Positions 1 through 64,000 of a stretch of 64,000 bases of DNA are shown here, piece after piece (within the stretch, counting starts at the first letter, position 1; every line of letters begins with the position of its first letter). The notes beneath the pieces were generated by a model that saw nothing but the letters and a program-made list of their open reading frames with translations, did no database searches and was not told the origin of the DNA. The DNA lies in assembly GCA_028279595.1 (NCBI GenBank), contig JANQNK010000020.1, positions 128,001 to 192,000 of the forward strand, given 5' to 3'. The position numbers were made by a program, and so were the translations under genes. This DNA is from Thermoplasmatota archaeon. GTDB lineage: Archaea > Thermoplasmatota > JAKEGO01.

Positions 1-14
1 TCGCAGCCATACCA

Positions 15-374
15 TCAGCCTCCGAAGGTTATCACTTTGTCCGAACCCTTCACCATATCGATGAACCTGAAGGACCCTGCGATCTGGACGCCGTCGACTA
101 TCTCACCTTCTTTGAGATCTCGCGCGTCGGAACACCTCTGGCAGGAGGCTGCCTCGACGCCGCGCTTGATCGCCGATCGGAGCCACTCGGTCGGGTTGTT
201 GAAATCGAGTTCAGAAGTGACATTGGTGACCCAGACCCCGTCCAGGTACATGAAGAGATTGACGTCGTACTTTGCCCTCTTCGCCGCGAGGGCCGTCCTC
301 ATCGCCATGTCAGCGGCCTCCGAGACGTAGGGTCCCTTCGTCAGGAGGATCGTGAGCGTCTTCGTGTCGGTCAT
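15..374 (-). CDS. DsrE/TusD-like sulfur-relay family protein
   Basis: LTILLTKGPY...FMYLDGV...CQRC..AR pattern typical of DsrE; ATG at 374 overlaps the upstream TGA (ATGA coupling). Confidence 0.85.
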   Translation of the reverse strand: MTDTKTLTILLTKGPYVSEAADMAMRTALAAKRAKYDVNLFMYLDGVWVTNVTSELDFNNPTEWLRSAIKRGVEAASCQRCSDARDLKEGEIVDGVQIAGSFRFIDMVKGSDKVITFGG

Positions 375-727
375 ATGACCATCACCCTGTCCCATTCCTC
401 CATGACGTTCAACACGAGGTCCTTGTAGGGTTTCCTCGAGACCTCGACGCCGTCCGCCATTCCATCCTCGGGTATACCTGCGGCAAGGAGGTGGTCGCCG
501 CTGGCGGTCACTGGTACGCCCTTCCTGAGAAGTTCGTTGAACAGTGTGAATGCCTCGTTATCCTGTCCCGTCTTGGCGAGCCAGACGCCGTCGCTGATAA
601 GGAAGAGGCCTACGCTTCTACCGTCATCCAACGAATCCAGAGCGGTCCTCAGTATGCCTGCAACGGCTCCTGTTTCAAGCGGCGGTTTCGTGATGACGAA
701 ACCGAGGTCGGTGTTGGATCCTGTCAT
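371..727 (-). CDS. DsrE/DsrF-like family protein
   Basis: GFVITKPP...LFLISDGVW motif; AGGAGG site upstream of ATG 727; coupled to the downstream DsrE paralog. Confidence 0.8.
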   Translation of the reverse strand: MTGSNTDLGFVITKPPLETGAVAGILRTALDSLDDGRSVGLFLISDGVWLAKTGQDNEAFTLFNELLRKGVPVTASGDHLLAAGIPEDGMADGVEVSRKPYKDLVLNVMEEWDRVMVI

Positions 728-804
728 TTCGCCCCTCCTTTGTTGTGTGGTATTGTGCCACAACTATGCACCATAAAAGAGGCCGGTATTAAAGACTTTT
801 CCCC

Positions 805-1302
805 TCAGGCGATGTACTCGTATGAGGACCTGTCGAAACCTTCGACAAGCTCTATCCCCGTCTCGCTCGGCTGCCACCCGACCGTGGGATAGACGAGGTT
901 CGGGAAGAAGTGTTTCGTGTCCTTCGCTATCTTGGATGCCACATGCTCCTCCCCAAATACCTCCCTGACGATATCGTAGGCCGTCCGCCTGACCTGCCGC
1001 TCGTCGAGATATCCGAGGGTGTGAAGGTATTCGTGCAGAAGGACGGTGAAGGCATAGGGCGCGAAGAGTTCGGGTTCGGTGTCCCTGATCCTCATCAACG
1101 GGACCTTGTTCAGGACGATGACATTTGTAGCGACGTAGTAGTATCCACCGAAGAACCCCTTCGGATGGTTCCCGAGGTCCGCCAGACCGAGCATCAATCC
1201 GCCTCTGCTCTGACCGAGGACCTGGCGTACCGCATCCTTGACGATATCGAAGACCTCTGCAAGGTCGTCTGCAGCATCGAGCCTCTCCGGGAATGTTTCC
1301 AT
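805..1302 (-). CDS. Hypothetical protein with HEXXH zinc-metallopeptidase motif
   Basis: TVLLHEYLHTLGYLDE; host-like codon usage. Confidence 0.7.
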   Translation of the reverse strand: METFPERLDAADDLAEVFDIVKDAVRQVLGQSRGGLMLGLADLGNHPKGFFGGYYYVATNVIVLNKVPLMRIRDTEPELFAPYAFTVLLHEYLHTLGYLDERQVRRTAYDIVREVFGEEHVASKIAKDTKHFFPNLVYPTVGWQPSETGIELVEGFDRSSYEYIA

Positions 1303-1350
1303 CGTTCGATCTACCTTCTCGGACCGTTTATAACTTCCACCGAAACCGGC

Positions 1351-1782
1351 TCAGGCGTACATTGCCTCGGCCCGCTCCTTCAGTGCGCGGTTCATCTTCC
1401 TGAACCCCTTTTCCGTCGGCGATCCCAATCTCCTCATTAGCAACGGTGTCAAGAAGCCCGTGAATGTCTCGCTCTGTTCGAACCTCACACCCCCGTTACG
1501 TGGTTCTATCCTGAAGACGTGCTCACCATGGAACCCCGGGACCTTCCCCAACCACCTCATCTCCTCCCGAGGCCTCGTCACAAGAAGGGTCGGCCTGAAG
1601 CTCATCCCTTTCTTGCCCTCCGGTTTCAGGAATACCGAGATCCGTTCGCCCTCCTTCACAACCCCTTCCGCCTTCGTAATGAACGGATTCCATTCCTCGA
1701 ATTGCTCGAGATCTGTCAGCACATCCCAAACAGCCTCGGGTGAGGCATCTATATCGATCCATGTCCTGATCTCACGTGTCAT
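1351..1782 (-). CDS. SRPBCC (polyketide cyclase/START-like) domain protein
   Basis: IDIDASPEAVWDVLTDLEQFEEWNP ... GFRKMNRALKERAE; GAGGTGA site upstream of 1782/1785. Confidence 0.9.
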   Translation of the reverse strand: MTREIRTWIDIDASPEAVWDVLTDLEQFEEWNPFITKAEGVVKEGERISVFLKPEGKKGMSFRPTLLVTRPREEMRWLGKVPGFHGEHVFRIEPRNGGVRFEQSETFTGFLTPLLMRRLGSPTEKGFRKMNRALKERAEAMYA

Positions 1783-1861
1783 CATACTCACCTCATCTAG
1801 AATTCGCGATCTGACCATCACTGCTTCTCTATGAGTACCTGTTCCCTAACAGCAACGCGTA

Positions 1862-2800
1862 CTAGTCGCCTGGCGGCATGTCGCAGTACTTCAGTACGAG
1901 GTCGGTGGAGATGTACCTCATCATGCAGTCCGGCACCAGGGTAACGATCCTTCCGCCCTCCATCTCCTTCGCAACCTTCAGGCTGGCGAACACGTTCGCT
2001 CCCGATGATATGCCTGCCAGGATGCCCTCCTCTGCAGCTAGGCGACGTGCGGTCGCCATGGCCTCGTCATCGCTGACGGCTATGACCTCGTCGTACATCT
2101 CAGTGTCGAGGACCTCGGGGATGAAACCCTCGCCAATGCCCTCGATCTTGTGCAATCCCGGATCGCATCCCGAGAGGACCGCGGAACCAGATGGTTCGAC
2201 TATTACGATCTTGATGCCTGGGACCTCCTCCCTCAGGAGAGAGGCGACGCCGGACATCGTTCCACCGGTTCCAGCTGCGGCTACAAATACATCGATCTTC
2301 CCGTCGGTCTGGTCTATTATCTCCCTTGCTGTCGTCTCGCGGTGTGCTCTCGGGTTCGCGGGATTCTTGAACTGGTCTGGCATGAATGCACCTGGGATCT
2401 CTTCGATGAGTTCCTCGGCCTTCTTCAACACCCCGGGGATACCCTCCGCCGCCGGAGTGCGGACCACCGTCGCCCCGAATGCCTGGCACATGTGCGTCCG
2501 CTCCTCGCTGACGAACTCCGGCATGACGACGATCATCTTGTAACCCTTGGCCGCCGCGACCAGCGATAGAGCTATTCCGGTGTTCCCGGTGGTGGGTTCC
2601 ACGATGGTCCCTCCGGGCTTGAGGAGGCCGCGGCTCTCGGCATCCTCTATCATGTATATGGCTATCCTGTCCTTGATGCTGCAGGTGGGGTTGGACGATT
2701 CTATCTTGACGACGATCTCCGGGGAGTGCTCCTTGCCAACGCTGTTCAGCCTGACCATCGGCGTCTCCCCAATGAGCTCGAGCACGCTGTCGTGTATCAT
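1862..2800 (-). CDS. cysK: Cysteine synthase (O-acetylserine thiol-lyase family, PLP-dependent), copy 1
   Basis: LIGETPMV, SIKDR (PLP Lys), EPTTGNTG, GTGGT, HKIEGIGEGFIP; true start is ATG 2800 with AGGTGA site (the ORF-track extension to 3400 overlaps the GrpB gene). Confidence 0.9.
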   Translation of the reverse strand: MIHDSVLELIGETPMVRLNSVGKEHSPEIVVKIESSNPTCSIKDRIAIYMIEDAESRGLLKPGGTIVEPTTGNTGIALSLVAAAKGYKMIVVMPEFVSEERTHMCQAFGATVVRTPAAEGIPGVLKKAEELIEEIPGAFMPDQFKNPANPRAHRETTAREIIDQTDGKIDVFVAAAGTGGTMSGVASLLREEVPGIKIVIVEPSGSAVLSGCDPGLHKIEGIGEGFIPEVLDTEMYDEVIAVSDDEAMATARRLAAEEGILAGISSGANVFASLKVAKEMEGGRIVTLVPDCMMRYISTDLVLKYCDMPPGD

Positions 2801-2874
2801 CGTGTCACCTCGGCGGAGCGGGACAGACGACGCTCTCCCGGTCCTCGTGTGGAATGGTATTGACCTATAATATC

Positions 2875-3417
2875 CTATTTCCTTAACCCGGCCCGCCGGA
2901 GCTCCCCGAGGATGAAGTCGGACTTGGAATCCGTGTATCCATCCCGGTCGTTCCTGAACTCGATAGCGAGCTCCTTCTTCAGGTCGCCGTAGGCCTTTGC
3001 TATGACGGGATCGGCCCTGAGGAGTTCCCTGAAGTCCAGGTGGTCCTTCCTGAATTCGTTCTCCCACTGAACGATGTGAACGTGGAACATCCGCTCGCCG
3101 TCGACGAACTTGTCGAACAGCCGCCGCTGGGGGAAGGTCCACTCGAGGTCCTTGCGGTATCGGTAGACCAGACCCTCCATGACGGGAACGGTCCTGTCGA
3201 GGTCCTCCTCGCGCTTGAGCCCGACGTTGATGTCGATGACCGGTTTGGCCGCCAATCCCGGGACCGAGGTGCTCCCGACATGGTCCATGGTCTCGACGAT
3301 GTCGCCGAGGGCTTCTCCGATGACCGATGCCTCCCTGTCGTAGATCTCGGTCCAGACCGGGTCGTAATCCTCGACGATTATCGGGTCGTCGAACGGCCAA
3401 TCATCAACATTCTCCAT
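2875..3417 (-). CDS. GrpB/UPF0157 family nucleotidyltransferase-fold protein
   Basis: YDPVW...HVGSTSVPGLAAKPVIDI...HVH...FRELLR...YGDLKKELA...YTDSKSDFI signature. Confidence 0.9.
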   Translation of the reverse strand: MENVDDWPFDDPIIVEDYDPVWTEIYDREASVIGEALGDIVETMDHVGSTSVPGLAAKPVIDINVGLKREEDLDRTVPVMEGLVYRYRKDLEWTFPQRRLFDKFVDGERMFHVHIVQWENEFRKDHLDFRELLRADPVIAKAYGDLKKELAIEFRNDRDGYTDSKSDFILGELRRAGLRK

Positions 3418-3426
3418 GTCGCTCAC

Positions 3427-4365
3427 TCAGTACGCATCCAGGTCGCTCATCGTGAAGAGGTCGTCTCCGACCCCGTACAGGTCCTCGATCCCCCCGATGT
3501 CCAGCTCCCCGGTCAGGTCGACCGCCATGAACGTCCCCCAGGTCGTCCCGATCTCGGAGGCTCCCGAACGGACGAGACGTTCGATGATCGCCCTCCTCGG
3601 TGTCCAGTCGTACATGATGTGACCCGTTCCGGTATCCTTCTCCAGTGCTGCAATCATGTCAGGTACGTCGTCGATGTCCACGGCGCACATGTCGATCAGG
3701 TTGATGTACCTGTCAGTTGACTTGCCGATGGTGAACCCGATCATCTCACCGTCGCGGAAGTAGCTATGCCTATCGTAAGGACCATCGTGGAAGTTCATCT
3801 CCCTGATGCTGATGACTCCTTCGAAGCGGTGGGTGAATCCCAGGAGGTCCTCTGCATATCTCTTGTAGATCCCATGGGCGTCCTGATCTGTAAGCCCCTT
3901 CTTGCAGACGACATCCGTCTCCGCAGGTCCCGAACAGGGTTTGATGGCGGAACTGAAGTGGCCGAAGTCCCGGTACCCGAACTTCCTGTACAGATCGTAT
4001 GCCACCCAGGAGCGCCGCGTTCCCAGGACCGCGAATCGAACATCCTCTTCCAGGAGTATCCTGTGGGTCTCCTCGAACAATGCGGTGGAATATCCGCGCC
4101 GGGCGGAATCTGGACGGGTGCAGACACCCCAGACGAACCCGACCTTCTCCAGCCCCTCGGTGGTGTCCGTGTCAACGACACAGTAGCCCACCTGAGCCCT
4201 TACCTCGTCGTCATCGACAGCGTAGAGCGCGTAATGATCGGGGAGCCACGGGTCCTTCTCCCTCAGCTCACGGGCCAACTCAGGACTGAGGAACCATCTG
4301 AAACTGGTCCAGTCAATGACCTTGACCCCATCCGGGTCGACCTCGTCGTAGGGGAGTATCTTCAT
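3427..4365 (-). CDS. GNAT family N-acetyltransferase (Eis-like, two-domain)
   Basis: GVCTRPDSARRGYSTAL acetyl-CoA motif A; LYRKFGY. Confidence 0.85.
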   Translation of the reverse strand: MKILPYDEVDPDGVKVIDWTSFRWFLSPELARELREKDPWLPDHYALYAVDDDEVRAQVGYCVVDTDTTEGLEKVGFVWGVCTRPDSARRGYSTALFEETHRILLEEDVRFAVLGTRRSWVAYDLYRKFGYRDFGHFSSAIKPCSGPAETDVVCKKGLTDQDAHGIYKRYAEDLLGFTHRFEGVISIREMNFHDGPYDRHSYFRDGEMIGFTIGKSTDRYINLIDMCAVDIDDVPDMIAALEKDTGTGHIMYDWTPRRAIIERLVRSGASEIGTTWGTFMAVDLTGELDIGGIEDLYGVGDDLFTMSDLDAY

Positions 4366-4401
4366 TAGACCATGTAATCGGTTCGATGTATAAGGGCATT
4401 G

Positions 4402-5376
4402 TCAGACAATCGGAAGTTCGATCTCCGCGTAGTACTTCCTTTTTAGATCGTTTCGCAACCTCAATACTAATCCATTATAGCGGAGCCCTCTAACGTTCAT
4501 TATATCGTCATCTGAGAACTTCCCGTCCCCGTCCGCATCCTCGAACGTGACAAAGAGCGTATGATTCGTTCCATTGGCGGGCTCCCGCGCATAGAAATTA
4601 CTACCTATTGTCAATGAAGAAGCATTGAACTGGTCCTCGAGGAAAAGGATGTCAGTGATCTTCCCTGACATTGAAATCGTCTCGTCGTCCGAATCCAATC
4701 CTTCGATAACCTCGCTTTTATTGTTAAGTAACTGATAAGATAGATCGCTCAGATCAGCTCCGTCCGTCATGATGAACCTGATCTCGTGACTACCCATGGA
4801 TGACATCCTCATGTGTCCAAGGGATATTTCGTCGCCCGAACCCGAGCCGATGGTCACTTCAGCATTGTCCCACGAAGCGAAGAACGCATAGGCCAGTATG
4901 GCAATGACCAGGAACGACACGACAACGGCCACGAGGATGAACTTGACCGCCGAGCCCTTCTTTGCCGGAACGGGCTGCGGGGCTCCTCGACCGTATGGGT
5001 CGACATAACCCGGTGTCATCGTGGTCGCGGGAGCTGCACCCAGCGGCTGCTGCGCTCCGGGTGTGAAGCCAGAATATTGTATCTGATACTGGGTCCCCTG
5101 CTGTTGCCCCGGATATAGTGGCTGTTCCTGTGTCCCCGGAACCGGCTGGACCTGTGGCGCCTCAACGTAACCTGGCTGCTGGCTCTGGTCATACGGTTCC
5201 TGATACTGGGCCTGAGGCTGCTGCTGATAGGCCGTCTGGTACTGTTGCTGCTGCTGTGCGTACTGCTGCTGAGCTGGCTGCTGTGCCGCTGCGACGTACG
5301 CCTGACAGACGTAACAGTAGTACTGACCGTACTGTTCGACATAATTGGTCATGTTACCGCATGTCGGACACTGCAT
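4402..5376 (-). CDS. Membrane protein with N-terminal Zn ribbon, Gln/Pro-rich linker, one TM and an extracellular domain
   Basis: CPTC...CYVC; Q/P/Y low-complexity stretch; TM FILVAVVVSFLVIAILAYAFF; DADGDG loop. Confidence 0.8.
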   Translation of the reverse strand: MQCPTCGNMTNYVEQYGQYYCYVCQAYVAAAQQPAQQQYAQQQQQYQTAYQQQPQAQYQEPYDQSQQPGYVEAPQVQPVPGTQEQPLYPGQQQGTQYQIQYSGFTPGAQQPLGAAPATTMTPGYVDPYGRGAPQPVPAKKGSAVKFILVAVVVSFLVIAILAYAFFASWDNAEVTIGSGSGDEISLGHMRMSSMGSHEIRFIMTDGADLSDLSYQLLNNKSEVIEGLDSDDETISMSGKITDILFLEDQFNASSLTIGSNFYAREPANGTNHTLFVTFEDADGDGKFSDDDIMNVRGLRYNGLVLRLRNDLKRKYYAEIELPIV

Positions 5377-5428
5377 ATCGTCCCCTCTGGACCGGGTAGG
5401 GAACGTGGATATAAAATCCTATCCTGGT

Positions 5429-5953
5429 TCAGCCATCTTCCTTCCGGGTCAGGTTGAACCATATGGTCATCGTCAGGATCACGACCACGAAGGTCACCAC
5501 GACGGCCATCGAGGAATCCGGCACCGCTGTGTCGTCCTTGTGCTCCTCGTCATCGCTTTGGATGTCATCACAGTCGCTGCAATGTTCTCCGACTACGATG
5601 TCCATCTTGACCTCGGCCGACCAGGTGTCGTTGTCGTCCATCACCGAGAACCAGATCCTGTGCTCTCCGACTGTCATGTTCGTCCGGTTGAAGGACTGGT
5701 TCCTTGAGAGGACGCCAGTGACGTTGGAACGCCATTTGTATGCCACGACCTCACCGTCGGGATCGTTCCCGTGGCCGCTGAAGTAGACGGTGTCGCCCTT
5801 GCCCTTGGGCGGAACGTAGATGGAATCGATCTCGGCGGTCGGAGGTTCATTGGTGGCGTTCTGCGCTGACGCTGATGGGATGAGAACGAAAAGGATGGCC
5901 AATGAGATGGCGATCACGGAAAGGAGCAGGAGATAGCGTCCACGCATGCGCAT
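5429..5953 (-). CDS. Secreted PKD-like domain protein with C-terminal TM anchor
   Basis: Signal peptide; NEPPTAEI...FSGHGNDPDGEVVAYKW...GEHRIWFSVMDDNDTWS; C-terminal TM followed by RK. Confidence 0.85.
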   Translation of the reverse strand: MRMRGRYLLLLSVIAISLAILFVLIPSASAQNATNEPPTAEIDSIYVPPKGKGDTVYFSGHGNDPDGEVVAYKWRSNVTGVLSRNQSFNRTNMTVGEHRIWFSVMDDNDTWSAEVKMDIVVGEHCSDCDDIQSDDEEHKDDTAVPDSSMAVVVTFVVVILTMTIWFNLTRKEDG

Positions 5954-5973
5954 GAGATGGAGACCCCCGGTTT

Positions 5974-8900
5974 TTAACGTTGCGCCTCGCTCAGGATGAC
6001 CCCCCATTCGTGGAGGGAATGGTCGCTCCTTTCGATTGGACGGATCTCCGGTTCCGACAGCATGGTATCAGGAGGGACCTCCCTTACAACGAACATCACA
6101 CGCAGGTATTCTTCATAGACCAGTTCGGTCTCCAATTTGAAGATGCGTTCGATGTCAGCCTCCAATGCCGGCTGGACAGCATAGTTGAACTCATCCTTCC
6201 CGAAGGCTATCTTCATGTCCTCCGCGATCCAGTAGTCGATGAAATCGTTCACCTCGTTCTCCAGGAATCCGTACCCATCCATGATGTCCGAGAAGATGGT
6301 CCTTAGGTCCCCGACCGATACCGGGTCACCATTCCATGTGTATCCCACGGTCCCTTTGCCGATGGTCCATCCTCGGTCGCTTACCCTGGGGACGATGGTC
6401 TCAGCTTCGTAGATCAGATAATCATGCATCGCACCATCCGAGTGGATTCTTCCATCCTCCAGTGTGAGGTCCCTCCATTCGGTGATCGAGGAGAGAGGAC
6501 GTTCAGGGATCGTCCTGATGGTCCGTCCCTTGAGGTACAATCGCACGGTCTCCTTATCCACCTTCGGCGTCCGCAGGTAGATCGCAGGCTTGAACGCCAC
6601 CGCTTTCATTTGAGATAGGAGAAGCAGGACCAGGTTCCACAGAAGGGCGTTGTACACCATGGTCGTCGCAGTGTTCCTGAATCTCTTACCCCCCTTTGCG
6701 AGCAGAATCAGTGGCACGATGATCGCTGCCAGGCTTATCGGGAAGCAGATAAAGAACGCGTCAGTGAACCCCTCGGTCCCTACGAAGGCGTTGACCACCC
6801 ACGGGCCGTCCTCCGGATTCCTATGCGCGAGGGAGACCGTGTCAAGGAAGGCTATGATGAACAAGAGGAATGCTACTCCGAGAAGACCGACGGAGAGCCA
6901 CGGGCTTGCCTTGTTCAGATATCTCGACCTCTCGATACGTCTTTTCCGCGCTCTTGCGAGACGTCTGATATCATATCGATTCCTGTGGTATGTCCATACA
7001 GCGAAGGCTATCAATAAAACGCCTATGGCATTCATCGCGAGCACAACGGGGTTTGGACCGAAGATGCTGTACAGGGAAAGGCCGTGGTACAGGATAATCA
7101 ATCCTATGAAAGTTCCCATGCTCACGATATTCATGTTCTTCTGGGTCTTGATCGCCTCCGATCTTCCCATACCCCGAGGTCTGCTGACGATCGTCCTCTT
7201 CTGTTCCTTCTTTTGTAAGTATCCCTGGAGGCTGATCAGGACGCCCATCAACATGAACGTGCTTGATATCAGCACCATCTGGGATATCGGTTCGAGGACC
7301 TTGACATAGAGCGGGATCTCGTGGTCGGGTCCGCTGAACGATTCGACATGGTAGAGGCCGGCCAATCCGAAGATGATCGTACCGGCGAGCATTGCCCCCC
7401 ATTTCTTCAATGGAGAACCGAAGAGCACCCTTGGTCGCTTGAGATCGCACCAAGGGATGAAGATCATGTATATGATCCCCATGAACGCCAGCGCTGCGAA
7501 TACCACGAAAGCCTCCCATTCCATTCCGATCAGGAAGAGGAATCCGGAGGTCCCGAGGGTGACCGCGAAGATGGTCACCAGGATATCGAGTACCCATCTT
7601 ACGATCTTTGGCTCCCCCGTTCGATCCCGAACGGCCACCCAGGCGAGCAACAGGACCGATGTGATCAACATCATCAGGACCCTGGTGACCAACAATAAGC
7701 CCTCTTCGATGCGATCGTCGTACTTCGACCCGCTGTTGCCGTAGATATGGTTCCCATCGGACGATACGAGGTGGATCCCCCATGATCCCGTGTCGCTGCA
7801 GTCGTTATTCCTTATAACGTTTCTGTCCGCCCGCAAGAGGTAGATCCCGTTGTCACCGTTCCCTGAACAATCGTTCCTAGCGATCCTGTTCGTATAACTG
7901 CGCTCCATCTCGATGCCACGTTTCGAATTGTTTGAGAAATCGTTATCCTGAACAACGCAGTTGTCCGCATACCCGATCGTCGATCCGACCCGATTGTCAG
8001 TGCAGACATTGTCCTCCGAGGTCATATCGTCGACATATTCCAGCTTGATCCCAATGTCGTTGTAGAGACAAGTATTGTCAATCACATCGTTCTCTTGACT
8101 GTTGTAGACCTCGATACCCCAGAGACGATTCCAGTAACAATTGTTGCCCAAGACATCATTTCCTACACTGTCCACCAGTTCGATCCCCTGACCATTCGAT
8201 GAACAGTTGTTGTACGAGATCCGGTTCAGATTCGATCTGTAGATCCGGATCCCCCAGTCGTTCTCAATGCAATCGTTCGCTAGGATCACGTTCTCCCTGC
8301 ATTCGCCATAGTAATTGCGATGATGGGCTCCAATAGCGATCCCTTGATAATTGGAATCAATTCTATTTGTCGCAATATAATTCCGATGGCTGGCGAGAAG
8401 GGTGATCCCGTAGGTGCAGCTTGATATCTGATTGTTAACTATGCGATTATCATTGGACAAGGCGACCATGATGCCGTCCGGAACGTTCGAGATGTTCAAG
8501 CCGCTCAACTCGATCCGTTCACACTGGACCGTGATGACCTGACCCGTATCATCTGGAACCGTATGATCGGACACATTGACGAGATATCTTATCGGCCTGC
8601 CATTTACCGTGTTCGACACGTCGATATCGTGAGTGTTCCAGCATTCTGTATCAACACCGTCGATCCTCAGGCCGCAATCGATCATCGATATGTCCTTCAA
8701 TGTGTTGTTCTCCGAATAATAGAGGCTGATCCCCACCGGAGAGCAGCGGACGGTCATGTTCGAGATCGAGCAGTTCGATCCCCTGACTAGGATGCCGTTA
8801 TCCTCCGTCCTGACATCGAACCCACTGACGTTCACCCGATCCCCCGCGATGGTCAATGCGATCCCTGATTCGATCGTGATGACAGGTCGGTCGGTCCCGT

Positions 8901-9156
8901 TTCCTGTCAATGTCAATCTCTCATCTATAAACAGACTCTCGTTGTAACTGCCGTTGTTGACGATGATCAGATCACCGTCCTCCGCCTCCCCCACGGCTGA
9001 CATTATGGTCGTGTGATCCCCGGGTCCATCGTCGTCCACTATCAGTGTCCTAGCGGTCGATACCTGACCCACGGACAGAATGACCAGGGGGAGGATGAAG
9101 AACGTCATTATTGACATCGATCTAATGAGCCTGGTTCGTTTCCCACAGACCATCAC
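5974..9156 (-). CDS. NosD/right-handed beta-helix domain + about 10-TM domain + C-terminal KPxIYL...EWG domain fusion
   Basis: VDDDGPGDHTTI cap and GIxLxxSxxNxIxxNx coils; hydrophobic segments at about aa 485-850; KPAIYL at about 6591. Confidence 0.85.
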   Translation of the reverse strand: MMVCGKRTRLIRSMSIMTFFILPLVILSVGQVSTARTLIVDDDGPGDHTTIMSAVGEAEDGDLIIVNNGSYNESLFIDERLTLTGNGTDRPVITIESGIALTIAGDRVNVSGFDVRTEDNGILVRGSNCSISNMTVRCSPVGISLYYSENNTLKDISMIDCGLRIDGVDTECWNTHDIDVSNTVNGRPIRYLVNVSDHTVPDDTGQVITVQCERIELSGLNISNVPDGIMVALSNDNRIVNNQISSCTYGITLLASHRNYIATNRIDSNYQGIAIGAHHRNYYGECRENVILANDCIENDWGIRIYRSNLNRISYNNCSSNGQGIELVDSVGNDVLGNNCYWNRLWGIEVYNSQENDVIDNTCLYNDIGIKLEYVDDMTSEDNVCTDNRVGSTIGYADNCVVQDNDFSNNSKRGIEMERSYTNRIARNDCSGNGDNGIYLLRADRNVIRNNDCSDTGSWGIHLVSSDGNHIYGNSGSKYDDRIEEGLLLVTRVLMMLITSVLLLAWVAVRDRTGEPKIVRWVLDILVTIFAVTLGTSGFLFLIGMEWEAFVVFAALAFMGIIYMIFIPWCDLKRPRVLFGSPLKKWGAMLAGTIIFGLAGLYHVESFSGPDHEIPLYVKVLEPISQMVLISSTFMLMGVLISLQGYLQKKEQKRTIVSRPRGMGRSEAIKTQKNMNIVSMGTFIGLIILYHGLSLYSIFGPNPVVLAMNAIGVLLIAFAVWTYHRNRYDIRRLARARKRRIERSRYLNKASPWLSVGLLGVAFLLFIIAFLDTVSLAHRNPEDGPWVVNAFVGTEGFTDAFFICFPISLAAIIVPLILLAKGGKRFRNTATTMVYNALLWNLVLLLLSQMKAVAFKPAIYLRTPKVDKETVRLYLKGRTIRTIPERPLSSITEWRDLTLEDGRIHSDGAMHDYLIYEAETIVPRVSDRGWTIGKGTVGYTWNGDPVSVGDLRTIFSDIMDGYGFLENEVNDFIDYWIAEDMKIAFGKDEFNYAVQPALEADIERIFKLETELVYEEYLRVMFVVREVPPDTMLSEPEIRPIERSDHSLHEWGVILSEAQR

Positions 9157-9219
9157 GTCCCCTCTGGCACCCGGTATGGCATCTTACTAAATAATCTCAT
9201 CGTCCGGTGATCGGCCGGA

Positions 9220-9963
9220 TCAATCGGCGTCCTCGGATCCCTCGATCCATTTCCCCTCGCTGTCGATCTTCCCTTCCTCTTTCAGGGAGGCGATGTGGGC
9301 TCCATAGTCCTCCTCGTTGTCGAAACAGAGCGCCGGTGCTACCAGTCCGCAGTTCCTGCAGACGATCTGCCCGGAGACGTCGAAGACGCCTGGGACACCT
9401 CCCTCTGCAATGCTCGCCATTCCGAGGTCCCTGCTCCCGCATCGGACGCAAGCGTCGATATCGTCATACATCGAGACATCGTCGTCCTCGGTCGCGGAAT
9501 CGATCCTGTCGTAGACGTCATCGTCGGAATCGAGGGCCCTGTCCTCCGCAACGGCCTGCTCCTGACCGTGGGCAGACCTGTATCCGTCGATGGCCTCCCT
9601 CAGGTCCAGGAGCACCTTCTTCCTTCCCGTGATCAGATATGTCCTGTCCTCGGTCTCGATGTCAAGGGCCCATATCAGGACCGTGTGATAGCCGATGATC
9701 AGGCCGAGTCCGAAGATGTTGCTCAAAACGGCCAAGAGGATGTGGACCTGGAACATGACGTTCAGACCGAGAAGTATCCACGGTATCAGGATGAACAGGA
9801 CGCCTATCCGGATCGCGTTCTCGGGAAGCCTGTTGACCCTCGTGTAGAGGACTGACGTGACCTTGTCGAGCCTGACCCTGACGACGTTATCACCCTTCCT
9901 CGCTGTCAGGGTACTGCCCTTCACCCTTGTCCCGTATCCCCTGAGCTCTATCCTTTCCGTCAT
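9220..9963 (-). CDS. Hypothetical membrane protein (2 TM) with C-terminal Zn ribbon
   Basis: Two hydrophobic helices; CVRC...CRNC. Confidence 0.75.
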   Translation of the reverse strand: MTERIELRGYGTRVKGSTLTARKGDNVVRVRLDKVTSVLYTRVNRLPENAIRIGVLFILIPWILLGLNVMFQVHILLAVLSNIFGLGLIIGYHTVLIWALDIETEDRTYLITGRKKVLLDLREAIDGYRSAHGQEQAVAEDRALDSDDDVYDRIDSATEDDDVSMYDDIDACVRCGSRDLGMASIAEGGVPGVFDVSGQIVCRNCGLVAPALCFDNEEDYGAHIASLKEEGKIDSEGKWIEGSEDAD

Positions 9964-10011
9964 GGTGTCCAGCACCTATGTTCGTCTCGGTAAGTGATAA
10001 GGATATCGCCT

Positions 10012-10545
10012 TTAATGGATGTTCCCATCGAGCCAATCCCGATCTGCCCTGTAGATGACGAGTTCGCGGTCATAGTACTCCTCGGTCATTCCCTCGGACC
10101 TCAGCCCGAGCTTCTCCATGACCCTTATCGAAGCGTGATTTCCCGCATTCGCCAGTGCGATCACCGAGGCAAGGCCGAGCTCTTCGAGGCCGAAGACCAG
10201 CCAGGCTCTGGCGGCCTCTGTCGCGTACCCTTGACGCGTGAACTCCTTTGAGATGGTCCATACGACCTCCACCACTTCCTCGTTATCGGGTATCACCGCG
10301 AGGCCGACCGACCCTATGAGCTGGCCGGTCTCCCTGACGATGACCGCTGCGCGTGTGAATCCCCGCTTCTGCCACGACTCGGTCCTCTTCAATATACCCT
10401 CTCGAATGGTCGCCACGTCAGGGACCTCCTCGACGTTGTGCCCTTCCATGATCTCGGGTTGCAGTACGATCTTGAGATACTCCTCCGCGTCGTCATCGGT
10501 GAACAACCGCAGGGTCAGCCGTTCGGTCTCCATGGGCAATGTCAT
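10012..10545 (-). CDS. GNAT acetyltransferase, RimJ/RimL family
   Basis: ETERLTLR...RQGYATEAA...NHASIRVMEKLG. Confidence 0.9.
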   Translation of the reverse strand: MTLPMETERLTLRLFTDDDAEEYLKIVLQPEIMEGHNVEEVPDVATIREGILKRTESWQKRGFTRAAVIVRETGQLIGSVGLAVIPDNEEVVEVVWTISKEFTRQGYATEAARAWLVFGLEELGLASVIALANAGNHASIRVMEKLGLRSEGMTEEYYDRELVIYRADRDWLDGNIH

Positions 10546-10626
10546 ACAAGGTCCTCAGGCGACCCATGTCATCTGCCGATATCATCGTTTCGTATTCCCT
10601 GGCAGTCGTTTGGCTACGGCCGAAAG

Positions 10627-10694
10627 TTATATATATGTTATAATTATATAACCAAAAGTTACAAAGATAAAACAAAAGGTTAGAAATAACTAAC
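10627..10694 (+). promoter_or_regulatory. TATA box plus three 16-bp GTTA-N8-(T/A)AAC operator-like boxes at 21-bp period
   Basis: CGAAAG-TTATATAT, then GTTATAATTATATAAC (10637), GTTACAAAGATAAAAC (10658), GTTAGAAATAACTAAC (10679). Confidence 0.75.
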
Positions 10695-10728
10695 CTATGG
10701 ATGGGGGACACTCGATATCGGTGGTGTC

Positions 10729-10929
10729 TTGAAGAACCGAATGAAGGAGCTGAGGGCGAGGTACGATATGACACAGGCAGAGCTGGCTGGGATCGTTGGC
10801 GTACGCCGCGAGACCATCGTTCACATGGAGAAGGGAACATACAACCCCTCGCTGAGGCTCGCGCATGCAGTGTCCAAAGCGTTGCACACCTCTGTCGACG
10901 GACTTTTCACGTTCGAGGAGGATATCTAG
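10729..10929 (+). CDS. XRE/Cro-family helix-turn-helix regulator
   Basis: KNRMKELR...MTQAELA...GVRRETI...[12 protein letters not shown]; TTG start with GGTGGTG site. Confidence 0.92.
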
Positions 10930-10944
10930 TTTTGAGTGGACTTG

Positions 10945-11060
10945 AGGGATTTAGGGGAAGGGATGTTTGAAGAAATTTCTTTCAAGCCCCCGATCCCTTC
11001 CCCGCACATCCCTGCGACACGAGGATGAGGACTCGCTCGAGCCCGGGCCACGGCGGGCTC
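10945..11060. repeat. Long inverted repeat plus a second hairpin (intergenic)
   Basis: GGGGAAGGGAT (10954-64) / ATCCCTTCCCC (10993-11003) with inner TTGAA..TTCAA and outer AGGGAT/ATCCCT; GAGCCCG/CGGGCTC at 11039-11060. Confidence 0.7.
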
Positions 11061-11114
11061 AACGCGTCTCTCCAATACCGGTACACTTTTCTGTTGGATA
11101 CCCGTTATCCGACC

Positions 11115-11678
11115 ATGGCCAAGGTCAAGATCAGCACACAGGTCAACCCGTTCCCGATGCCCGTCACCCTCGTGGGATCCCTCGTGGACGGTAAACCGAA
11201 CTTCTTCACGGCTGCCTGGATAAATCGGGGCGATTACACCCCACCCTGCGTTATGGTCGCTATGAACCCGAAGCACCACACGACTCGGGGGGTCAAGGAC
11301 AACGGAACGTTCTCGGTGAACGTCCCGGGCAAGAAACACGTGATCAAGACCGATTACTGCGGCATCAATTCGGGGAAGGACGTTGACAAATCGAAACTCT
11401 TCAACGTCTTCTACGGAAAGACCGAGACCGCGCCCATGATAGAGGGATTCCCCTTGAACCTCGAATGCAAGCTGATGAAGGAGATCGAGATGGGATTCGA
11501 CCACATCTTCATCGGCGAGATCGTCGACGCCTATGCGGAGGAGAGCTTCATCAAGGACGGCAAGATCGACCTCGTATCGATGGAGCCATTCGTCCTCATG
11601 ATGGCGAACGGCAAGTACCATCTCGTCGGGAGGGAGCTCGACGACGCATGGGGTGCCGGCAAGAAGTACAAGGCCTGA
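11115..11678 (+). CDS. Flavin reductase family protein (flavoredoxin-like)
   Basis: PMPVTLVGS...KPNF...FSVNVP...DYCGINSG...APMIEGFPLNLEC...HIFIGEI. Confidence 0.9.
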   Translation: MAKVKISTQVNPFPMPVTLVGSLVDGKPNFFTAAWINRGDYTPPCVMVAMNPKHHTTRGVKDNGTFSVNVPGKKHVIKTDYCGINSGKDVDKSKLFNVFYGKTETAPMIEGFPLNLECKLMKEIEMGFDHIFIGEIVDAYAEESFIKDGKIDLVSMEPFVLMMANGKYHLVGRELDDAWGAGKKYKA

Positions 11679-11819
11679 CGGAACCGGTCCTCATGGTGCG
11701 ATCCCTGGACCTCCCGAAAACCTCGTTATAGCAGGAATTTCCCTGTTGCAGCCTGCATGCAACACCAGGGGATATAAGGCTCGAACACGAAGGAAAGTAC
11801 AACCTGCTGAGATGATAAT

Positions 11820-12017
11820 ATGTCGAAATCCGTGGACCAAGGATCGAATCGGGGCCGTCGTGTAAGCTATCTCGTCGTATCGGCGAGCATCTTCCCGAGC
11901 TACTTCAGGGCCGAGCGCGTCGGCCCGAATGGCGTTGAGGACCTCTACCTCGACATCACCCGGACCCGTCGTATGAAGACCGATTCGCTAATAGTCTACC
12001 GCGAGAAGCGGTCCTGA
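11820..12017 (+). CDS. Small hypothetical protein (65 aa)
   Basis: Fills a 416-bp gap between convergent genes; GATATAAG TATA-like box at 11771; GAGATGA before ATG; host-like codons. Confidence 0.5.
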   Translation: MSKSVDQGSNRGRRVSYLVVSASIFPSYFRAERVGPNGVEDLYLDITRTRRMKTDSLIVYREKRS

Positions 12018-12093
12018 TCACGTTCGATCGAACAACGGGGAGGAGGCTGGTACTTGACCTGGTCCCCCGGCCGTACTCCCCGACCCTTTTTCC

Positions 12094-12744
12094 TCAATAA
12101 CCAGCCAGTATCTCGTCCATCAGTCTGATCTCGGCCTTTCTGAGGTGTTCCACCGCGGTCGCCTTGCTGATACCCAGGCCGTCGGCCAGGTCCTCGGCCT
12201 TGACCCTCCTCGGATATTGATAGTACCCACGCTTCTTGGCGGCGATCATGACCTCCCTCTGCTTCTCCGTGAGGATCGCGAGGTGGTTCCTCCCCTCGAA
12301 GGCGGCCCTGTGGTACGACACAATGATGACCTCGCCTATGAGCTTCAATGCCTCCATCAATTTCCGGATGTCCTCCTCGGTACCTATCGCCGAATAGACG
12401 ATCGACTCGGCCGTTGCCATCATGGGTGTGTCCCAGATGACATCTATCCGGAACTCCTCCATTAGCGGCCTCATGGAATCCTGGACGAATCCGCGGACGA
12501 TGCATGTGTATTCGTTCCCTCGCTGCTCGATGATGCCGATGATCTCGCTGTGTCCGGGTACCTCGATCTCCTCGATCCCGAAGCCCTCCCTCATAGTGAA
12601 CTTGGCGACCGCCACCTTCATGCCGCTCTCGAAGTCGAGCTTCAGGAGTTCCAGACCTTCCATCCTCTCGATCTTCTCGAAGAACGGGTCCATATGCTCC
12701 CTTACCATCTCGTTCGGTCTGAACTCGATCGTGACCTTCCTCAT
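12094..12744 (-). CDS. HTH_10 (bacterio-opsin activator-type HTH) transcription regulator
   Basis: C-terminal LTEKQREVMIAAKKRGYYQYPRRV...LGISKATAVEHLRKAE; probably leaderless from ATG 12744. Confidence 0.9.
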   Translation of the reverse strand: MRKVTIEFRPNEMVREHMDPFFEKIERMEGLELLKLDFESGMKVAVAKFTMREGFGIEEIEVPGHSEIIGIIEQRGNEYTCIVRGFVQDSMRPLMEEFRIDVIWDTPMMATAESIVYSAIGTEEDIRKLMEALKLIGEVIIVSYHRAAFEGRNHLAILTEKQREVMIAAKKRGYYQYPRRVKAEDLADGLGISKATAVEHLRKAEIRLMDEILAGY

Positions 12745-12767
12745 GGTGATGCATGACAAACATCGTT

Positions 12768-12794
12768 ATTATAAATACTGCCGTTCATGAACGG
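12768..12794. promoter_or_regulatory. Bidirectional TATA box and perfect 14-bp palindromic operator
   Basis: TTATAAATA 12769-77; CCGTTCATGAACGG 12781-94, between the divergent HTH_10 and ABC genes. Confidence 0.7.
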
Positions 12795-12848
12795 GACAAT
12801 TACCTTCAACTGCGGAGGACTAGTACCCAACGACGAAGGGGTGTCGAA

Positions 12849-13547
12849 ATGAGCAAGGTCGTATCCATCAAGGGTCTGCACAAGAGCTTCGAGACCGGGG
12901 GAGAGGTCACCAGGGTACTGACCGGCCTCGACCTCGTTGCCGGGAAGGGCGAGATGATCATGATAATGGGCCCCTCCGGGAGCGGGAAGACCACCCTGCT
13001 GAACATGCTCGGCGGGATCGACAGGCCGGAGAAGGGTCGGATCAGGGTCGGCGGCGTCGATATCCTCAAGCTCGACAAGGCCAGCCTGAACGCCTACCGC
13101 CGCGACTCCGTCGGTTTCATCTTCCAGTTCTACAACCTCCTGCCGACGCTGAGCGCCCGGGAGAACGTCGAGCTCGGCATCGAGATGCTCGTCCCTGACA
13201 GGGCCGAACTGACCGAGAGGACCGAGCGCTACCTCGGGCTCGTCGACCTCGCAGACAAGATGGAGAACTTCCCGCAGGAGCTCTCTGCCGGACAGCAGCA
13301 GAGGGTCGCCATCGCAAGGGCTCTCGCCAAGGAGCCCATGATAGTCCTCGCCGACGAGCCGACCGGCAACCTCGACGAGGAGAGGGAGCAGGCGATCATG
13401 GAGCTGATGAAGTCCCTCCAGGACGAGCTTGGCACCACGTTCTTCATAGTATCCCACAACCAGCGTCTGAAGAAGTTCATGGATAGGACCCTTGAACTGC
13501 GGGGTGGAACCCTGGTCGACATGCCCAACGGCGGAGGCGGCCGATGA
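12849..13547 (+). CDS. ABC transporter ATP-binding protein (LolD/MacB-like)
   Basis: GPSGSGKTT Walker A, LSAGQQQRV signature, LADEPTGNLD. Confidence 0.95.
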   Translation: MSKVVSIKGLHKSFETGGEVTRVLTGLDLVAGKGEMIMIMGPSGSGKTTLLNMLGGIDRPEKGRIRVGGVDILKLDKASLNAYRRDSVGFIFQFYNLLPTLSARENVELGIEMLVPDRAELTERTERYLGLVDLADKMENFPQELSAGQQQRVAIARALAKEPMIVLADEPTGNLDEEREQAIMELMKSLQDELGTTFFIVSHNQRLKKFMDRTLELRGGTLVDMPNGGGGR

Positions 13548-15862
13548 GGCCGATCTCCCGGAGCGTCCTGAGGAAGCTCTGGAAGATGAAGTGGCGGACC
13601 GTCGCCATCTCCTCGGTCATCGCCATCGCGATGGCCATGATCGTCACGGGATGGTACGCGGCCGCTGTCCTCGACGAGAGCACCGAGAAGTTCTTCGAGG
13701 ACTACAGGATGGCCGACCTCTTCGTTGAGTTCTCGGACGACCAGGACCCCGGGGACGTTTCAGCGGTCCTCGATGCCTCGGACGACGTGAAGCACTACGA
13801 CCTTCGGCTCGTCCGCGACGGTATCTATGACCCCGAGGACCGGGAGATCAATGCGGTGCTGATCGGGATAGATGAGCCCGCGGACCGCGATGTCATCCGG
13901 TTCCAGAGAAGGGAAGGCAGGTACTTCCGTTCCTCAGGCGAGGCGGTCGCGGTAATCGGGATGGAGGATTACGGCGTCAAGGTCGGATCCACCGTGCCGT
14001 TCGAGGTGGCCGGGGTCACCATAGATCTGAAGATCACCGGCCTGGTATCCAGCCCGGAATACCTATTCACCAGCGCCTACACCGACTACGGCCTCCCCAT
14101 GGCCGGGTCCCTCGTGGTGGTCTACATGCCGCTCTCGGACCTCCAGAACGTTACCGGCGGCGGGGTGAACGACGTCGTCCTGACCCTAGAGAACGGCGGT
14201 TCAGGCGAGAAGGTCGCAGACGACCTCGAACGGTTCGGCACGGATTCGGTCACCAAGCGGTCGGACCACCCGTCGGTCACGATGATGAAGGTCGGTGCAG
14301 AGAAGATGAAGGCGATGTTCCCTCTCCTCGGTGCCATATTCATGCTCATCGGTTTCATCTCGATATTCATGACCATGATGCGTCTGGTCCAGAACGACTC
14401 GAGGTACATCGGCGTCCTGATGTCCCTGGGCTACAGCAAGATGGACATCGCGAGGTCCTGGGTCGTCATGGGCCTGTTCATCTGCCTGATCGGTTCGCTG
14501 ATCGGGATATTCGTCACATTCCTTCTTACAGAGATGATCGTCAGCGTCGGCACTGCCATGTATTACCGTATGGACCTGGTCTATCCGTTCCATCCCGAAC
14601 CATTCCTCATGGGCATCGGTTTCGTGATGGTGGCGGTCCTCGTCTCCGTCATCGTCCCGGTCTACCTCATCACCAGGTCATCGGTCCGCGAGGCCCTGGA
14701 GTACAAGCCCAGAACGAACGTTCACACCTCGAAGCTGGGCACGGGACGGATGTCGAAGGTCACGTTGATGGGATTCAGGAACACCACGAGGAACCCGTGG
14801 AGGATGCTCATCACGGTCCTCGTCGTCGGGATGACCATTGGTGTGGCCGGTTCATGGCTGGTAATGACGGACTCAGCCTTCTCCTACGTGAACGACCAGA
14901 TCGACGCGGACACATGGGACCTCAGCGCGGATTTCAAGGGCCAGGTGGTCGCTGACAACCTCTCTGCCTCCACACTGAACCTGGGCGAGTCCGATGTCGA
15001 GTATGTCATCCCCTACACATCGATGTTCATGAGCGTCGGCGGCAGCGGCAAGAGCGTCGGGGCGACCGTCGTCGGCTGCGACAACATGTCGGCCACCAGG
15101 GACTTCGACATGCGCGACGGGCGCGCGGACTTCGAGGGCGCCGTGCTCACCAACACCCTCGCGGACAAGATCGATGTCAAGACCGGGGACGTAGTTTCCA
15201 TACGAAAGGGGTCCGCAGAGGTAAAGCTCCGGATCACCGGTGTAACATACCACTCGTTCCTCAGCAACATCTATACGGAAAGGAAGAACCTCCAGCTCTT
15301 CTACGATCCCGACAACTGCACCGGAGCCTACGTCAAGCTGACCGATCCCGGCACATCCGACGCCGCGGCCAGGGAGGTGAGGAACGCATCCATCGTCTCC
15401 AGCGTCCTCGTCCACAAGGACATCACGGAGACCCTGAACAGCGTGGTGGACGATGCAAGGGCCTTCCTGTACGTGTTCTTCATCATGAACCTGCTGATCA
15501 CCATCGTGGTGGCCGGGTCCGCGGTCATCCTGGCGACGATGGAAAGGGACGTCGAGTTCGCCACCCTCGACACTCTCGGGATACCCCGGTCGAAGGTAGC
15601 TAGATCCATTATGGCCGAGATGTCCCTCCTCGCCCTGATGTCGTCGGCGATCGGGATCCCGATGTCCTACATGTTCGCAGGTATGCTCGCCGTCGTGATG
15701 TCGGAGGTGATCTTCTACTTCCCGATCATAATAACGATCGGTGCGACGATAACCACCTTCCTCATCGGCGCTGCGTTCGTCATGCTCTCTTCGGCCGTCC
15801 CCATCAGGTATTCCGGGAAATTGGACACCGAGAGGACCATCAGGGAGCGCACCGCCGGATAG
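13544..15862 (+). CDS. ABC transporter permease (FtsX/MacB family, duplicated)
   Basis: Two FtsX-type TM halves (IGVLMSLGYS; ERDVEFATLDTLG); ATGA overlap with the ATPase. Confidence 0.92.
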   Translation: MRPISRSVLRKLWKMKWRTVAISSVIAIAMAMIVTGWYAAAVLDESTEKFFEDYRMADLFVEFSDDQDPGDVSAVLDASDDVKHYDLRLVRDGIYDPEDREINAVLIGIDEPADRDVIRFQRREGRYFRSSGEAVAVIGMEDYGVKVGSTVPFEVAGVTIDLKITGLVSSPEYLFTSAYTDYGLPMAGSLVVVYMPLSDLQNVTGGGVNDVVLTLENGGSGEKVADDLERFGTDSVTKRSDHPSVTMMKVGAEKMKAMFPLLGAIFMLIGFISIFMTMMRLVQNDSRYIGVLMSLGYSKMDIARSWVVMGLFICLIGSLIGIFVTFLLTEMIVSVGTAMYYRMDLVYPFHPEPFLMGIGFVMVAVLVSVIVPVYLITRSSVREALEYKPRTNVHTSKLGTGRMSKVTLMGFRNTTRNPWRMLITVLVVGMTIGVAGSWLVMTDSAFSYVNDQIDADTWDLSADFKGQVVADNLSASTLNLGESDVEYVIPYTSMFMSVGGSGKSVGATVVGCDNMSATRDFDMRDGRADFEGAVLTNTLADKIDVKTGDVVSIRKGSAEVKLRITGVTYHSFLSNIYTERKNLQLFYDPDNCTGAYVKLTDPGTSDAAAREVRNASIVSSVLVHKDITETLNSVVDDARAFLYVFFIMNLLITIVVAGSAVILATMERDVEFATLDTLGIPRSKVARSIMAEMSLLALMSSAIGIPMSYMFAGMLAVVMSEVIFYFPIIITIGATITTFLIGAAFVMLSSAVPIRYSGKLDTERTIRERTAG

Positions 15863-15986
15863 TCCAAACCCCATCGAAACCACCGTTTTCCAGCACCAAA
15901 TGCAGTCTGCACTGTTACATGCAGCATGCAAGTGTTAAATAGGTTATAATGGGATGCAACCGCACAGCTGCCCAGAGGGAAGGACC

Positions 15987-17534
15987 ATGAAAGACCGAAC
16001 GAGATATCTGAGCGCGTTGACCGCCTTCGTGCTGCTGATCGGGATGGCGTCCGTCGGGACGATGGTCACGTCACAGTACGTACAGCCGGGCGGGTCCAAC
16101 GGGACTGCGAGCGGAGAGAACGTAACACTTTCGGGAACGGTGACGGACGGCACTGACGGCATCTCGGGAGCAGAGATAGCACTGTATGGTGGAGATGTAT
16201 TCTACCCCTGCGAAGACGAGAGGAATCTCTGGATGCCCTACTGGTACCATTCGACCAAGACCGCCGAGGACGGCACATTCGAGATCGAACTGCCGAGCGG
16301 TAACTACTCCTTGAACGTCCTTGCGGAAGGGTTCGAGAGCCATTACGATTGGATCGATATATCCGAGGACACTGAGATCGAGATCGAACTCACCGGATAC
16401 ACCGCGGTCATGACCGGCTATGTCGCGTCCACTGACGGCGACGCGATATCCGACGCCTACATATCTGTCTATACAGCGTGGGACTGGCGGGACGAATGCC
16501 GGGACGATCATGACGAGGACTGCTTCCACGAACAGGAACGCTACGACGGAGCCGGTTGTGTCATCTCGGACATAGATTACCAGTATTTCTTCGCATACAC
16601 GGACGACGACGGCCATTACACCCTGTACGGCCTGCCCGGTGAATACGAGGTCTCCGTTTGGGCCTACGGATTCAGCTCACTCTACGACGAAGTGGAGCTG
16701 GTCGAGGGAGAGACCGAGATGGACTTCGTCCTCGAGGATCAGACGGCATACGTCGAGGGCTGGGTCTACGACGAGCAGACCGGAGATCCCATCGAGGGAG
16801 CCCTGGTCACACTCGAGTACTTCCCGGTGTTCATGGAATACGGTCCTGAAAGGTCCGACTACTCCTGGGATGACATCGACATCTGGGACGGAGTGGAGAT
16901 ACTCTTTCACTACACCACCGAGACAGACGACGAGGGTCGGTTCGAGTTCGAGCTCGAGGCTGACGAGATGTGGATGTACGGGTACCTGACCGTCGAGGCG
17001 GAAGATTACAAGCTGTACGAGACCGACCTCTTCATCGAAGAGTACGTTGAGATCGAGGTCCTGCTCGAATCCGACTCAAACGAAGGCGGCAGTGGCTACA
17101 TCACCGAGTATGAATACGAGTACATCGACGAGAACGATGACGGCAATCCGGAGTACATCTACGAGCACAAGGTCGTGTACGAGGGTTACTGGTTGATCTA
17201 CGAGTACGAGTACATCTACGAGGACGCTGACAGCGACGGCAACCCGGAGTACGAGTATGAGTACGAGACGGGAAAGGACATCGATGACGAGGACCCTGTG
17301 AAGGACCGCGACGACGACGTCGACAAGGACGACGTCTTCAAGCCTCTGAAACCCGGTGACAAGGACGCCCCCGAGAGGGAGGTCACCGACCCCGAGGACG
17401 AGGGCGGCGACATCTGGGCCGAGGGCAAGGGAAGCTCCGGAGCCGGAACCGACGTCCACACGAGGGGGATCGCGTTCGTCATGACCATCGCGCTGGTCGG
17501 CGGAGCGTTCCTGCTGCTGATAAGACGCCGGTAG
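15987..17534 (+). CDS. Acidic surface protein: three carboxypeptidase-regulatory/transthyretin-like domains, (EY)n/DxDxDG repeat, C-terminal TM-RRR anchor
   Basis: Three GxVxD...IxGA...TDxDGxF...GxY domains; DENDDGNPE and DADSDGNPE loops; terminal LLLIRRR. Confidence 0.85.
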   Translation: MKDRTRYLSALTAFVLLIGMASVGTMVTSQYVQPGGSNGTASGENVTLSGTVTDGTDGISGAEIALYGGDVFYPCEDERNLWMPYWYHSTKTAEDGTFEIELPSGNYSLNVLAEGFESHYDWIDISEDTEIEIELTGYTAVMTGYVASTDGDAISDAYISVYTAWDWRDECRDDHDEDCFHEQERYDGAGCVISDIDYQYFFAYTDDDGHYTLYGLPGEYEVSVWAYGFSSLYDEVELVEGETEMDFVLEDQTAYVEGWVYDEQTGDPIEGALVTLEYFPVFMEYGPERSDYSWDDIDIWDGVEILFHYTTETDDEGRFEFELEADEMWMYGYLTVEAEDYKLYETDLFIEEYVEIEVLLESDSNEGGSGYITEYEYEYIDENDDGNPEYIYEHKVVYEGYWLIYEYEYIYEDADSDGNPEYEYEYETGKDIDDEDPVKDRDDDVDKDDVFKPLKPGDKDAPEREVTDPEDEGGDIWAEGKGSSGAGTDVHTRGIAFVMTIALVGGAFLLLIRRR

Positions 17535-17548
17535 ACTAGGTGATATGA

Positions 17549-17592
17549 GGGACGCCCGTATGGGACGTCCCACTCCCTTTTTATTACTTTTT
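17549..17592 (+). terminator. Hairpin plus T-tract terminator between convergent genes
   Basis: GGGACG-CCC..GGG-ACGTCCC followed by TTTTTATTACTTTTT. Confidence 0.6.
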
Positions 17593-17594
17593 GC

Positions 17595-18077
17595 TCAACG
17601 GGTTATCGGGAACTGGATCTCGGTTATCCATTCCTCCTCGGGCATGTCCTCTCCCCATTTCACGTAGAGTTCGCGGGGTGCTCCGGTAACCTGAAGGCCA
17701 TTGGCCATGACGTAACCCATAACGGCCTTGTACCTGTCTGTCAGATCGGTATATCCTCCGGTGAACCTCAGGACGACGGCCTCGGTCGGTGCGACATCCT
17801 CGATGCCGGCCTCGCCATCCGTCTTCAGTTCAGTATCGGCGGGAACGGGTACACCGACCTTGAACTTGACCTGGTCCGGGGGCGTCGTGGCTGGATCATC
17901 GTAGTATTCGGCGAGGCCGCTATTGCCGGACATGTCCGGATGGATCCCATTCGCCTCCATCCAGCCCATTAGGTCCATGAAGGCCTTGCCCACCGTCTCG
18001 TGGAAGGGCATCCCCCTGCCCATGTGGCTGGCTATTCGCATTCCATCTACGCTCTTGATGATAATATCTTCATCCAT
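17595..18077 (-). CDS. GyrI-like small-molecule-binding domain protein
   Basis: YYDDP...FTGGYTDL..Y..V..Y...G.PRELY...WITEIQFPI. Confidence 0.9.
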   Translation of the reverse strand: MDEDIIIKSVDGMRIASHMGRGMPFHETVGKAFMDLMGWMEANGIHPDMSGNSGLAEYYDDPATTPPDQVKFKVGVPVPADTELKTDGEAGIEDVAPTEAVVLRFTGGYTDLTDRYKAVMGYVMANGLQVTGAPRELYVKWGEDMPEEEWITEIQFPITR

Positions 18078-18230
18078 CTCTACACCTATTTATCGATTGC
18101 CGAGATGGTATAATAAAGTTCAGTAGAGGGCATGGTGAAACTGCATTTTCAGTAGCATTTTGGATCGTTGCGAAGAACCCGCAATTAGGATTAAGTACGA
18201 CCACCACATTGAAATGCCGGGAGATCGCAG

Positions 18231-19394
18231 ATGAAACTCTGGATGATAGGAGTCCTGATACTGTTGACATTACTCCTCGTAGGGTCGACATCGGCGGTCA
18301 TCCATGTAGACGGCAATGACGGCCAGTCATTGGTCGACAAGATGATCGACGTCGACGGTCAGGGCAACTACACCGAAAGGCAGCGCATTTCTGAGGACAT
18401 CATCTATCGACCCAGCGAGGATCTCGAGCTGACCCTGCTGAGGGGCGGAAGGCTCACCGTTCGTGTCGAGCAGGGCCAATTCGCCTGGGCGACCCTCGAT
18501 ATCAAGGTCGTGGCGAGGATCATGATCGATGGCTCCGAGCTCAAGCTCAAGGGCAGCGTGACCGGAAAGATCGACTCCGACCACGAGGTCGACCTCGAGG
18601 GTGAACTGAAGGTGAAGAGGGACTTCGAGTACAGTCCCAGTGAGAAGCTGAGGGCCACCCTCCAGAAGGGCGGCGCTGTCACTGTCAAGGTCGAGCAAAG
18701 CAAGTTCACCGAAGCGACACTGAACCTTCGCATCCTCTCGGAGATCAAGATCAAGGGACAGTGGCTGAAACTTAAAGGGACCGTTTCCGGCAAGATCAAC
18801 GCCGCCTTCGAGGTAAGCTTCACCGGCGAGCTCGACGTCCAGGAGGACTTCACATACAGGCCAACCGAGTCGGTCAAGGTGACCCTCGTGAAGGGAGGCA
18901 AGGTCACGGCCAAGGTCGAGAAGAGCAAGTTCAAGGAGGCAACCCTCGATCTTACGATCCTCGCAGAGATCACCATCAAGGGGGAACAGTTGAAGCTGAA
19001 GGGGACGATCGACGGCAAGATCGATGGATCCTTCAATGTCGACATGACTGGAGGGTTGAGGGTCGAGGAGGACTTCGTGTACCACCGGAAGGGCAACGTC
19101 AAGGTGACGTTCCTGAGGGGTGGCAAGGTCGCCATAGACATCGACAAGAACAAGTTCCAGGAGGCCGACCTCAATCTCACTGTCGCTGTGGACTTCACCA
19201 TCAGGAACTACGTCCTACGTTTGGAAGGGTGCGCCACAGGGCGGATCAACAACAGGTTCAGGGTGGAGAAACTCAAGGGGCGCTTGACAGGTGTGAGCAT
19301 CGGACGGACGGGCTCCCAGACACCACTGTGGTCGTGGACGGTCTCGTCCAAATGGAACTATAAGACCAAACGATTGACCCTGACCGCCCCCTAG
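18231..19394 (+). CDS. Secreted protein with four exact-period 75-aa beta-strand repeats, unknown function
   Basis: Signal peptide; repeat starts at 18396, 18621, 18846 and 19071 (225-nt period). Confidence 0.85.
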   Translation: MKLWMIGVLILLTLLLVGSTSAVIHVDGNDGQSLVDKMIDVDGQGNYTERQRISEDIIYRPSEDLELTLLRGGRLTVRVEQGQFAWATLDIKVVARIMIDGSELKLKGSVTGKIDSDHEVDLEGELKVKRDFEYSPSEKLRATLQKGGAVTVKVEQSKFTEATLNLRILSEIKIKGQWLKLKGTVSGKINAAFEVSFTGELDVQEDFTYRPTESVKVTLVKGGKVTAKVEKSKFKEATLDLTILAEITIKGEQLKLKGTIDGKIDGSFNVDMTGGLRVEEDFVYHRKGNVKVTFLRGGKVAIDIDKNKFQEADLNLTVAVDFTIRNYVLRLEGCATGRINNRFRVEKLKGRLTGVSIGRTGSQTPLWSWTVSSKWNYKTKRLTLTAP

Positions 19395-19423
19395 GTAAAA
19401 AAGAATCCGTGGACCACCCTCAC

Positions 19424-19466
19424 GGTTAAATAATCACATTTCGATTCCTCTTCCGGAGGATCTGAC
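19424..19466 (+). promoter_or_regulatory. TATA promoter and ribosome site, conserved with 24908-24952
   Basis: GGTTAAATAnnCACATnTnGATTC...GGAGGATC shared by two paralogs. Confidence 0.7.
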
Positions 19467-22160
19467 ATGAGGATGCTGATCGCAGGATTATTGATAGTGC
19501 TAGCACTGGGACTGATAGGTACGACGGCTGCCGACATCTATGTCGACGAGGACAACGCCGGCGATTCGTCGATGGACGGTACCTGGGACCATCCGTACAA
19601 CACCATCCAGAGGGGTATTGACAATGCCACCAGCGGTGAGGACATCTACGTCTGGGGCGGGTCGTACTGGGAGAACGTCATAGTCAACAAGACAGTCAAT
19701 CTGATCGGCAACGGGACGAGCGAGACCCGCGTCAATGCCAGCAATTCGGGTGACGTTTTCTACGTGACGTTCAGGTACGTCAACATCAGCGGGTTCAATA
19801 TCACCGGTAGCGGCTACGGGGTCAACACTGCCGGGATCCAGTTCGACGAGGTCACCAACGGGAACGTCTCCGACTGCTCCTTCATGTGGAACGAGTGGGC
19901 GGTCTTCCTGGATGGGAGTGATCACATCGACATCACCGACTGCTACTTCTCGAACAACACCGAGGGCATCAGGGGATACAACGCCGATTATGCCGACATC
20001 TACGGCTGCGATATCTTCGGCAGCGATTACGAGGGGATCAACTTCGTGAGCAGTTCTGACTACGACACTATCGTCAAGTGCAACGTTTCCTGGAACAATC
20101 GGAACCGGACGGAGGCGGCCGGCGGAATCGATATCGACGGATCGAACTACATCAACATCACACAGAGCTACATCAGTCACAACGCCAAGTACGGGGTCCA
20201 TCTGGTCAACAACGGTTTCAGGAACGACATCTACGACAACGATATCGTGTGGAACTGCGGCGGCGTGGCCGGCGTGTTCGTTGACAATTGTGCATACACG
20301 CTCGTGTCCTCCAACAGGATCGAGAACAGCACCGGTGAGGGTGTGGCAGTCTACGGCAGGTGGGGTGTCACCGTCTGGAACAACACGCTTTGGAACAACA
20401 ATCGGTTGAGTGGAATGACAGGCATCTATGTCTCCGCGTCCCACAACATCCACATATCCGAGAACGTCGTAGCGAGAGGCAACTTCTCGGGGATCTATGT
20501 CCAAGCGACACAGGGAGCGCGGATCCATGACAACATGATATTCAACAACACGGAGCACGGGATCTGGATCACCACCAGCAACGATACCGTGATCGCCTGG
20601 AACGTGATAACCGGGAACCAATTCAACGGCATCCTTCTGACCGGGACCTCGACGAACTCGACGGTCCACAACAACACGATATTGTACAACAACATGAACA
20701 TGGGTGAGTACCTGGGCGGGATCAAGCTCCTGAACGCAGGATGGTTCGACATCGACAACAACACGATATCGAACAATCCCAGGTACGGAATATGGCTCGA
20801 TGAGGTGGCGAACGGGACCGTGAGGGCGAACGAGGTCGTCTTCAACTGCGGGGGCCGAGCAGGCCTCGGCATGCGGAACGTAAGGTTCACCCATGTCCAG
20901 TTCAACAACATCTCCAACAGCACCGGCCATGGGATCGATGCCTCAGGGATCGATTCCTGCGTCATCCACAACAACACCATCGTGGGGAACAACATGAACG
21001 CCCAGGGCGACGGCGGGATCTACGTCTACGACAGCTGGAAGTGCGAGTTCAACGACAACGTGATATTGAACAACACAGGCTATGGCGCCAGGATGAACTA
21101 CGTCTCCAACTGTTCCATGATGGGGAACACTATCAGCGGTCACAACCTTGACGGTCTTTTCATCCAAGCGAACGGTGACAACTGGGTCATCGTGGAGAAC
21201 ACTGTGACATGGAACAATCTGGACGACGTCGGATACAGGGCTGGGATCCGACTTGACTCATCCGGCTGGTGCAAGATCGGCGAGAACATCGTCATGAACA
21301 ACAAGAAGTACGGCATCCGGCTCTTCAACTCCGACAAGAACACGATCGAGTGGAACGACCTCCTGTGGAACTGCGGCGGCGAGGCAGGTCTTGTGGTCCA
21401 TAGCTCGGACAGGAACATGGTCATGTGGAACAACATCTCGAACAGCACAGGGACCGGCATCGATGTATTGCTCTCTCATAACAATACCTTCCACAACAAC
21501 ACGCTCAACGGTAATGCGATGGAGTTCAGCGCAAATTCCGGAGGCATATACCTCTCGTACAGTCATTGGAATACGATCACCGACAACATCGTGCTTGACA
21601 ACCGACTGTCCGGCATGAGTCTCCATTTCAGCGAGAACAACACGATGAGGAGGAACGACATAGGCAGGAACAGCCACGGGTTCTACTCCACTGGGTCAAG
21701 GAACAACACCGTCGTCAACTGCAGCATATGGATGAACAGCGGTTACGGCATCACGACGACAAACGCCTGGCATTCCTGGATCACCCAGAACGAGATATTC
21801 AACAACACCGATCACGGGATCAATATACACAACTCCGAGAAGGGTGTCGTCTTCCTGAACAATCTCTACGGCAACGGTGGAACGTCATCGCAGGGATACG
21901 ACAACACAGGCAACAACACCTGGGACAACGGGACCCACGGCAACTACTGGGACGACTACAACGGGACCGATGGCAACGATGATGGTATCGGCGATACGCC
22001 GTACGGGCTCGATGGCGGCTGGTACAACGACACCAAGCCCCTGACGAACCGGACGGACAACAACGTACCCCGCGAGGTGCCGGAATTCGGTATCCTCATT
22101 ACCGTTGGCATGACCGTAGTCGTGTTCGCAGCCGTGTTCCGGCGCCGGCGCTTGGCCTAA
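19467..22160 (+). CDS. NosD/right-handed beta-helix surface glycoprotein, PEF-CTERM
   Basis: Signal peptide; DIYVD...DGTWDHPYNTIQ cap; PbH1 coils; GNYWDDY...DGIGDTPY cap; VPEF-TM-RRRR. Confidence 0.92.
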   Translation: MRMLIAGLLIVLALGLIGTTAADIYVDEDNAGDSSMDGTWDHPYNTIQRGIDNATSGEDIYVWGGSYWENVIVNKTVNLIGNGTSETRVNASNSGDVFYVTFRYVNISGFNITGSGYGVNTAGIQFDEVTNGNVSDCSFMWNEWAVFLDGSDHIDITDCYFSNNTEGIRGYNADYADIYGCDIFGSDYEGINFVSSSDYDTIVKCNVSWNNRNRTEAAGGIDIDGSNYINITQSYISHNAKYGVHLVNNGFRNDIYDNDIVWNCGGVAGVFVDNCAYTLVSSNRIENSTGEGVAVYGRWGVTVWNNTLWNNNRLSGMTGIYVSASHNIHISENVVARGNFSGIYVQATQGARIHDNMIFNNTEHGIWITTSNDTVIAWNVITGNQFNGILLTGTSTNSTVHNNTILYNNMNMGEYLGGIKLLNAGWFDIDNNTISNNPRYGIWLDEVANGTVRANEVVFNCGGRAGLGMRNVRFTHVQFNNISNSTGHGIDASGIDSCVIHNNTIVGNNMNAQGDGGIYVYDSWKCEFNDNVILNNTGYGARMNYVSNCSMMGNTISGHNLDGLFIQANGDNWVIVENTVTWNNLDDVGYRAGIRLDSSGWCKIGENIVMNNKKYGIRLFNSDKNTIEWNDLLWNCGGEAGLVVHSSDRNMVMWNNISNSTGTGIDVLLSHNNTFHNNTLNGNAMEFSANSGGIYLSYSHWNTITDNIVLDNRLSGMSLHFSENNTMRRNDIGRNSHGFYSTGSRNNTVVNCSIWMNSGYGITTTNAWHSWITQNEIFNNTDHGINIHNSEKGVVFLNNLYGNGGTSSQGYDNTGNNTWDNGTHGNYWDDYNGTDGNDDGIGDTPYGLDGGWYNDTKPLTNRTDNNVPREVPEFGILITVGMTVVVFAAVFRRRRLA

Positions 22161-22249
22161 GTAAACGCATTTACTATGGCAGGCCGCCACGGCGAGCCAT
22201 CCGTCCCATTTTTATATCTCGGAAGCGTTCACCTGGACAAGGTGTTCGA

Positions 22250-24838
22250 ATGCGAGGTATCCCAGTTGTTGTAATGATGGCAGTAGCCTTGATTATCGTC
22301 GTAGGGTCGGCCACAGCCGCTACCCATACCGTTGATGATGATTGGGGCGGAGCGGACTTCTCCACGATTCAGGACGCGGTCAACGGGTCCTCCGACGGGG
22401 ACGTCATACTGGTCTATGCCGGGTACTACGATGAGATCGTGACCGTGGACGTCGAGGTGACCATCCGCGGGAACGGATCCACCGTGACCCAGGTGGACGC
22501 AGCGAACAGGACAGGTTTCAACGTCACTGCGAGGAACGTCTCGATCGAGGACCTCGAGATCGACGACTGCAGCTTCGGGGTGAACTCGACCGCACTTGGC
22601 CTGTCGGTGGAAAGGGTACTCATCAACTCCAACAACGAGGGAGTCCATCTGTGGCTCCACGACAAGGGGAACAACCTGACGGACTCCCAGTCCTTCATTG
22701 TCGGCGACACGATGGTCTCGAACTGCGATATCAGTGCCGTCGGGGACGCGATATATCTCGACGCCCGGTACTGGGGTTACGGTCTTGAGGACAGTGCCAA
22801 TGTCCAGATCGGAGCATTCATCTTCTATGGCAACGAGATCGACGCGGAGGATGGTATATGGCTACGGAACGTTCGTAAGTTCGGATACCGGATGAATTTC
22901 GCGACCAGCTTCGAATGGGACGGGATCCAGATCAACGGCAATGACATAAATGTGACCGATGACGGGGTGAACAGTTCCTACAGGTCCATGGGATACTGGG
23001 GCCGCAACATGGAGGACAACTCATCCTTTACGATGGGGGACCTCGAATTCAGGGACAACTCGATCACCACAATGGGGGATGGGTTCCACGTTCGGGCTTT
23101 CAGGTATGTCGGGAGTTACCTGTATGACGACGCGGTCGTAACGTGCGGCGACATCATCCTGGCAGACAACTTCGTGAACGCCAGCACCAACGAATCGGAC
23201 CATGCGATCAGGATGGATGGATACTACCGTTTCGGCGTTTATCTGTACAATCGATCGTCCGTGACCGGCGGCATGTTCCAGCTGAACGGCAACACCGTGA
23301 ACTGCTCGAGCAACCGCGCGATCCTCATGGACAATCTCCAGTACTTCGGCTACCAGATGTTTCACAGGTCGTCCGTGACCTACGGAGATATCGAGTTCAA
23401 CGACAACGTCGTCTACGCTATCGATCCGTACGGCGATTGGACACGGGCGTTGGTTGTCGACGGGATCGGCGATATCGGCAGCCATTGTTACAACGATACC
23501 TCAGTAACCGTCGGGAACATTTACATCATGAGGAATGTCCTGGAATCGAAGTACGAGGCCCTGGAGATCGACTCCACCAGCCTTTGGGGATGGTATTCAG
23601 AGGGTGTCGATCTCCGGATCGGGAACTTCACCGTCAGCCAGAACATCATCACCTCCCACGAAGGGGACGGGATCGAGCACGGCAACTTCTACGGCCACGC
23701 CCGACAGTGCTCGGGCGGAACCATCGAGATCGGATGGTTCGAGTATTCCAGGAACAACATCACTGCTGCTTCACGCGGGATAGAGATCACCAACCATCGA
23801 TTGCGCGCATATGACTTGGACGGAGGCAGCGATGTCACTCTCGGCGGCATGACCATCAGATGGAACAACATATCGTCGGAAGGTGACGGCATCTTCTTCC
23901 GGGGCAGGAACAGTGGGTCTTTCGGGAACACCCTCACCGGCTATGTGAAGGTCAATATCGGGGCCTACCGGATCATGGACAACAACATCGATTCCGTCGT
24001 CGGCAACGGGGTCAACCTGACGGCCCAGAAGATGGGGTCGAACCTGGCGAACGGATCTTCGGTGGAAATGGGCCCCTTCGTTGTGTCGGGGAACAGCTTC
24101 GTCAACGGTTCGGGCATAGTCATCTACAAGACGATCTACAACGGAAGGAACGTCTCTGCCTTCTCGAACTTCACCTGGCCCGGAGTGTTCGTCACGGACA
24201 ACGTTGCCAACGTGGATGATATGGGCATATGGTTGCTGAACACGGATAACGTCACTGTCACAGGTAACGAAGCCATGAACGGCGGAGCGATCATCATGAT
24301 CTCGAACTCGACGAACGCGACCGTATCCGGGAACATCATGCGTTTCTCCAGCGTCGGTCTCTACATGAACGAATCCAGCTTCTGCATGGTGGAGAACAAT
24401 ACCGCTCGGAACAATTCGTACGGGATCTATCTGGTCGAATCCGATACGAACACGATAATCTACAATGAGGTGTACCACAACTCGAACTACGGATGCAACC
24501 TACTCCTTTGCGACAACAACACCATCCATCACAACAACTTCATCAACAACAATGGGAACACCAGTCAGGGATATGATTCAAGGGACACCAACCAGTGGCA
24601 CAACGGAACCCATGGCAATTACTGGTCCGATTACAACGGAACCGATTCGAACGCGGACGGCATCGGAGACACCTCATACGATCTCGCGGGTCATGTGGAT
24701 GCGGAGGATCCGTATCCATTGATGAACATGACGTCGAACAGCGTTCCGGAACCGATACCCGAGTTCGCGGTCATGACGGTGATGGCCGTTACGTTCGTGA
24801 TGGTCGCCGCCGTGTTCAGGCGCCGGCGGCTCATCTGA
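22250..24838 (+). CDS. Beta-helix surface glycoprotein with about 37-aa coils, PEF-CTERM
   Basis: VDDDWGGADFSTIQ cap; 14 long coils; GNYWSDY cap; IPEF-TM-RRRR. Confidence 0.92.
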   Translation: MRGIPVVVMMAVALIIVVGSATAATHTVDDDWGGADFSTIQDAVNGSSDGDVILVYAGYYDEIVTVDVEVTIRGNGSTVTQVDAANRTGFNVTARNVSIEDLEIDDCSFGVNSTALGLSVERVLINSNNEGVHLWLHDKGNNLTDSQSFIVGDTMVSNCDISAVGDAIYLDARYWGYGLEDSANVQIGAFIFYGNEIDAEDGIWLRNVRKFGYRMNFATSFEWDGIQINGNDINVTDDGVNSSYRSMGYWGRNMEDNSSFTMGDLEFRDNSITTMGDGFHVRAFRYVGSYLYDDAVVTCGDIILADNFVNASTNESDHAIRMDGYYRFGVYLYNRSSVTGGMFQLNGNTVNCSSNRAILMDNLQYFGYQMFHRSSVTYGDIEFNDNVVYAIDPYGDWTRALVVDGIGDIGSHCYNDTSVTVGNIYIMRNVLESKYEALEIDSTSLWGWYSEGVDLRIGNFTVSQNIITSHEGDGIEHGNFYGHARQCSGGTIEIGWFEYSRNNITAASRGIEITNHRLRAYDLDGGSDVTLGGMTIRWNNISSEGDGIFFRGRNSGSFGNTLTGYVKVNIGAYRIMDNNIDSVVGNGVNLTAQKMGSNLANGSSVEMGPFVVSGNSFVNGSGIVIYKTIYNGRNVSAFSNFTWPGVFVTDNVANVDDMGIWLLNTDNVTVTGNEAMNGGAIIMISNSTNATVSGNIMRFSSVGLYMNESSFCMVENNTARNNSYGIYLVESDTNTIIYNEVYHNSNYGCNLLLCDNNTIHHNNFINNNGNTSQGYDSRDTNQWHNGTHGNYWSDYNGTDSNADGIGDTSYDLAGHVDAEDPYPLMNMTSNSVPEPIPEFAVMTVMAVTFVMVAAVFRRRRLI

Positions 24839-24952
24839 GATGATCATAGGTCGATATCACCTGGCGACCGGAGGTCGTGTTCCAGATCCTCACAGCCTTA
24901 CGATTAGGGTTAAATAGCCACATCTGGATTCGCTATCGCAGGAGGATCAAGC

Positions 24953-27900
24953 ATGAGGATGTGGATATTCGGATTAATGATTGTGCTAGCCATGGGTCTT
25001 GCGGGCATATCTGCCGCGGAGGACATCTACGTAGATGACGACAACACGGGAGACCCGTTGATGGACGGTGGACTCGACAATCCATATGACACGATACAGC
25101 GCGGGATCGATAACGGGACCACGGACGACGTGATCCATGTATGGGCTGGGACCTATTACGAGGAGGTCATCGTGAACATGGAGGGCCTGACCCTGATCGG
25201 GAACGGGACCGATGCGACCTACGTCAACGGTAGTTACGGCAACGACACGATATGGGTCCAGGACAACGGATGCTCACTGTCCGGTTTCAATATCAGCGCG
25301 AGCGGGACAGGCAACCACGATGCGGGATTACACTTTTCCAGCGTCGACGGTCTGGACATAGATAATTGTTCCTTCATGTGGAACATGGACGGGGTCTACG
25401 GAGGCGATTCAAACTGGGTCAATTTCACATCCTGCTATTTTGCCAACAACTCGGATTACGGCCTCTTCTCCGGCGGCGACATCTGGTTGAACATCACATG
25501 GAGCACCTTCGAGTGGAACGACCTCAGCGGCGTCTACATCGGGTCCAACACCGACGATGTCGTCATCGGCAACTGCACCTTCGAGAACAACAACCAGGCC
25601 CCCAACGAGTATCAGGGAGGCATCTCGGGTGACTACAATGACAGGGTGATCATCGAGGATTGCTACCTCAGGGACAACCCGAAGTACGGCATCCACATGA
25701 ACTACGCCGACAACTGGACCGTCCGAAACAACGACATCGTCTTCAATTGCGGAGGCGTCGCTGGACTCTCGATATACAGGTCCACCGGCGTGTGGGTGTA
25801 CGGGAACAACATCTCGAACAGCACCGGGGACGGTATCGAGAACTACGATTCCTCCTGGATATGGATACACAACAACACGATCAACGGCAATGTCATGCAG
25901 ACGAGAGATGCCGGGATAATGTGCCGGGGTACGAATGCCCACAATATCACCATCGTTGACAACAAGATCAACTGGAACGATGGTGACGGCATCTACATGC
26001 ACAGTGGACCTGACGACACCCTGGTCGCTCGTAACGACATAAGGAACAACAAGGACAACGGCGTTCAGATCAGCCAGGGGGTCAGGCATTTCGTTATTGA
26101 CAACATCATCGTCCTGAACGGTGAGTTCGGGGTCCAGTACAGCGAGGTATGGTATGGAGCCATCACAGGGAACGAGATCTCTGACAATTTGGGCTATGGT
26201 GTATCTCTCGGTCTCTGCGCGGACAACGACATCGTCGGGAACAACTTCTTCGACAACGTCGGAACGTCATCGCAGGCATACGACGACTCGATGGACAACT
26301 ACTGGGACGACACTTGGGACGAGGGCAATTACTGGTCCGATTACGGAGGAGCCGACGACAACAAGGACGGCATCGGAGATACGAACTACACCATCGATGG
26401 TAACAATTCCGCGGACAACTACCCGCTGATGGAGGTTAACGGTTCCTTCGGATACATGCCGTACATCGTCGATGACGATGCTGGTTCATGGGCTGACTAC
26501 TCGTCGATCCAGGATGCGATCAATGCATCCGAGGACGGACGGACCATCCATGTCTATGCGGGTGATTACTACGGCGACCTGATGGTGAACAAGACGGGGC
26601 TGACACTTGTCGGGAACGGTACCACCGAATCGACGATCGAGGGCGAGTTCGATGGTCCCACGGTGACACTGGCGAACAATTCGATACGTCTGTCCAACCT
26701 CGGGATGAGCATCGGGGACTACAGCGAAGGCGTGGTCGATAACTGGCGTTACTACAGCACCATCGATAATTGTTCGTTCTTCGATTTCTACGGCTACGGA
26801 TATACCGGGGGCGATTGGGCGACGATCGACAACTGCACCTTCGACAACGGGTCCACAGGAATCTATCTCTTCAATGACGATAACAACGCTGTCAAGAATT
26901 GCGTCATGACGAACATTACCGACGAGAGCGTTATGATCTATTACTCGTCCTCCGCTTCTGTCACGATGTGCTCCCTCGACTGGGGTGGGATCGTGATCGG
27001 CGGGAACTCCGCGAACGACTTCGCCACCCACACGATAGAATCGACCACCGTGAACGGAGATCCCGTGGGATATTACAAGAATATCGACAACTCGTCGGTC
27101 GCTACCGGATATTCCCAGGTCATATTGGCGACCTGCCAGGACATGGAGGTCTCGGGCCTCTCGTTCTCCGATGTCGGTACTGGCGTCCAGGTACTCGGCT
27201 CCGATCGGGTCAACGTCACGGATTGTGATTTCGATAATGTCGAAGATGCGGTCTACATCTCCCATTCGGACAATGTCACGGTCGCAGACTCGGTCGCGAC
27301 CAACATCCTTGACCATGGTTTCTCCACACAACAGGGGTCCGACATTACCTTCCGCAACATCACCGCATCCCCCGAGACCTCTGGTTCGACTACCGGTATC
27401 CATCTGAACTGGGGAAGCAGGATCACGGTGGAGGACTGCATGCTCTCCGGATTCAGCCGTGGCAGTTTCTCGTTCATCATCGACAACTCCTCTTTCACGA
27501 ACTGTACCTACTTCGAATGCAGTCAAGGCCAATTCCTTCGCAACTCGGAGAACCTCACTATAGACAAGTGCAACTTCTCCGATTCACAGAGTTACGCAAT
27601 GAGATACGACAACATCCATGGAACGGTCATGAACAGCTCGTTCTCGCGCGGTGATTTCAACAGCGTACGGCTCGAGGACTGCGAGAACATGACGTTCATG
27701 TACAACGAGTTCTTCGACAACGACGGATATGCCTTCTATCTGGACAACAGCGTGAACAACTCGATCCACCACAACAACTTCAGGGACAACAATGGAGCCC
27801 TGGGTCAGGCATTGGACAACGACGGCAACAACACCTGGGACGATGGAGTATCAGAAGGCAATTACTGGTCCGACTGGAATGGGACCGGAACATACGACGT

Positions 27901-28054
27901 GGGCGGTTCGGACAACGCAGTGGACAGATATCCACTGGGAAACCAGACGAACACGAGCGCTCCGGAGAAGATACCCGAGTTCGCGATGGTGACGGTGCTC
28001 TCGTTCACTGTCGTAGTCTTCGCCGCCGTGTTCAGGCGCCGGCGGCTCAGATGA
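24953..28054 (+). CDS. Double NosD-module beta-helix surface glycoprotein, PEF-CTERM
   Basis: Two complete cap-coil-GNYWSD modules; IPEF-TM-RRRR. Confidence 0.92.
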   Translation: MRMWIFGLMIVLAMGLAGISAAEDIYVDDDNTGDPLMDGGLDNPYDTIQRGIDNGTTDDVIHVWAGTYYEEVIVNMEGLTLIGNGTDATYVNGSYGNDTIWVQDNGCSLSGFNISASGTGNHDAGLHFSSVDGLDIDNCSFMWNMDGVYGGDSNWVNFTSCYFANNSDYGLFSGGDIWLNITWSTFEWNDLSGVYIGSNTDDVVIGNCTFENNNQAPNEYQGGISGDYNDRVIIEDCYLRDNPKYGIHMNYADNWTVRNNDIVFNCGGVAGLSIYRSTGVWVYGNNISNSTGDGIENYDSSWIWIHNNTINGNVMQTRDAGIMCRGTNAHNITIVDNKINWNDGDGIYMHSGPDDTLVARNDIRNNKDNGVQISQGVRHFVIDNIIVLNGEFGVQYSEVWYGAITGNEISDNLGYGVSLGLCADNDIVGNNFFDNVGTSSQAYDDSMDNYWDDTWDEGNYWSDYGGADDNKDGIGDTNYTIDGNNSADNYPLMEVNGSFGYMPYIVDDDAGSWADYSSIQDAINASEDGRTIHVYAGDYYGDLMVNKTGLTLVGNGTTESTIEGEFDGPTVTLANNSIRLSNLGMSIGDYSEGVVDNWRYYSTIDNCSFFDFYGYGYTGGDWATIDNCTFDNGSTGIYLFNDDNNAVKNCVMTNITDESVMIYYSSSASVTMCSLDWGGIVIGGNSANDFATHTIESTTVNGDPVGYYKNIDNSSVATGYSQVILATCQDMEVSGLSFSDVGTGVQVLGSDRVNVTDCDFDNVEDAVYISHSDNVTVADSVATNILDHGFSTQQGSDITFRNITASPETSGSTTGIHLNWGSRITVEDCMLSGFSRGSFSFIIDNSSFTNCTYFECSQGQFLRNSENLTIDKCNFSDSQSYAMRYDNIHGTVMNSSFSRGDFNSVRLEDCENMTFMYNEFFDNDGYAFYLDNSVNNSIHHNNFRDNNGALGQALDNDGNNTWDDGVSEGNYWSDWNGTGTYDVGGSDNAVDRYPLGNQTNTSAPEKIPEFAMVTVLSFTVVVFAAVFRRRRLR

Positions 28055-28535
28055 AACGCTGGAACCAGACCTGATCGACGTCCTCGCCGAACTTCCGGCA
28101 GACGCGTTCGAAGCGTCCCACCTCGTGGAAGCCGTTGTTCAGATGGAACCGGAGAGAACCTTCATTGTGAGCGGACGCCATCGCGATCAGGTTGTCCATC
28201 CCAAGCTCCTTAGCCCGGTCGAGTAGAACGTCCAACATGTCCGTTCCCGCACCGTTGCCGCAGTGGTCGGGATGGAGGAAGTAGCCGACCATCCCGGTCC
28301 GGTCCAGGGTGGACAGCGGATAGTATTGCTGGACGAAACCGAAACCGACGACATCCCCCTCATGGACTACGACCATGACCGGATACTTCTCGGCCGTCTT
28401 GAGGAAATGGTCTGTGAAATCCTTTCCCACCGGGACCTCCGGGAATGCGGCGAACGACGTCTCGACGTAGTGGTTGAAGATCCCGAGCACCGCGGGGACA
28501 TCCCCCTCCTCGATCGGACGGAACGCGTAGGTCAT
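28047..28535 (-). CDS. GNAT acetyltransferase (phosphinothricin acetyltransferase/YncA-like)
   Basis: IFNHYVETSFAAF...FLHPDHCGNGAG...NEGSLRFHLNNGF...KFG. Confidence 0.9.
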   Translation of the reverse strand: MTYAFRPIEEGDVPAVLGIFNHYVETSFAAFPEVPVGKDFTDHFLKTAEKYPVMVVVHEGDVVGFGFVQQYYPLSTLDRTGMVGYFLHPDHCGNGAGTDMLDVLLDRAKELGMDNLIAMASAHNEGSLRFHLNNGFHEVGRFERVCRKFGEDVDQVWFQRFI

Positions 28536-28629
28536 GATATCGTTCCCGCTATGTCACTGGAGAGCAAAAGGGTTACCATCCACCCTGTTGGTGATTTTTG
28601 ACAAAAACCTTATATCTAATGACAAACAA

Positions 28630-29292
28630 ATGAAAAATATAGCGAAAAAAAAGCGGAGGAATGATATTATTCCAAGAAAGAAGGATGAGCATCAGAAACA
28701 GGACTATTCCGGCCTGTTCCGGAAGGAGATCGATCTCTATCATCTCCTGGTCCTCAGGGAGGGAGCGAAGCACGGGTTCAAGACCCACGACGGGATCTCA
28801 ATGCAGCAGATAGCCAAGGAGATTGGGATCGTCACGAACACCGCCACCGCCCGGGCGAAGTCGTTGAAATCGTACGAGATAACGGACCACAGCACGGCCG
28901 TAGACCTTTTCAAGCTCTTCCCGTGCCACTGCATCATCTTTCTGAAGTACCCCGAGCCCAAGTCATACGACAAGAAGGACCGGACCGAGATCACCAAGGA
29001 GATCATCGACTACGTCCACAAGCTCGAGAACAGGAAGGTGTACATCTCACGCGGGTTCAACATAACGGGATGGCCCTGGGACATGGTCCTCGAGGTCCAT
29101 GCGTTCAATTACTCCGAGATAGCCTCCATGGTCGTCGACGACATCTATCACAAGTTCAACATCTCCGAGACGCAGACGTCTCAGATATTCAATTACGAGA
29201 TCACTCCGACGGTCGAACTGCTTGACCAGTTGATAACGGACCTAACAACGCAGAGGAACAACAACAACCATCGGTACCTTGAGAACACCTGA
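28630..29292 (+). CDS. Divergent Lrp/AsnC-family transcription regulator
   Basis: SMQQIAKEIGIVTNTATARAKSL HTH; ITGWPWDMVLEV...ISETQTS RAM-like domain; start uncertain. Confidence 0.7.
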   Translation: MKNIAKKKRRNDIIPRKKDEHQKQDYSGLFRKEIDLYHLLVLREGAKHGFKTHDGISMQQIAKEIGIVTNTATARAKSLKSYEITDHSTAVDLFKLFPCHCIIFLKYPEPKSYDKKDRTEITKEIIDYVHKLENRKVYISRGFNITGWPWDMVLEVHAFNYSEIASMVVDDIYHKFNISETQTSQIFNYEITPTVELLDQLITDLTTQRNNNNHRYLENT

Positions 29293-29327
29293 AGCCTTTT
29301 ACCAACAGACACCGATGGTCGGATGAT

Positions 29328-29939
29328 ATGTCCAAGCGAAAGGACGATCGTGTGAACATCCAGACACCACCCATAGTATGGGGTGATCCCTCAGAGAGCT
29401 ACCGCTGGGCCGTCGCGTCCGCCGAGGCCAAGAAGAAGAGCAAGAGGTGGAAGCACAGGCAGCCGGAAACGGTCGATTCCCCAAGGATAGCGATCTTCCT
29501 CGATACCAAGAAGAGGATGGTCCGAAAGGGTCTTTCAAGATTGATCGGGAAAGGCTGGATCGAGGACTCGATCGAAGTTCGGCAGAGCGTCGAGATCGTT
29601 TTAAGGGGTCTGGCGTTCGCCAAGTTCAAGAACGTCGTCAACCTTGTCCTGGACGGCCAACAGGTGTATTCCGCTCCGGATGAGAGGAAGGACGTCCATC
29701 ACGTCATCGACCTATTCCATGAGGAATTCGCCGATGCTGAGTTCGATGAAGCCACCATCGAATCCGCACTCTACGGAAAGAAGAGCAGTCATGTTCATAT
29801 CTCGGTCAGGAATCGATATCGCTCTGACGAATCCCCGATACTCATCAAATTCGATGGAGAGATCGAGCTGAGGCAATTGAACTCTTTCAGCAACTACTTG
29901 GAGAAACATCTAGATATCTTAGATGAAGAAGGTCGTTGA
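29328..29939 (+). CDS. Hypothetical protein
   Basis: 203-aa ORF with host-like codons; no recognised motif. Confidence 0.7.
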   Translation: MSKRKDDRVNIQTPPIVWGDPSESYRWAVASAEAKKKSKRWKHRQPETVDSPRIAIFLDTKKRMVRKGLSRLIGKGWIEDSIEVRQSVEIVLRGLAFAKFKNVVNLVLDGQQVYSAPDERKDVHHVIDLFHEEFADAEFDEATIESALYGKKSSHVHISVRNRYRSDESPILIKFDGEIELRQLNSFSNYLEKHLDILDEEGR

Positions 29940-30413
29940 TCATCGCCCGAAGATCCCGCTAAGGAAACCGCCCCTTCTTCGTGCGCGCTCCTTCTTCTCG
30001 TACTCCTCGTACCGCTCCTGTTCCTTGGCCTCCATGTCGCCCTCGAAGCCGGCTTTTGACGTCTCCTTCAGGTCCTCCAGTTCACCGGCGTCCAACCACA
30101 CCCCGTGACAGGTCAGACAGACGTCCACCTCGACGTCCTCCGCCTTCTCGAGGTCCATCAGTCCGCCGCATCTGGGGCAGACGAGCTTCGACTGTGTCTT
30201 GGTGCCGATGTCCTTGGTGAGATAATCCGTGAGACTCTTGTCCCCGATGATCTTCTTCAGTTCGCCAGTGTCGAGCCACATGCCCCCGCACTTCGGGCAG
30301 ACGTCCACTGTGACATTCCGCCCGATGACCTCCACCTCTTCCTGTTCCATCCTGGTGAAGTCCCGGGGGCAGTCCAGTCCGCGGCCCATGTAATCCTTCT
30401 TGAGCTTGCTCAT
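29940..30413 (-). CDS. zf-TFIIB-type double Zn-ribbon protein
   Basis: CPRD...VDVCPKCGGMWLDTGEL; CPRC...VDVCLTCHGVWLDAGEL; GGFLSGIFG tail. Confidence 0.88.
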   Translation of the reverse strand: MSKLKKDYMGRGLDCPRDFTRMEQEEVEVIGRNVTVDVCPKCGGMWLDTGELKKIIGDKSLTDYLTKDIGTKTQSKLVCPRCGGLMDLEKAEDVEVDVCLTCHGVWLDAGELEDLKETSKAGFEGDMEAKEQERYEEYEKKERARRRGGFLSGIFGR

Positions 30414-30457
30414 CATGATCACACTCTGAGATATCGTCCTAGACGACCTCACCGAAC

Positions 30458-32161
30458 TTATTTCTTTCTCCTCATCAACACCAGCATGATGAGGACGACC
30501 ACGATCACCAGAACAGTGACGACGGTCATGACCAGGAGGTATTCCCCATACCCTTCTTCCTTCGGAGCCCCTCCTTTCATCCTGGTAGTGATGGGGAATT
30601 CGTCCAGAGCGCTCGCATTCCCGGGAATGGAATAAGGTTCGTCACCTATCCCATCGTTGTTCGTGTCCTTTCCCTTGTAGTTCGACCAGTTGTTACCGAT
30701 CCCATCTCGATGCCATGAGTTGTTGAGGCCGTCGTCGTATCCGTTGACCCCATTCTTGATGAACGTGTTGTTCGTGACCTTGTTCAACCAGGAGCCGTTC
30801 GTCAGGTACACACCTTTGAAGGTATTGTTGGCGATCGTGTTTCCCGAGATCGTGTTCGAATACAGGTTGTCCACCGCTATTCCGTGACCGTTATCGACGA
30901 TCTCATTCCCGGTGATCGATGTATAACCGTTAATATTGACGTAGGTCTCCATCCTCTCGAGGGTCATCCCATGGATGTTGGACACGATATCGTTCGATTC
31001 CACGGCGACCTTGTAGGTCGTGGACAGGTGAATACCGACCGATGCCGAAGTGATATAGTTCTCCCTGATCTCGACGAGGTGGGAATAGAAACCGAGGATC
31101 CCCTTCCCATATCCTGATATGGTGTTGTCAACGATCACATCACCGTAACCATAGAACGAATAGATGCCGATCCCGCCAGAATTGATCAGTGTATTGCCAA
31201 TAACGGTACAATCGCCAGTGTACCCTAGACTGATGCCAGTCCAAGCGGAATCGATATCCAACCCGGTTACGGTCACATTCCGGCATCCTGCGAGGATCAC
31301 CTGTGAGCTGTCGACAGGTACCGATGCGTTATCGATATCCACCCAGTACGTGATCGGACTCCCGTCGAGCGTGTTGTTGATGATGGTGTGATATTTCCAG
31401 AATACATGACCGTCTCCGTCGATCGTGATCCCACCCGAGTCAAAGGTATTGTCCGTCAGGATGCACTCGCGGCTCATCAGATAGATGCCGGATACGGAGA
31501 AGAACGAGTTGTTCGTGACGGTGTTGGAATCACCGTCATAGTCCATTATCGCATGGAATTCCCCGTCGAACGAACATCCGAAGATCGCGTTATGCTCCGA
31601 GGCGTACATCTCGATCCCATACGTCGTCAGGAAGTCCGAACCAAGGACCGCAGAGTACGTCATGGCATCGGCCTTGATGCCATACATCCCCTGGCTCAGG
31701 GTCGAGTTCGAGATCAGAACGTTGGTCGATGAATCGATCGTGACGAGCTCGTAACCATTGTTGAAATAACAGTCGTCCATCGTCACGTCGGTCGTGTTCA
31801 CGATCGCGACGTTCGAGTGACCGGAGAAGTACATCTGGTGCTGGACGTTCATGCTTGAGATGTTGCAGTTGGCGGCTGTGATCGTCAAACCGACGTCGCT
31901 AGTGGCGAAGATCCCCGAGTCCTGGGTGCCGTTCCCGATGAGATCCAACGTCTTGTTCAGGACGACATGCTCGTGGTAGATGCCCTGGTAGATCCTTATG
32001 GTGTCACTCTGGTTGGCGTTGTCTATCGCATCCTGGATGGTGTTGAAATCGACCCATCGTCCCTCGTTGTCGTCGACTATCCTCGTTTCCCCAGTTGCAG
32101 ATCCAATTATGATTAACAGAGAAAGAAACAGAAATGAAGCGACAGTAGTACGATTTCTCAT
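30458..32161 (-). CDS. NosD/right-handed beta-helix surface protein with C-terminal TM-RRKK anchor
   Basis: IVDDNEGRWVDFNTIQDAI cap; GNNWSNY...DGIGDEPY cap; terminal TM. Confidence 0.9.
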   Translation of the reverse strand: MRNRTTVASFLFLSLLIIIGSATGETRIVDDNEGRWVDFNTIQDAIDNANQSDTIRIYQGIYHEHVVLNKTLDLIGNGTQDSGIFATSDVGLTITAANCNISSMNVQHQMYFSGHSNVAIVNTTDVTMDDCYFNNGYELVTIDSSTNVLISNSTLSQGMYGIKADAMTYSAVLGSDFLTTYGIEMYASEHNAIFGCSFDGEFHAIMDYDGDSNTVTNNSFFSVSGIYLMSRECILTDNTFDSGGITIDGDGHVFWKYHTIINNTLDGSPITYWVDIDNASVPVDSSQVILAGCRNVTVTGLDIDSAWTGISLGYTGDCTVIGNTLINSGGIGIYSFYGYGDVIVDNTISGYGKGILGFYSHLVEIRENYITSASVGIHLSTTYKVAVESNDIVSNIHGMTLERMETYVNINGYTSITGNEIVDNGHGIAVDNLYSNTISGNTIANNTFKGVYLTNGSWLNKVTNNTFIKNGVNGYDDGLNNSWHRDGIGNNWSNYKGKDTNNDGIGDEPYSIPGNASALDEFPITTRMKGGAPKEEGYGEYLLVMTVVTVLVIVVVLIMLVLMRRKK

Positions 32162-32200
32162 ATGAGTCCCATTATGGGAGTTCTGGGATAGTGTAAATAA

Positions 32201-32302
32201 CTATCGAGAATCCGAACTGGTCAGTACCATCTTCTTCGCGATGATGAACGCCGCGAAAGCGGATACTACCGTCACTGCGGTGACCAGAGCTAGCTCGATC
32301 AT
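32201..32302 (-). CDS. Putative 33-aa single-TM microprotein
   Basis: GAGGATAGGCCA-ATG; MIELALVTAVTVVSAFAAFIIAKKMVLTSSDSR*; below the ORF-track length cutoff. Confidence 0.5.
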   Translation of the reverse strand: MIELALVTAVTVVSAFAAFIIAKKMVLTSSDSR

Positions 32303-32366
32303 TGGCCTATCCTCGTCCGGTTGTGCGACTCATCCTTTTAGAGGCTTCCGGTAACGATGTAACAAC

Positions 32367-33926
32367 TCAAGTGGGTCGTCTGGCCAGAAGTACCGCTGCG
32401 AACGCCAAGACGATCGTCATTGGCATGAACCCAGGGAGGCCATCGTCATCGTCGTCGCCACCGCCATTGCCACTCGGTCCGCCTCCCTCGTTGTAGACGG
32501 TGACCGTCCTCATGTATATCTCCGAGGCTGCGTCCTCCGTGTGCGCACGTGCCATAATCGTGTAGTTGCCGTTCTCGAATTCGGTCGTATCCCATGTCGC
32601 CGTCCACTCATCGGTCCCTTCCGCGAGGTACCAGCTTCCGCCGTCGAGCGCGGTCTGCACCGACGTTATATTCTCACCCGAAGACCAGGCGGTCCCTCGG
32701 ATCGTGATCACTCCCGATACGACGGCGCCCTCCATCGGCTCGTCGATGACGCAGACGAGTCCGTCGTCTCCCGGAGTGAAGCCGTACTTCGCCATGTAGA
32801 CCGCAGCGTAGGCGTCCACGATACCATATCCGTAGTCGCCGTTGTATTTCTCGCTGAGGTTGGCGTCCATCGGCTGTCCACGGGCCTCGGCGGTCTCCCT
32901 GAGGATGTAATCGATGTCCTCCTGCGTGAGGTCCGGGTTCGCCTCGAGCATCAGTGCGGCTATCCCGGAGACGTGGGGTGCCGCGTACGAGGTACCGTCG
33001 GCCGAGTTCCATCCTGACCCGTCCTGATCGGAAACACTGTGTGTAGCCGAGAAGATGTCGACCGCGGGGGCAACCACCTCTGGCTTCAATTCGTCATGGG
33101 GATTGTCGTCGCCATCGTCCCGCCTAGGTCCGCGTGTCGAGCTGTCCCAAATCTCGTCGTCGTCCCTGTGGACGGTGTTCTGATCGTCGATCCCACCGAC
33201 GGTGATCGCTTTGTCGGCAGAGCCGGGTGCCCCGAACCCGTCGTTGTTGGGGCCGTCATTCCCTATTGCGACGACCACGACAAGTCCGTGGTCGACAGCG
33301 TTATCCACAGCCTGCGCGAGGTCGCTGGAGCCGTCGTCGTTGTCCTGGTTCGCATATGATATGCTCAGGACATGGATCCCGTCGTTCGTCGGGTCCTCGT
33401 CCCCCCAATCGTCGTGCATGTGGTCGACGCACCAGTTGATGCCGTCGATGAGGTACTGGTTCGTGCTGAACCCGGCGATGAGGTCGTTCGCGACCTTGAC
33501 CTCCACCAGGCCGGCACCGGGAGCGACTCCCGTGTTCGTGCCATTGTCCCCACCGAGCCCGACAGCGCATCCAGCGGTCATCGTCCCGTGGCCGTTGCGG
33601 TCGTCGGGATTGTTGGTACCGTCCCGGGGGTCCGTGGGATCGGGGATCTCCACTCCCGCCACCCATTTGCCGGCGAAGGTCTCGTGGCCGTCGTCGACGC
33701 CCGTGTCTATAACCGCGATATTAACGCCGGCACCTGTGTAGCCTAGTCCCTCCCAGACGTCATCGTAGACGTCGTTCGGCTTCGCCTTCACAGCGGGCAC
33801 GCTAATATCGAGGGCAGGATAGAGATAACTCTCGCTCTCGACATGTTCCGGGCTCTCAATGACCAGAGCAGGCGAGATGACCGTCATCAGAAGTAGCATT
33901 GCGATCGGTATGGTTCCCCTCAGCAT
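32367..33926 (-). CDS. S8 subtilisin-like serine protease + Ig-like domain, PGF-CTERM
   Basis: VIDTG (Asp), GHGT (His), GTSYAAPHVSG (Ser); LPGF-TM-RR C-terminus. Confidence 0.93.
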   Translation of the reverse strand: MLRGTIPIAMLLLMTVISPALVIESPEHVESESYLYPALDISVPAVKAKPNDVYDDVWEGLGYTGAGVNIAVIDTGVDDGHETFAGKWVAGVEIPDPTDPRDGTNNPDDRNGHGTMTAGCAVGLGGDNGTNTGVAPGAGLVEVKVANDLIAGFSTNQYLIDGINWCVDHMHDDWGDEDPTNDGIHVLSISYANQDNDDGSSDLAQAVDNAVDHGLVVVVAIGNDGPNNDGFGAPGSADKAITVGGIDDQNTVHRDDDEIWDSSTRGPRRDDGDDNPHDELKPEVVAPAVDIFSATHSVSDQDGSGWNSADGTSYAAPHVSGIAALMLEANPDLTQEDIDYILRETAEARGQPMDANLSEKYNGDYGYGIVDAYAAVYMAKYGFTPGDDGLVCVIDEPMEGAVVSGVITIRGTAWSSGENITSVQTALDGGSWYLAEGTDEWTATWDTTEFENGNYTIMARAHTEDAASEIYMRTVTVYNEGGGPSGNGGGDDDDDGLPGFMPMTIVLAFAAVLLARRPT

Positions 33927-34020
33927 GTGCATTCCTCAGAGGTCCGTTAACGCGGTCCTTTATAATCTTTTTAGTGGGAGTGTTACAAAACGTGTATCGG
34001 TGTGCCTGAAAGAAAATTCC

Positions 34021-34100
34021 AAGAAAAGCAACGCTCCTCCCACGGACGGGGAACGTCGCGTGATAGAGGTCCCTGCTGATTACTGCGCCTTCCCTTAGCC
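34021..34100 (-). ncRNA. Candidate small non-coding RNA
   Basis: Own BRE/TATA (CCGAAGGGC-TTAAAAA, 34136-34121); 10-bp stem with G-U pairs only on the minus strand (34028-34059); U-tract; no ATG-initiated ORF. Confidence 0.4.
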
Positions 34101-34189
34101 AGACTCGTATGGCCTATCTCTTTTTAAGCCCTTCGGTTTGGAAAAAACGCTTGAAACGTTAAAATATTGTGACAATAGGAAGTTCGATC

Positions 34190-34963
34190 CTACACTTCCA
34201 CCTTCCTCTTCCTGGGTTTCGGGTCAGGAGACCCGAGGTCCTCCCCGCAACGCGTGCAGGTGAACCTCCTGGTGTTCGTGTTGTAGGCTCCGATGCGTTT
34301 ATGCTTCGTGCACGAGGGTAACAGGTACCCGGTCCGCCGATCGATCGATCCCAGGCGCTCGAGTCCCTCGAAGAGCTTGGTCATGCGCTTGACGAACCCC
34401 CTGCTGTAATCTGCATCCAGGCGGGGCCCGGTCGGGCTGTTCATACGCAATCGCTCGTAATGCTCCTGACAGGACTGGACGAGCTTCGCATTCCTCTTCG
34501 CCAGCGGCATTGTCTTCAATCCAACCGGCTGAACGATGACGTAATGTGAATACGTTGACAGGACGAATCGGGGCAATCCCTTGGTGTCCAGGACCCTGAA
34601 GTCGAAGACGTCCTCGTGCGGTACCGAGATGACCTTCTGGCCGTGCTCGACCTTTACCGTGGTGGGAACCTCCATCTCGGGTCCGATCATTATCCCCCAT
34701 GCGGGGACGAAATCGAATTCCCTGCATTCGAACCTGTCATTGGTAAGACTGGTGATGCAGCTCTTCTGGACACCCTTCGTATCCGTCAGGGTGCCTGTCT
34801 CGTATGCGATGTCAAGCTTCGACATTCCCGTTGACTTCACCCTCTGCCCGTCCTTAGGGATCGCGGAGATGCATGCGGGTACCTGGGCTATCAGGTTCTC
34901 CTCGTCCTCTTCGGACTCATCCACGGCAGATAGGGGGTCAACCTTCGGTAACTCCTTCTGCAC
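34190..34963 (-). CDS. Hypothetical protein with C-terminal Zn ribbon
   Basis: CTKH...CTRC; basic tail; GTG start. Confidence 0.7.
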   Translation of the reverse strand: MQKELPKVDPLSAVDESEEDEENLIAQVPACISAIPKDGQRVKSTGMSKLDIAYETGTLTDTKGVQKSCITSLTNDRFECREFDFVPAWGIMIGPEMEVPTTVKVEHGQKVISVPHEDVFDFRVLDTKGLPRFVLSTYSHYVIVQPVGLKTMPLAKRNAKLVQSCQEHYERLRMNSPTGPRLDADYSRGFVKRMTKLFEGLERLGSIDRRTGYLLPSCTKHKRIGAYNTNTRRFTCTRCGEDLGSPDPKPRKRKVEV

Positions 34964-34995
34964 TGGCCAGGGTAGCGCTCTGAAAGTTTAAAAGA

Positions 34996-35496
34996 TTATC
35001 CGCCGAGCGGATCGAACTCGTACCAGTACCCCGTGCTCGACATGTGGAGGAACTCATCCTGCAGGAGGGCGAAATGACGCTTCTCCTGCTTGATTATCTC
35101 CTCGATCGTGTTCCTGGTCACCTCGTCGTCGACGCCGTCGAGGATCTTCCCGTAATGCTCCACGGCAGCCTGCTCGGCCTCCATCGCGAGTCTGAGCGCG
35201 TCGAGCTCGTCCACGTCAGGGTCCGCTCCCGAGGACTCCAGGTCCTTCGGGAACACCGGGATGTCCGCGTACTTCTTGCTCGTCTCCACCAGCTGCTGCC
35301 ATTCGTCGTGCGTCACCTGGCTCTCGAACATCTTCTGGAACGTCCTGAGGTGCATCTGCTCGTCCGATGCCAGCCCCTCGAAGATGGTCCTTCCCATGCT
35401 GCTCGATGTCTTCGCCGCGGCCTTCGTGTAGAATGCGTAGCCGTCCTTCTCCATCTGTATCGCCATCTCGATGGCGTTCCTGACGTTCAGATCCAT
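34996..35496 (-). CDS. Ferritin-like/rubrerythrin family di-iron protein
   Basis: AIQMEKDGYAFY...DEQMH...AMEAE...Y...QEKRH di-iron ExxH motifs. Confidence 0.9.
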   Translation of the reverse strand: MDLNVRNAIEMAIQMEKDGYAFYTKAAAKTSSSMGRTIFEGLASDEQMHLRTFQKMFESQVTHDEWQQLVETSKKYADIPVFPKDLESSGADPDVDELDALRLAMEAEQAAVEHYGKILDGVDDEVTRNTIEEIIKQEKRHFALLQDEFLHMSSTGYWYEFDPLGG

Positions 35497-35577
35497 GATG
35501 ATGCACCTCTCCTGTTGTGGGTAGTTCCCCCGTACCTGGAATCCGCCATCGGATTAAAACCCTTTTCCCGACAGGAT

Positions 35578-37461
35578 TCACGCGTCGTGGTCCGGGATCC
35601 ACAGGTTTTGCGCGGGATCGCCGTAAAGAACGTACTCGTTGACGGTGATGGCTCCCTCGAACCCATCGCTCCCTTCGGACTCATCGTAGCCCTGGACGCC
35701 GATGACGTAGTTCTTGGAGTTCATGAGGGCGGTCCCGACGTCGTTGTCGTACTCGCATACCTGCTTGGAGAAGGTATCCACGAGATACAGTGCTCCCGTT
35801 CCGCGGATGACGTTCTCGCCGGAGACCTCTATGTCATAGAGTCCGTATGCCACCCTCGAGGCTCCGATGTAGCCCGTTGCACCTGAATACATCATCGCGT
35901 ACGCGAAGAACTGGTCGCTGGACATAGTGACGCTGTCCACCAGGCCGGTCAGACACGCCATGGCGATGGCGAACCCTGGCTTCATCGGGGCATCGTTGAC
36001 ATTATCGGCGGTGAACTCCCATCCGACGGTGGAGTACCAGCAGTCGATGTCACCGTGGCCGTAGTACACGTCGTAGTTCATCTCATCGATGAGCTCGCGG
36101 AGGTTGTCGCCCGTAGCGACGTCATAACCGAGGGGTGTGACGAAGAACCCAGCCTCCGACATCGTGACCGTCTGGTTCACCAGTGTGGGGGTGAGGATCC
36201 CGGGTCCAGGGCCTATCTTCGTCGTCCCGATGACCATCATCGAGTTCTCCTTCCAGTCCTCGGAAACGGTCTCGTAGGCCGTGTGGGACGCATCGTCCTC
36301 CCAGGCGTACTCGCAGACCTCCTCGTATCCAAGTGTCAGAGCGACAGTGCCCGATACGCTCCATGGGGTCCTGCCAGCGATCCGTCCGATGGCGATCTCC
36401 TGTTCCGGATCGTCGTCCGTGTTGGCGTACTGGTAGTCGCTCGGGGTGTACTGCCTCTCCTGGACGTAGGCGGTCATGTCGGCATAATGGAACGGAAGAC
36501 CGATGGGTCCGCCGACCATGCAGATGTACCTCGTGTCCATGCTCCTGAGCTGGAGTTCGGCAATGCCTCCGTCGACGGCCTCGTCTATGAGTCCCGAGAC
36601 GTTTGTTGCTGTCTCGAACGGAACACCCAGGTAGGTGTAGCCATCGCCGTAGGAGACATCCCACGTGTCGTATCCATCGACGTCGAGGATGATAGCCTTC
36701 CTGTAGGCGGCGACCTGCGATGCGAACGCTGAGATCCCCGGCACCGGGAGCACGTTGTCGCCCCATGGGAGATGTACGTCATTGGTATTCGTGACGACGA
36801 TGTAATCGACCGTCTCGCCGGATGACAGTAGTAGCTCCAGGTAAAGGTCATTGACATCCTCGGTCGCTAGTTCCAGCGTCTTGAACCCACCAAGGGAGGA
36901 CCAGCCGATCATGACAACGTATCGAACCCCCAGCTCCCTTAGGGTGCTCTTGACGTCCTTCTCGGTCCCGGTGGAGACCGGCACGATGGGGCAGCCGACG
37001 TAAGCGGCAAGGGGTCCGGCAAGAACACTCTCGGTATAGCCACCGGTGACTATTGCGACCTCCGAGGATATCCATCCTGTCCTTGCGATCTCCAGCCCAG
37101 TCTCGTTCGCCGAAGTGACGTCGAACGTCAACGATCCCCTGTCGGTGACAGCGAGGAACCTCTCGATCGGTTTGTAGTCGGAGGGGCCTGCGAGGAGAGG
37201 TATGTACTCGCCGGTGTCCGCCCTGACGGCCATCGGTGTGGCCAGGGGGACCGTGCGGAGCACTTCGTCCCTGTCGCCGTCGATGTGTATGACCGCATCA
37301 TCGACGTTGGGGTTGCGCTCCTCCTCCGAGGTCGAGAGTATCTCGATCCATGCGCTCATCGGCATGGATGGGTCTTCCTCGTCCTCCTCGGCCGGGAGCA
37401 TCATGAAGGCCATCCCGACGAGGACGGCCACGAGCACGATCGCAATGAGTTTGGGGTTCAT
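35578..37461 (-). CDS. C25 (gingipain-like) cysteine peptidase, membrane-anchored/secreted
   Basis: YICMVGG, PSDYQY..TDDD, EIAIGRI, YYGHG (His), AMAC (Cys), GYIGASR, YVLYGDPA; N-terminal hydrophobic anchor. Confidence 0.88.
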   Translation of the reverse strand: MNPKLIAIVLVAVLVGMAFMMLPAEEDEEDPSMPMSAWIEILSTSEEERNPNVDDAVIHIDGDRDEVLRTVPLATPMAVRADTGEYIPLLAGPSDYKPIERFLAVTDRGSLTFDVTSANETGLEIARTGWISSEVAIVTGGYTESVLAGPLAAYVGCPIVPVSTGTEKDVKSTLRELGVRYVVMIGWSSLGGFKTLELATEDVNDLYLELLLSSGETVDYIVVTNTNDVHLPWGDNVLPVPGISAFASQVAAYRKAIILDVDGYDTWDVSYGDGYTYLGVPFETATNVSGLIDEAVDGGIAELQLRSMDTRYICMVGGPIGLPFHYADMTAYVQERQYTPSDYQYANTDDDPEQEIAIGRIAGRTPWSVSGTVALTLGYEEVCEYAWEDDASHTAYETVSEDWKENSMMVIGTTKIGPGPGILTPTLVNQTVTMSEAGFFVTPLGYDVATGDNLRELIDEMNYDVYYGHGDIDCWYSTVGWEFTADNVNDAPMKPGFAIAMACLTGLVDSVTMSSDQFFAYAMMYSGATGYIGASRVAYGLYDIEVSGENVIRGTGALYLVDTFSKQVCEYDNDVGTALMNSKNYVIGVQGYDESEGSDGFEGAITVNEYVLYGDPAQNLWIPDHDA

Positions 37462-37571
37462 GTTGGAACACCTACACCGAGCCATCCTGCTTCTCGCTAT
37501 TATTGATTTCGGTTGAATTGTAACCATCGAGCGCGCGACATCCTTTTCTACGGACCGGACGTTAAAGGATC

Positions 37572-38369
37572 ATGTCCGACAGGTGGGCCCTTCCCGATCG
37601 CTCAGCCGCCTTTGACAGGTGCGCCAGCAGGAACACCCAGGACATCCGTTGCGTCATCGATGTGATGGGCGAGGACATCGACAGCGCTGAAAAGGCGGAA
37701 GCCTTTGTTATCGACTACCAGCAGGTACTGGAGGAGATCGACAGGAGACGTCTCGACGTCTCGATATCCGTGAAGCCCACCGCCCTCGGAGCCATGTTCG
37801 ACAGGGGGCTAGCCCACGAGAACCTCCTGAGGATATGCGGAAAGGCCTCCTCGCTCGGGATCGGGTTCGAGATCGACATGGAGGGCACCCCCTTGGTCGA
37901 CCACACGATCGACGGTGCGATCGCCTGCTCACTCCTGGGTGCACCGGTGATGCTCGCCCTTCAGGCATACCTCGACAGGACGGAGGAGGACCTCGAGAGG
38001 GTCATCGACGCGGGCATCGAGGTCCGCCTGGTCAAGGGTGCCTATCTCGGCGACGTTCGCGATTTCAAAGCGGTCCAGAGACGTTTCGTGGACATCGTTG
38101 ACAGGCTCAGGGATGCTGGAGTCCCGTTCTGTGTGGGGACCCATGATCCAGAGATGGTGAGGTACGTCACCGGACTCGGGATCCCCGAGGACAGGATTGA
38201 GTTCGGGTTCCTGATGGGCCTGGGAGAGGAGACGAAGGTCGAATTGACGAGGGAGGGATGGCAGGTGTCCGAATACGTACCCTACGGTGACGACGTGAGG
38301 GCGTACGAGCTCAGGCGTGAGCGCTATCTGAAGAACATTGAAGCCATCGGAAGGGAACCTGTGCGCTAG
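37572..38369 (+). CDS. Monofunctional proline dehydrogenase
   Basis: SVKPTALG, IDMEG, LQAYL.RT..D, RLVKGAY, GTHD, YVPYG. Confidence 0.9.
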   Translation: MSDRWALPDRSAAFDRCASRNTQDIRCVIDVMGEDIDSAEKAEAFVIDYQQVLEEIDRRRLDVSISVKPTALGAMFDRGLAHENLLRICGKASSLGIGFEIDMEGTPLVDHTIDGAIACSLLGAPVMLALQAYLDRTEEDLERVIDAGIEVRLVKGAYLGDVRDFKAVQRRFVDIVDRLRDAGVPFCVGTHDPEMVRYVTGLGIPEDRIEFGFLMGLGEETKVELTREGWQVSEYVPYGDDVRAYELRRERYLKNIEAIGREPVR

Positions 38370-39322
38370 TATTGCCTGTACCTGGTAGACCCCTTCCCTG
38401 GATACCTTCTTTCGTACCCGGCCCTAGGCGGCCTCGGCGGTCTGTTGTACTTTTTCCGGTAGACCTGCCGTCGGTCGCGTTCGAAGGTCGTCCTCCGAGG
38501 TCTGCGTTTGACCTGCTTGGCCATCGTGTAGTTGAATTGCAAATTGCACTTGGGACACCGGGTACGACCACCCTTGACCTTGGGTGAATTGGCAACTGAA
38601 TGGGCAGTGAACTCGTAACTGCAGTTCGGGCAATAGACGTTCTTCGCTATGGAGAACTTCCGCCTTTCCGCGATGTACCTTACGAGGGGGTCCTCGACAG
38701 GTTCTGGCGGCCGTCTATCCCTGACATGCTTCGTCGACGGTACCGTATAGAGCTTCCTCTTGATGTTCGCCGTGATCCTCTTGAACTTCCTGTGCTCCAT
38801 CTTGAACCCGAAGAACCCTGTTGCCCTGATGTCTGAATCGTATTCCATCTTGACCTCGACACGCTTGCGGCCGACCTCGCCGACCGATATGGTCGCTATG
38901 CTTCGCTGATGGGGAAGCCGGCGGGACCCGATCACCACCGCGTCGCCGGGATAGACCGTGCCGTGACGCCGTCCGGACCATATGACCTTGAGACCTCCCT
39001 CGTCGAAGAGGGATCCAAGCATTGTCCTCACATCGTCGATGTTCCCCTTCACGATGATGTTGATCGATCTACCAGAGGTCCTGATGTCCCAGATTATATT
39101 GGCCAATATCAATGCATCCATGAACACCGCGTAGGCGATGGTCCGCGCCACGATCGGCGTCCGCAAGCGGAACGAGAAGATGGCATAAGCGATTAGGAGA
39201 ACCTGCAATGAGATGATCAGGGCGAGCTCGATGTACAACCGTCTGTTCACTCGCGATTGGGGCTGCCTTTGTTTGTATCGATGGGTTGGTGGAGGTGGAG
39301 TGTGCATGTAGTCCCTCTTCAC
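38366..39322 (-). CDS. Hypothetical membrane protein (2 TM) with Zn ribbon and Arg-rich tail
   Basis: Two TM; CPNC...CPKC; GTG start overlapping the upstream stop. Confidence 0.7.
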   Translation of the reverse strand: MKRDYMHTPPPPTHRYKQRQPQSRVNRRLYIELALIISLQVLLIAYAIFSFRLRTPIVARTIAYAVFMDALILANIIWDIRTSGRSINIIVKGNIDDVRTMLGSLFDEGGLKVIWSGRRHGTVYPGDAVVIGSRRLPHQRSIATISVGEVGRKRVEVKMEYDSDIRATGFFGFKMEHRKFKRITANIKRKLYTVPSTKHVRDRRPPEPVEDPLVRYIAERRKFSIAKNVYCPNCSYEFTAHSVANSPKVKGGRTRCPKCNLQFNYTMAKQVKRRPRRTTFERDRRQVYRKKYNRPPRPPRAGYERRYPGKGSTRYRQY

Positions 39323-39591
39323 ATTCCGCCCTCCCTCATCCAATCATCGTGGTGAATGGCCGGGCCGTCGCTGGTGTCGATCTGTCCCTTCCTCCCGAAT
39401 CCTCGGTACATCACCTCAGCGATCACAAGTCCAACGGCAAATACGAGTAGATATGACATTTCTCGGTCCTGCGCTCCGTTTACCGCTATCCACGTGATCG
39501 AGAACGCCACCAGACAAATGGGGACCGCTAGCAATATGATGGTACCCAGGTCCATCTCTCCCTTTGCATTCCTCGATACGATGCTCCTCAT
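39319..39591 (-). CDS. Small two-TM membrane protein
   Basis: MRSIVSRNAKGEMDLGTIILLAV...; fills the gap after cysK copy 2. Confidence 0.65.
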   Translation of the reverse strand: MRSIVSRNAKGEMDLGTIILLAVPICLVAFSITWIAVNGAQDREMSYLLVFAVGLVIAEVMYRGFGRKGQIDTSDGPAIHHDDWMREGGM

Positions 39592-39641
39592 CGGTCCCTG
39601 CACCAACTCTCTATTGCCGTGTCTGGATAAAAAACCGTCGC

Positions 39642-40559
39642 TCAGTAGAGGTCTTCCATGGAGAGGTATCGCTCGCCAGAATCGGCGAACACCGCAACGA
39701 TCAACTTCCCCTCGTTCTCCGGTCTCCTTGAAAGTTCGCGAGCCCCCCAGGCGGTCATCCCGGACGTGATCCCGGCTAAGACCCCCTCGGTCCGGGCTAC
39801 CTCCCTGCAAGTCTCGAACGCATCCTCTTCTGTAACAGTGATGACCTCGTCGAGGAGGGACCTGTCAAGCAGTTTCGGTACGAATCCAGGGCTGGTCCCT
39901 GCCTGTCTGTGAGGTCGGAAAATGCCTTGCGAGATCATCGGAGCGATAGCGGGCTCTACACCCACCACCCTGAACGATGGTTTGAGCGGTTTGATGTACT
40001 CCGCCGTCCCCATGAGCGTACCTGTGGTCCCGAGTCCGGCGACCATGATGTCGATCTCGCCGTCGGTGTCATTCCATAGCTCCGGTCCCGTCGTCTCCCG
40101 GTGGGCCATCGTGTTCGCGGGATTGGAGTGCTGTTCTATGTAGAACGAATCGTCGATCTCGTCCAGCAGCTCGAGCGCCCTTCTCTTCGCCCCGGCAGTA
40201 CCCTCCGCGGCTGGTGTCAGCTCCAGCTCCGCGCCGAAAGTACTCAGAAGCCGTTTCCTCTCGACGGTCTGGATCTCGGACATACAGATCATCAATCTGT
40301 AGCCCTTCATCGCGCAGATGTGGGCGAGGGCAAGACCCGTGTTCCCGGAGGTCGCCTCGATTATCGTGGTATCCTGGGTGATCCTACCGTCCTTCTCGCC
40401 CTCCGCGATCATGTACGAGACGGGACGGTCCTTGACGCTGTAGGGGTTGAACATCTCCATCTTGGCCGCAAGTCGCGCCGGCAGTCCTTCGCCGAAGCGA
40501 TCCAGATACATGAGAGGAGTGTTGCCGATAAGGTCCGATATCCCCTTCGCGATGTTCAA
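39642..40559 (-). CDS. cysK: Cysteine synthase family protein, copy 2
   Basis: LIGNTPL, SVKDR, EATSGNTG, GTTGT, DSGERYLS; TTG start with GGTGA site. Confidence 0.88.
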   Translation of the reverse strand: MNIAKGISDLIGNTPLMYLDRFGEGLPARLAAKMEMFNPYSVKDRPVSYMIAEGEKDGRITQDTTIIEATSGNTGLALAHICAMKGYRLMICMSEIQTVERKRLLSTFGAELELTPAAEGTAGAKRRALELLDEIDDSFYIEQHSNPANTMAHRETTGPELWNDTDGEIDIMVAGLGTTGTLMGTAEYIKPLKPSFRVVGVEPAIAPMISQGIFRPHRQAGTSPGFVPKLLDRSLLDEVITVTEEDAFETCREVARTEGVLAGITSGMTAWGARELSRRPENEGKLIVAVFADSGERYLSMEDLY

Positions 40560-40623
40560 ACTGTCACCAAGACCTTAACCCGTGGCTTGATTAAAAGGAT
40601 TGGGCAGGACCGAGGGGACCGCA

Positions 40624-41739
40624 TCAGGAGGTCCTGCCCGGAAAAGTTCGATTTACCACTGGTGTGATCCTCCGGGTCCTCCAGCGTTTCCCCAGGGCAG
40701 AAACGGCCCGGCTGGATCCCTCGGTGATCACGAATATACTGTATATGTAAGCAAAGAGCAGGGCGATCGACCTGTAGTTCAGGTATGGCCATTCGGAATA
40801 GGACTTCATCATCCCTCCGAAGGCGATCAACGGACCGAGGGAGGTGTAGACCATATCGGGGTCATGCTCCGCGTTGTACGGCGCACCGGAAGCGTTGTAG
40901 ATGATCGTCGTCCTTCGTTCCAGGATCTCCTCCATGATGGCCTCCTCGGTGAAGGTCGTCGCGTTCAGTAGGGTCCATCCGTGGACGTTCATCCCGGCGG
41001 GATCGTGCATGTCCGAACCGGTCGCGAGGCCGATCCCGTAACCCTGGGCGATGTTGAACGAGTCGATGTCGTAACCCATCTCCTTGGCGTTCTTACTGTT
41101 GACGATCTCGAAGTAGTCGATACCCCATTCGATCAGTTCGGTCCTCGACGGGATGTCGGCACCGTCGTCTACCGAACGCGGGTAATGGTTCACCATAACG
41201 ACCCCACCAACGGCATGAGCGTCGTGGATTACCTGCCTGATATCGTCGTCCGAGGGATGCGATGGAACGTGGTTCCCCATCCAGGAGAAGTGCCGGACGA
41301 AATCGTCCGATGTCCCTATGATGTTCATGTGGATCCTCTCGGTGGTCCATTCCATACCGATGATCACCTTGAACGAGTCATTGTATCTGGCTCGGGCGAT
41401 GTCCCTCGCTGCGAGGGCTCCCGATATCGTGTTGTGGTCCGTTATCACCGCAGCGTTGAAACCGTGTGCAATGTGCCATTGGATGTTCTGTTCTGGGGTG
41501 AGGACCCCGTCGCTGCTCGTGGTATGGCTATGGAAGTCGATCACTACGGACCAGACCGATCCGTTGTAATCCGGTCCGTTGTTCATTCCGTCCCAGTCGC
41601 CGTTCTTGTATGCATACGGCGACCTGTAGACGTCGTGTGCCATGAGCCCGGTCGTCATGAACATCATGACGATCAGCGTGAAGGCGATCAACCTCCCCTT
41701 CACGGAGCCATGGCTACCGTTTACAGCATTACCTCTCAT
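40624..41739 (-). CDS. PHP-domain metal-dependent phosphoesterase, membrane-anchored
   Basis: DFHSHT, ITDHN, GMEWT...H, VNHY, GSDMH; N- and C-terminal TM. Confidence 0.88.
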   Translation of the reverse strand: MRGNAVNGSHGSVKGRLIAFTLIVMMFMTTGLMAHDVYRSPYAYKNGDWDGMNNGPDYNGSVWSVVIDFHSHTTSSDGVLTPEQNIQWHIAHGFNAAVITDHNTISGALAARDIARARYNDSFKVIIGMEWTTERIHMNIIGTSDDFVRHFSWMGNHVPSHPSDDDIRQVIHDAHAVGGVVMVNHYPRSVDDGADIPSRTELIEWGIDYFEIVNSKNAKEMGYDIDSFNIAQGYGIGLATGSDMHDPAGMNVHGWTLLNATTFTEEAIMEEILERRTTIIYNASGAPYNAEHDPDMVYTSLGPLIAFGGMMKSYSEWPYLNYRSIALLFAYIYSIFVITEGSSRAVSALGKRWRTRRITPVVNRTFPGRTS

Positions 41740-41771
41740 TGGATCCCCACCTGGTTCGCACTAAGTCCGTC

Positions 41772-42590
41772 TCACCAGATATATCCGTAGCTGACCAGCT
41801 TCGCTTCCTCGTCCTGGATCAGTCCGACCCCCGGAGCATAGGTCTTGTACTCCGTCTCGTCGTCCTCGAGGGGATTGTTCTCGGCCACTTTCAGGCATCC
41901 GTTGAACGTCCCCGCGGGTACCGTCATGGTCACGTCGACCTTCGCGTGTTTCGCACGGTCCATCGCCACCCCGGGAGCCACCTCCTGATAGTAAGCGGAC
42001 CCGAGTGTTATGAGCCCGGGCATCATGAGTCCGGCCTTCGCTCCGTCCACCCCGTGCTCCCATTCTCCCTCGTGGGAAACGATCTCGCCGTTCTCGTAGT
42101 CGTCCACTGCCTCGCCGAAGTAGAAGACACTGTTCGTCTCGACGTCGATCGCCATCCAGTTCCTCGAGACCTCGATCAGTTCTCCGTCGAGCCATTCCCT
42201 CTCTTCGTACACGCGGGCCTCTATCCCTCCCACCGTGTACGTGTCGTTGAGGATGGTTATCTGCAGTCTCAGCTCCTCTCCGTCATCAGTGCCTTCCAGG
42301 GTCATCCTGTATCCAGGCTCGAGTATCCAGAACTCGTTGCTGCCGTTGGATTTCCACGTCCTGGATGCGATCGCGAAGTCCCTTGTGTATACCGCCCTGC
42401 TGCCCTCGTCCTCTTCATCGTCCTCGAAGATGTCCTCGAAGGGGCCGTCGTCCATGCTGCCAGCCATCACGACGCTGAGGACCGCAAGACCGATGACCAG
42501 TCCGATCACGAACATGACCTTCGGCTTCTCGTTCCATTTGGGCTCAGGGCGCCTTCGCAGCGCCCGCTTCCTCGTCTCGTTCTTGTCCAT
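41772..42590 (-). CDS. Membrane-anchored extracellular hypothetical protein
   Basis: N-terminal TM; YFGE...W.HG.DGAKAG...YYQE...TVPAGTF..CL...YAPGVGLI. Confidence 0.8.
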   Translation of the reverse strand: MDKNETRKRALRRRPEPKWNEKPKVMFVIGLVIGLAVLSVVMAGSMDDGPFEDIFEDDEEDEGSRAVYTRDFAIASRTWKSNGSNEFWILEPGYRMTLEGTDDGEELRLQITILNDTYTVGGIEARVYEEREWLDGELIEVSRNWMAIDVETNSVFYFGEAVDDYENGEIVSHEGEWEHGVDGAKAGLMMPGLITLGSAYYQEVAPGVAMDRAKHAKVDVTMTVPAGTFNGCLKVAENNPLEDDETEYKTYAPGVGLIQDEEAKLVSYGYIW

Positions 42591-42647
42591 TTCATCACAC
42601 CTTTTTCGCTGATGACAACTTTTTCGACGACGGTATTAGTACTCTAT

Positions 42648-42682
42648 GACACAAAAGGTGAAATATAGTACAAAGCGGAAAA
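42648..42682 (-). promoter_or_regulatory. Two operator-like boxes, shared with 43537-43552
   Basis: + strand GACACAAAAGGTGAAA and AGTACAAAGCGGAAAA versus GGCACAAAGTGTGAAG. Confidence 0.55.
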
Positions 42683-42685
42683 TGT

Positions 42686-43207
42686 TCAGCGCTCGAAGTA
42701 GATGTCCAGTGCATTGTCCACGAACCCATCCCAGAACGATCTCTTGTACAGGATGAGGAGCTCGACGACCTCGCGCTCGTTCATCACGGTGAAGAGATGC
42801 TCCCTGCCGGAGCGCTTCTGCCTCACAACCCCCTGCTCCCTCAGCACCTTCAGGTACTTCGAGAGCGTCGAATGCTTCAGGGACAGGCGTTCCGCTATCC
42901 CCGAGTGGGTGGTCCCCGGATTCGCCATGATGTCCAATATAATATCACGGAATCTCTTCTGTCTCAGATAGGGCGCCACCTTCTTGCTGGCTGCAGAAAG
43001 CTTGCCGGCCGCGAAGTACACCTTGAGGTTCTTCTCCTCCCGGCCTACGATGAGCTCCTTCTCCTCGAGGTAGTCCAGGTGGTACCTGAGGGTGCTCAGA
43101 TGGATATCGAGGTCCCGGGATATGCGCCTCAGATGGGTCCCTGGATTCCTCTCTATGTAGTCGTATATGGTACGATGGTTCTCCAGCCTGATGTCCTCTT
43201 CGCTCAT
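42686..43207 (-). CDS. Double winged-helix (ArsR/MarR-like) transcription regulator
   Basis: IYDYIERNPGTHLRRISRDL...STLRYHL; NPGTTHSGIAERLSLKHSTLSKYL. Confidence 0.88.
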   Translation of the reverse strand: MSEEDIRLENHRTIYDYIERNPGTHLRRISRDLDIHLSTLRYHLDYLEEKELIVGREEKNLKVYFAAGKLSAASKKVAPYLRQKRFRDIILDIMANPGTTHSGIAERLSLKHSTLSKYLKVLREQGVVRQKRSGREHLFTVMNEREVVELLILYKRSFWDGFVDNALDIYFER

Positions 43208-43491
43208 CAGTCGCTCCCCTTGGACACAAGGGAGAGTGTTATCAGAACGACTATCGCTATCTGGATCATCGCGATCCATGCCCACCATGGGTCCTCGCTG
43301 AAGTCGGCCACGATGAATCGGACGGCCAGTGCGGCGGCCTCGACCAGTACGAGGAGGAATGCGAGCGCTGTGTAAAGCAGTCGTTTGCTCTTCACACTCA
43401 GGTAAGCCCTGAAGAAGATGATCACCGGCAACAACGAAACGATCGCTGCCAGGAGCCACAATATCCCATTGACCTCGAACTCGATCTCCAT
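43207..43491 (-). CDS. Small three-TM membrane protein coupled to the wHTH regulator
   Basis: Three hydrophobic helices; GGTGA site; TGATG overlap. Confidence 0.75.
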   Translation of the reverse strand: MEIEFEVNGILWLLAAIVSLLPVIIFFRAYLSVKSKRLLYTALAFLLVLVEAAALAVRFIVADFSEDPWWAWIAMIQIAIVVLITLSLVSKGSD

Positions 43492-43561
43492 CCTTTCACC
43501 ATCGATGGATTGCACTCAGCGGTTATTATGGGTTGTGGCACAAAGTGTGAAGGGAATTCGG

Positions 43562-44155
43562 CTACTTCTTCTTCGTTCGAGGAAGCATCCTGTAGCGGTT
43601 GTAGTATTTTCGCCGTCTGGTCACACCGACATTGTTGTGCGGCTTGAACTGGCCGCTCACGGACCTGAGGTCCTCTACGGTGAACGCTGCCTTCGGATTG
43701 TTCCTCTTCACGTTCCTGATTATGCCCCTGACCTCCTTCCGCCTCAGAGGCATGTAGATGATGTTGACTGGACCCTCGTCGCTGTCAGCATCGATGATGG
43801 TGTACTTGTGGCCCTCGCTCTCGAGATATTCGATCGTCTCGACCGCTGTGCGCCTCGTTATCACCCGCAGGACGACGTAACCGATGGAGATGCGCTCCTC
43901 CAGGTGGATCCCGACGTAGTTGCCGATGGCGAAACCGAGGCCGTAAGCGACGTAGTTCACCCAGTTGGTGAGGTTCTGGATTATCTGGCCAATGGCTATC
44001 AGCCAGATGATGACCTCGAAGAATCCGAGTGAGGCCGATGCCAGCTTCATCCCCTTCGACACGTATATGATCCGAAGGGTCCCGATCGTAACGTCCGTTA
44101 TGCGGGCGGCGCAGATAAGCACCGGGACGATGAGCAGCATCGGATCGAAAGCCAT
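43562..44155 (-). CDS. UPF0316/DUF2179-family membrane protein
   Basis: ARITDVTIGTLRII...GFFEVIIW...YGLGFAIGNYVG...NPKAAFTVED. Confidence 0.9.
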   Translation of the reverse strand: MAFDPMLLIVPVLICAARITDVTIGTLRIIYVSKGMKLASASLGFFEVIIWLIAIGQIIQNLTNWVNYVAYGLGFAIGNYVGIHLEERISIGYVVLRVITRRTAVETIEYLESEGHKYTIIDADSDEGPVNIIYMPLRRKEVRGIIRNVKRNNPKAAFTVEDLRSVSGQFKPHNNVGVTRRRKYYNRYRMLPRTKKK

Positions 44156-44246
44156 TCTGACCCTCCTTTCGGACGCCCTCACACCAGTGACGGGTATTTA
44201 AGACTTGCCGTGGGATAACAGCATATGCCAGACATCGTAAGGCAGA

Positions 44247-46151
44247 TCAGTCTTCCTTACCGTATCCGATGGTCCCGACCGCGTCCTCGATCTCGTCGAG
44301 CGATGTCGGATCGTCTATGGTCGAGGGGGTGCTGTAGTTCGCACCGTCCGCGATCTTCCTTATCGTCCCCCGAAGCACTTTTCCGGAGCGTGTCTTCGGG
44401 AGCCTGTCGACGAAGGCTGCCTGCTTGAAGCATGCTATGGGTCCGACCTCTCCCCTTACACGCTGGACGAGGTCTGTCAGGATCTCCTCCTCGGGTGTCG
44501 TCGCACCCTTCTTCAGGACCACGAAGCCGATGGGGACCTGACCCTTGAGCTTGTCGTGGGCTCCGACCACCGCGCACTCCGCCACGTCTGGATGGTGGGA
44601 TATGATCTCCTCCATCGCTCCCGTGGACAGCCTGTGGCCGGCCACGTTTATCACGTCGTCGACGCGGCCCATGACGAATACGTAGCCGTCCTCGTCGATG
44701 TAACCGCCGTCGCCTGTGAAATAGTATCCCGGGAACGGGTCCATGTAGGATTCGATGTACCGCTTCTCGTTCTGCCAGAGGCCTGTGAAACAGCCAGGGG
44801 GCAGCGGGAGCTTGACGCCGATGATCCCTTCCTGGCCCCTCGGCAGCTCCTTGCCGTCGGGATCGAGAATGTGGACATCGTAGCCAGGAACCGGCATCGT
44901 CGCGGATCCCGGTTTCACCTCGAACGTGGTGAGGTCCCTGAAGTTGCCGGTGATGGCCCAGGCGGTCTCGGTCTGCCACCAGTGGTCGTAGACAGGGACA
45001 CCGAGGAGCTTCGTCGCCCAGAAGTACGTGTCAGGATCGGTCCTCTCGCCTGCGAGGAAGAGGGTCTCGAACTTGGAGAGGTCGTACTTACTCATGAACT
45101 CACCCTCGGGGTCCTCCCTCTTGATGGCCCTGAATGCCGTCGGGGCGGTGAACATGACCTTGACGCCGTGCTCCGAGATGACGCGCCAGAAGGCTCCCGC
45201 GTCCGGGGTACCGATCGGCTTCCCCTCGTACATCACGGTGGTCGCACCGAGAAGGAGCGGGGCGTAGATGATGTAGGAATGGCCGACGACCCATCCGACG
45301 TCCGATGCGGTCCACCAGATGTCGCCGGGCTCGATGCCGTATATGTGCTTCATGGTCCAGAGCAGTGCTACAGCGTGTCCGCCGTTGTCCCGTACCACTC
45401 CCTTCGGGATGCCTGTCGTGCCGGAGGTGTAAAGGATGTAGAGCGGGTCCGTTGCCTTCACCGGAACGCAGTCCGCGGGCTCTGCCGCATCGACGACCTC
45501 GTTCCAGTCGAGATCCCGGCCCTCGACCATATCGGACGTCACTTCCGGGCGCTGGTACATGATGACGTGGTCCGGCTTCCACTCGGCTATGTCGATAGCC
45601 TGGTCGAGAAGTGGATGATATGGAATTATCTTCTTTCCCTCGATGCCGCAGGAAGCGGACACGATGACCTTCGGCTTGGCGTCGTCGATCCTTATGGCCA
45701 GCTCCTTCGGGGCGAACCCTCCGAAGACGACCGAGTGGATGGCCCCGATACGAGCGCAGGCGAACATCGCGACCAGCGCCTCCGGGATCATCGGCATGTA
45801 TATGACGACGGTGTCGCCCTTCTCCACTCCCTGGTCCCTGAGGGCTCCGGCGAACCTCGCCACCCTGTGCCTGATCTCGGAGTACGTGAACTTCTCGATC
45901 GTACCGCCGGTGACGGGGCTGTCATATATGAGCGCGATCTGGTCACCACGACCGTTCTCGCAATGCCTGTCGAGGGCGTTGTAGCATGTGTTGAGCTCGC
46001 CCCCGACGAACCACCTGTAGTGTGGTGGGTCGGTGAAGTCCAAGACCTGGTCCCACTTCCTGTGCCAGTCCAGACCTTCCGCGACCTCTCCCCAGAACCG
46101 TTCCGGTTCGTCGATGGACATCCTGAATGCTTCGTCGTAGTTCATTTGCAT
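44247..46151 (-). CDS. prpE: Propionyl-CoA synthetase (AMP-forming)
   Basis: YTSGTTGIPKGVVRDNGGHAVAL, SDVGWVVGHSY, DHWWQTE, LPKTRSGK. Confidence 0.9.
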   Translation of the reverse strand: MQMNYDEAFRMSIDEPERFWGEVAEGLDWHRKWDQVLDFTDPPHYRWFVGGELNTCYNALDRHCENGRGDQIALIYDSPVTGGTIEKFTYSEIRHRVARFAGALRDQGVEKGDTVVIYMPMIPEALVAMFACARIGAIHSVVFGGFAPKELAIRIDDAKPKVIVSASCGIEGKKIIPYHPLLDQAIDIAEWKPDHVIMYQRPEVTSDMVEGRDLDWNEVVDAAEPADCVPVKATDPLYILYTSGTTGIPKGVVRDNGGHAVALLWTMKHIYGIEPGDIWWTASDVGWVVGHSYIIYAPLLLGATTVMYEGKPIGTPDAGAFWRVISEHGVKVMFTAPTAFRAIKREDPEGEFMSKYDLSKFETLFLAGERTDPDTYFWATKLLGVPVYDHWWQTETAWAITGNFRDLTTFEVKPGSATMPVPGYDVHILDPDGKELPRGQEGIIGVKLPLPPGCFTGLWQNEKRYIESYMDPFPGYYFTGDGGYIDEDGYVFVMGRVDDVINVAGHRLSTGAMEEIISHHPDVAECAVVGAHDKLKGQVPIGFVVLKKGATTPEEEILTDLVQRVRGEVGPIACFKQAAFVDRLPKTRSGKVLRGTIRKIADGANYSTPSTIDDPTSLDEIEDAVGTIGYGKED

Positions 46152-46333
46152 ACCCCCGTTGAGTGCGGTCGGATGGGAGTAGAGAGGTCTCTGTAATAAA
46201 TCTTACCGTTGACGGGGAAAGGGGAACGTTCATTGACGTTCCATTCACGCGCTCACTGACGTCTCGGCCTGTCAGCAACGCGTATCGAGTACGAAGGTTC
46301 CCGTTGGACCTGGGATCGACCTACAAGCGATGT

Positions 46334-47488
46334 CTACATCTCATCGAGAACGCTGTCGATGTTCTCGGCGATGATCTTCTTCTGCACCTCGGGAGCGCCC
46401 TCTCCCAACAGTGCGGCCTTGGCGTCATGAGGATACTCGGCCACCGGATGGGTCGCCATTACACCCCGTGCTCCAAAGGCCTCCGTCGCCCACTGGGTGA
46501 TCCCCATTCCCTCCTCCGTGTTGAAGAGTTTGGCCATGGAAGCGTTGGCCCGGGACTCCCGGCCAGTATCGCTGAGCCACGCGGCCTTCTCGACAAGAAG
46601 CCATCCCGCCTCGAGTCTGGCCAGGTTGTCCGCGAACTCAACCCTCTTGGACTCGTGCTCGAACAGCGTCTTCCCGAATGCCTTCCTCCTGCGTACGTGG
46701 TCGTATGCCATCCTGTACGATCCCAGGGCGGTCCCGAGAGCAAGCGCTGCTATCCCTATCCTGCTGGAATTGAAGATGTCCATAGTCTGGTAGAACCCGC
46801 GTTCCGGTTCGCCTATCATATTCTCGGCCGGTATCCTGACGTCCTCGAACCTGAGAGTGGAGAGATGGGATTCCTTCCATCCGTACTTCTGCATCCTCAT
46901 CCTCGTCAGGCCGTCGGCATCGCCGTCGACCGCGAACTGCGAGATGCCTCGATGCGCCCTGGCGGCTCCGGGGTCCGTCACCGCGGTGAACACCACGTGG
47001 TCGGACAGGTCTCCGTTCGTGATGTAGGCCTTCGTCCCGTTGATCACCCACTCATCACCGTCCCGCTCGGCTGTCGTGGTCAGCGCCGAAGCGTCGGAAC
47101 CTGCCCCCGGTTCGGTGTTCGCGAAGGCGATGACGGCGTCACCGTCCATCCCGGGCACCATGTACCTCTTCTGCTGTTCAGGGGTCCCGAAGAAATGGAA
47201 CGCCTGGACACCGAGCTGGGAGTGGGCGAATGCGGCGATCGCCAGACCGCCGGACAGCTGTGCTAGCTCCCTGTAAGTGTGAATGTTCATCTGCCATGGT
47301 ATCCGGACGTCGCCATCTTCCGTGTGCCTGAACCCGAGAAGTCCCTCCGAGCCGAGGATCTTCCACAATTCGTGCGGAGTGGTCATGTCCGCCTTCCAGG
47401 ACGGATGCTCTGGTCGTAGACGCTCCTCTATGACCCTCTTGACATGCTCGATGAACTCGACCTCTGCCCCTGACCTGCTGAAATCCAA
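46334..47488 (-). CDS. Acyl-CoA dehydrogenase family protein
   Basis: TEPGAGSD, INGTKAYITNG, RKAFGK, ASMAK, GEGAPEVQK. Confidence 0.93.
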   Translation of the reverse strand: MDFSRSGAEVEFIEHVKRVIEERLRPEHPSWKADMTTPHELWKILGSEGLLGFRHTEDGDVRIPWQMNIHTYRELAQLSGGLAIAAFAHSQLGVQAFHFFGTPEQQKRYMVPGMDGDAVIAFANTEPGAGSDASALTTTAERDGDEWVINGTKAYITNGDLSDHVVFTAVTDPGAARAHRGISQFAVDGDADGLTRMRMQKYGWKESHLSTLRFEDVRIPAENMIGEPERGFYQTMDIFNSSRIGIAALALGTALGSYRMAYDHVRRRKAFGKTLFEHESKRVEFADNLARLEAGWLLVEKAAWLSDTGRESRANASMAKLFNTEEGMGITQWATEAFGARGVMATHPVAEYPHDAKAALLGEGAPEVQKKIIAENIDSVLDEM

Positions 47489-47541
47489 TGGCTCACCCCG
47501 TTATGGGACCGGCCCGGGATTATTAATAAATTGGGCCGAAC

Positions 47542-47976
47542 CTATCTTCGGGAGTACGTTCCCATCAGGACAGCCTCGCCGATCTTGTTCTGCTCGACGA
47601 GCTGGTAGAAGTTCCTCGCAGTGATCGTCGGCAGTATCTCCACCCTGAGCGCGTACAGTTTGAAGAAGTAACGGTGTGTCCCTGTCGGCGGGCATGGTCC
47701 GCCGTAGTTCTCCTTGCCGAAGTCGTTCGTGACCTGGCGTGAACCCTCTGGCACCACCCCTCGCGGGATCTCCCTCGCCTCGGAGGATATGTCGCAAAGG
47801 AGCCAGTGGACCCATGTGCCCATGGGTGCGTCCGGATCGTCCACGATCACGGCGAAGCTCGCCGTGTCCCCGGGGACCGCGTCCCATGCGAGATGTGGCG
47901 AAACGTCCTCGCCGTCACAGGAGAACAACCTGGGTATCATGCCTTCGTGCTGAAAGTCCTCGCTCCACAACTTCAT
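47542..47976 (-). CDS. YbhB/YbcL (PEBP/Raf kinase inhibitor-like) protein
   Basis: DDPDAPMGTWVHW, YGGPCPP.GTHRYFF. Confidence 0.95.
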   Translation of the reverse strand: MKLWSEDFQHEGMIPRLFSCDGEDVSPHLAWDAVPGDTASFAVIVDDPDAPMGTWVHWLLCDISSEAREIPRGVVPEGSRQVTNDFGKENYGGPCPPTGTHRYFFKLYALRVEILPTITARNFYQLVEQNKIGEAVLMGTYSRR

Positions 47977-48026
47977 TCGGATCCCCCCTTTCCGGGAACC
48001 GTCATACGGTTAATAATCCTTGCCCT

Positions 48027-48836
48027 TCAGAGCTTCGGGTGGCCCACCGAGCTCATGTAGATGACGGCCTCCTCCTCGCCGTCCACACCCACAAGGTGGT
48101 TCGACTCGCCGTCGAAGAGCGCGCCGATCTGGCATGTCGCCAGGTTGATGGCAACGGCCGCCAGGGCGAGGTTCTCCGCGATATGGCCCACATCCATGTA
48201 GACGTACCTGTAACCTCTCTGGCCGTACTTGAACAGCGTCCGCGCGAAAATGGCCGTCCATACGATCGTGGCTGGAGCCTCTGCTGCCATCATCTGGCCG
48301 AGCGCTGCCTGGGCAGCCTCTCCGCCCACCGACCCGGACCTTACCTCCTCGAGGTGGTGGCCCTTGATGTTGTAGTGATAGACCCCCTGTTCGACGCCGT
48401 CGACGTTGTTCACGACGATGTATGTCTCGATGGGATACAGTGCGCCGGCCGATGGAGCCGTCCGCAGCCTTTCGACCCTCGCGGAAACACGGAGCCCGGT
48501 CGATGACCAGAGCAGGAAGGACAGGTCGTCGAGCGCTAGGGACCTGTTCTCGTAGTGGCGGACGCTCCTCCGATCCCGAAGGACCACGTCCATCGATAGT
48601 GTCCCCCACCTGTTCGGCTCCGGGAGCTCCACCTTCCGGGCCTCGGGATACTGCTTGTATTGAGCGGGCCTCCTGATGGAGCGCTCCTTGGTCCCGGAGA
48701 CCCCGTCCCTGGAGTACCTGGTCTCCCTGTGGAACCTGTCGCCTACGCCCTCGTCGTCCTTTCCGAACGTGCCGGTCACCGTATCTGTAATGGGACTATG
48801 GATATTAGAACGTAACCCGAAAGGACCGATGATCAC
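48027..48836 (-). CDS. SagB/ThcOx-type nitroreductase family dehydrogenase
   Basis: RRSVR, RTAPSAGALYPIETY, KYGQRGYRY, GHIAENL; start may be GTG 48779. Confidence 0.92.
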   Translation of the reverse strand: MIIGPFGLRSNIHSPITDTVTGTFGKDDEGVGDRFHRETRYSRDGVSGTKERSIRRPAQYKQYPEARKVELPEPNRWGTLSMDVVLRDRRSVRHYENRSLALDDLSFLLWSSTGLRVSARVERLRTAPSAGALYPIETYIVVNNVDGVEQGVYHYNIKGHHLEEVRSGSVGGEAAQAALGQMMAAEAPATIVWTAIFARTLFKYGQRGYRYVYMDVGHIAENLALAAVAINLATCQIGALFDGESNHLVGVDGEEEAVIYMSSVGHPKL

Positions 48837-49906
48837 GGCTTCAGTCGTTTCAGGGTGTACTCCAGCACGCGGCCGACGGCTTCGAGGCTCTTCCCCGAGA
48901 CCTTGTCTGGGGTGTCCTCCTGGGTGTGCCAGTAGTTCTCGGTCTCGTCCGGGTACTGGAAGTCGATGAGGTCAATGGCGGGGATGCCCCGGTCTATGAA
49001 CGGGTTGTGGTCGTCCCCGATGTACTGGCCGTCCTCGTCGACGAACTGCTTCACACCGAGCTTCTCAGCATTGGACCAGATGATGTCCATCAACTCCTCG
49101 TCGCTCTCCATGGAGTACAGCTCGCGGGGGATACGAAGTTCGGCGTCGCCGACCATGTCCACGACGATGACGTGCGCGATCTCCTCGACCTCGAGCGGAT
49201 CGAGGTTCTCGGCGTAGTAACGGCTCCCGTAGAACATGCTGCTTGCAGCGGGTCCTGAGTCCTCTCCATCCGTGAAGAGGAACTTGATCGTGAACGGGAG
49301 GTCCTCGTCCTTCAGGACCCTTCCGAGTTCCAGGAGCACCGCCACCCCCGAGGCTCCGTCGTTGGCCCCGACGATGGGCTTGTAGTAGTCCTCGTGGTCC
49401 GTCGGCCTCTTGCCGGGAGGCTGCTTTGCGTTCCTGTCCGAATATGGCCTCGTGTCGTAGTGGGCGATGAGCAGGATCGTCGGGTCGCCGGTATCCCTGC
49501 TCTCCTTCCAGGCGATGACGTTGGAGAACGGGGTTCCGTCCCAGTCGCCGTACCATCCAGTGAAGTTCTGGTACCTCGTCCGGTACCCGTACCCCTTCAT
49601 CGTGTCCTTGATCTCCTGGGCGACGGCCCGCTGGGCCGAGGTGTTCGGGGTCCTGAACCCGGCGTCGCACTGCCATTCCACGTGCTCGTAGGCCTTCTCC
49701 CCCGAGAACTCGAGGTTGTCGTAGGGCTCGTCCTCATCATCCGTCGTCAGAAGTGAGTACGCGGCGAGGGAGACCAATGCAGCGATGACGAGGACCGCCG
49801 CTATGACCATGAAAGTGTTGGGTGAACTCGTCTTCATGGGCCGGCGCGCCTTCGACCTGCCCTTGGCCTTCTCCTTCGGGGCCTCCTCGGCCTCCTCCCT
49901 GTACAT
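48833..49906 (-). CDS. M28 family peptidase / glutaminyl cyclase-like, membrane-anchored
   Basis: AHYDTR, GANDGASG, DGED, DMVG, DDH.PF, WHT.EDT. Confidence 0.9.
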   Translation of the reverse strand: MYREEAEEAPKEKAKGRSKARRPMKTSSPNTFMVIAAVLVIAALVSLAAYSLLTTDDEDEPYDNLEFSGEKAYEHVEWQCDAGFRTPNTSAQRAVAQEIKDTMKGYGYRTRYQNFTGWYGDWDGTPFSNVIAWKESRDTGDPTILLIAHYDTRPYSDRNAKQPPGKRPTDHEDYYKPIVGANDGASGVAVLLELGRVLKDEDLPFTIKFLFTDGEDSGPAASSMFYGSRYYAENLDPLEVEEIAHVIVVDMVGDAELRIPRELYSMESDEELMDIIWSNAEKLGVKQFVDEDGQYIGDDHNPFIDRGIPAIDLIDFQYPDETENYWHTQEDTPDKVSGKSLEAVGRVLEYTLKRLKP

Positions 49907-49925
49907 CTTGCGTCGCTTCGCCAGG

Positions 49926-51257
49926 TCACCGCCCCCTTGAGAGCCGTCTTATCAGGGCGTCTGCCGCGCTGGCCATCGGATTGACGCACTCGCTTGCGAG
50001 GGGCGCGTAGCACCAGTCCGTGGTGGCCAGATCGTATGCTGTCAGTCCCGAGGTCACCGCGAGTGCGATGTAGTTGACCGTCTCCGATACCCCGTGGGGT
50101 CCGAAGACCTGACCGCCGACGATCCGTCCGGTGTCCGAGAGAGCCGTAAGTTTGATGGTGATCCTGTCGTCAGATATGTAATGGGGCCTGAGGTGTGACT
50201 GCATCTTGACCGAGATGGTCTCGAATCCGTCCTTGGCCGCCCTGCCGTCGGTCAATGCTGCCCCGCCCGCATGGAATGTGTGGGTCGCGACCACCCAGGA
50301 ACCCAGTGCTCCTGGGAACGACGCCTTTCCTCCGGCCATGTTCACCCCTGCTACCCTCCCCTGGCGTGTGGCCACCCCTGCGAGCCGCATCGGCGAGGGC
50401 TTCTCGCTGACGAGGTCGATGGTGTCGACGCAGTCCCCGGCGGCGTAGACGCCGCTCACCGTCGTCGTCATCAGATTGCTCACGAGGATACCGCCGTGCT
50501 CGCCGATGTCGCAGCCTATCGACCGGGCGAGCCCTATCTCGGGGACCACTCCGGTCGCGAGCACCACCAGGTTGGCGCCGATCTCCTCGTTGCCGGCCAG
50601 TACGCCCGTGACATGACCGTCGCCGACGATCCTCTCGAGCATGGCGTCCGTAACGATCCTGACGCCCTCCTCCTCGAGTGCCGCCGCCACGTTCTTCGAG
50701 ATGTCCGGGTCCAGCGAGGCCGGGAGGAGTTCCGGGGCCATCTCCACGAGCACCGTCTCGATCCCACGTCCGGCAAGTTCCGACGCGGTCTCCACGCCGA
50801 TGGCGCTGCCGCCGACGACCACCGCTTTAGTGGCAGTCTCCGCTGACGAGATGATCCCCCGGGCGTGCTCCGGTGTCTTGAGGACGTGGACGTTCTCGAG
50901 GTCGGTCCCGTCGACTGGCGGGACCATGGGCCGTGTGCCTGTTGCGATGAGCAATGAATCATAATTGAACGTGAGTTCGCCATCCTGGCCGACCGCGCCC
51001 ACCGTCCTCCGGTCGGGATCGATGTCGGTCACCGTCGTCCCGTTGAGGAGCTTGACCTTCCTGTACCTGGCCTGCTCCACGACGTTGGCGAGTTCCAGGT
51101 TCCCTCCGATGGCGAAGGGGAGGGAGCAGGGGTGGTAGATGTCGTGTCCTCCAGAGTTGATGACCGTGATGTCCGCCTCCCTGTCGGTGAGGGAAGCGTA
51201 GCCCGCGGCGGTCATGCCCGCCGGGCCGTGTCCGATGATAACGATTCGTCGCGCCAT
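49926..51257 (-). CDS. FAD-dependent pyridine nucleotide-disulfide oxidoreductase (NADH oxidase/CoA-disulfide reductase-like)
   Basis: GHGPAG, single redox Cys YHPCSLP, ATG, GGSAIG, YAAGD, CYAP. Confidence 0.9.
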   Translation of the reverse strand: MARRIVIIGHGPAGMTAAGYASLTDREADITVINSGGHDIYHPCSLPFAIGGNLELANVVEQARYRKVKLLNGTTVTDIDPDRRTVGAVGQDGELTFNYDSLLIATGTRPMVPPVDGTDLENVHVLKTPEHARGIISSAETATKAVVVGGSAIGVETASELAGRGIETVLVEMAPELLPASLDPDISKNVAAALEEEGVRIVTDAMLERIVGDGHVTGVLAGNEEIGANLVVLATGVVPEIGLARSIGCDIGEHGGILVSNLMTTTVSGVYAAGDCVDTIDLVSEKPSPMRLAGVATRQGRVAGVNMAGGKASFPGALGSWVVATHTFHAGGAALTDGRAAKDGFETISVKMQSHLRPHYISDDRITIKLTALSDTGRIVGGQVFGPHGVSETVNYIALAVTSGLTAYDLATTDWCYAPLASECVNPMASAADALIRRLSRGR

Positions 51258-51302
51258 GGCTCCTCGTGTCGGAATGCCCATGTCCCCATATAATCGATTT
51301 GG

Positions 51303-52364
51303 TCAGATGCCCGCTGCCTCGAGCACCCTCTTCACCGATCCCTCGGCGTCCATCTTCGGGGGGATCAGCGCGTGCGCCTTGTCATACCCTCTCCGGAGAT
51401 CGATCTTCTTCTGGTCCTGGTGCGCCCAGTGCCTCTCGCCGAAGTGCTTCCGTGCAAGGTACTCCTGCTCCGTCTGTCCGGGGGTCGGCACAAGTATCGC
51501 CTTCCTTCCCATCGCTGCCAGGTCCATGAGCGTCGAGTAGCCCGACCTGGTAAGGACGATGTACGAACGGGAGAGGTATTCGGCCCTCCTGCTGGCGGAC
51601 ATATAGTCGTGGACCTCGACGCCCTTGACCGTGCGGACCTTGGCCTTCGAATCGGAGACGCCCCGGCTGACCACGATCTTCTTGTCCTTCAGCTTCCCGG
51701 TCTGCGCCATTGCCAGCTTCTCGAACTTCGTCCTCTGGGGCTCCGGACCGGAGACCGAGATGAATACATCGATGTCCTGCTCCGTTTCCACCGGCCGGAA
51801 GTCCGTGAGGATCCCTACGTACTCGATCTTCTTCCTGGGTACGAGGTCGAGGTCGTGGGACAGTATCCCAGTGAGATTTCGCTCGTCCTCGTCCGGTATC
51901 AGATATCTCTCGAACTTGTCCGAGAAGTCGGCGACGAACTTCTCGCTCTTCCTCTCGAAGGTCTTGATGTTCTTCGGTGCGAGGAAGCGCATCTGGTGCG
52001 TCATGAGATATGACGGCTTCCGCTCCAGGTAGACGCCGTACCTGTTGTCCGAGATGACCCTGTCGAACTTGATCCTGCGGTGCATCCTCTCCACGGCCTC
52101 GTGCTCGGCCTTGATGCCCTTGAAAAGTCCGGGAAGGGATGTCAGGAACTTCGCGTAGAACGTCATCTTGCTTCCCGTGTACGGGGACGGGTAGTCCGGA
52201 AGGTCGTGGACCTTGACTTCGGTCTCCCGCTTCATCATGGAGAGCGCCCTGCCGGAGGTGACGACGTGGACCTCGTGTCCCTCCTCTGTCAACTGCCGGA
52301 TGACAGGCAATGAACGTGATGCGTGGCCGAGTCCCCATGTGCAGATGCCGTAGAGAATCTTCAC
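51303..52364 (-). CDS. GT-B glycosyltransferase (GT28-like)
   Basis: WGLGHASR, ISDNRYG, SGPEPQR, RSGYSTLMD, PTPGQTEQEYLA. Confidence 0.9.
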   Translation of the reverse strand: MKILYGICTWGLGHASRSLPVIRQLTEEGHEVHVVTSGRALSMMKRETEVKVHDLPDYPSPYTGSKMTFYAKFLTSLPGLFKGIKAEHEAVERMHRRIKFDRVISDNRYGVYLERKPSYLMTHQMRFLAPKNIKTFERKSEKFVADFSDKFERYLIPDEDERNLTGILSHDLDLVPRKKIEYVGILTDFRPVETEQDIDVFISVSGPEPQRTKFEKLAMAQTGKLKDKKIVVSRGVSDSKAKVRTVKGVEVHDYMSASRRAEYLSRSYIVLTRSGYSTLMDLAAMGRKAILVPTPGQTEQEYLARKHFGERHWAHQDQKKIDLRRGYDKAHALIPPKMDAEGSVKRVLEAAGI

Positions 52365-52541
52365 GGCACCTTAACGTCTGTCTGCCATTATAGTATTATC
52401 TGTACTGGGGATTCCCGCACACGTCCCCTCGGTGTGCTTCCCGCCCGCCCCAGGTATCATATCATCATGGGAAGGATGGCCCGGCTGTACAATGGCATAC
52501 ATTATCTTTTTATACATCTCAAACCTAACTTGCTAATCCTC

Positions 52542-53912
52542 ATGGACTCGGACGTTATCGTGATCGGCGCCGGTCCGGCCGGCAGCACAGCAGCCAAGTT
52601 CCTAGCAGAGAAGGGACTCGATGTGCTCATTCTGGAGAAGGACAAGCTTCCCAGGGACAAGGCCTGCGGGGGCGGGGTCGTCCGCCACATCCACAGGTTC
52701 GACTACATGAGCGATTTCATCAACGACAACCACCTCGGGGAGTGCAAGGCCCACAAGTCCTACGATCGCACCCTCAAGTATTGCGTGGAGTACCACACCG
52801 ACGACGTGATGTTCTACAACGTCCGCAGGCGCGACTTCGACCACCAGCTCGTCCAGTTCGCCCTGGAGTCCGGCGCACGGCTGGAGCAGGGTGCGGACAA
52901 CATGGTCCTCGACGTCAAGCTCGAGATGGACGGTGTGAAGGTCCACACCAGGGAGGGCGACCTGCACGCGAAGGTCGTCATCGGCGCCGGAGGCGCCATG
53001 GACCCGGTCGCGAGGTACATACGCCGTTCCGGCGGGAAGCCGGACGACATGTCGGACATGTCGATCTCACCTGTGTTCGAGTACCCGGTCGAGCAGTCCT
53101 ACGTCGAGGAGACATATCCCGATTACATGTCCTACTTCCACCACGGCTTCGACGACTCGGTCTATGCCTGGGTCTTCCCCAAGCGGGAGATGCTCAACAT
53201 CGGAGTCTGGCCGAAGCCGGGTATTCGGGTCAACCCGAAGGAGAAGCTGCAGACATACGTCGACCACCTCTACTCGGTCGACCTGATGCCCGAGGAGTAC
53301 ACGGTCGACAAGTACCTCGGTGCACCCCTCCCATCGGCAGGTCCGGTGGACGTCACTTACGATCACAGGATGATAATTGTCGGTGACGCGGCGAGGCTAG
53401 TCTCGCCGCTCACCGGCGAGGGCATATACTACGCGATGGAGTCGGGCCGCATGGCCGCCCTCAGCATCGAGGAGGCACTGGCCAAGGGAAGCCCGAACGC
53501 GAGCGCACTGGCTCCGTACCAGGAGATGTGGGAGTCCACCTTCGGCGCGGACCTGAGGGCCATGAAGAGCTACGCCCGCGATGTCGCGAACCACGGCACC
53601 ATGCTCATCAAGATGGCCTCCGACGACAAGCAGCTCAAGGGGCTGTTCGCCAACCTGTTCATGGGGACCGTCGGCGCCGCAGGGATGCGGAGCAAGGTCA
53701 TGATGCGCCTCGCCATCGACGTGCCGATGGACATCCTCAAGACCATCAATCCGCTGAGCCACCGGAAACCGGGCGAGCGCTCGCCACATACGGACAGGTT
53801 CGAGGAACCCCCCATCGACGGGCCGGAGGACGAGGAGCCGGAGGAGGATCTCCCGGACGACGGGATCAGACCGCCGGAAGGTCCTGACAGCGGACCAGTG
53901 GCAGAGACGTGA
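52542..53912 (+). CDS. Geranylgeranyl reductase family protein with acidic Pro-rich tail
   Basis: GAGPAGS, PRDKACGGG, RRDFD, YAWVFPK, VGDAA..VSPLTGEGIYYAMESG. Confidence 0.9.
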   Translation: MDSDVIVIGAGPAGSTAAKFLAEKGLDVLILEKDKLPRDKACGGGVVRHIHRFDYMSDFINDNHLGECKAHKSYDRTLKYCVEYHTDDVMFYNVRRRDFDHQLVQFALESGARLEQGADNMVLDVKLEMDGVKVHTREGDLHAKVVIGAGGAMDPVARYIRRSGGKPDDMSDMSISPVFEYPVEQSYVEETYPDYMSYFHHGFDDSVYAWVFPKREMLNIGVWPKPGIRVNPKEKLQTYVDHLYSVDLMPEEYTVDKYLGAPLPSAGPVDVTYDHRMIIVGDAARLVSPLTGEGIYYAMESGRMAALSIEEALAKGSPNASALAPYQEMWESTFGADLRAMKSYARDVANHGTMLIKMASDDKQLKGLFANLFMGTVGAAGMRSKVMMRLAIDVPMDILKTINPLSHRKPGERSPHTDRFEEPPIDGPEDEEPEEDLPDDGIRPPEGPDSGPVAET

Positions 53913-54179
53913 ACCACAGTTGGATCATTCCTTCCTAGCGAATGCGCTCGATGACGTCCGATGGATGTCATCAACGCGTGTCACCCGAAGATCCCGGAAC
54001 GACAGCTGACATCCCCGATGACGAAGAGGTTGATGCCGATACGTATCTCCAGCTGGCTCGATGAGCCAGCAATCTACCCAAAGGTCTTTATCGTGACGCA
54101 TCGCTTACTTTAACGGGGAACGGTCGGCAATGCGACAACAGGACCAATTCCATTGCTATGACCGTGCAGAGGTGATGAG

Positions 54180-57100
54180 ATGCGACATCATTGGAAATTC
54201 AGCGCCCTATTCGTAGCGGCGCTCTTCTTCGGTCAGATATCGTTCGGAATGGTCTCCTACATGCCGGTCTCGACCCGTTCGAGCGGGCCGGTGGCGGTCG
54301 GGGACCTGACATATCATGATGGATATCCTGACCTGTCGAACGTGACCGGGACGACCGGGTCGGAGCCTTCCTTCTACATGATAGGGGACATGATCAACGC
54401 CGCCAACGGTAATCTCTTCCTCCAGTCGACGGACATAGCAGTGCTAGGGAAGGCGTATACCCTGGAGGTCGTCAGGACCTACAATTCGTACCTGAGGGAG
54501 CGTGACTCGCCGTTCGGCCACGGATGGACCCACAACTACGGCATGGCCCTGGAGGTGAATTCGACCAGGGCACTTCTCTTCGAGGGGGACGGCTCGATCC
54601 ACGAGCTCGCCAGGATCGGAGATGATTTCACCCCGCCCGAGGCCAAACATGTCAACCTGACCATCGAACAGGATGGGTCCTACAGGTTGCGGTCCCTCGA
54701 CGGCCGTGTATTCGCATTCAATGATACCGGGGTCTTCATGAACGAGACCGATAGGAACGGGAACATGCTGACCCTCACATACACTGGAAGCCGTCTCACC
54801 TCGGTGATGGACGACACCGGGATCGACCTGACGTTCGATTGGACCGGCGATCATATCACTTCGGTCACGGAGTCGGGACTCGACCGGAAGGTGTGGTACA
54901 ACTACTCGGATGGCAACCTGACCGATTGGTCGGATGCTACCGGGAACACCACACTGTACGGTTACAGTCATGACTCCACACACACCTTGACATCGGTCGT
55001 GAACCGTGAGGACGAGATAATCCTCTTCGATTACCGGGTCGAGACGGGGGATGACGAGGGCTATATGGTCAACAAGGTGCGCAAGGGCGTCTACAACAGG
55101 ACCAACACCACCGCATGGAACCTATTCACCGCCATGACCGTGGGATACTCGAACGGGACTACGTCATATACGAGGGGAGGAGCCTTGATATCGATCGAGC
55201 TCGACGAGGATGGACGGTGGACGAACCGCACGAACCCTGCCGGCCATGTCATGACGAATTCGTATACGAACGGTCTCCTGACCTCGTACGAGAACGAGAT
55301 GGGCGATCTATGGACATATGTCTACGATGACAACGGGCTCCTCATCGAGGAGACCGATCCCATGGGGAACACCACATACAACAATTGGACCGTCATGCAC
55401 AACGATACCTTGTTCCTCGCGGTGATCGTCAACACGACCGACTGGCGCGGGTCAACCACCGAGTACGGTTATGACGGCAGCTGGAACATGAACAGGACGA
55501 CCGACGCGCGTATGAACCACACCTATTGGGGTCTCGACGCCGACGGGTTCGTGACGAGCGTCACCCCCCCTGGACTGGGAACGTCGGTCTTCACGCGCAA
55601 CTCGATCGGCCAGGTAACGAACAGGACCGATCCACTCGATAATTCCAACCTTTACGAATATGACAATGCCAACCGACTGGTCAATCAGACCGACCCGAAC
55701 GGTGGATCAACGCTGATCGAGTACGACATGCTGGACCGTCCCGTCAGGACCACGGATGCCATGGGGAACACCACGCGGTTCACATACGACGCCGAGGGAC
55801 GGATGGTCAAGAGGGTCGACGTCAGAGGCGGTGTCCACACCTTCGATGCAGCCTCGGAAGACGGTCCAGCCAGCGTCACGGACCCGGACATGGGGACCAC
55901 CACGGTGGTCTACGACCAGTACGGCAACGTGAGGTCGAGGACGGGACCTGACAACACGACACACCGGACCGAATACGACGATCTCGGCAACCTGGTAAAG
56001 GTCACCGACAAGCTCGGCAACGAGGAGCGGATGCGGTACGACCGCATCGGCAGGTTGATCAGGTACACCGATGCAAGGGGTGCAGTCACCAGATACCAGT
56101 ACGACCCGCTCGGAAGGCCCGTTCTCATCACTGACGCCCTGGGCGGCCAGACCCGGTTCATCTACGATGCTGGCGGGAACATACTCACCCTGAAGGATAC
56201 GCTTGGACGGACCACCAGCACGGTCTACGATGAGCTAGGCAGAGCGGTCAAGATAACCGATGACAACGGAAGGTCCTCGCGATACAACTACACAGCGTAT
56301 GGAAGGATATCCCGGGCGACCGACCCACTCGGAGGGTGGGTCCAGTATCTTTACGACGATTCAGGTCGCCTGACCAGGGTCCGGAACGCACTGAACCATT
56401 CGGTCCGCTACACCTACGACGGTAACGACAACGTGCTGACGTTCACCGACCCGAACGGGAACGATTGGGAATACGTGTATGACAGGCTAGACAGGATCAC
56501 AGAGATCACCGATCCTCTCGGCAATTACACCCGGTATCGCTACGATGCTGCCGGGAACACCGTATTGGTCAGGGACACACGTGGGTCGAGGGTCCATTAT
56601 ACCTACGACAGCATGGACCGGGTCATCTCCGTTCGCGATCCCTTGGACGGTTACACGAACTACACCTACAACAAGGCCGGCTTCCCGGTACTGGTGACGG
56701 ATCCGATGAACCTGACGACGACCCATTCCTATGACGATGCGGGGCGGCGGACCTCTGTTACCGACCCCGGTGGAAACACCACTCATTTCCGGTACAATGC
56801 CGTCGGCGACCTTAGGGCGATCACATATTCGGATTCCACAAGCGTTCGCTTCTGGTACGATGCCCTCGGGAGGATGACCAGGGCCCTAGATCAGGTCTCC
56901 GCATTGCATACCTACACCTATGATGCGATGGGCCGCAGGACATCGGAGACCGATCCGCACGGCCATTCGACGACCTGGACGTACGACGACGCCAACCGCA
57001 CAGTGATCGAGACGGATGCGGACGCGAACCGGACCCTGACCGTCAGGGATCCCCTCGGCCAGGTCATCGAGGTGAGGGACTCCCTCGGAAGGTCGATAGA

Positions 57101-60100
57101 GTACGAAAGAAATTCGATAGGCCAGATCACGAACCTGATCATGCCGGACGGATCGTCGACCAACTTCACGTACGATGCGAACGGGAACCTGCTCAGGGTG
57201 GACGACCCCCAGGGCGGATACTCGATCTTTTCGGTCGACGAGCTGGACCGGCTCGTCTCCACGACGGATGCTAACGGAGGGATCGTCACCTACACCTACG
57301 ATCGGGGAACCCCTCTCGTGACCGTCCGCACCGACGCGATGAACCGGAGCACGACGTTCGGATATGACGTTCGAGGACTCGTCTCGACGATAGATGAGCC
57401 ATCTGGCAACAGGACGAACTACGGTTACGATGCTGCCGGACATCTCGTCCAGCGGGAGGACGGGGAAGGCCGTGTGACGAACTACACCTACGATCTCAAC
57501 GACAGGTGTTCAGCGATCGACTACGACGACGGCTCTGGCGTTCGGTTCACCTACGATTCGATGGGCCGCACCCTGCGGACCAAACACATCGGGGGTCAGG
57601 GTGAGTCCGTCTTCCAGAATTACGATGCCGCGGGCAGGAGGACCTGGCTGGGCATCAACTATCAGAACTTCTCGAAATACTTCATGTTCGGCTACGATCT
57701 CTCCGGTCGTCTGATATCGATGGACGATTCCGAAGGTGGAACGACGACGTACGACCATACCGCGAACGGAAGGCTCGATCAGCTGACCGCTCCGTCGGGA
57801 GGAACATATCAGTTCTCTTACGATGCTGGCGGCAGGCGTACGCGTGTGGATGGCCCGGGCGGAATATCCACATTCTACTCCTATGACGTCATGGGCCGGA
57901 CGATCAACATAACCGCCGAGTGGACGAACGGAACTCCGATCGTACGGCGACTGATGGGATACGATCTCGTGGGGAACGTGCTCAATGTGACGGACGAGAA
58001 CGACGACGTCACGGAGTACGAGTACGACGCGGTGTATCGCGTGGTGAACGCGACCTATCCGGACTCCTCATGGGAAGCCTTCACCTACAACCTCGCAGGT
58101 GACCGGGTCACCAGGTCCCAGGACGGGTGGATCACAAATTACTCTTACGACTCAGGTGGGCGTCTCGTGTCTACCGGGATCGCCTCGTATCGATACGACG
58201 GAGCCGGGAACCTCATCGAAAAGGAGGAAGGCTCGGACACGACGACGTATTATTACGACCACGAGAACCGGAAAGTGAACGTGACGATGCCGGACGGTCA
58301 CGATGTAGGATACAGTTGGTCCGGTACCGGAGCGCCCATACTCAGGACGGAGGGTACCGAATGGCTGTTCTTCTTCCCCGTTGGATACGACATATCGATG
58401 GTCTACGACGGCTCGGGTACCCCTTTGACCAGGAACGTCTACGGTACCCGAGTCGACGAACTCCTCGAGGCAGAGGACATCGGCAGTGACACTCATCGAC
58501 TTTACTCCGACAACATCGGCTCCATCGTCGCAGCGACGGGACCCTCTGGCACGGTCGTCGGACGTGTAACTTACAGCGCGTTCGGCAACTCGTCTGTGAC
58601 TGGCTCGATGCCGGTGTGGAACGGGTTCACTGGCCGTATACGCGACAACACGACGAACCTTACCCATCACAGGGCTCGTTGGTGCGACAACGATATTGGC
58701 CGGTTCACCACGGTCGATCCCATCACATCGTTCGATCCGATGGCCGTCGATCGGTACACCTACGCGGGCAACAATCCGACCACGTTCATCGATCCCCTCG
58801 GTCTCGACAGGACGCCCGCGCCGTCTACCCCGGTCGTCACGTGGACGACCACCAACGCCCAGGAGCGGAACGGCGTCACCTCCACGGAACCCTACGACCT
58901 GGAGATCGTCATCAAGATCGAGATGGACTTCTGGATAGACGAGACCACCCGGCGATCATGGCCGCACAACATAGACGGCAAATGGTACCAGTACATGTCC
59001 GATGTCAAGTACCGCGAGAAATGGCATCGGACGATCATCATATGGATCGGGATCACTGCGACGATCGAGAAGGACGAGGAGCTCATAGGCAGGGCGCAGG
59101 ACTCTCTCGATGATGCCAGGACGGCGGGAACCGTGGCGACATGGACCTCCGCCGGCGCCACTGCGGTCGGCTTCATTCCGGTCGTTGGCGATGTTCTGGG
59201 ATTGGTCGGTAGTGGAGCCAGTTTCGCTGCCGGGGCCGAATCGACCCAGAACTACGAGAACGCGATCGACGATCTGATGAACGCCCTCAATTCGGTCGGT
59301 GTCTCGCTTGATTTCGACATCATGTACTGGGTCAACGACCAACAGGTGAGCAGCACGTTCATTCAATCCGTACCCATCGCGGGCCAGATGATCTACGAGA
59401 TCCCGTCTGGTACACCAGGGACGGTCATCGGACCCTGGGGGCCTGTCAAGGTCACCGGACCGAGGCCGAAGCCCCCTGGAGGTCCGTATCCAGTTCCACA
59501 GCCACGTCCGACACCGACCCCGACACCGACACCCACACCTACGCCCACTCCAACACCGACGCCGACACCCACGCCGACCCCGACGCCCACACCGGGCCAA
59601 CTGCCTGTTCCGACACCTGAACGTCCAGTTCCCCTGCCAGGATTGCCCGGAGACCATTGGGGTCCGACGACTCCTGTGACACCGGACGGACCAGAGGCTG
59701 TGGACGACGAACCGGAAGAGGCCCCCTTCTATACGTACGAGGACGGAAAACCAGCGTTCGTTCAGGACAACACACCCTTCGAGAAGATCGCAGGCACCGA
59801 CGACGGTCGCGCCACGGATGGAGACCTCGAGGAGATCGACGAACTCCGTCATTCCTTCGATGACGAAATCGAGCCGGATACGCTTCGATATACTGCCTAC
59901 ACATCCGAGCCGACGACCAGGAACGACGGCGAGAGACCTGATAGGAGTCCTGTCGCCATCCCCGGCCTGAGCACCGGATTCGTCAATCTACCCGATTGGC
60001 TGGACGACAGGATCGTTCCGTTCGACGACTGGAAGATCGAGCCCGGACCGAACCACCCGATGACCGATGGTTCCCTCATATCACCGTTCACCGACAAGGT

Positions 60101-62054
60101 GGATTTCACGATCACGAATGACGGCGACCACGACGGACAGCATGATGTCTTCTGCAGGCTGGATCACTATGAAAAGGAGGACATATCGACCGTCGGTTTC
60201 GAGTCCGGAACACCCCTCTTTTGGTCGGTCCACAATCGTGGCACAAACACCAGCGGTGAGACGTGGGGCGAGAAGGCGAACGCCCGGACCGGCAACTACT
60301 CCTTCGGCGTCTCCGCAGGGGAGCCAGGCGAGTGGATGGAGGAGTGGCTCATCACGGATTACTACACGCTGATCGACTACGACGATCCACAGGCCGTCTT
60401 CTACTTCGATGCTGACAACGATACCTTCTCGAACTCGCTGTACGTGTTCGTATCCGATTCGGCAGGAGGACTCCCGGACGGATTCACCGGGGAACCGGAA
60501 CTCACCATCACACCGTCGGACTGGACGAGCCACACCGGGTTCGCCGAGCCAGTGAAGGTGGACCTGTCGGATTACAGCGATAGCGAGGACGTGCAACTCG
60601 CGTTAGTATGGGAGGGCGGTGAGTCCAAACCGGTCTTCATCGACGATTTTTCCATCGGCGGACTCACCTTCGTAGAGATCGAGACCCAGAGCGACGGTCC
60701 TTTCTACATCGACCCCGAGCCTGCGGAGGGAACACTGGCCAGCACAACGGCCGATGTAACCTTCGACATCGACCTCACCTCCGACGCTGGTGGCGGAAGC
60801 GGTGGAGGCGTATACCGCATCACTGCGTGGTTGAATGCGACCGGTTTTGACGACGACCCGTACAACGATGTCCACCAGGTCACGGTGACCGCCCTGAACA
60901 TCACGTCCCCGTACATCACGGTGGTCTCCACGGCCGGTATGGGAGAGGCCGATATCAGGATAGAATGGACACCTGCACCCTACGCCGACGCATACGAGGT
61001 CTACTTGACGTCCGACCCGGAGGTCTGGGACTTCTCCTTCCCGGTCGCCACTGTCAACACCACCTCCTTCGTGGACGTGGGGGTCAATGACGAGAAGCAC
61101 GGCAACTATGCCCAAATGCGGTATTACACCGTCCGAGGGATCAACGGGACGACTGATGTTCCCGGACAGAACTCGCAGGTCGCTGCGAAGCTGTCCAAGA
61201 CCTTCGGAGGCGGCGGGGGTTCCGGCGCGTACTGGCAGTCGTTCTCGATACCGTACGAGACCACCATGACCTTCACCGCGGACGACTACTGCGACTGGAT
61301 CCCCAACTGCCAGGGGATCAGCCGTTACCTCGTTCCTAACCAGACCTGGGAATACCATGCCACCGCGATGCCCAAGGGCGCCACTGACTGGACGATGGTC
61401 CCGGGAGAGGCGTACATGGCAGCCCTTTCAGCGGACTCGACCTTCACCTTCACGGGGATAAGCGCTGCCTGGACGAATCCTTCACACGAGGGTCTCGAGG
61501 CTCCTGGCAACTTCACAGTGACAGTGGACCAGAGCAATTCGAGCAGCGTCAACCTCTCATGGGACGACGTTCCTGGAGCAGCGTCCTACCGCATCTACAG
61601 GAGCGAGTCAAGGGGTCAGTTCGATATCGTGAAAGGGTGGATCAGGGAGTTCGACGATGACATCAATACGACGCGGAACCATTACACCGATCCATCCCTT
61701 CCGGACCTCCCCGAGATATTCTACATGATCGTCGCAGTCGACAGTGAAGGCAGGATCGGAGACACCACACCGGTCCGCGGAAGGTTCCGGATGGACCTGA
61801 CCGGTGCTGTGGGTGGCCTGTGGAACCCGATAGCACTCCCGGCAGTCCCGGCGACGAACCGAACCGCGGACTGGTACTGTGACGAGATGGACGACTGTGA
61901 CGGTATCTCACGATACCTCACCGCTTCCGACACGTGGGAGTTCCACGCCACCGGCATGCCGGAGGGAGCGACGGACTGGGACCTCGAGCCAGGGGTCGGC
62001 TACATGGCCGCGATCTCTGGCGGAGGTGGAATATACTGGTACTTCAATACTTAG
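54180..62054 (+). CDS. Secreted Rhs/YD-repeat protein (DUF6531-like plug, YD shell, Rhs core) with C-terminal cargo, PT linker and FN3/Cys-repeat tail
   Basis: Signal peptide; GDMINAANGN...RTYNS...FGHGW; dozens of YDxxGR repeats; RARW.D..IGRF..VDP...YAGNNP..FIDPLG; GAGGTGA site. Confidence 0.93.
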   Translation: MRHHWKFSALFVAALFFGQISFGMVSYMPVSTRSSGPVAVGDLTYHDGYPDLSNVTGTTGSEPSFYMIGDMINAANGNLFLQSTDIAVLGKAYTLEVVRTYNSYLRERDSPFGHGWTHNYGMALEVNSTRALLFEGDGSIHELARIGDDFTPPEAKHVNLTIEQDGSYRLRSLDGRVFAFNDTGVFMNETDRNGNMLTLTYTGSRLTSVMDDTGIDLTFDWTGDHITSVTESGLDRKVWYNYSDGNLTDWSDATGNTTLYGYSHDSTHTLTSVVNREDEIILFDYRVETGDDEGYMVNKVRKGVYNRTNTTAWNLFTAMTVGYSNGTTSYTRGGALISIELDEDGRWTNRTNPAGHVMTNSYTNGLLTSYENEMGDLWTYVYDDNGLLIEETDPMGNTTYNNWTVMHNDTLFLAVIVNTTDWRGSTTEYGYDGSWNMNRTTDARMNHTYWGLDADGFVTSVTPPGLGTSVFTRNSIGQVTNRTDPLDNSNLYEYDNANRLVNQTDPNGGSTLIEYDMLDRPVRTTDAMGNTTRFTYDAEGRMVKRVDVRGGVHTFDAASEDGPASVTDPDMGTTTVVYDQYGNVRSRTGPDNTTHRTEYDDLGNLVKVTDKLGNEERMRYDRIGRLIRYTDARGAVTRYQYDPLGRPVLITDALGGQTRFIYDAGGNILTLKDTLGRTTSTVYDELGRAVKITDDNGRSSRYNYTAYGRISRATDPLGGWVQYLYDDSGRLTRVRNALNHSVRYTYDGNDNVLTFTDPNGNDWEYVYDRLDRITEITDPLGNYTRYRYDAAGNTVLVRDTRGSRVHYTYDSMDRVISVRDPLDGYTNYTYNKAGFPVLVTDPMNLTTTHSYDDAGRRTSVTDPGGNTTHFRYNAVGDLRAITYSDSTSVRFWYDALGRMTRALDQVSALHTYTYDAMGRRTSETDPHGHSTTWTYDDANRTVIETDADANRTLTVRDPLGQVIEVRDSLGRSIEYERNSIGQITNLIMPDGSSTNFTYDANGNLLRVDDPQGGYSIFSVDELDRLVSTTDANGGIVTYTYDRGTPLVTVRTDAMNRSTTFGYDVRGLVSTIDEPSGNRTNYGYDAAGHLVQREDGEGRVTNYTYDLNDRCSAIDYDDGSGVRFTYDSMGRTLRTKHIGGQGESVFQNYDAAGRRTWLGINYQNFSKYFMFGYDLSGRLISMDDSEGGTTTYDHTANGRLDQLTAPSGGTYQFSYDAGGRRTRVDGPGGISTFYSYDVMGRTINITAEWTNGTPIVRRLMGYDLVGNVLNVTDENDDVTEYEYDAVYRVVNATYPDSSWEAFTYNLAGDRVTRSQDGWITNYSYDSGGRLVSTGIASYRYDGAGNLIEKEEGSDTTTYYYDHENRKVNVTMPDGHDVGYSWSGTGAPILRTEGTEWLFFFPVGYDISMVYDGSGTPLTRNVYGTRVDELLEAEDIGSDTHRLYSDNIGSIVAATGPSGTVVGRVTYSAFGNSSVTGSMPVWNGFTGRIRDNTTNLTHHRARWCDNDIGRFTTVDPITSFDPMAVDRYTYAGNNPTTFIDPLGLDRTPAPSTPVVTWTTTNAQERNGVTSTEPYDLEIVIKIEMDFWIDETTRRSWPHNIDGKWYQYMSDVKYREKWHRTIIIWIGITATIEKDEELIGRAQDSLDDARTAGTVATWTSAGATAVGFIPVVGDVLGLVGSGASFAAGAESTQNYENAIDDLMNALNSVGVSLDFDIMYWVNDQQVSSTFIQSVPIAGQMIYEIPSGTPGTVIGPWGPVKVTGPRPKPPGGPYPVPQPRPTPTPTPTPTPTPTPTPTPTPTPTPTPTPGQLPVPTPERPVPLPGLPGDHWGPTTPVTPDGPEAVDDEPEEAPFYTYEDGKPAFVQDNTPFEKIAGTDDGRATDGDLEEIDELRHSFDDEIEPDTLRYTAYTSEPTTRNDGERPDRSPVAIPGLSTGFVNLPDWLDDRIVPFDDWKIEPGPNHPMTDGSLISPFTDKVDFTITNDGDHDGQHDVFCRLDHYEKEDISTVGFESGTPLFWSVHNRGTNTSGETWGEKANARTGNYSFGVSAGEPGEWMEEWLITDYYTLIDYDDPQAVFYFDADNDTFSNSLYVFVSDSAGGLPDGFTGEPELTITPSDWTSHTGFAEPVKVDLSDYSDSEDVQLALVWEGGESKPVFIDDFSIGGLTFVEIETQSDGPFYIDPEPAEGTLASTTADVTFDIDLTSDAGGGSGGGVYRITAWLNATGFDDDPYNDVHQVTVTALNITSPYITVVSTAGMGEADIRIEWTPAPYADAYEVYLTSDPEVWDFSFPVATVNTTSFVDVGVNDEKHGNYAQMRYYTVRGINGTTDVPGQNSQVAAKLSKTFGGGGGSGAYWQSFSIPYETTMTFTADDYCDWIPNCQGISRYLVPNQTWEYHATAMPKGATDWTMVPGEAYMAALSADSTFTFTGISAAWTNPSHEGLEAPGNFTVTVDQSNSSSVNLSWDDVPGAASYRIYRSESRGQFDIVKGWIREFDDDINTTRNHYTDPSLPDLPEIFYMIVAVDSEGRIGDTTPVRGRFRMDLTGAVGGLWNPIALPAVPATNRTADWYCDEMDDCDGISRYLTASDTWEFHATGMPEGATDWDLEPGVGYMAAISGGGGIYWYFNT
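59508..59594 (+). repeat. (Pro-Thr)14-Pro coding repeat within Rhs
   Basis: CCN-ACN hexamers using all four Pro codons and all four Thr codons. Confidence 0.9.
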
Positions 62055-62067
62055 GAGGTGTGATGGC

Positions 62068-62610
62068 ATGGGAACAGAAATCAAGGTGAGGATGGCGCGG
62101 ACCGCATCGGTCCAGGCAGTGATATGCATCGTCGTTCTCCTTATCGTGGCGGGCGGAGGGAACGCAGCCATGAAGGCCGTGTGGGGCCAGGTCTACAAGT
62201 CGGACCACGACGCGGCCTCGGGATACAACGGTACCTGGGCAGCGATCGTGGTGAACCACAATGGGACGAACACCACCTACGAGGACCCGAACGGCCTCGA
62301 CGGATCGGGATACTACTCGGTGACGATACCGGACGGTGAATGGTCGGTCAACGACACGTTCAAGGTGAAGGTCGACGGGACACCGTGGAGCGACGCGAAT
62401 GGGTCTGCCCACAACGCCACTGGCGGGGGTTCTGGCCACAACTACACCGATAGGACGTTCATACTGGATGACGGCATCAGCCAGAGGCAGGACGTCGAGA
62501 CCCAGACCACGACCGAGATCCCGGAGTTCGCCGTTGGGCCGGTCGTTCTCATCGGTCTGCTGGCAGTGGTCACGTTCCTGAGGATCGACAGGCGAAGGCG
62601 CAGACATTGA
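62068..62610 (+). CDS. Small PEF-CTERM surface glycoprotein co-transcribed with Rhs
   Basis: GGAGGTG site 13 nt after the Rhs stop; signal peptide; VWGQVY...DGSGYYSV beta-sandwich; IPEF-TM-RRRRR. Confidence 0.88.
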   Translation: MGTEIKVRMARTASVQAVICIVVLLIVAGGGNAAMKAVWGQVYKSDHDAASGYNGTWAAIVVNHNGTNTTYEDPNGLDGSGYYSVTIPDGEWSVNDTFKVKVDGTPWSDANGSAHNATGGGSGHNYTDRTFILDDGISQRQDVETQTTTEIPEFAVGPVVLIGLLAVVTFLRIDRRRRRH

Positions 62611-62715
62611 GCGGAAAGTGTTGAGACCGGCGCGACAGATCAATACCCAGTGTAACATCTGTAATAGAAGGTTTATTAAGGCGAACGTTTCTTTCTGGGC
62701 ATTGGGGGTTCACAC

Positions 62716-64000
62716 GTGTTGAAAGTGAATAGACAACTGAGCGTATGTGTTCTGATGGCGGTAATGGCCCTCGCTGCATTCCTTATTGTGGCGATACCGC
62801 AGAATTCCAGCGGCGCCACCTATGTCGTCGATGACGACAATGGGACCTGGCGGCATTACTCCACGATCGGAGCAGCGATATCTGGCGTGAACAGCACCGA
62901 CACGATCGAGATCTATGCCGGTACCTATACCGAGGACCTGAGCATCTCCAAGGCTCTCACGTTCGTCGGGAACGGCTCCGGGACGGTCGTTGCAGGGGAC
63001 CATGACATATCCGTGGAGGACGTCTATTTCGATTCGATCAACTTCACCAACCCGACACCGAGCGACTACACGTTCGTTGTGGACGCTTCCAGCGGCAACC
63101 TCGACGGCCTTGGCTGGTCCAACTGCATCTTCGTCCTCGAGGGATATGCGGGCATCCATCTCGGCGGCGATGTCGGTTCATCGAACACCTTGATCAACGT
63201 CGCCATAACGGACTGCGAGTTCTGGGGACCGAGTTCGAAGGCCGCGAACCCCTTCAAGACGGGCGGCACGTTCGGCACCCCTGGTCTGGGCGTCGGCATA
63301 TCCACGATGAACTTCACCGGGAACTCCATCATCCGTGCTTCAATACCTATCCTGCTGGAGGATAACGATATCAGCGGCGTCTACTTCGACGACAACACGT
63401 TCACAGGCACTGACGGAGTTGTCTACTTCTGGGGGAACGACACGCCCTCCGGGGTCCTGACCGACTTCGAGTTCACGAACAACGAGGTGGACGACACGAA
63501 CTCCTACGGCGTCGGCATCGGCTATCCGAACGGCACCTTCACCTCAGCGAACCTCGGTACCGGCAACCTGGTGAACTACAACAACATCGACGTCGCCGGT
63601 GCATACGGCATGGGCGGTGTCAGCAACTTCATGGGTGGGTCCCTCGACGCCACCATGAACTGGTGGGGCGCCTCCGACGGTCCGAGCGGCTCCGGTCCTG
63701 GATCGGGCTCACCGATATCCCACGACGTGACCTTCAATCCCTTCTACGACGAGATGGTCGGCAACGTATCCAGCAGCCTCGTGATCGACATCGATGGGGA
63801 CGAGACCTTCGATGGCTTCGTCGGCGAGGTCGACGACCTCACCATCGACGACGGGTCCGACGTGACATTCATGAACTCCGTGGTCACGGTAGCGGGAGAC
63901 CTCGATGTCTCATCCGGGACCTTGACGTTGATCGACACGACGCTGTATGTTGGCGACGTGCTTGTCTCGTCCGGCGGGACATGGGTCGTGGGCGACAGCA
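62716..64000 (+). CDS. Secreted beta-helix surface protein (partial, runs off the window)
   Basis: Open frame absent from the ORF track: signal peptide, ATYVVDDDNGTWRHYSTIGAAI cap, DATMNWWGASDGP; TTTATTAAG promoter upstream; start GTG/TTG uncertain. Confidence 0.85.
   Translation, partial: MLKVNRQLSVCVLMAVMALAAFLIVAIPQNSSGATYVVDDDNGTWRHYSTIGAAISGVNSTDTIEIYAGTYTEDLSISKALTFVGNGSGTVVAGDHDISVEDVYFDSINFTNPTPSDYTFVVDASSGNLDGLGWSNCIFVLEGYAGIHLGGDVGSSNTLINVAITDCEFWGPSSKAANPFKTGGTFGTPGLGVGISTMNFTGNSIIRASIPILLEDNDISGVYFDDNTFTGTDGVVYFWGNDTPSGVLTDFEFTNNEVDDTNSYGVGIGYPNGTFTSANLGTGNLVNYNNIDVAGAYGMGGVSNFMGGSLDATMNWWGASDGPSGSGPGSGSPISHDVTFNPFYDEMVGNVSSSLVIDIDGDETFDGFVGEVDDLTIDDGSDVTFMNSVVTVAGDLDVSSGTLTLIDTTLYVGDVLVSSGGTWVVGDS

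Follow-up and report, generated by a model that had tools for sequence, protein, structure and literature searches.

We analysed a 64,000-nucleotide stretch of a Thermoplasmatota genome (the window), in which a long Rhs gene is closely followed by a small gene for a probable surface protein. Both lie on the forward strand, and their features are as follows.

54180–62054, +, Rhs gene, intact open reading frame of 2624 aa from the ORF list (product P0001)
54180–54248, +, probable Sec signal peptide, about aa 1–23, with predicted cleavage (hydropathy; orthologues have the same pattern)
54384–54602, +, DUF6531 plug domain, aa 69–141, immediately 3' of the signal peptide (Pfam E 1.4e-16)
54627–58571, +, YD-repeat shell, aa 150–1464 (26 RHS repeats; matches to Rhs proteins in the PDB)
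58572–58805, +, Rhs core, aa 1465–1542, with R1500, D1513 and D1538 and a predicted cut after L1542 (TIGR03696 E 5e-15, above cut-off)
58803–59474, +, cargo, aa 1542–1765, 224 aa, 24.6 kDa, long beta strands around a helix, hydrophobic turn and helix
59121–59234, +, Gly/Ala-rich hydrophobic hairpin with an IPxxG turn, aa 1648–1685, kept in 7/7 members of the cargo family
59475–59999, +, Pro-rich linker then acidic spacer, poorly conserved (sequence; orthologue alignment)
59508–59591, +, (PT)14 repeat, aa 1777–1804 (sequence)
60000–60899, +, beta region, aa 1941–2240, with a cleaved-adhesin/CBM-like jelly roll (Foldseek 3m1h E 4.8e-5)
60900–61199, +, FN3-like domain 1 (GH85_C match)
61218–61469, +, GWN module 1, aa 2347–2430, predicted docking surface for the neighbour (profile; predicted complex)
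61485–61784, +, FN3-like domain 2 (domain scan)
61806–62051, +, GWN module 2, aa 2543–2624, the C-terminal end (profile)
62068–62610, +, candidate anchor gene, 180 aa, 13 nt 3' of the Rhs stop: signal peptide, ectodomain, PEF motif, transmembrane (TM) segment and basic tail
62167–62514, +, uncatalogued beta ectodomain, 116 aa, within the candidate anchor gene

A first-pass annotation, made from the letters of this DNA, had described an exported Rhs protein with a DUF6531-like plug, a YD shell, two core aspartates, about 1080 further residues and no C-terminal TM segment, and all of these elements were recovered. Hydropathy placed a hydrophobic stretch at aa 5–30 and found no TM segment at the C terminus, and the HMM scan suggested at that stage returned DUF6531, the RHS repeats and a TIGR03696 core. 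D1513 lies in a VDP motif and D1538 in DPLG; R1500 completes an Arg-Asp-Asp triad that is intact in P0001 and its orthologues and is spaced as in BiTLP. The (PT)14 repeat lies where it had been placed and is not conserved, with a Gly/Pro linker instead in the relative P0005. The jelly roll of the beta region, which is the one part of the tail that was not poorly modelled, resembles the cleaved adhesin of gingipains, and the Pfam Cleaved_Adhesin family matched this region in P0005 (E 0.0012). N-glycosylation sequons are 2.4 to 3 times more frequent in the shell and tail than in shuffled sequences (44 in the shell versus 18.6 in shuffles).

The layout does not arise from an assembly error. Positions 53500–63500 are covered with 0 differences by one 39.6-kb contig of another assembly, made from a coral-metagenome run that probably represents the source sample, and two orthologues (JGI metagenome; another genus of the family) are collinear with P0001 from end to end and have the same small gene after them; chimerism and a missed stop codon are thereby ruled out. 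No Rhs core besides that of P0001 was found in this genome, which is 86% complete; nor did we find any T6SS or Tc gene in it, or any match to PAAR, SpvB/TcB or sheath proteins, which extends to the whole genome what the annotation had said of PAAR and TcB genes nearby. P0001 itself has neither a match to an NHL propeller before the shell nor an FN-plug.

We compared the size of the region downstream of the core with the space inside known shells. The 1083 aa after the core of P0001 have a mass of 118 kDa and a volume of ~143,000 Å3, whereas the cavity of BiTLP has been measured at ~44,000 Å3 (PMC13018210); Tc cocoons have a capacity of ~30 kDa. The cargo, at ~30,000 Å3, can therefore fit, but the rest of the tail cannot. 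By this comparison of volumes the post-core tail is too large to be enclosed, at about three times a measured cavity, as the annotation had argued. Its further points that the cargo would remain joined to the tail and that P0001 is extracellular are also supported. Long tails are a minority among the 82 homologues of the N-terminal region, 76 of which have 91–480 aa after the core and six more than 600 aa, yet they recur, also in Bacteroidota-type proteins, and thus form a recurrent class that is unique neither to this locus nor to archaea. The proposed search of Thermoplasmatota for the same architecture gave two orthologues together with recurrent long-tailed forms of other composition.

The same annotation had considered the architecture to be without described precedent, a view weakened by the solved topology of the mosquito protein SGS1. 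In SGS1 of Aedes aegypti, the shell encloses ~230 hydrophobic residues that come after the autoprotease site, and a mid-opening lets the chain out (PMC9935623). SGS1 resembles P0001 in its Rhs/YD shell, its full Arg-Asp-Asp triad and its conserved hydrophobic segment after the cut site. It differs in being eukaryotic, in lacking a classical signal peptide and in having a large N-terminal propeller, lectin domains and six predicted TM helices; moreover, its distal domain is removed by furin and it has no docking partner, whereas the recognition domains of P0001 lie C-terminal to the cargo. The T6SS Rhs effectors (RhsA, 7q97; Tse5, 8cp6; Tse15) and TcC share the homologous shell (RhsA E 6e-51), the DUF6531 plug and the DPxG aspartyl core, but have 15–30 kDa after the core rather than 1083 aa; P0001, unlike them, has a signal peptide and inferred glycosylation, and lacks PAAR, VgrG, TcB and an immunity gene. 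BiTLP (9ifo; PMC13018210) is likewise a secreted YD shell with the same triad spacing and a hydrophobic, membrane-active cargo, but teneurin-like proteins (TLPs) have an FN-plug, an NHL domain, a terminal cargo of ~15 kDa and an immunity gene, none of which belongs to the P0001 system. The Rhs toxins of Methanosarcina acetivorans are also archaeal, but the published description is of classical systems that have toxin cassettes together with immunity genes and lack an internal cargo or tail (PMC3482391). MAIN/GAIN domains are surface-tethered self-cutters for which release by force has been proposed, and some are fused to RHS toxins (10.64898/2026.05.12.724683), but their fold and chemistry are unrelated, and the cutter of P0001 is the Rhs core itself.

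The cargo had no Pfam or NCBIfam match, and no toxin domain was recognised in it. An AF2 model was of low confidence (pLDDT 47), and with this model as query Foldseek, VIA-align and Atlas returned no significant fold match; Atlas feature matches were weak. Weak rows for perforin and aerolysin-pore folds were set aside because they reflect long strands only. Among 1.8 billion representatives, four more cargo relatives were detected: three lie immediately behind an Rhs core, and the fourth is a fragment. Pattern scans added 0 genomes, the Rhs cores recovered in a metagenome scan were ordinary, none with more than 488 aa behind it, and a profile search of longer proteins gave 0 matches and also missed the known members. 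All seven relatives share the Gly/Ala-rich helix-turn-helix with its IPxxG turn, in a hairpin of moderate hydrophobicity (best KD 1.8), and 0 polar residues are invariant among them, which makes an enzyme unlikely; an enzymatic toxin, for which there was also no family match, was rejected. None of the 25 asparagines in the three orthologous cargos lies in a sequon, compared with 123 of 273 in the shells, although the orthologues are not independent samples. A cargo free of sequons amid a shell and tail rich in them fits an extracellular protein whose cargo is shielded, and, taken with the size of the cargo, is compatible with the topology of SGS1.

These properties bear on the possibility that P0001 is a contact-dependent pore-forming toxin, in which a second cut in the Pro-rich or acidic linker would free the cargo to kill competitors; an immunity gene would be unneeded because the target membrane would consist of a different lipid type. 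The cargos of BiTLP and Tse5 are reported to be hydrophobic and membrane-active (PMC13018210, PMC10684867), and relatives with a common tail carry different cargos, as detailed below. However, we found no second protease site or domain, and the cargo diverges no faster than the shell at this locus. In addition, a Bacteroidota-type locus carries the same cargo family in a split Rhs gene lacking the long tail, followed by secreted proteins and no evident immunity gene. We therefore regard a freed pore-forming toxin as quite unlikely.

Comparisons at two evolutionary distances gave different pictures of the cargo slot. Among orthologues, identity is 37–48% for the cargo and 41–45% for the shell, so that faster divergence of the cargo was not seen, and the GWN modules are the best conserved part of the protein (56–68%). 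Among distant relatives the slot changes its content. Two Rhs proteins of another genome (G351) keep the beta region and have GWN modules at their C-terminal end, and the one with an intact N terminus has a plug in common with P0001 (46%), but their cargo is an unrelated acidic coiled coil without the hydrophobic hairpin (KD under 0.9); membrane insertion is therefore not general to this layout. P0077 and P0083, both Bacteroidota-type, have nearly identical shells, unrelated internal cargos and a common DUF7619, and P0012, P0014 and P0020 have three different cargos before one other common tail. In a tree of shells, the three orthologues form a clade, other archaeal shells are weakly placed (93/90), and the Bacteroidota-type shell with a P0001-type cargo clusters with P0077 and P0083 (100/99), apart from P0001. 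By sequence comparison, then, the cargo slot is exchanged at depth and changes at the pace of the shell among orthologues; the variable cargo that had been predicted between core and tail exists across distant relatives but is not hypervariable among close ones.

Several of these relatives have features of their own. P0012 (L096), P0014 and P0020 are 2000–4300 aa long, with a tail that opens with a PDDN motif and contains MG2 and beta-helix domains, and P0012 adjoins archaeal RpoD and ribosomal genes. P0083 carries a T9SS tag. The two G351 genes (L035, L036) are paralogues with near-identical coiled-coil cargo, one of which has a peptidase C13-like domain inserted in a tail of 2163 aa. A further Rhs gene (L044 5054–11320) lies in five pieces, through frameshifts or assembly errors, and ends in the P0001-type cargo family; its Pro/Trp-rich ILWDP repeats also occur in the spacers of P0004 and P0005. 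In several Thermoplasmatota genomes of another family, the core is followed by a short hydrophobic cargo, more domains and a TM anchor. These proteins (family f16; L037, L038, L012, L015, L032) have a short variable hydrophobic cargo, a conserved domain starting with DPN, FN3/PKD-like domains and a C-terminal TM segment, and would represent another form within this phylum, one anchored in the membrane. A classical cassette array also exists in Thermoplasmatota: at L023 (G142:C3:327908–332484), three orphan core fragments come after an Rhs gene.

The even divergence of cargo and shell would also be expected of a plain docked adhesin or scaffold, similar to a teneurin, in which the shell has a structural role, the cargo folds as a stalk domain outside it, and any cleavage serves only maturation or shedding. 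P0001 is a single copy with neither orphan cassettes nor an immunity gene, its tail has an adhesin-like jelly roll and FN3 domains, and the genome encodes about 30 PEF/PGF-CTERM surface proteins. However, both catalytic aspartates are kept, whereas teneurins lack the second (PMC9935623), an unglycosylated hydrophobic hairpin would be odd if exposed, and relatives exchange the cargo slot. On balance an adhesin of this kind seems unlikely.

We next consider how P0001, which lacks a TM segment, might be held at the surface. The two terminal units had been read as FN3 plus a Cys module; the units are present, but the Cys pair is missing from most distant members of the module family. This uncatalogued 84-aa sequence, which we call the GWN module, covers the former Cys modules and had no Pfam or PDB match. 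It occurs in 41 of the 401 Thermoplasmatota genomes, where its carriers are mainly secreted proteins other than Rhs, many of which have it at the C terminus, and some genomes, G351 included, have at least 14 matches. The neighbouring gene had been called a PEF-CTERM gene. Its position is as described, and its product ends in an IPEF motif (AEF in the G001 orthologue), a TM segment and a basic tail, but the curated NCBIfam PEF-CTERM model matched neither this protein nor a control PEF protein of the same genome. The label consequently rests on the motif together with a match to the exosortase/archaeosortase family, of which the genome has one above and one below the cut-off.

A search seeded with the ectodomain, for which, as for the GWN module, the PDB contained no similar sequence, led to genes lying directly after non-Rhs proteins that end in two FN3 and GWN units. 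In a survey of 25 loci chosen by the GWN module alone, with the seeds left out, the next gene could be read at 17 and carried an ectodomain relative at nine of these, in most cases together with a signal peptide and with a terminus of PGF or TM type. The nine genes were selected by eye ahead of the profile test. The ectodomain profile matches their domains (96%, E 1.7e-9); conversely, when a profile is built from these domains alone, the neighbour of P0001 ranks second of 12,016 ORFs. We then modelled FN3 plus GWN module 1 with the ectodomain, and the predicted complex reached an ipSAE of 0.77, compared with 0.01 for the best of three controls. Of 80 solved complexes 58 reach the mark used, as do 2 of 110 mismatched pairs, and this mark is only roughly valid for custom alignments. 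Contact agreement between runs was at least 95%, partner pLDDT was at least 79, and contacts were confined to the GWN module, with a predicted contact stretch at W2390–D2403. On the GWN side, 15 of 23 contact positions are invariant compared with 71 of 173 other positions (p 0.025), whereas interface residues on the anchor side are no better conserved than others (p 0.47). The model supports a predicted binding of the GWN module to the ectodomain. Together with the next-gene survey, it bears out the view that the pairing of the two genes is meaningful.

Conceivably, P0001 is instead a classical polymorphic toxin whose cargo is bound at the surface by the PEF-CTERM protein in the role of an immunity protein. 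The latter does fill the immunity slot at all three orthologous loci. Its relatives, however, come after non-Rhs genes that end in GWN modules, the interface is predicted on the GWN module, and its ectodomain diverges at the housekeeping rate: it is 80% identical to that of the L001 orthologue, for which housekeeping genes are 77–84% and Rhs ~44% identical. We consider this reading very improbable. The neighbour is probably an anchor for GWN modules, and not an immunity protein, as judged by gene pairing and modelling.

In cellulosomes, a duplicated C-terminal dockerin tag on many secreted proteins plugs into a surface-anchored cohesin beta-sandwich. The GWN tag and its anchor follow a similar arrangement, although there was no PF00404 or PF00963 match and the resemblance is one of analogy only. 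A protein with both elements is also present: L111 4349–7108 (G093) has an N-terminal anchor-type domain, CARDB-like repeats and two GWN modules, and because the two kinds of domain coexist in it, it may act as an adaptor linking proteins into chains, in the way of a scaffoldin. L157 811–1998 (G149) likewise begins with an anchor-type domain. Weaker ectodomain-like domains lie in two other secreted proteins of the P0001 genome (C14:123470–125734 and C18:364765–369453), whose products are possible alternative docking sites.

P0001 is an Rhs protein that differs from classical polymorphic toxins in its tail of 1083 aa, a cargo that diverges no faster than the shell and an anchor-like next gene, from T6SS/Tc effectors in having a signal peptide and no PAAR, SpvB/TcB or sheath match in the genome, and from TLPs in having no FN-plug and no NHL match. 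By analogy, it would work most like SGS1 mounted on a cohesin–dockerin-like anchor. We propose that P0001 is an Rhs cage docked at the cell surface, with a membrane-inserting tip kept on a leash, and give this whole chain of steps a probability of roughly 0.5. In this model, both proteins would be exported by Sec and, as the sequon excess suggests, N-glycosylated. The C-terminal GWN modules would then bind the PEF-CTERM ectodomain and retain the TM-less Rhs protein at the surface in the manner of dockerin and cohesin, a step that we consider likely from the gene pairing and the predicted complex. Because the triad is intact, the core very probably cuts itself after DPLG-L. The 24.6-kDa cargo would, with reasonable likelihood, remain protected inside the shell, with the chain passing out across its wall, as in SGS1. 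As the cut falls before the cargo, it is the shell that could detach, and contact or pulling may uncap the hairpin, still tied to the producer, which would enter a neighbouring membrane to hold or damage that cell; this last step could as easily fail as hold. A broader proposal is more tentative: that there are prokaryotic Rhs surface harpoons with a removable shell cap and an exchangeable membrane-inserting tip tied to the producer, mounted in Thermoplasmatota by an undescribed pair similar to cohesin and dockerin.

Archaeal means of attacking or holding neighbours are poorly known. Rhs cages are described as containers for terminal toxins, and this locus suggests that they may also cap a tethered tip, a prokaryotic parallel to the topology of SGS1 and teneurins. 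If the proposal is true, such proteins would serve as weapons or grappling devices that act on contact and depend on neither an injection machine nor an immunity gene. What the locus appears to add is the combination of a long post-core tail with GWN docking through a predicted interface that can be tested. The 84-aa module and the 116-aa domain offer a small one-to-one test case with predictions at the level of residues, and are a candidate system for surface docking, whose tag many secreted proteins of Thermoplasmatota carry. In a literature search that covered few subscription papers, we found no paper on a prokaryotic Rhs protein with such a layout or on the GWN pair, and nothing relevant on archaeal or Thermoplasmata Rhs tails, Rhs proteins with T9SS tags, DUF7619 or the GWN motif.

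Other large surface proteins are encoded around the locus. The gene after the candidate anchor, which begins in the window (62716–64000; C18:190680–198815 in full), encodes a surface protein of ~2700 aa that lacks a GWN module, is syntenic at all three orthologous loci and evolves as fast as the Rhs protein (43% and 35% identity). Elsewhere in the window (19467–28054), three beta-helix surface proteins with PEF motifs, TM segments and basic tails lie in tandem, and more tandem arrays occur on C12 and C19. Outside the window, C18:210352–251607 is a single ORF of ~13,750 aa with a signal peptide and a C-terminal TM segment.
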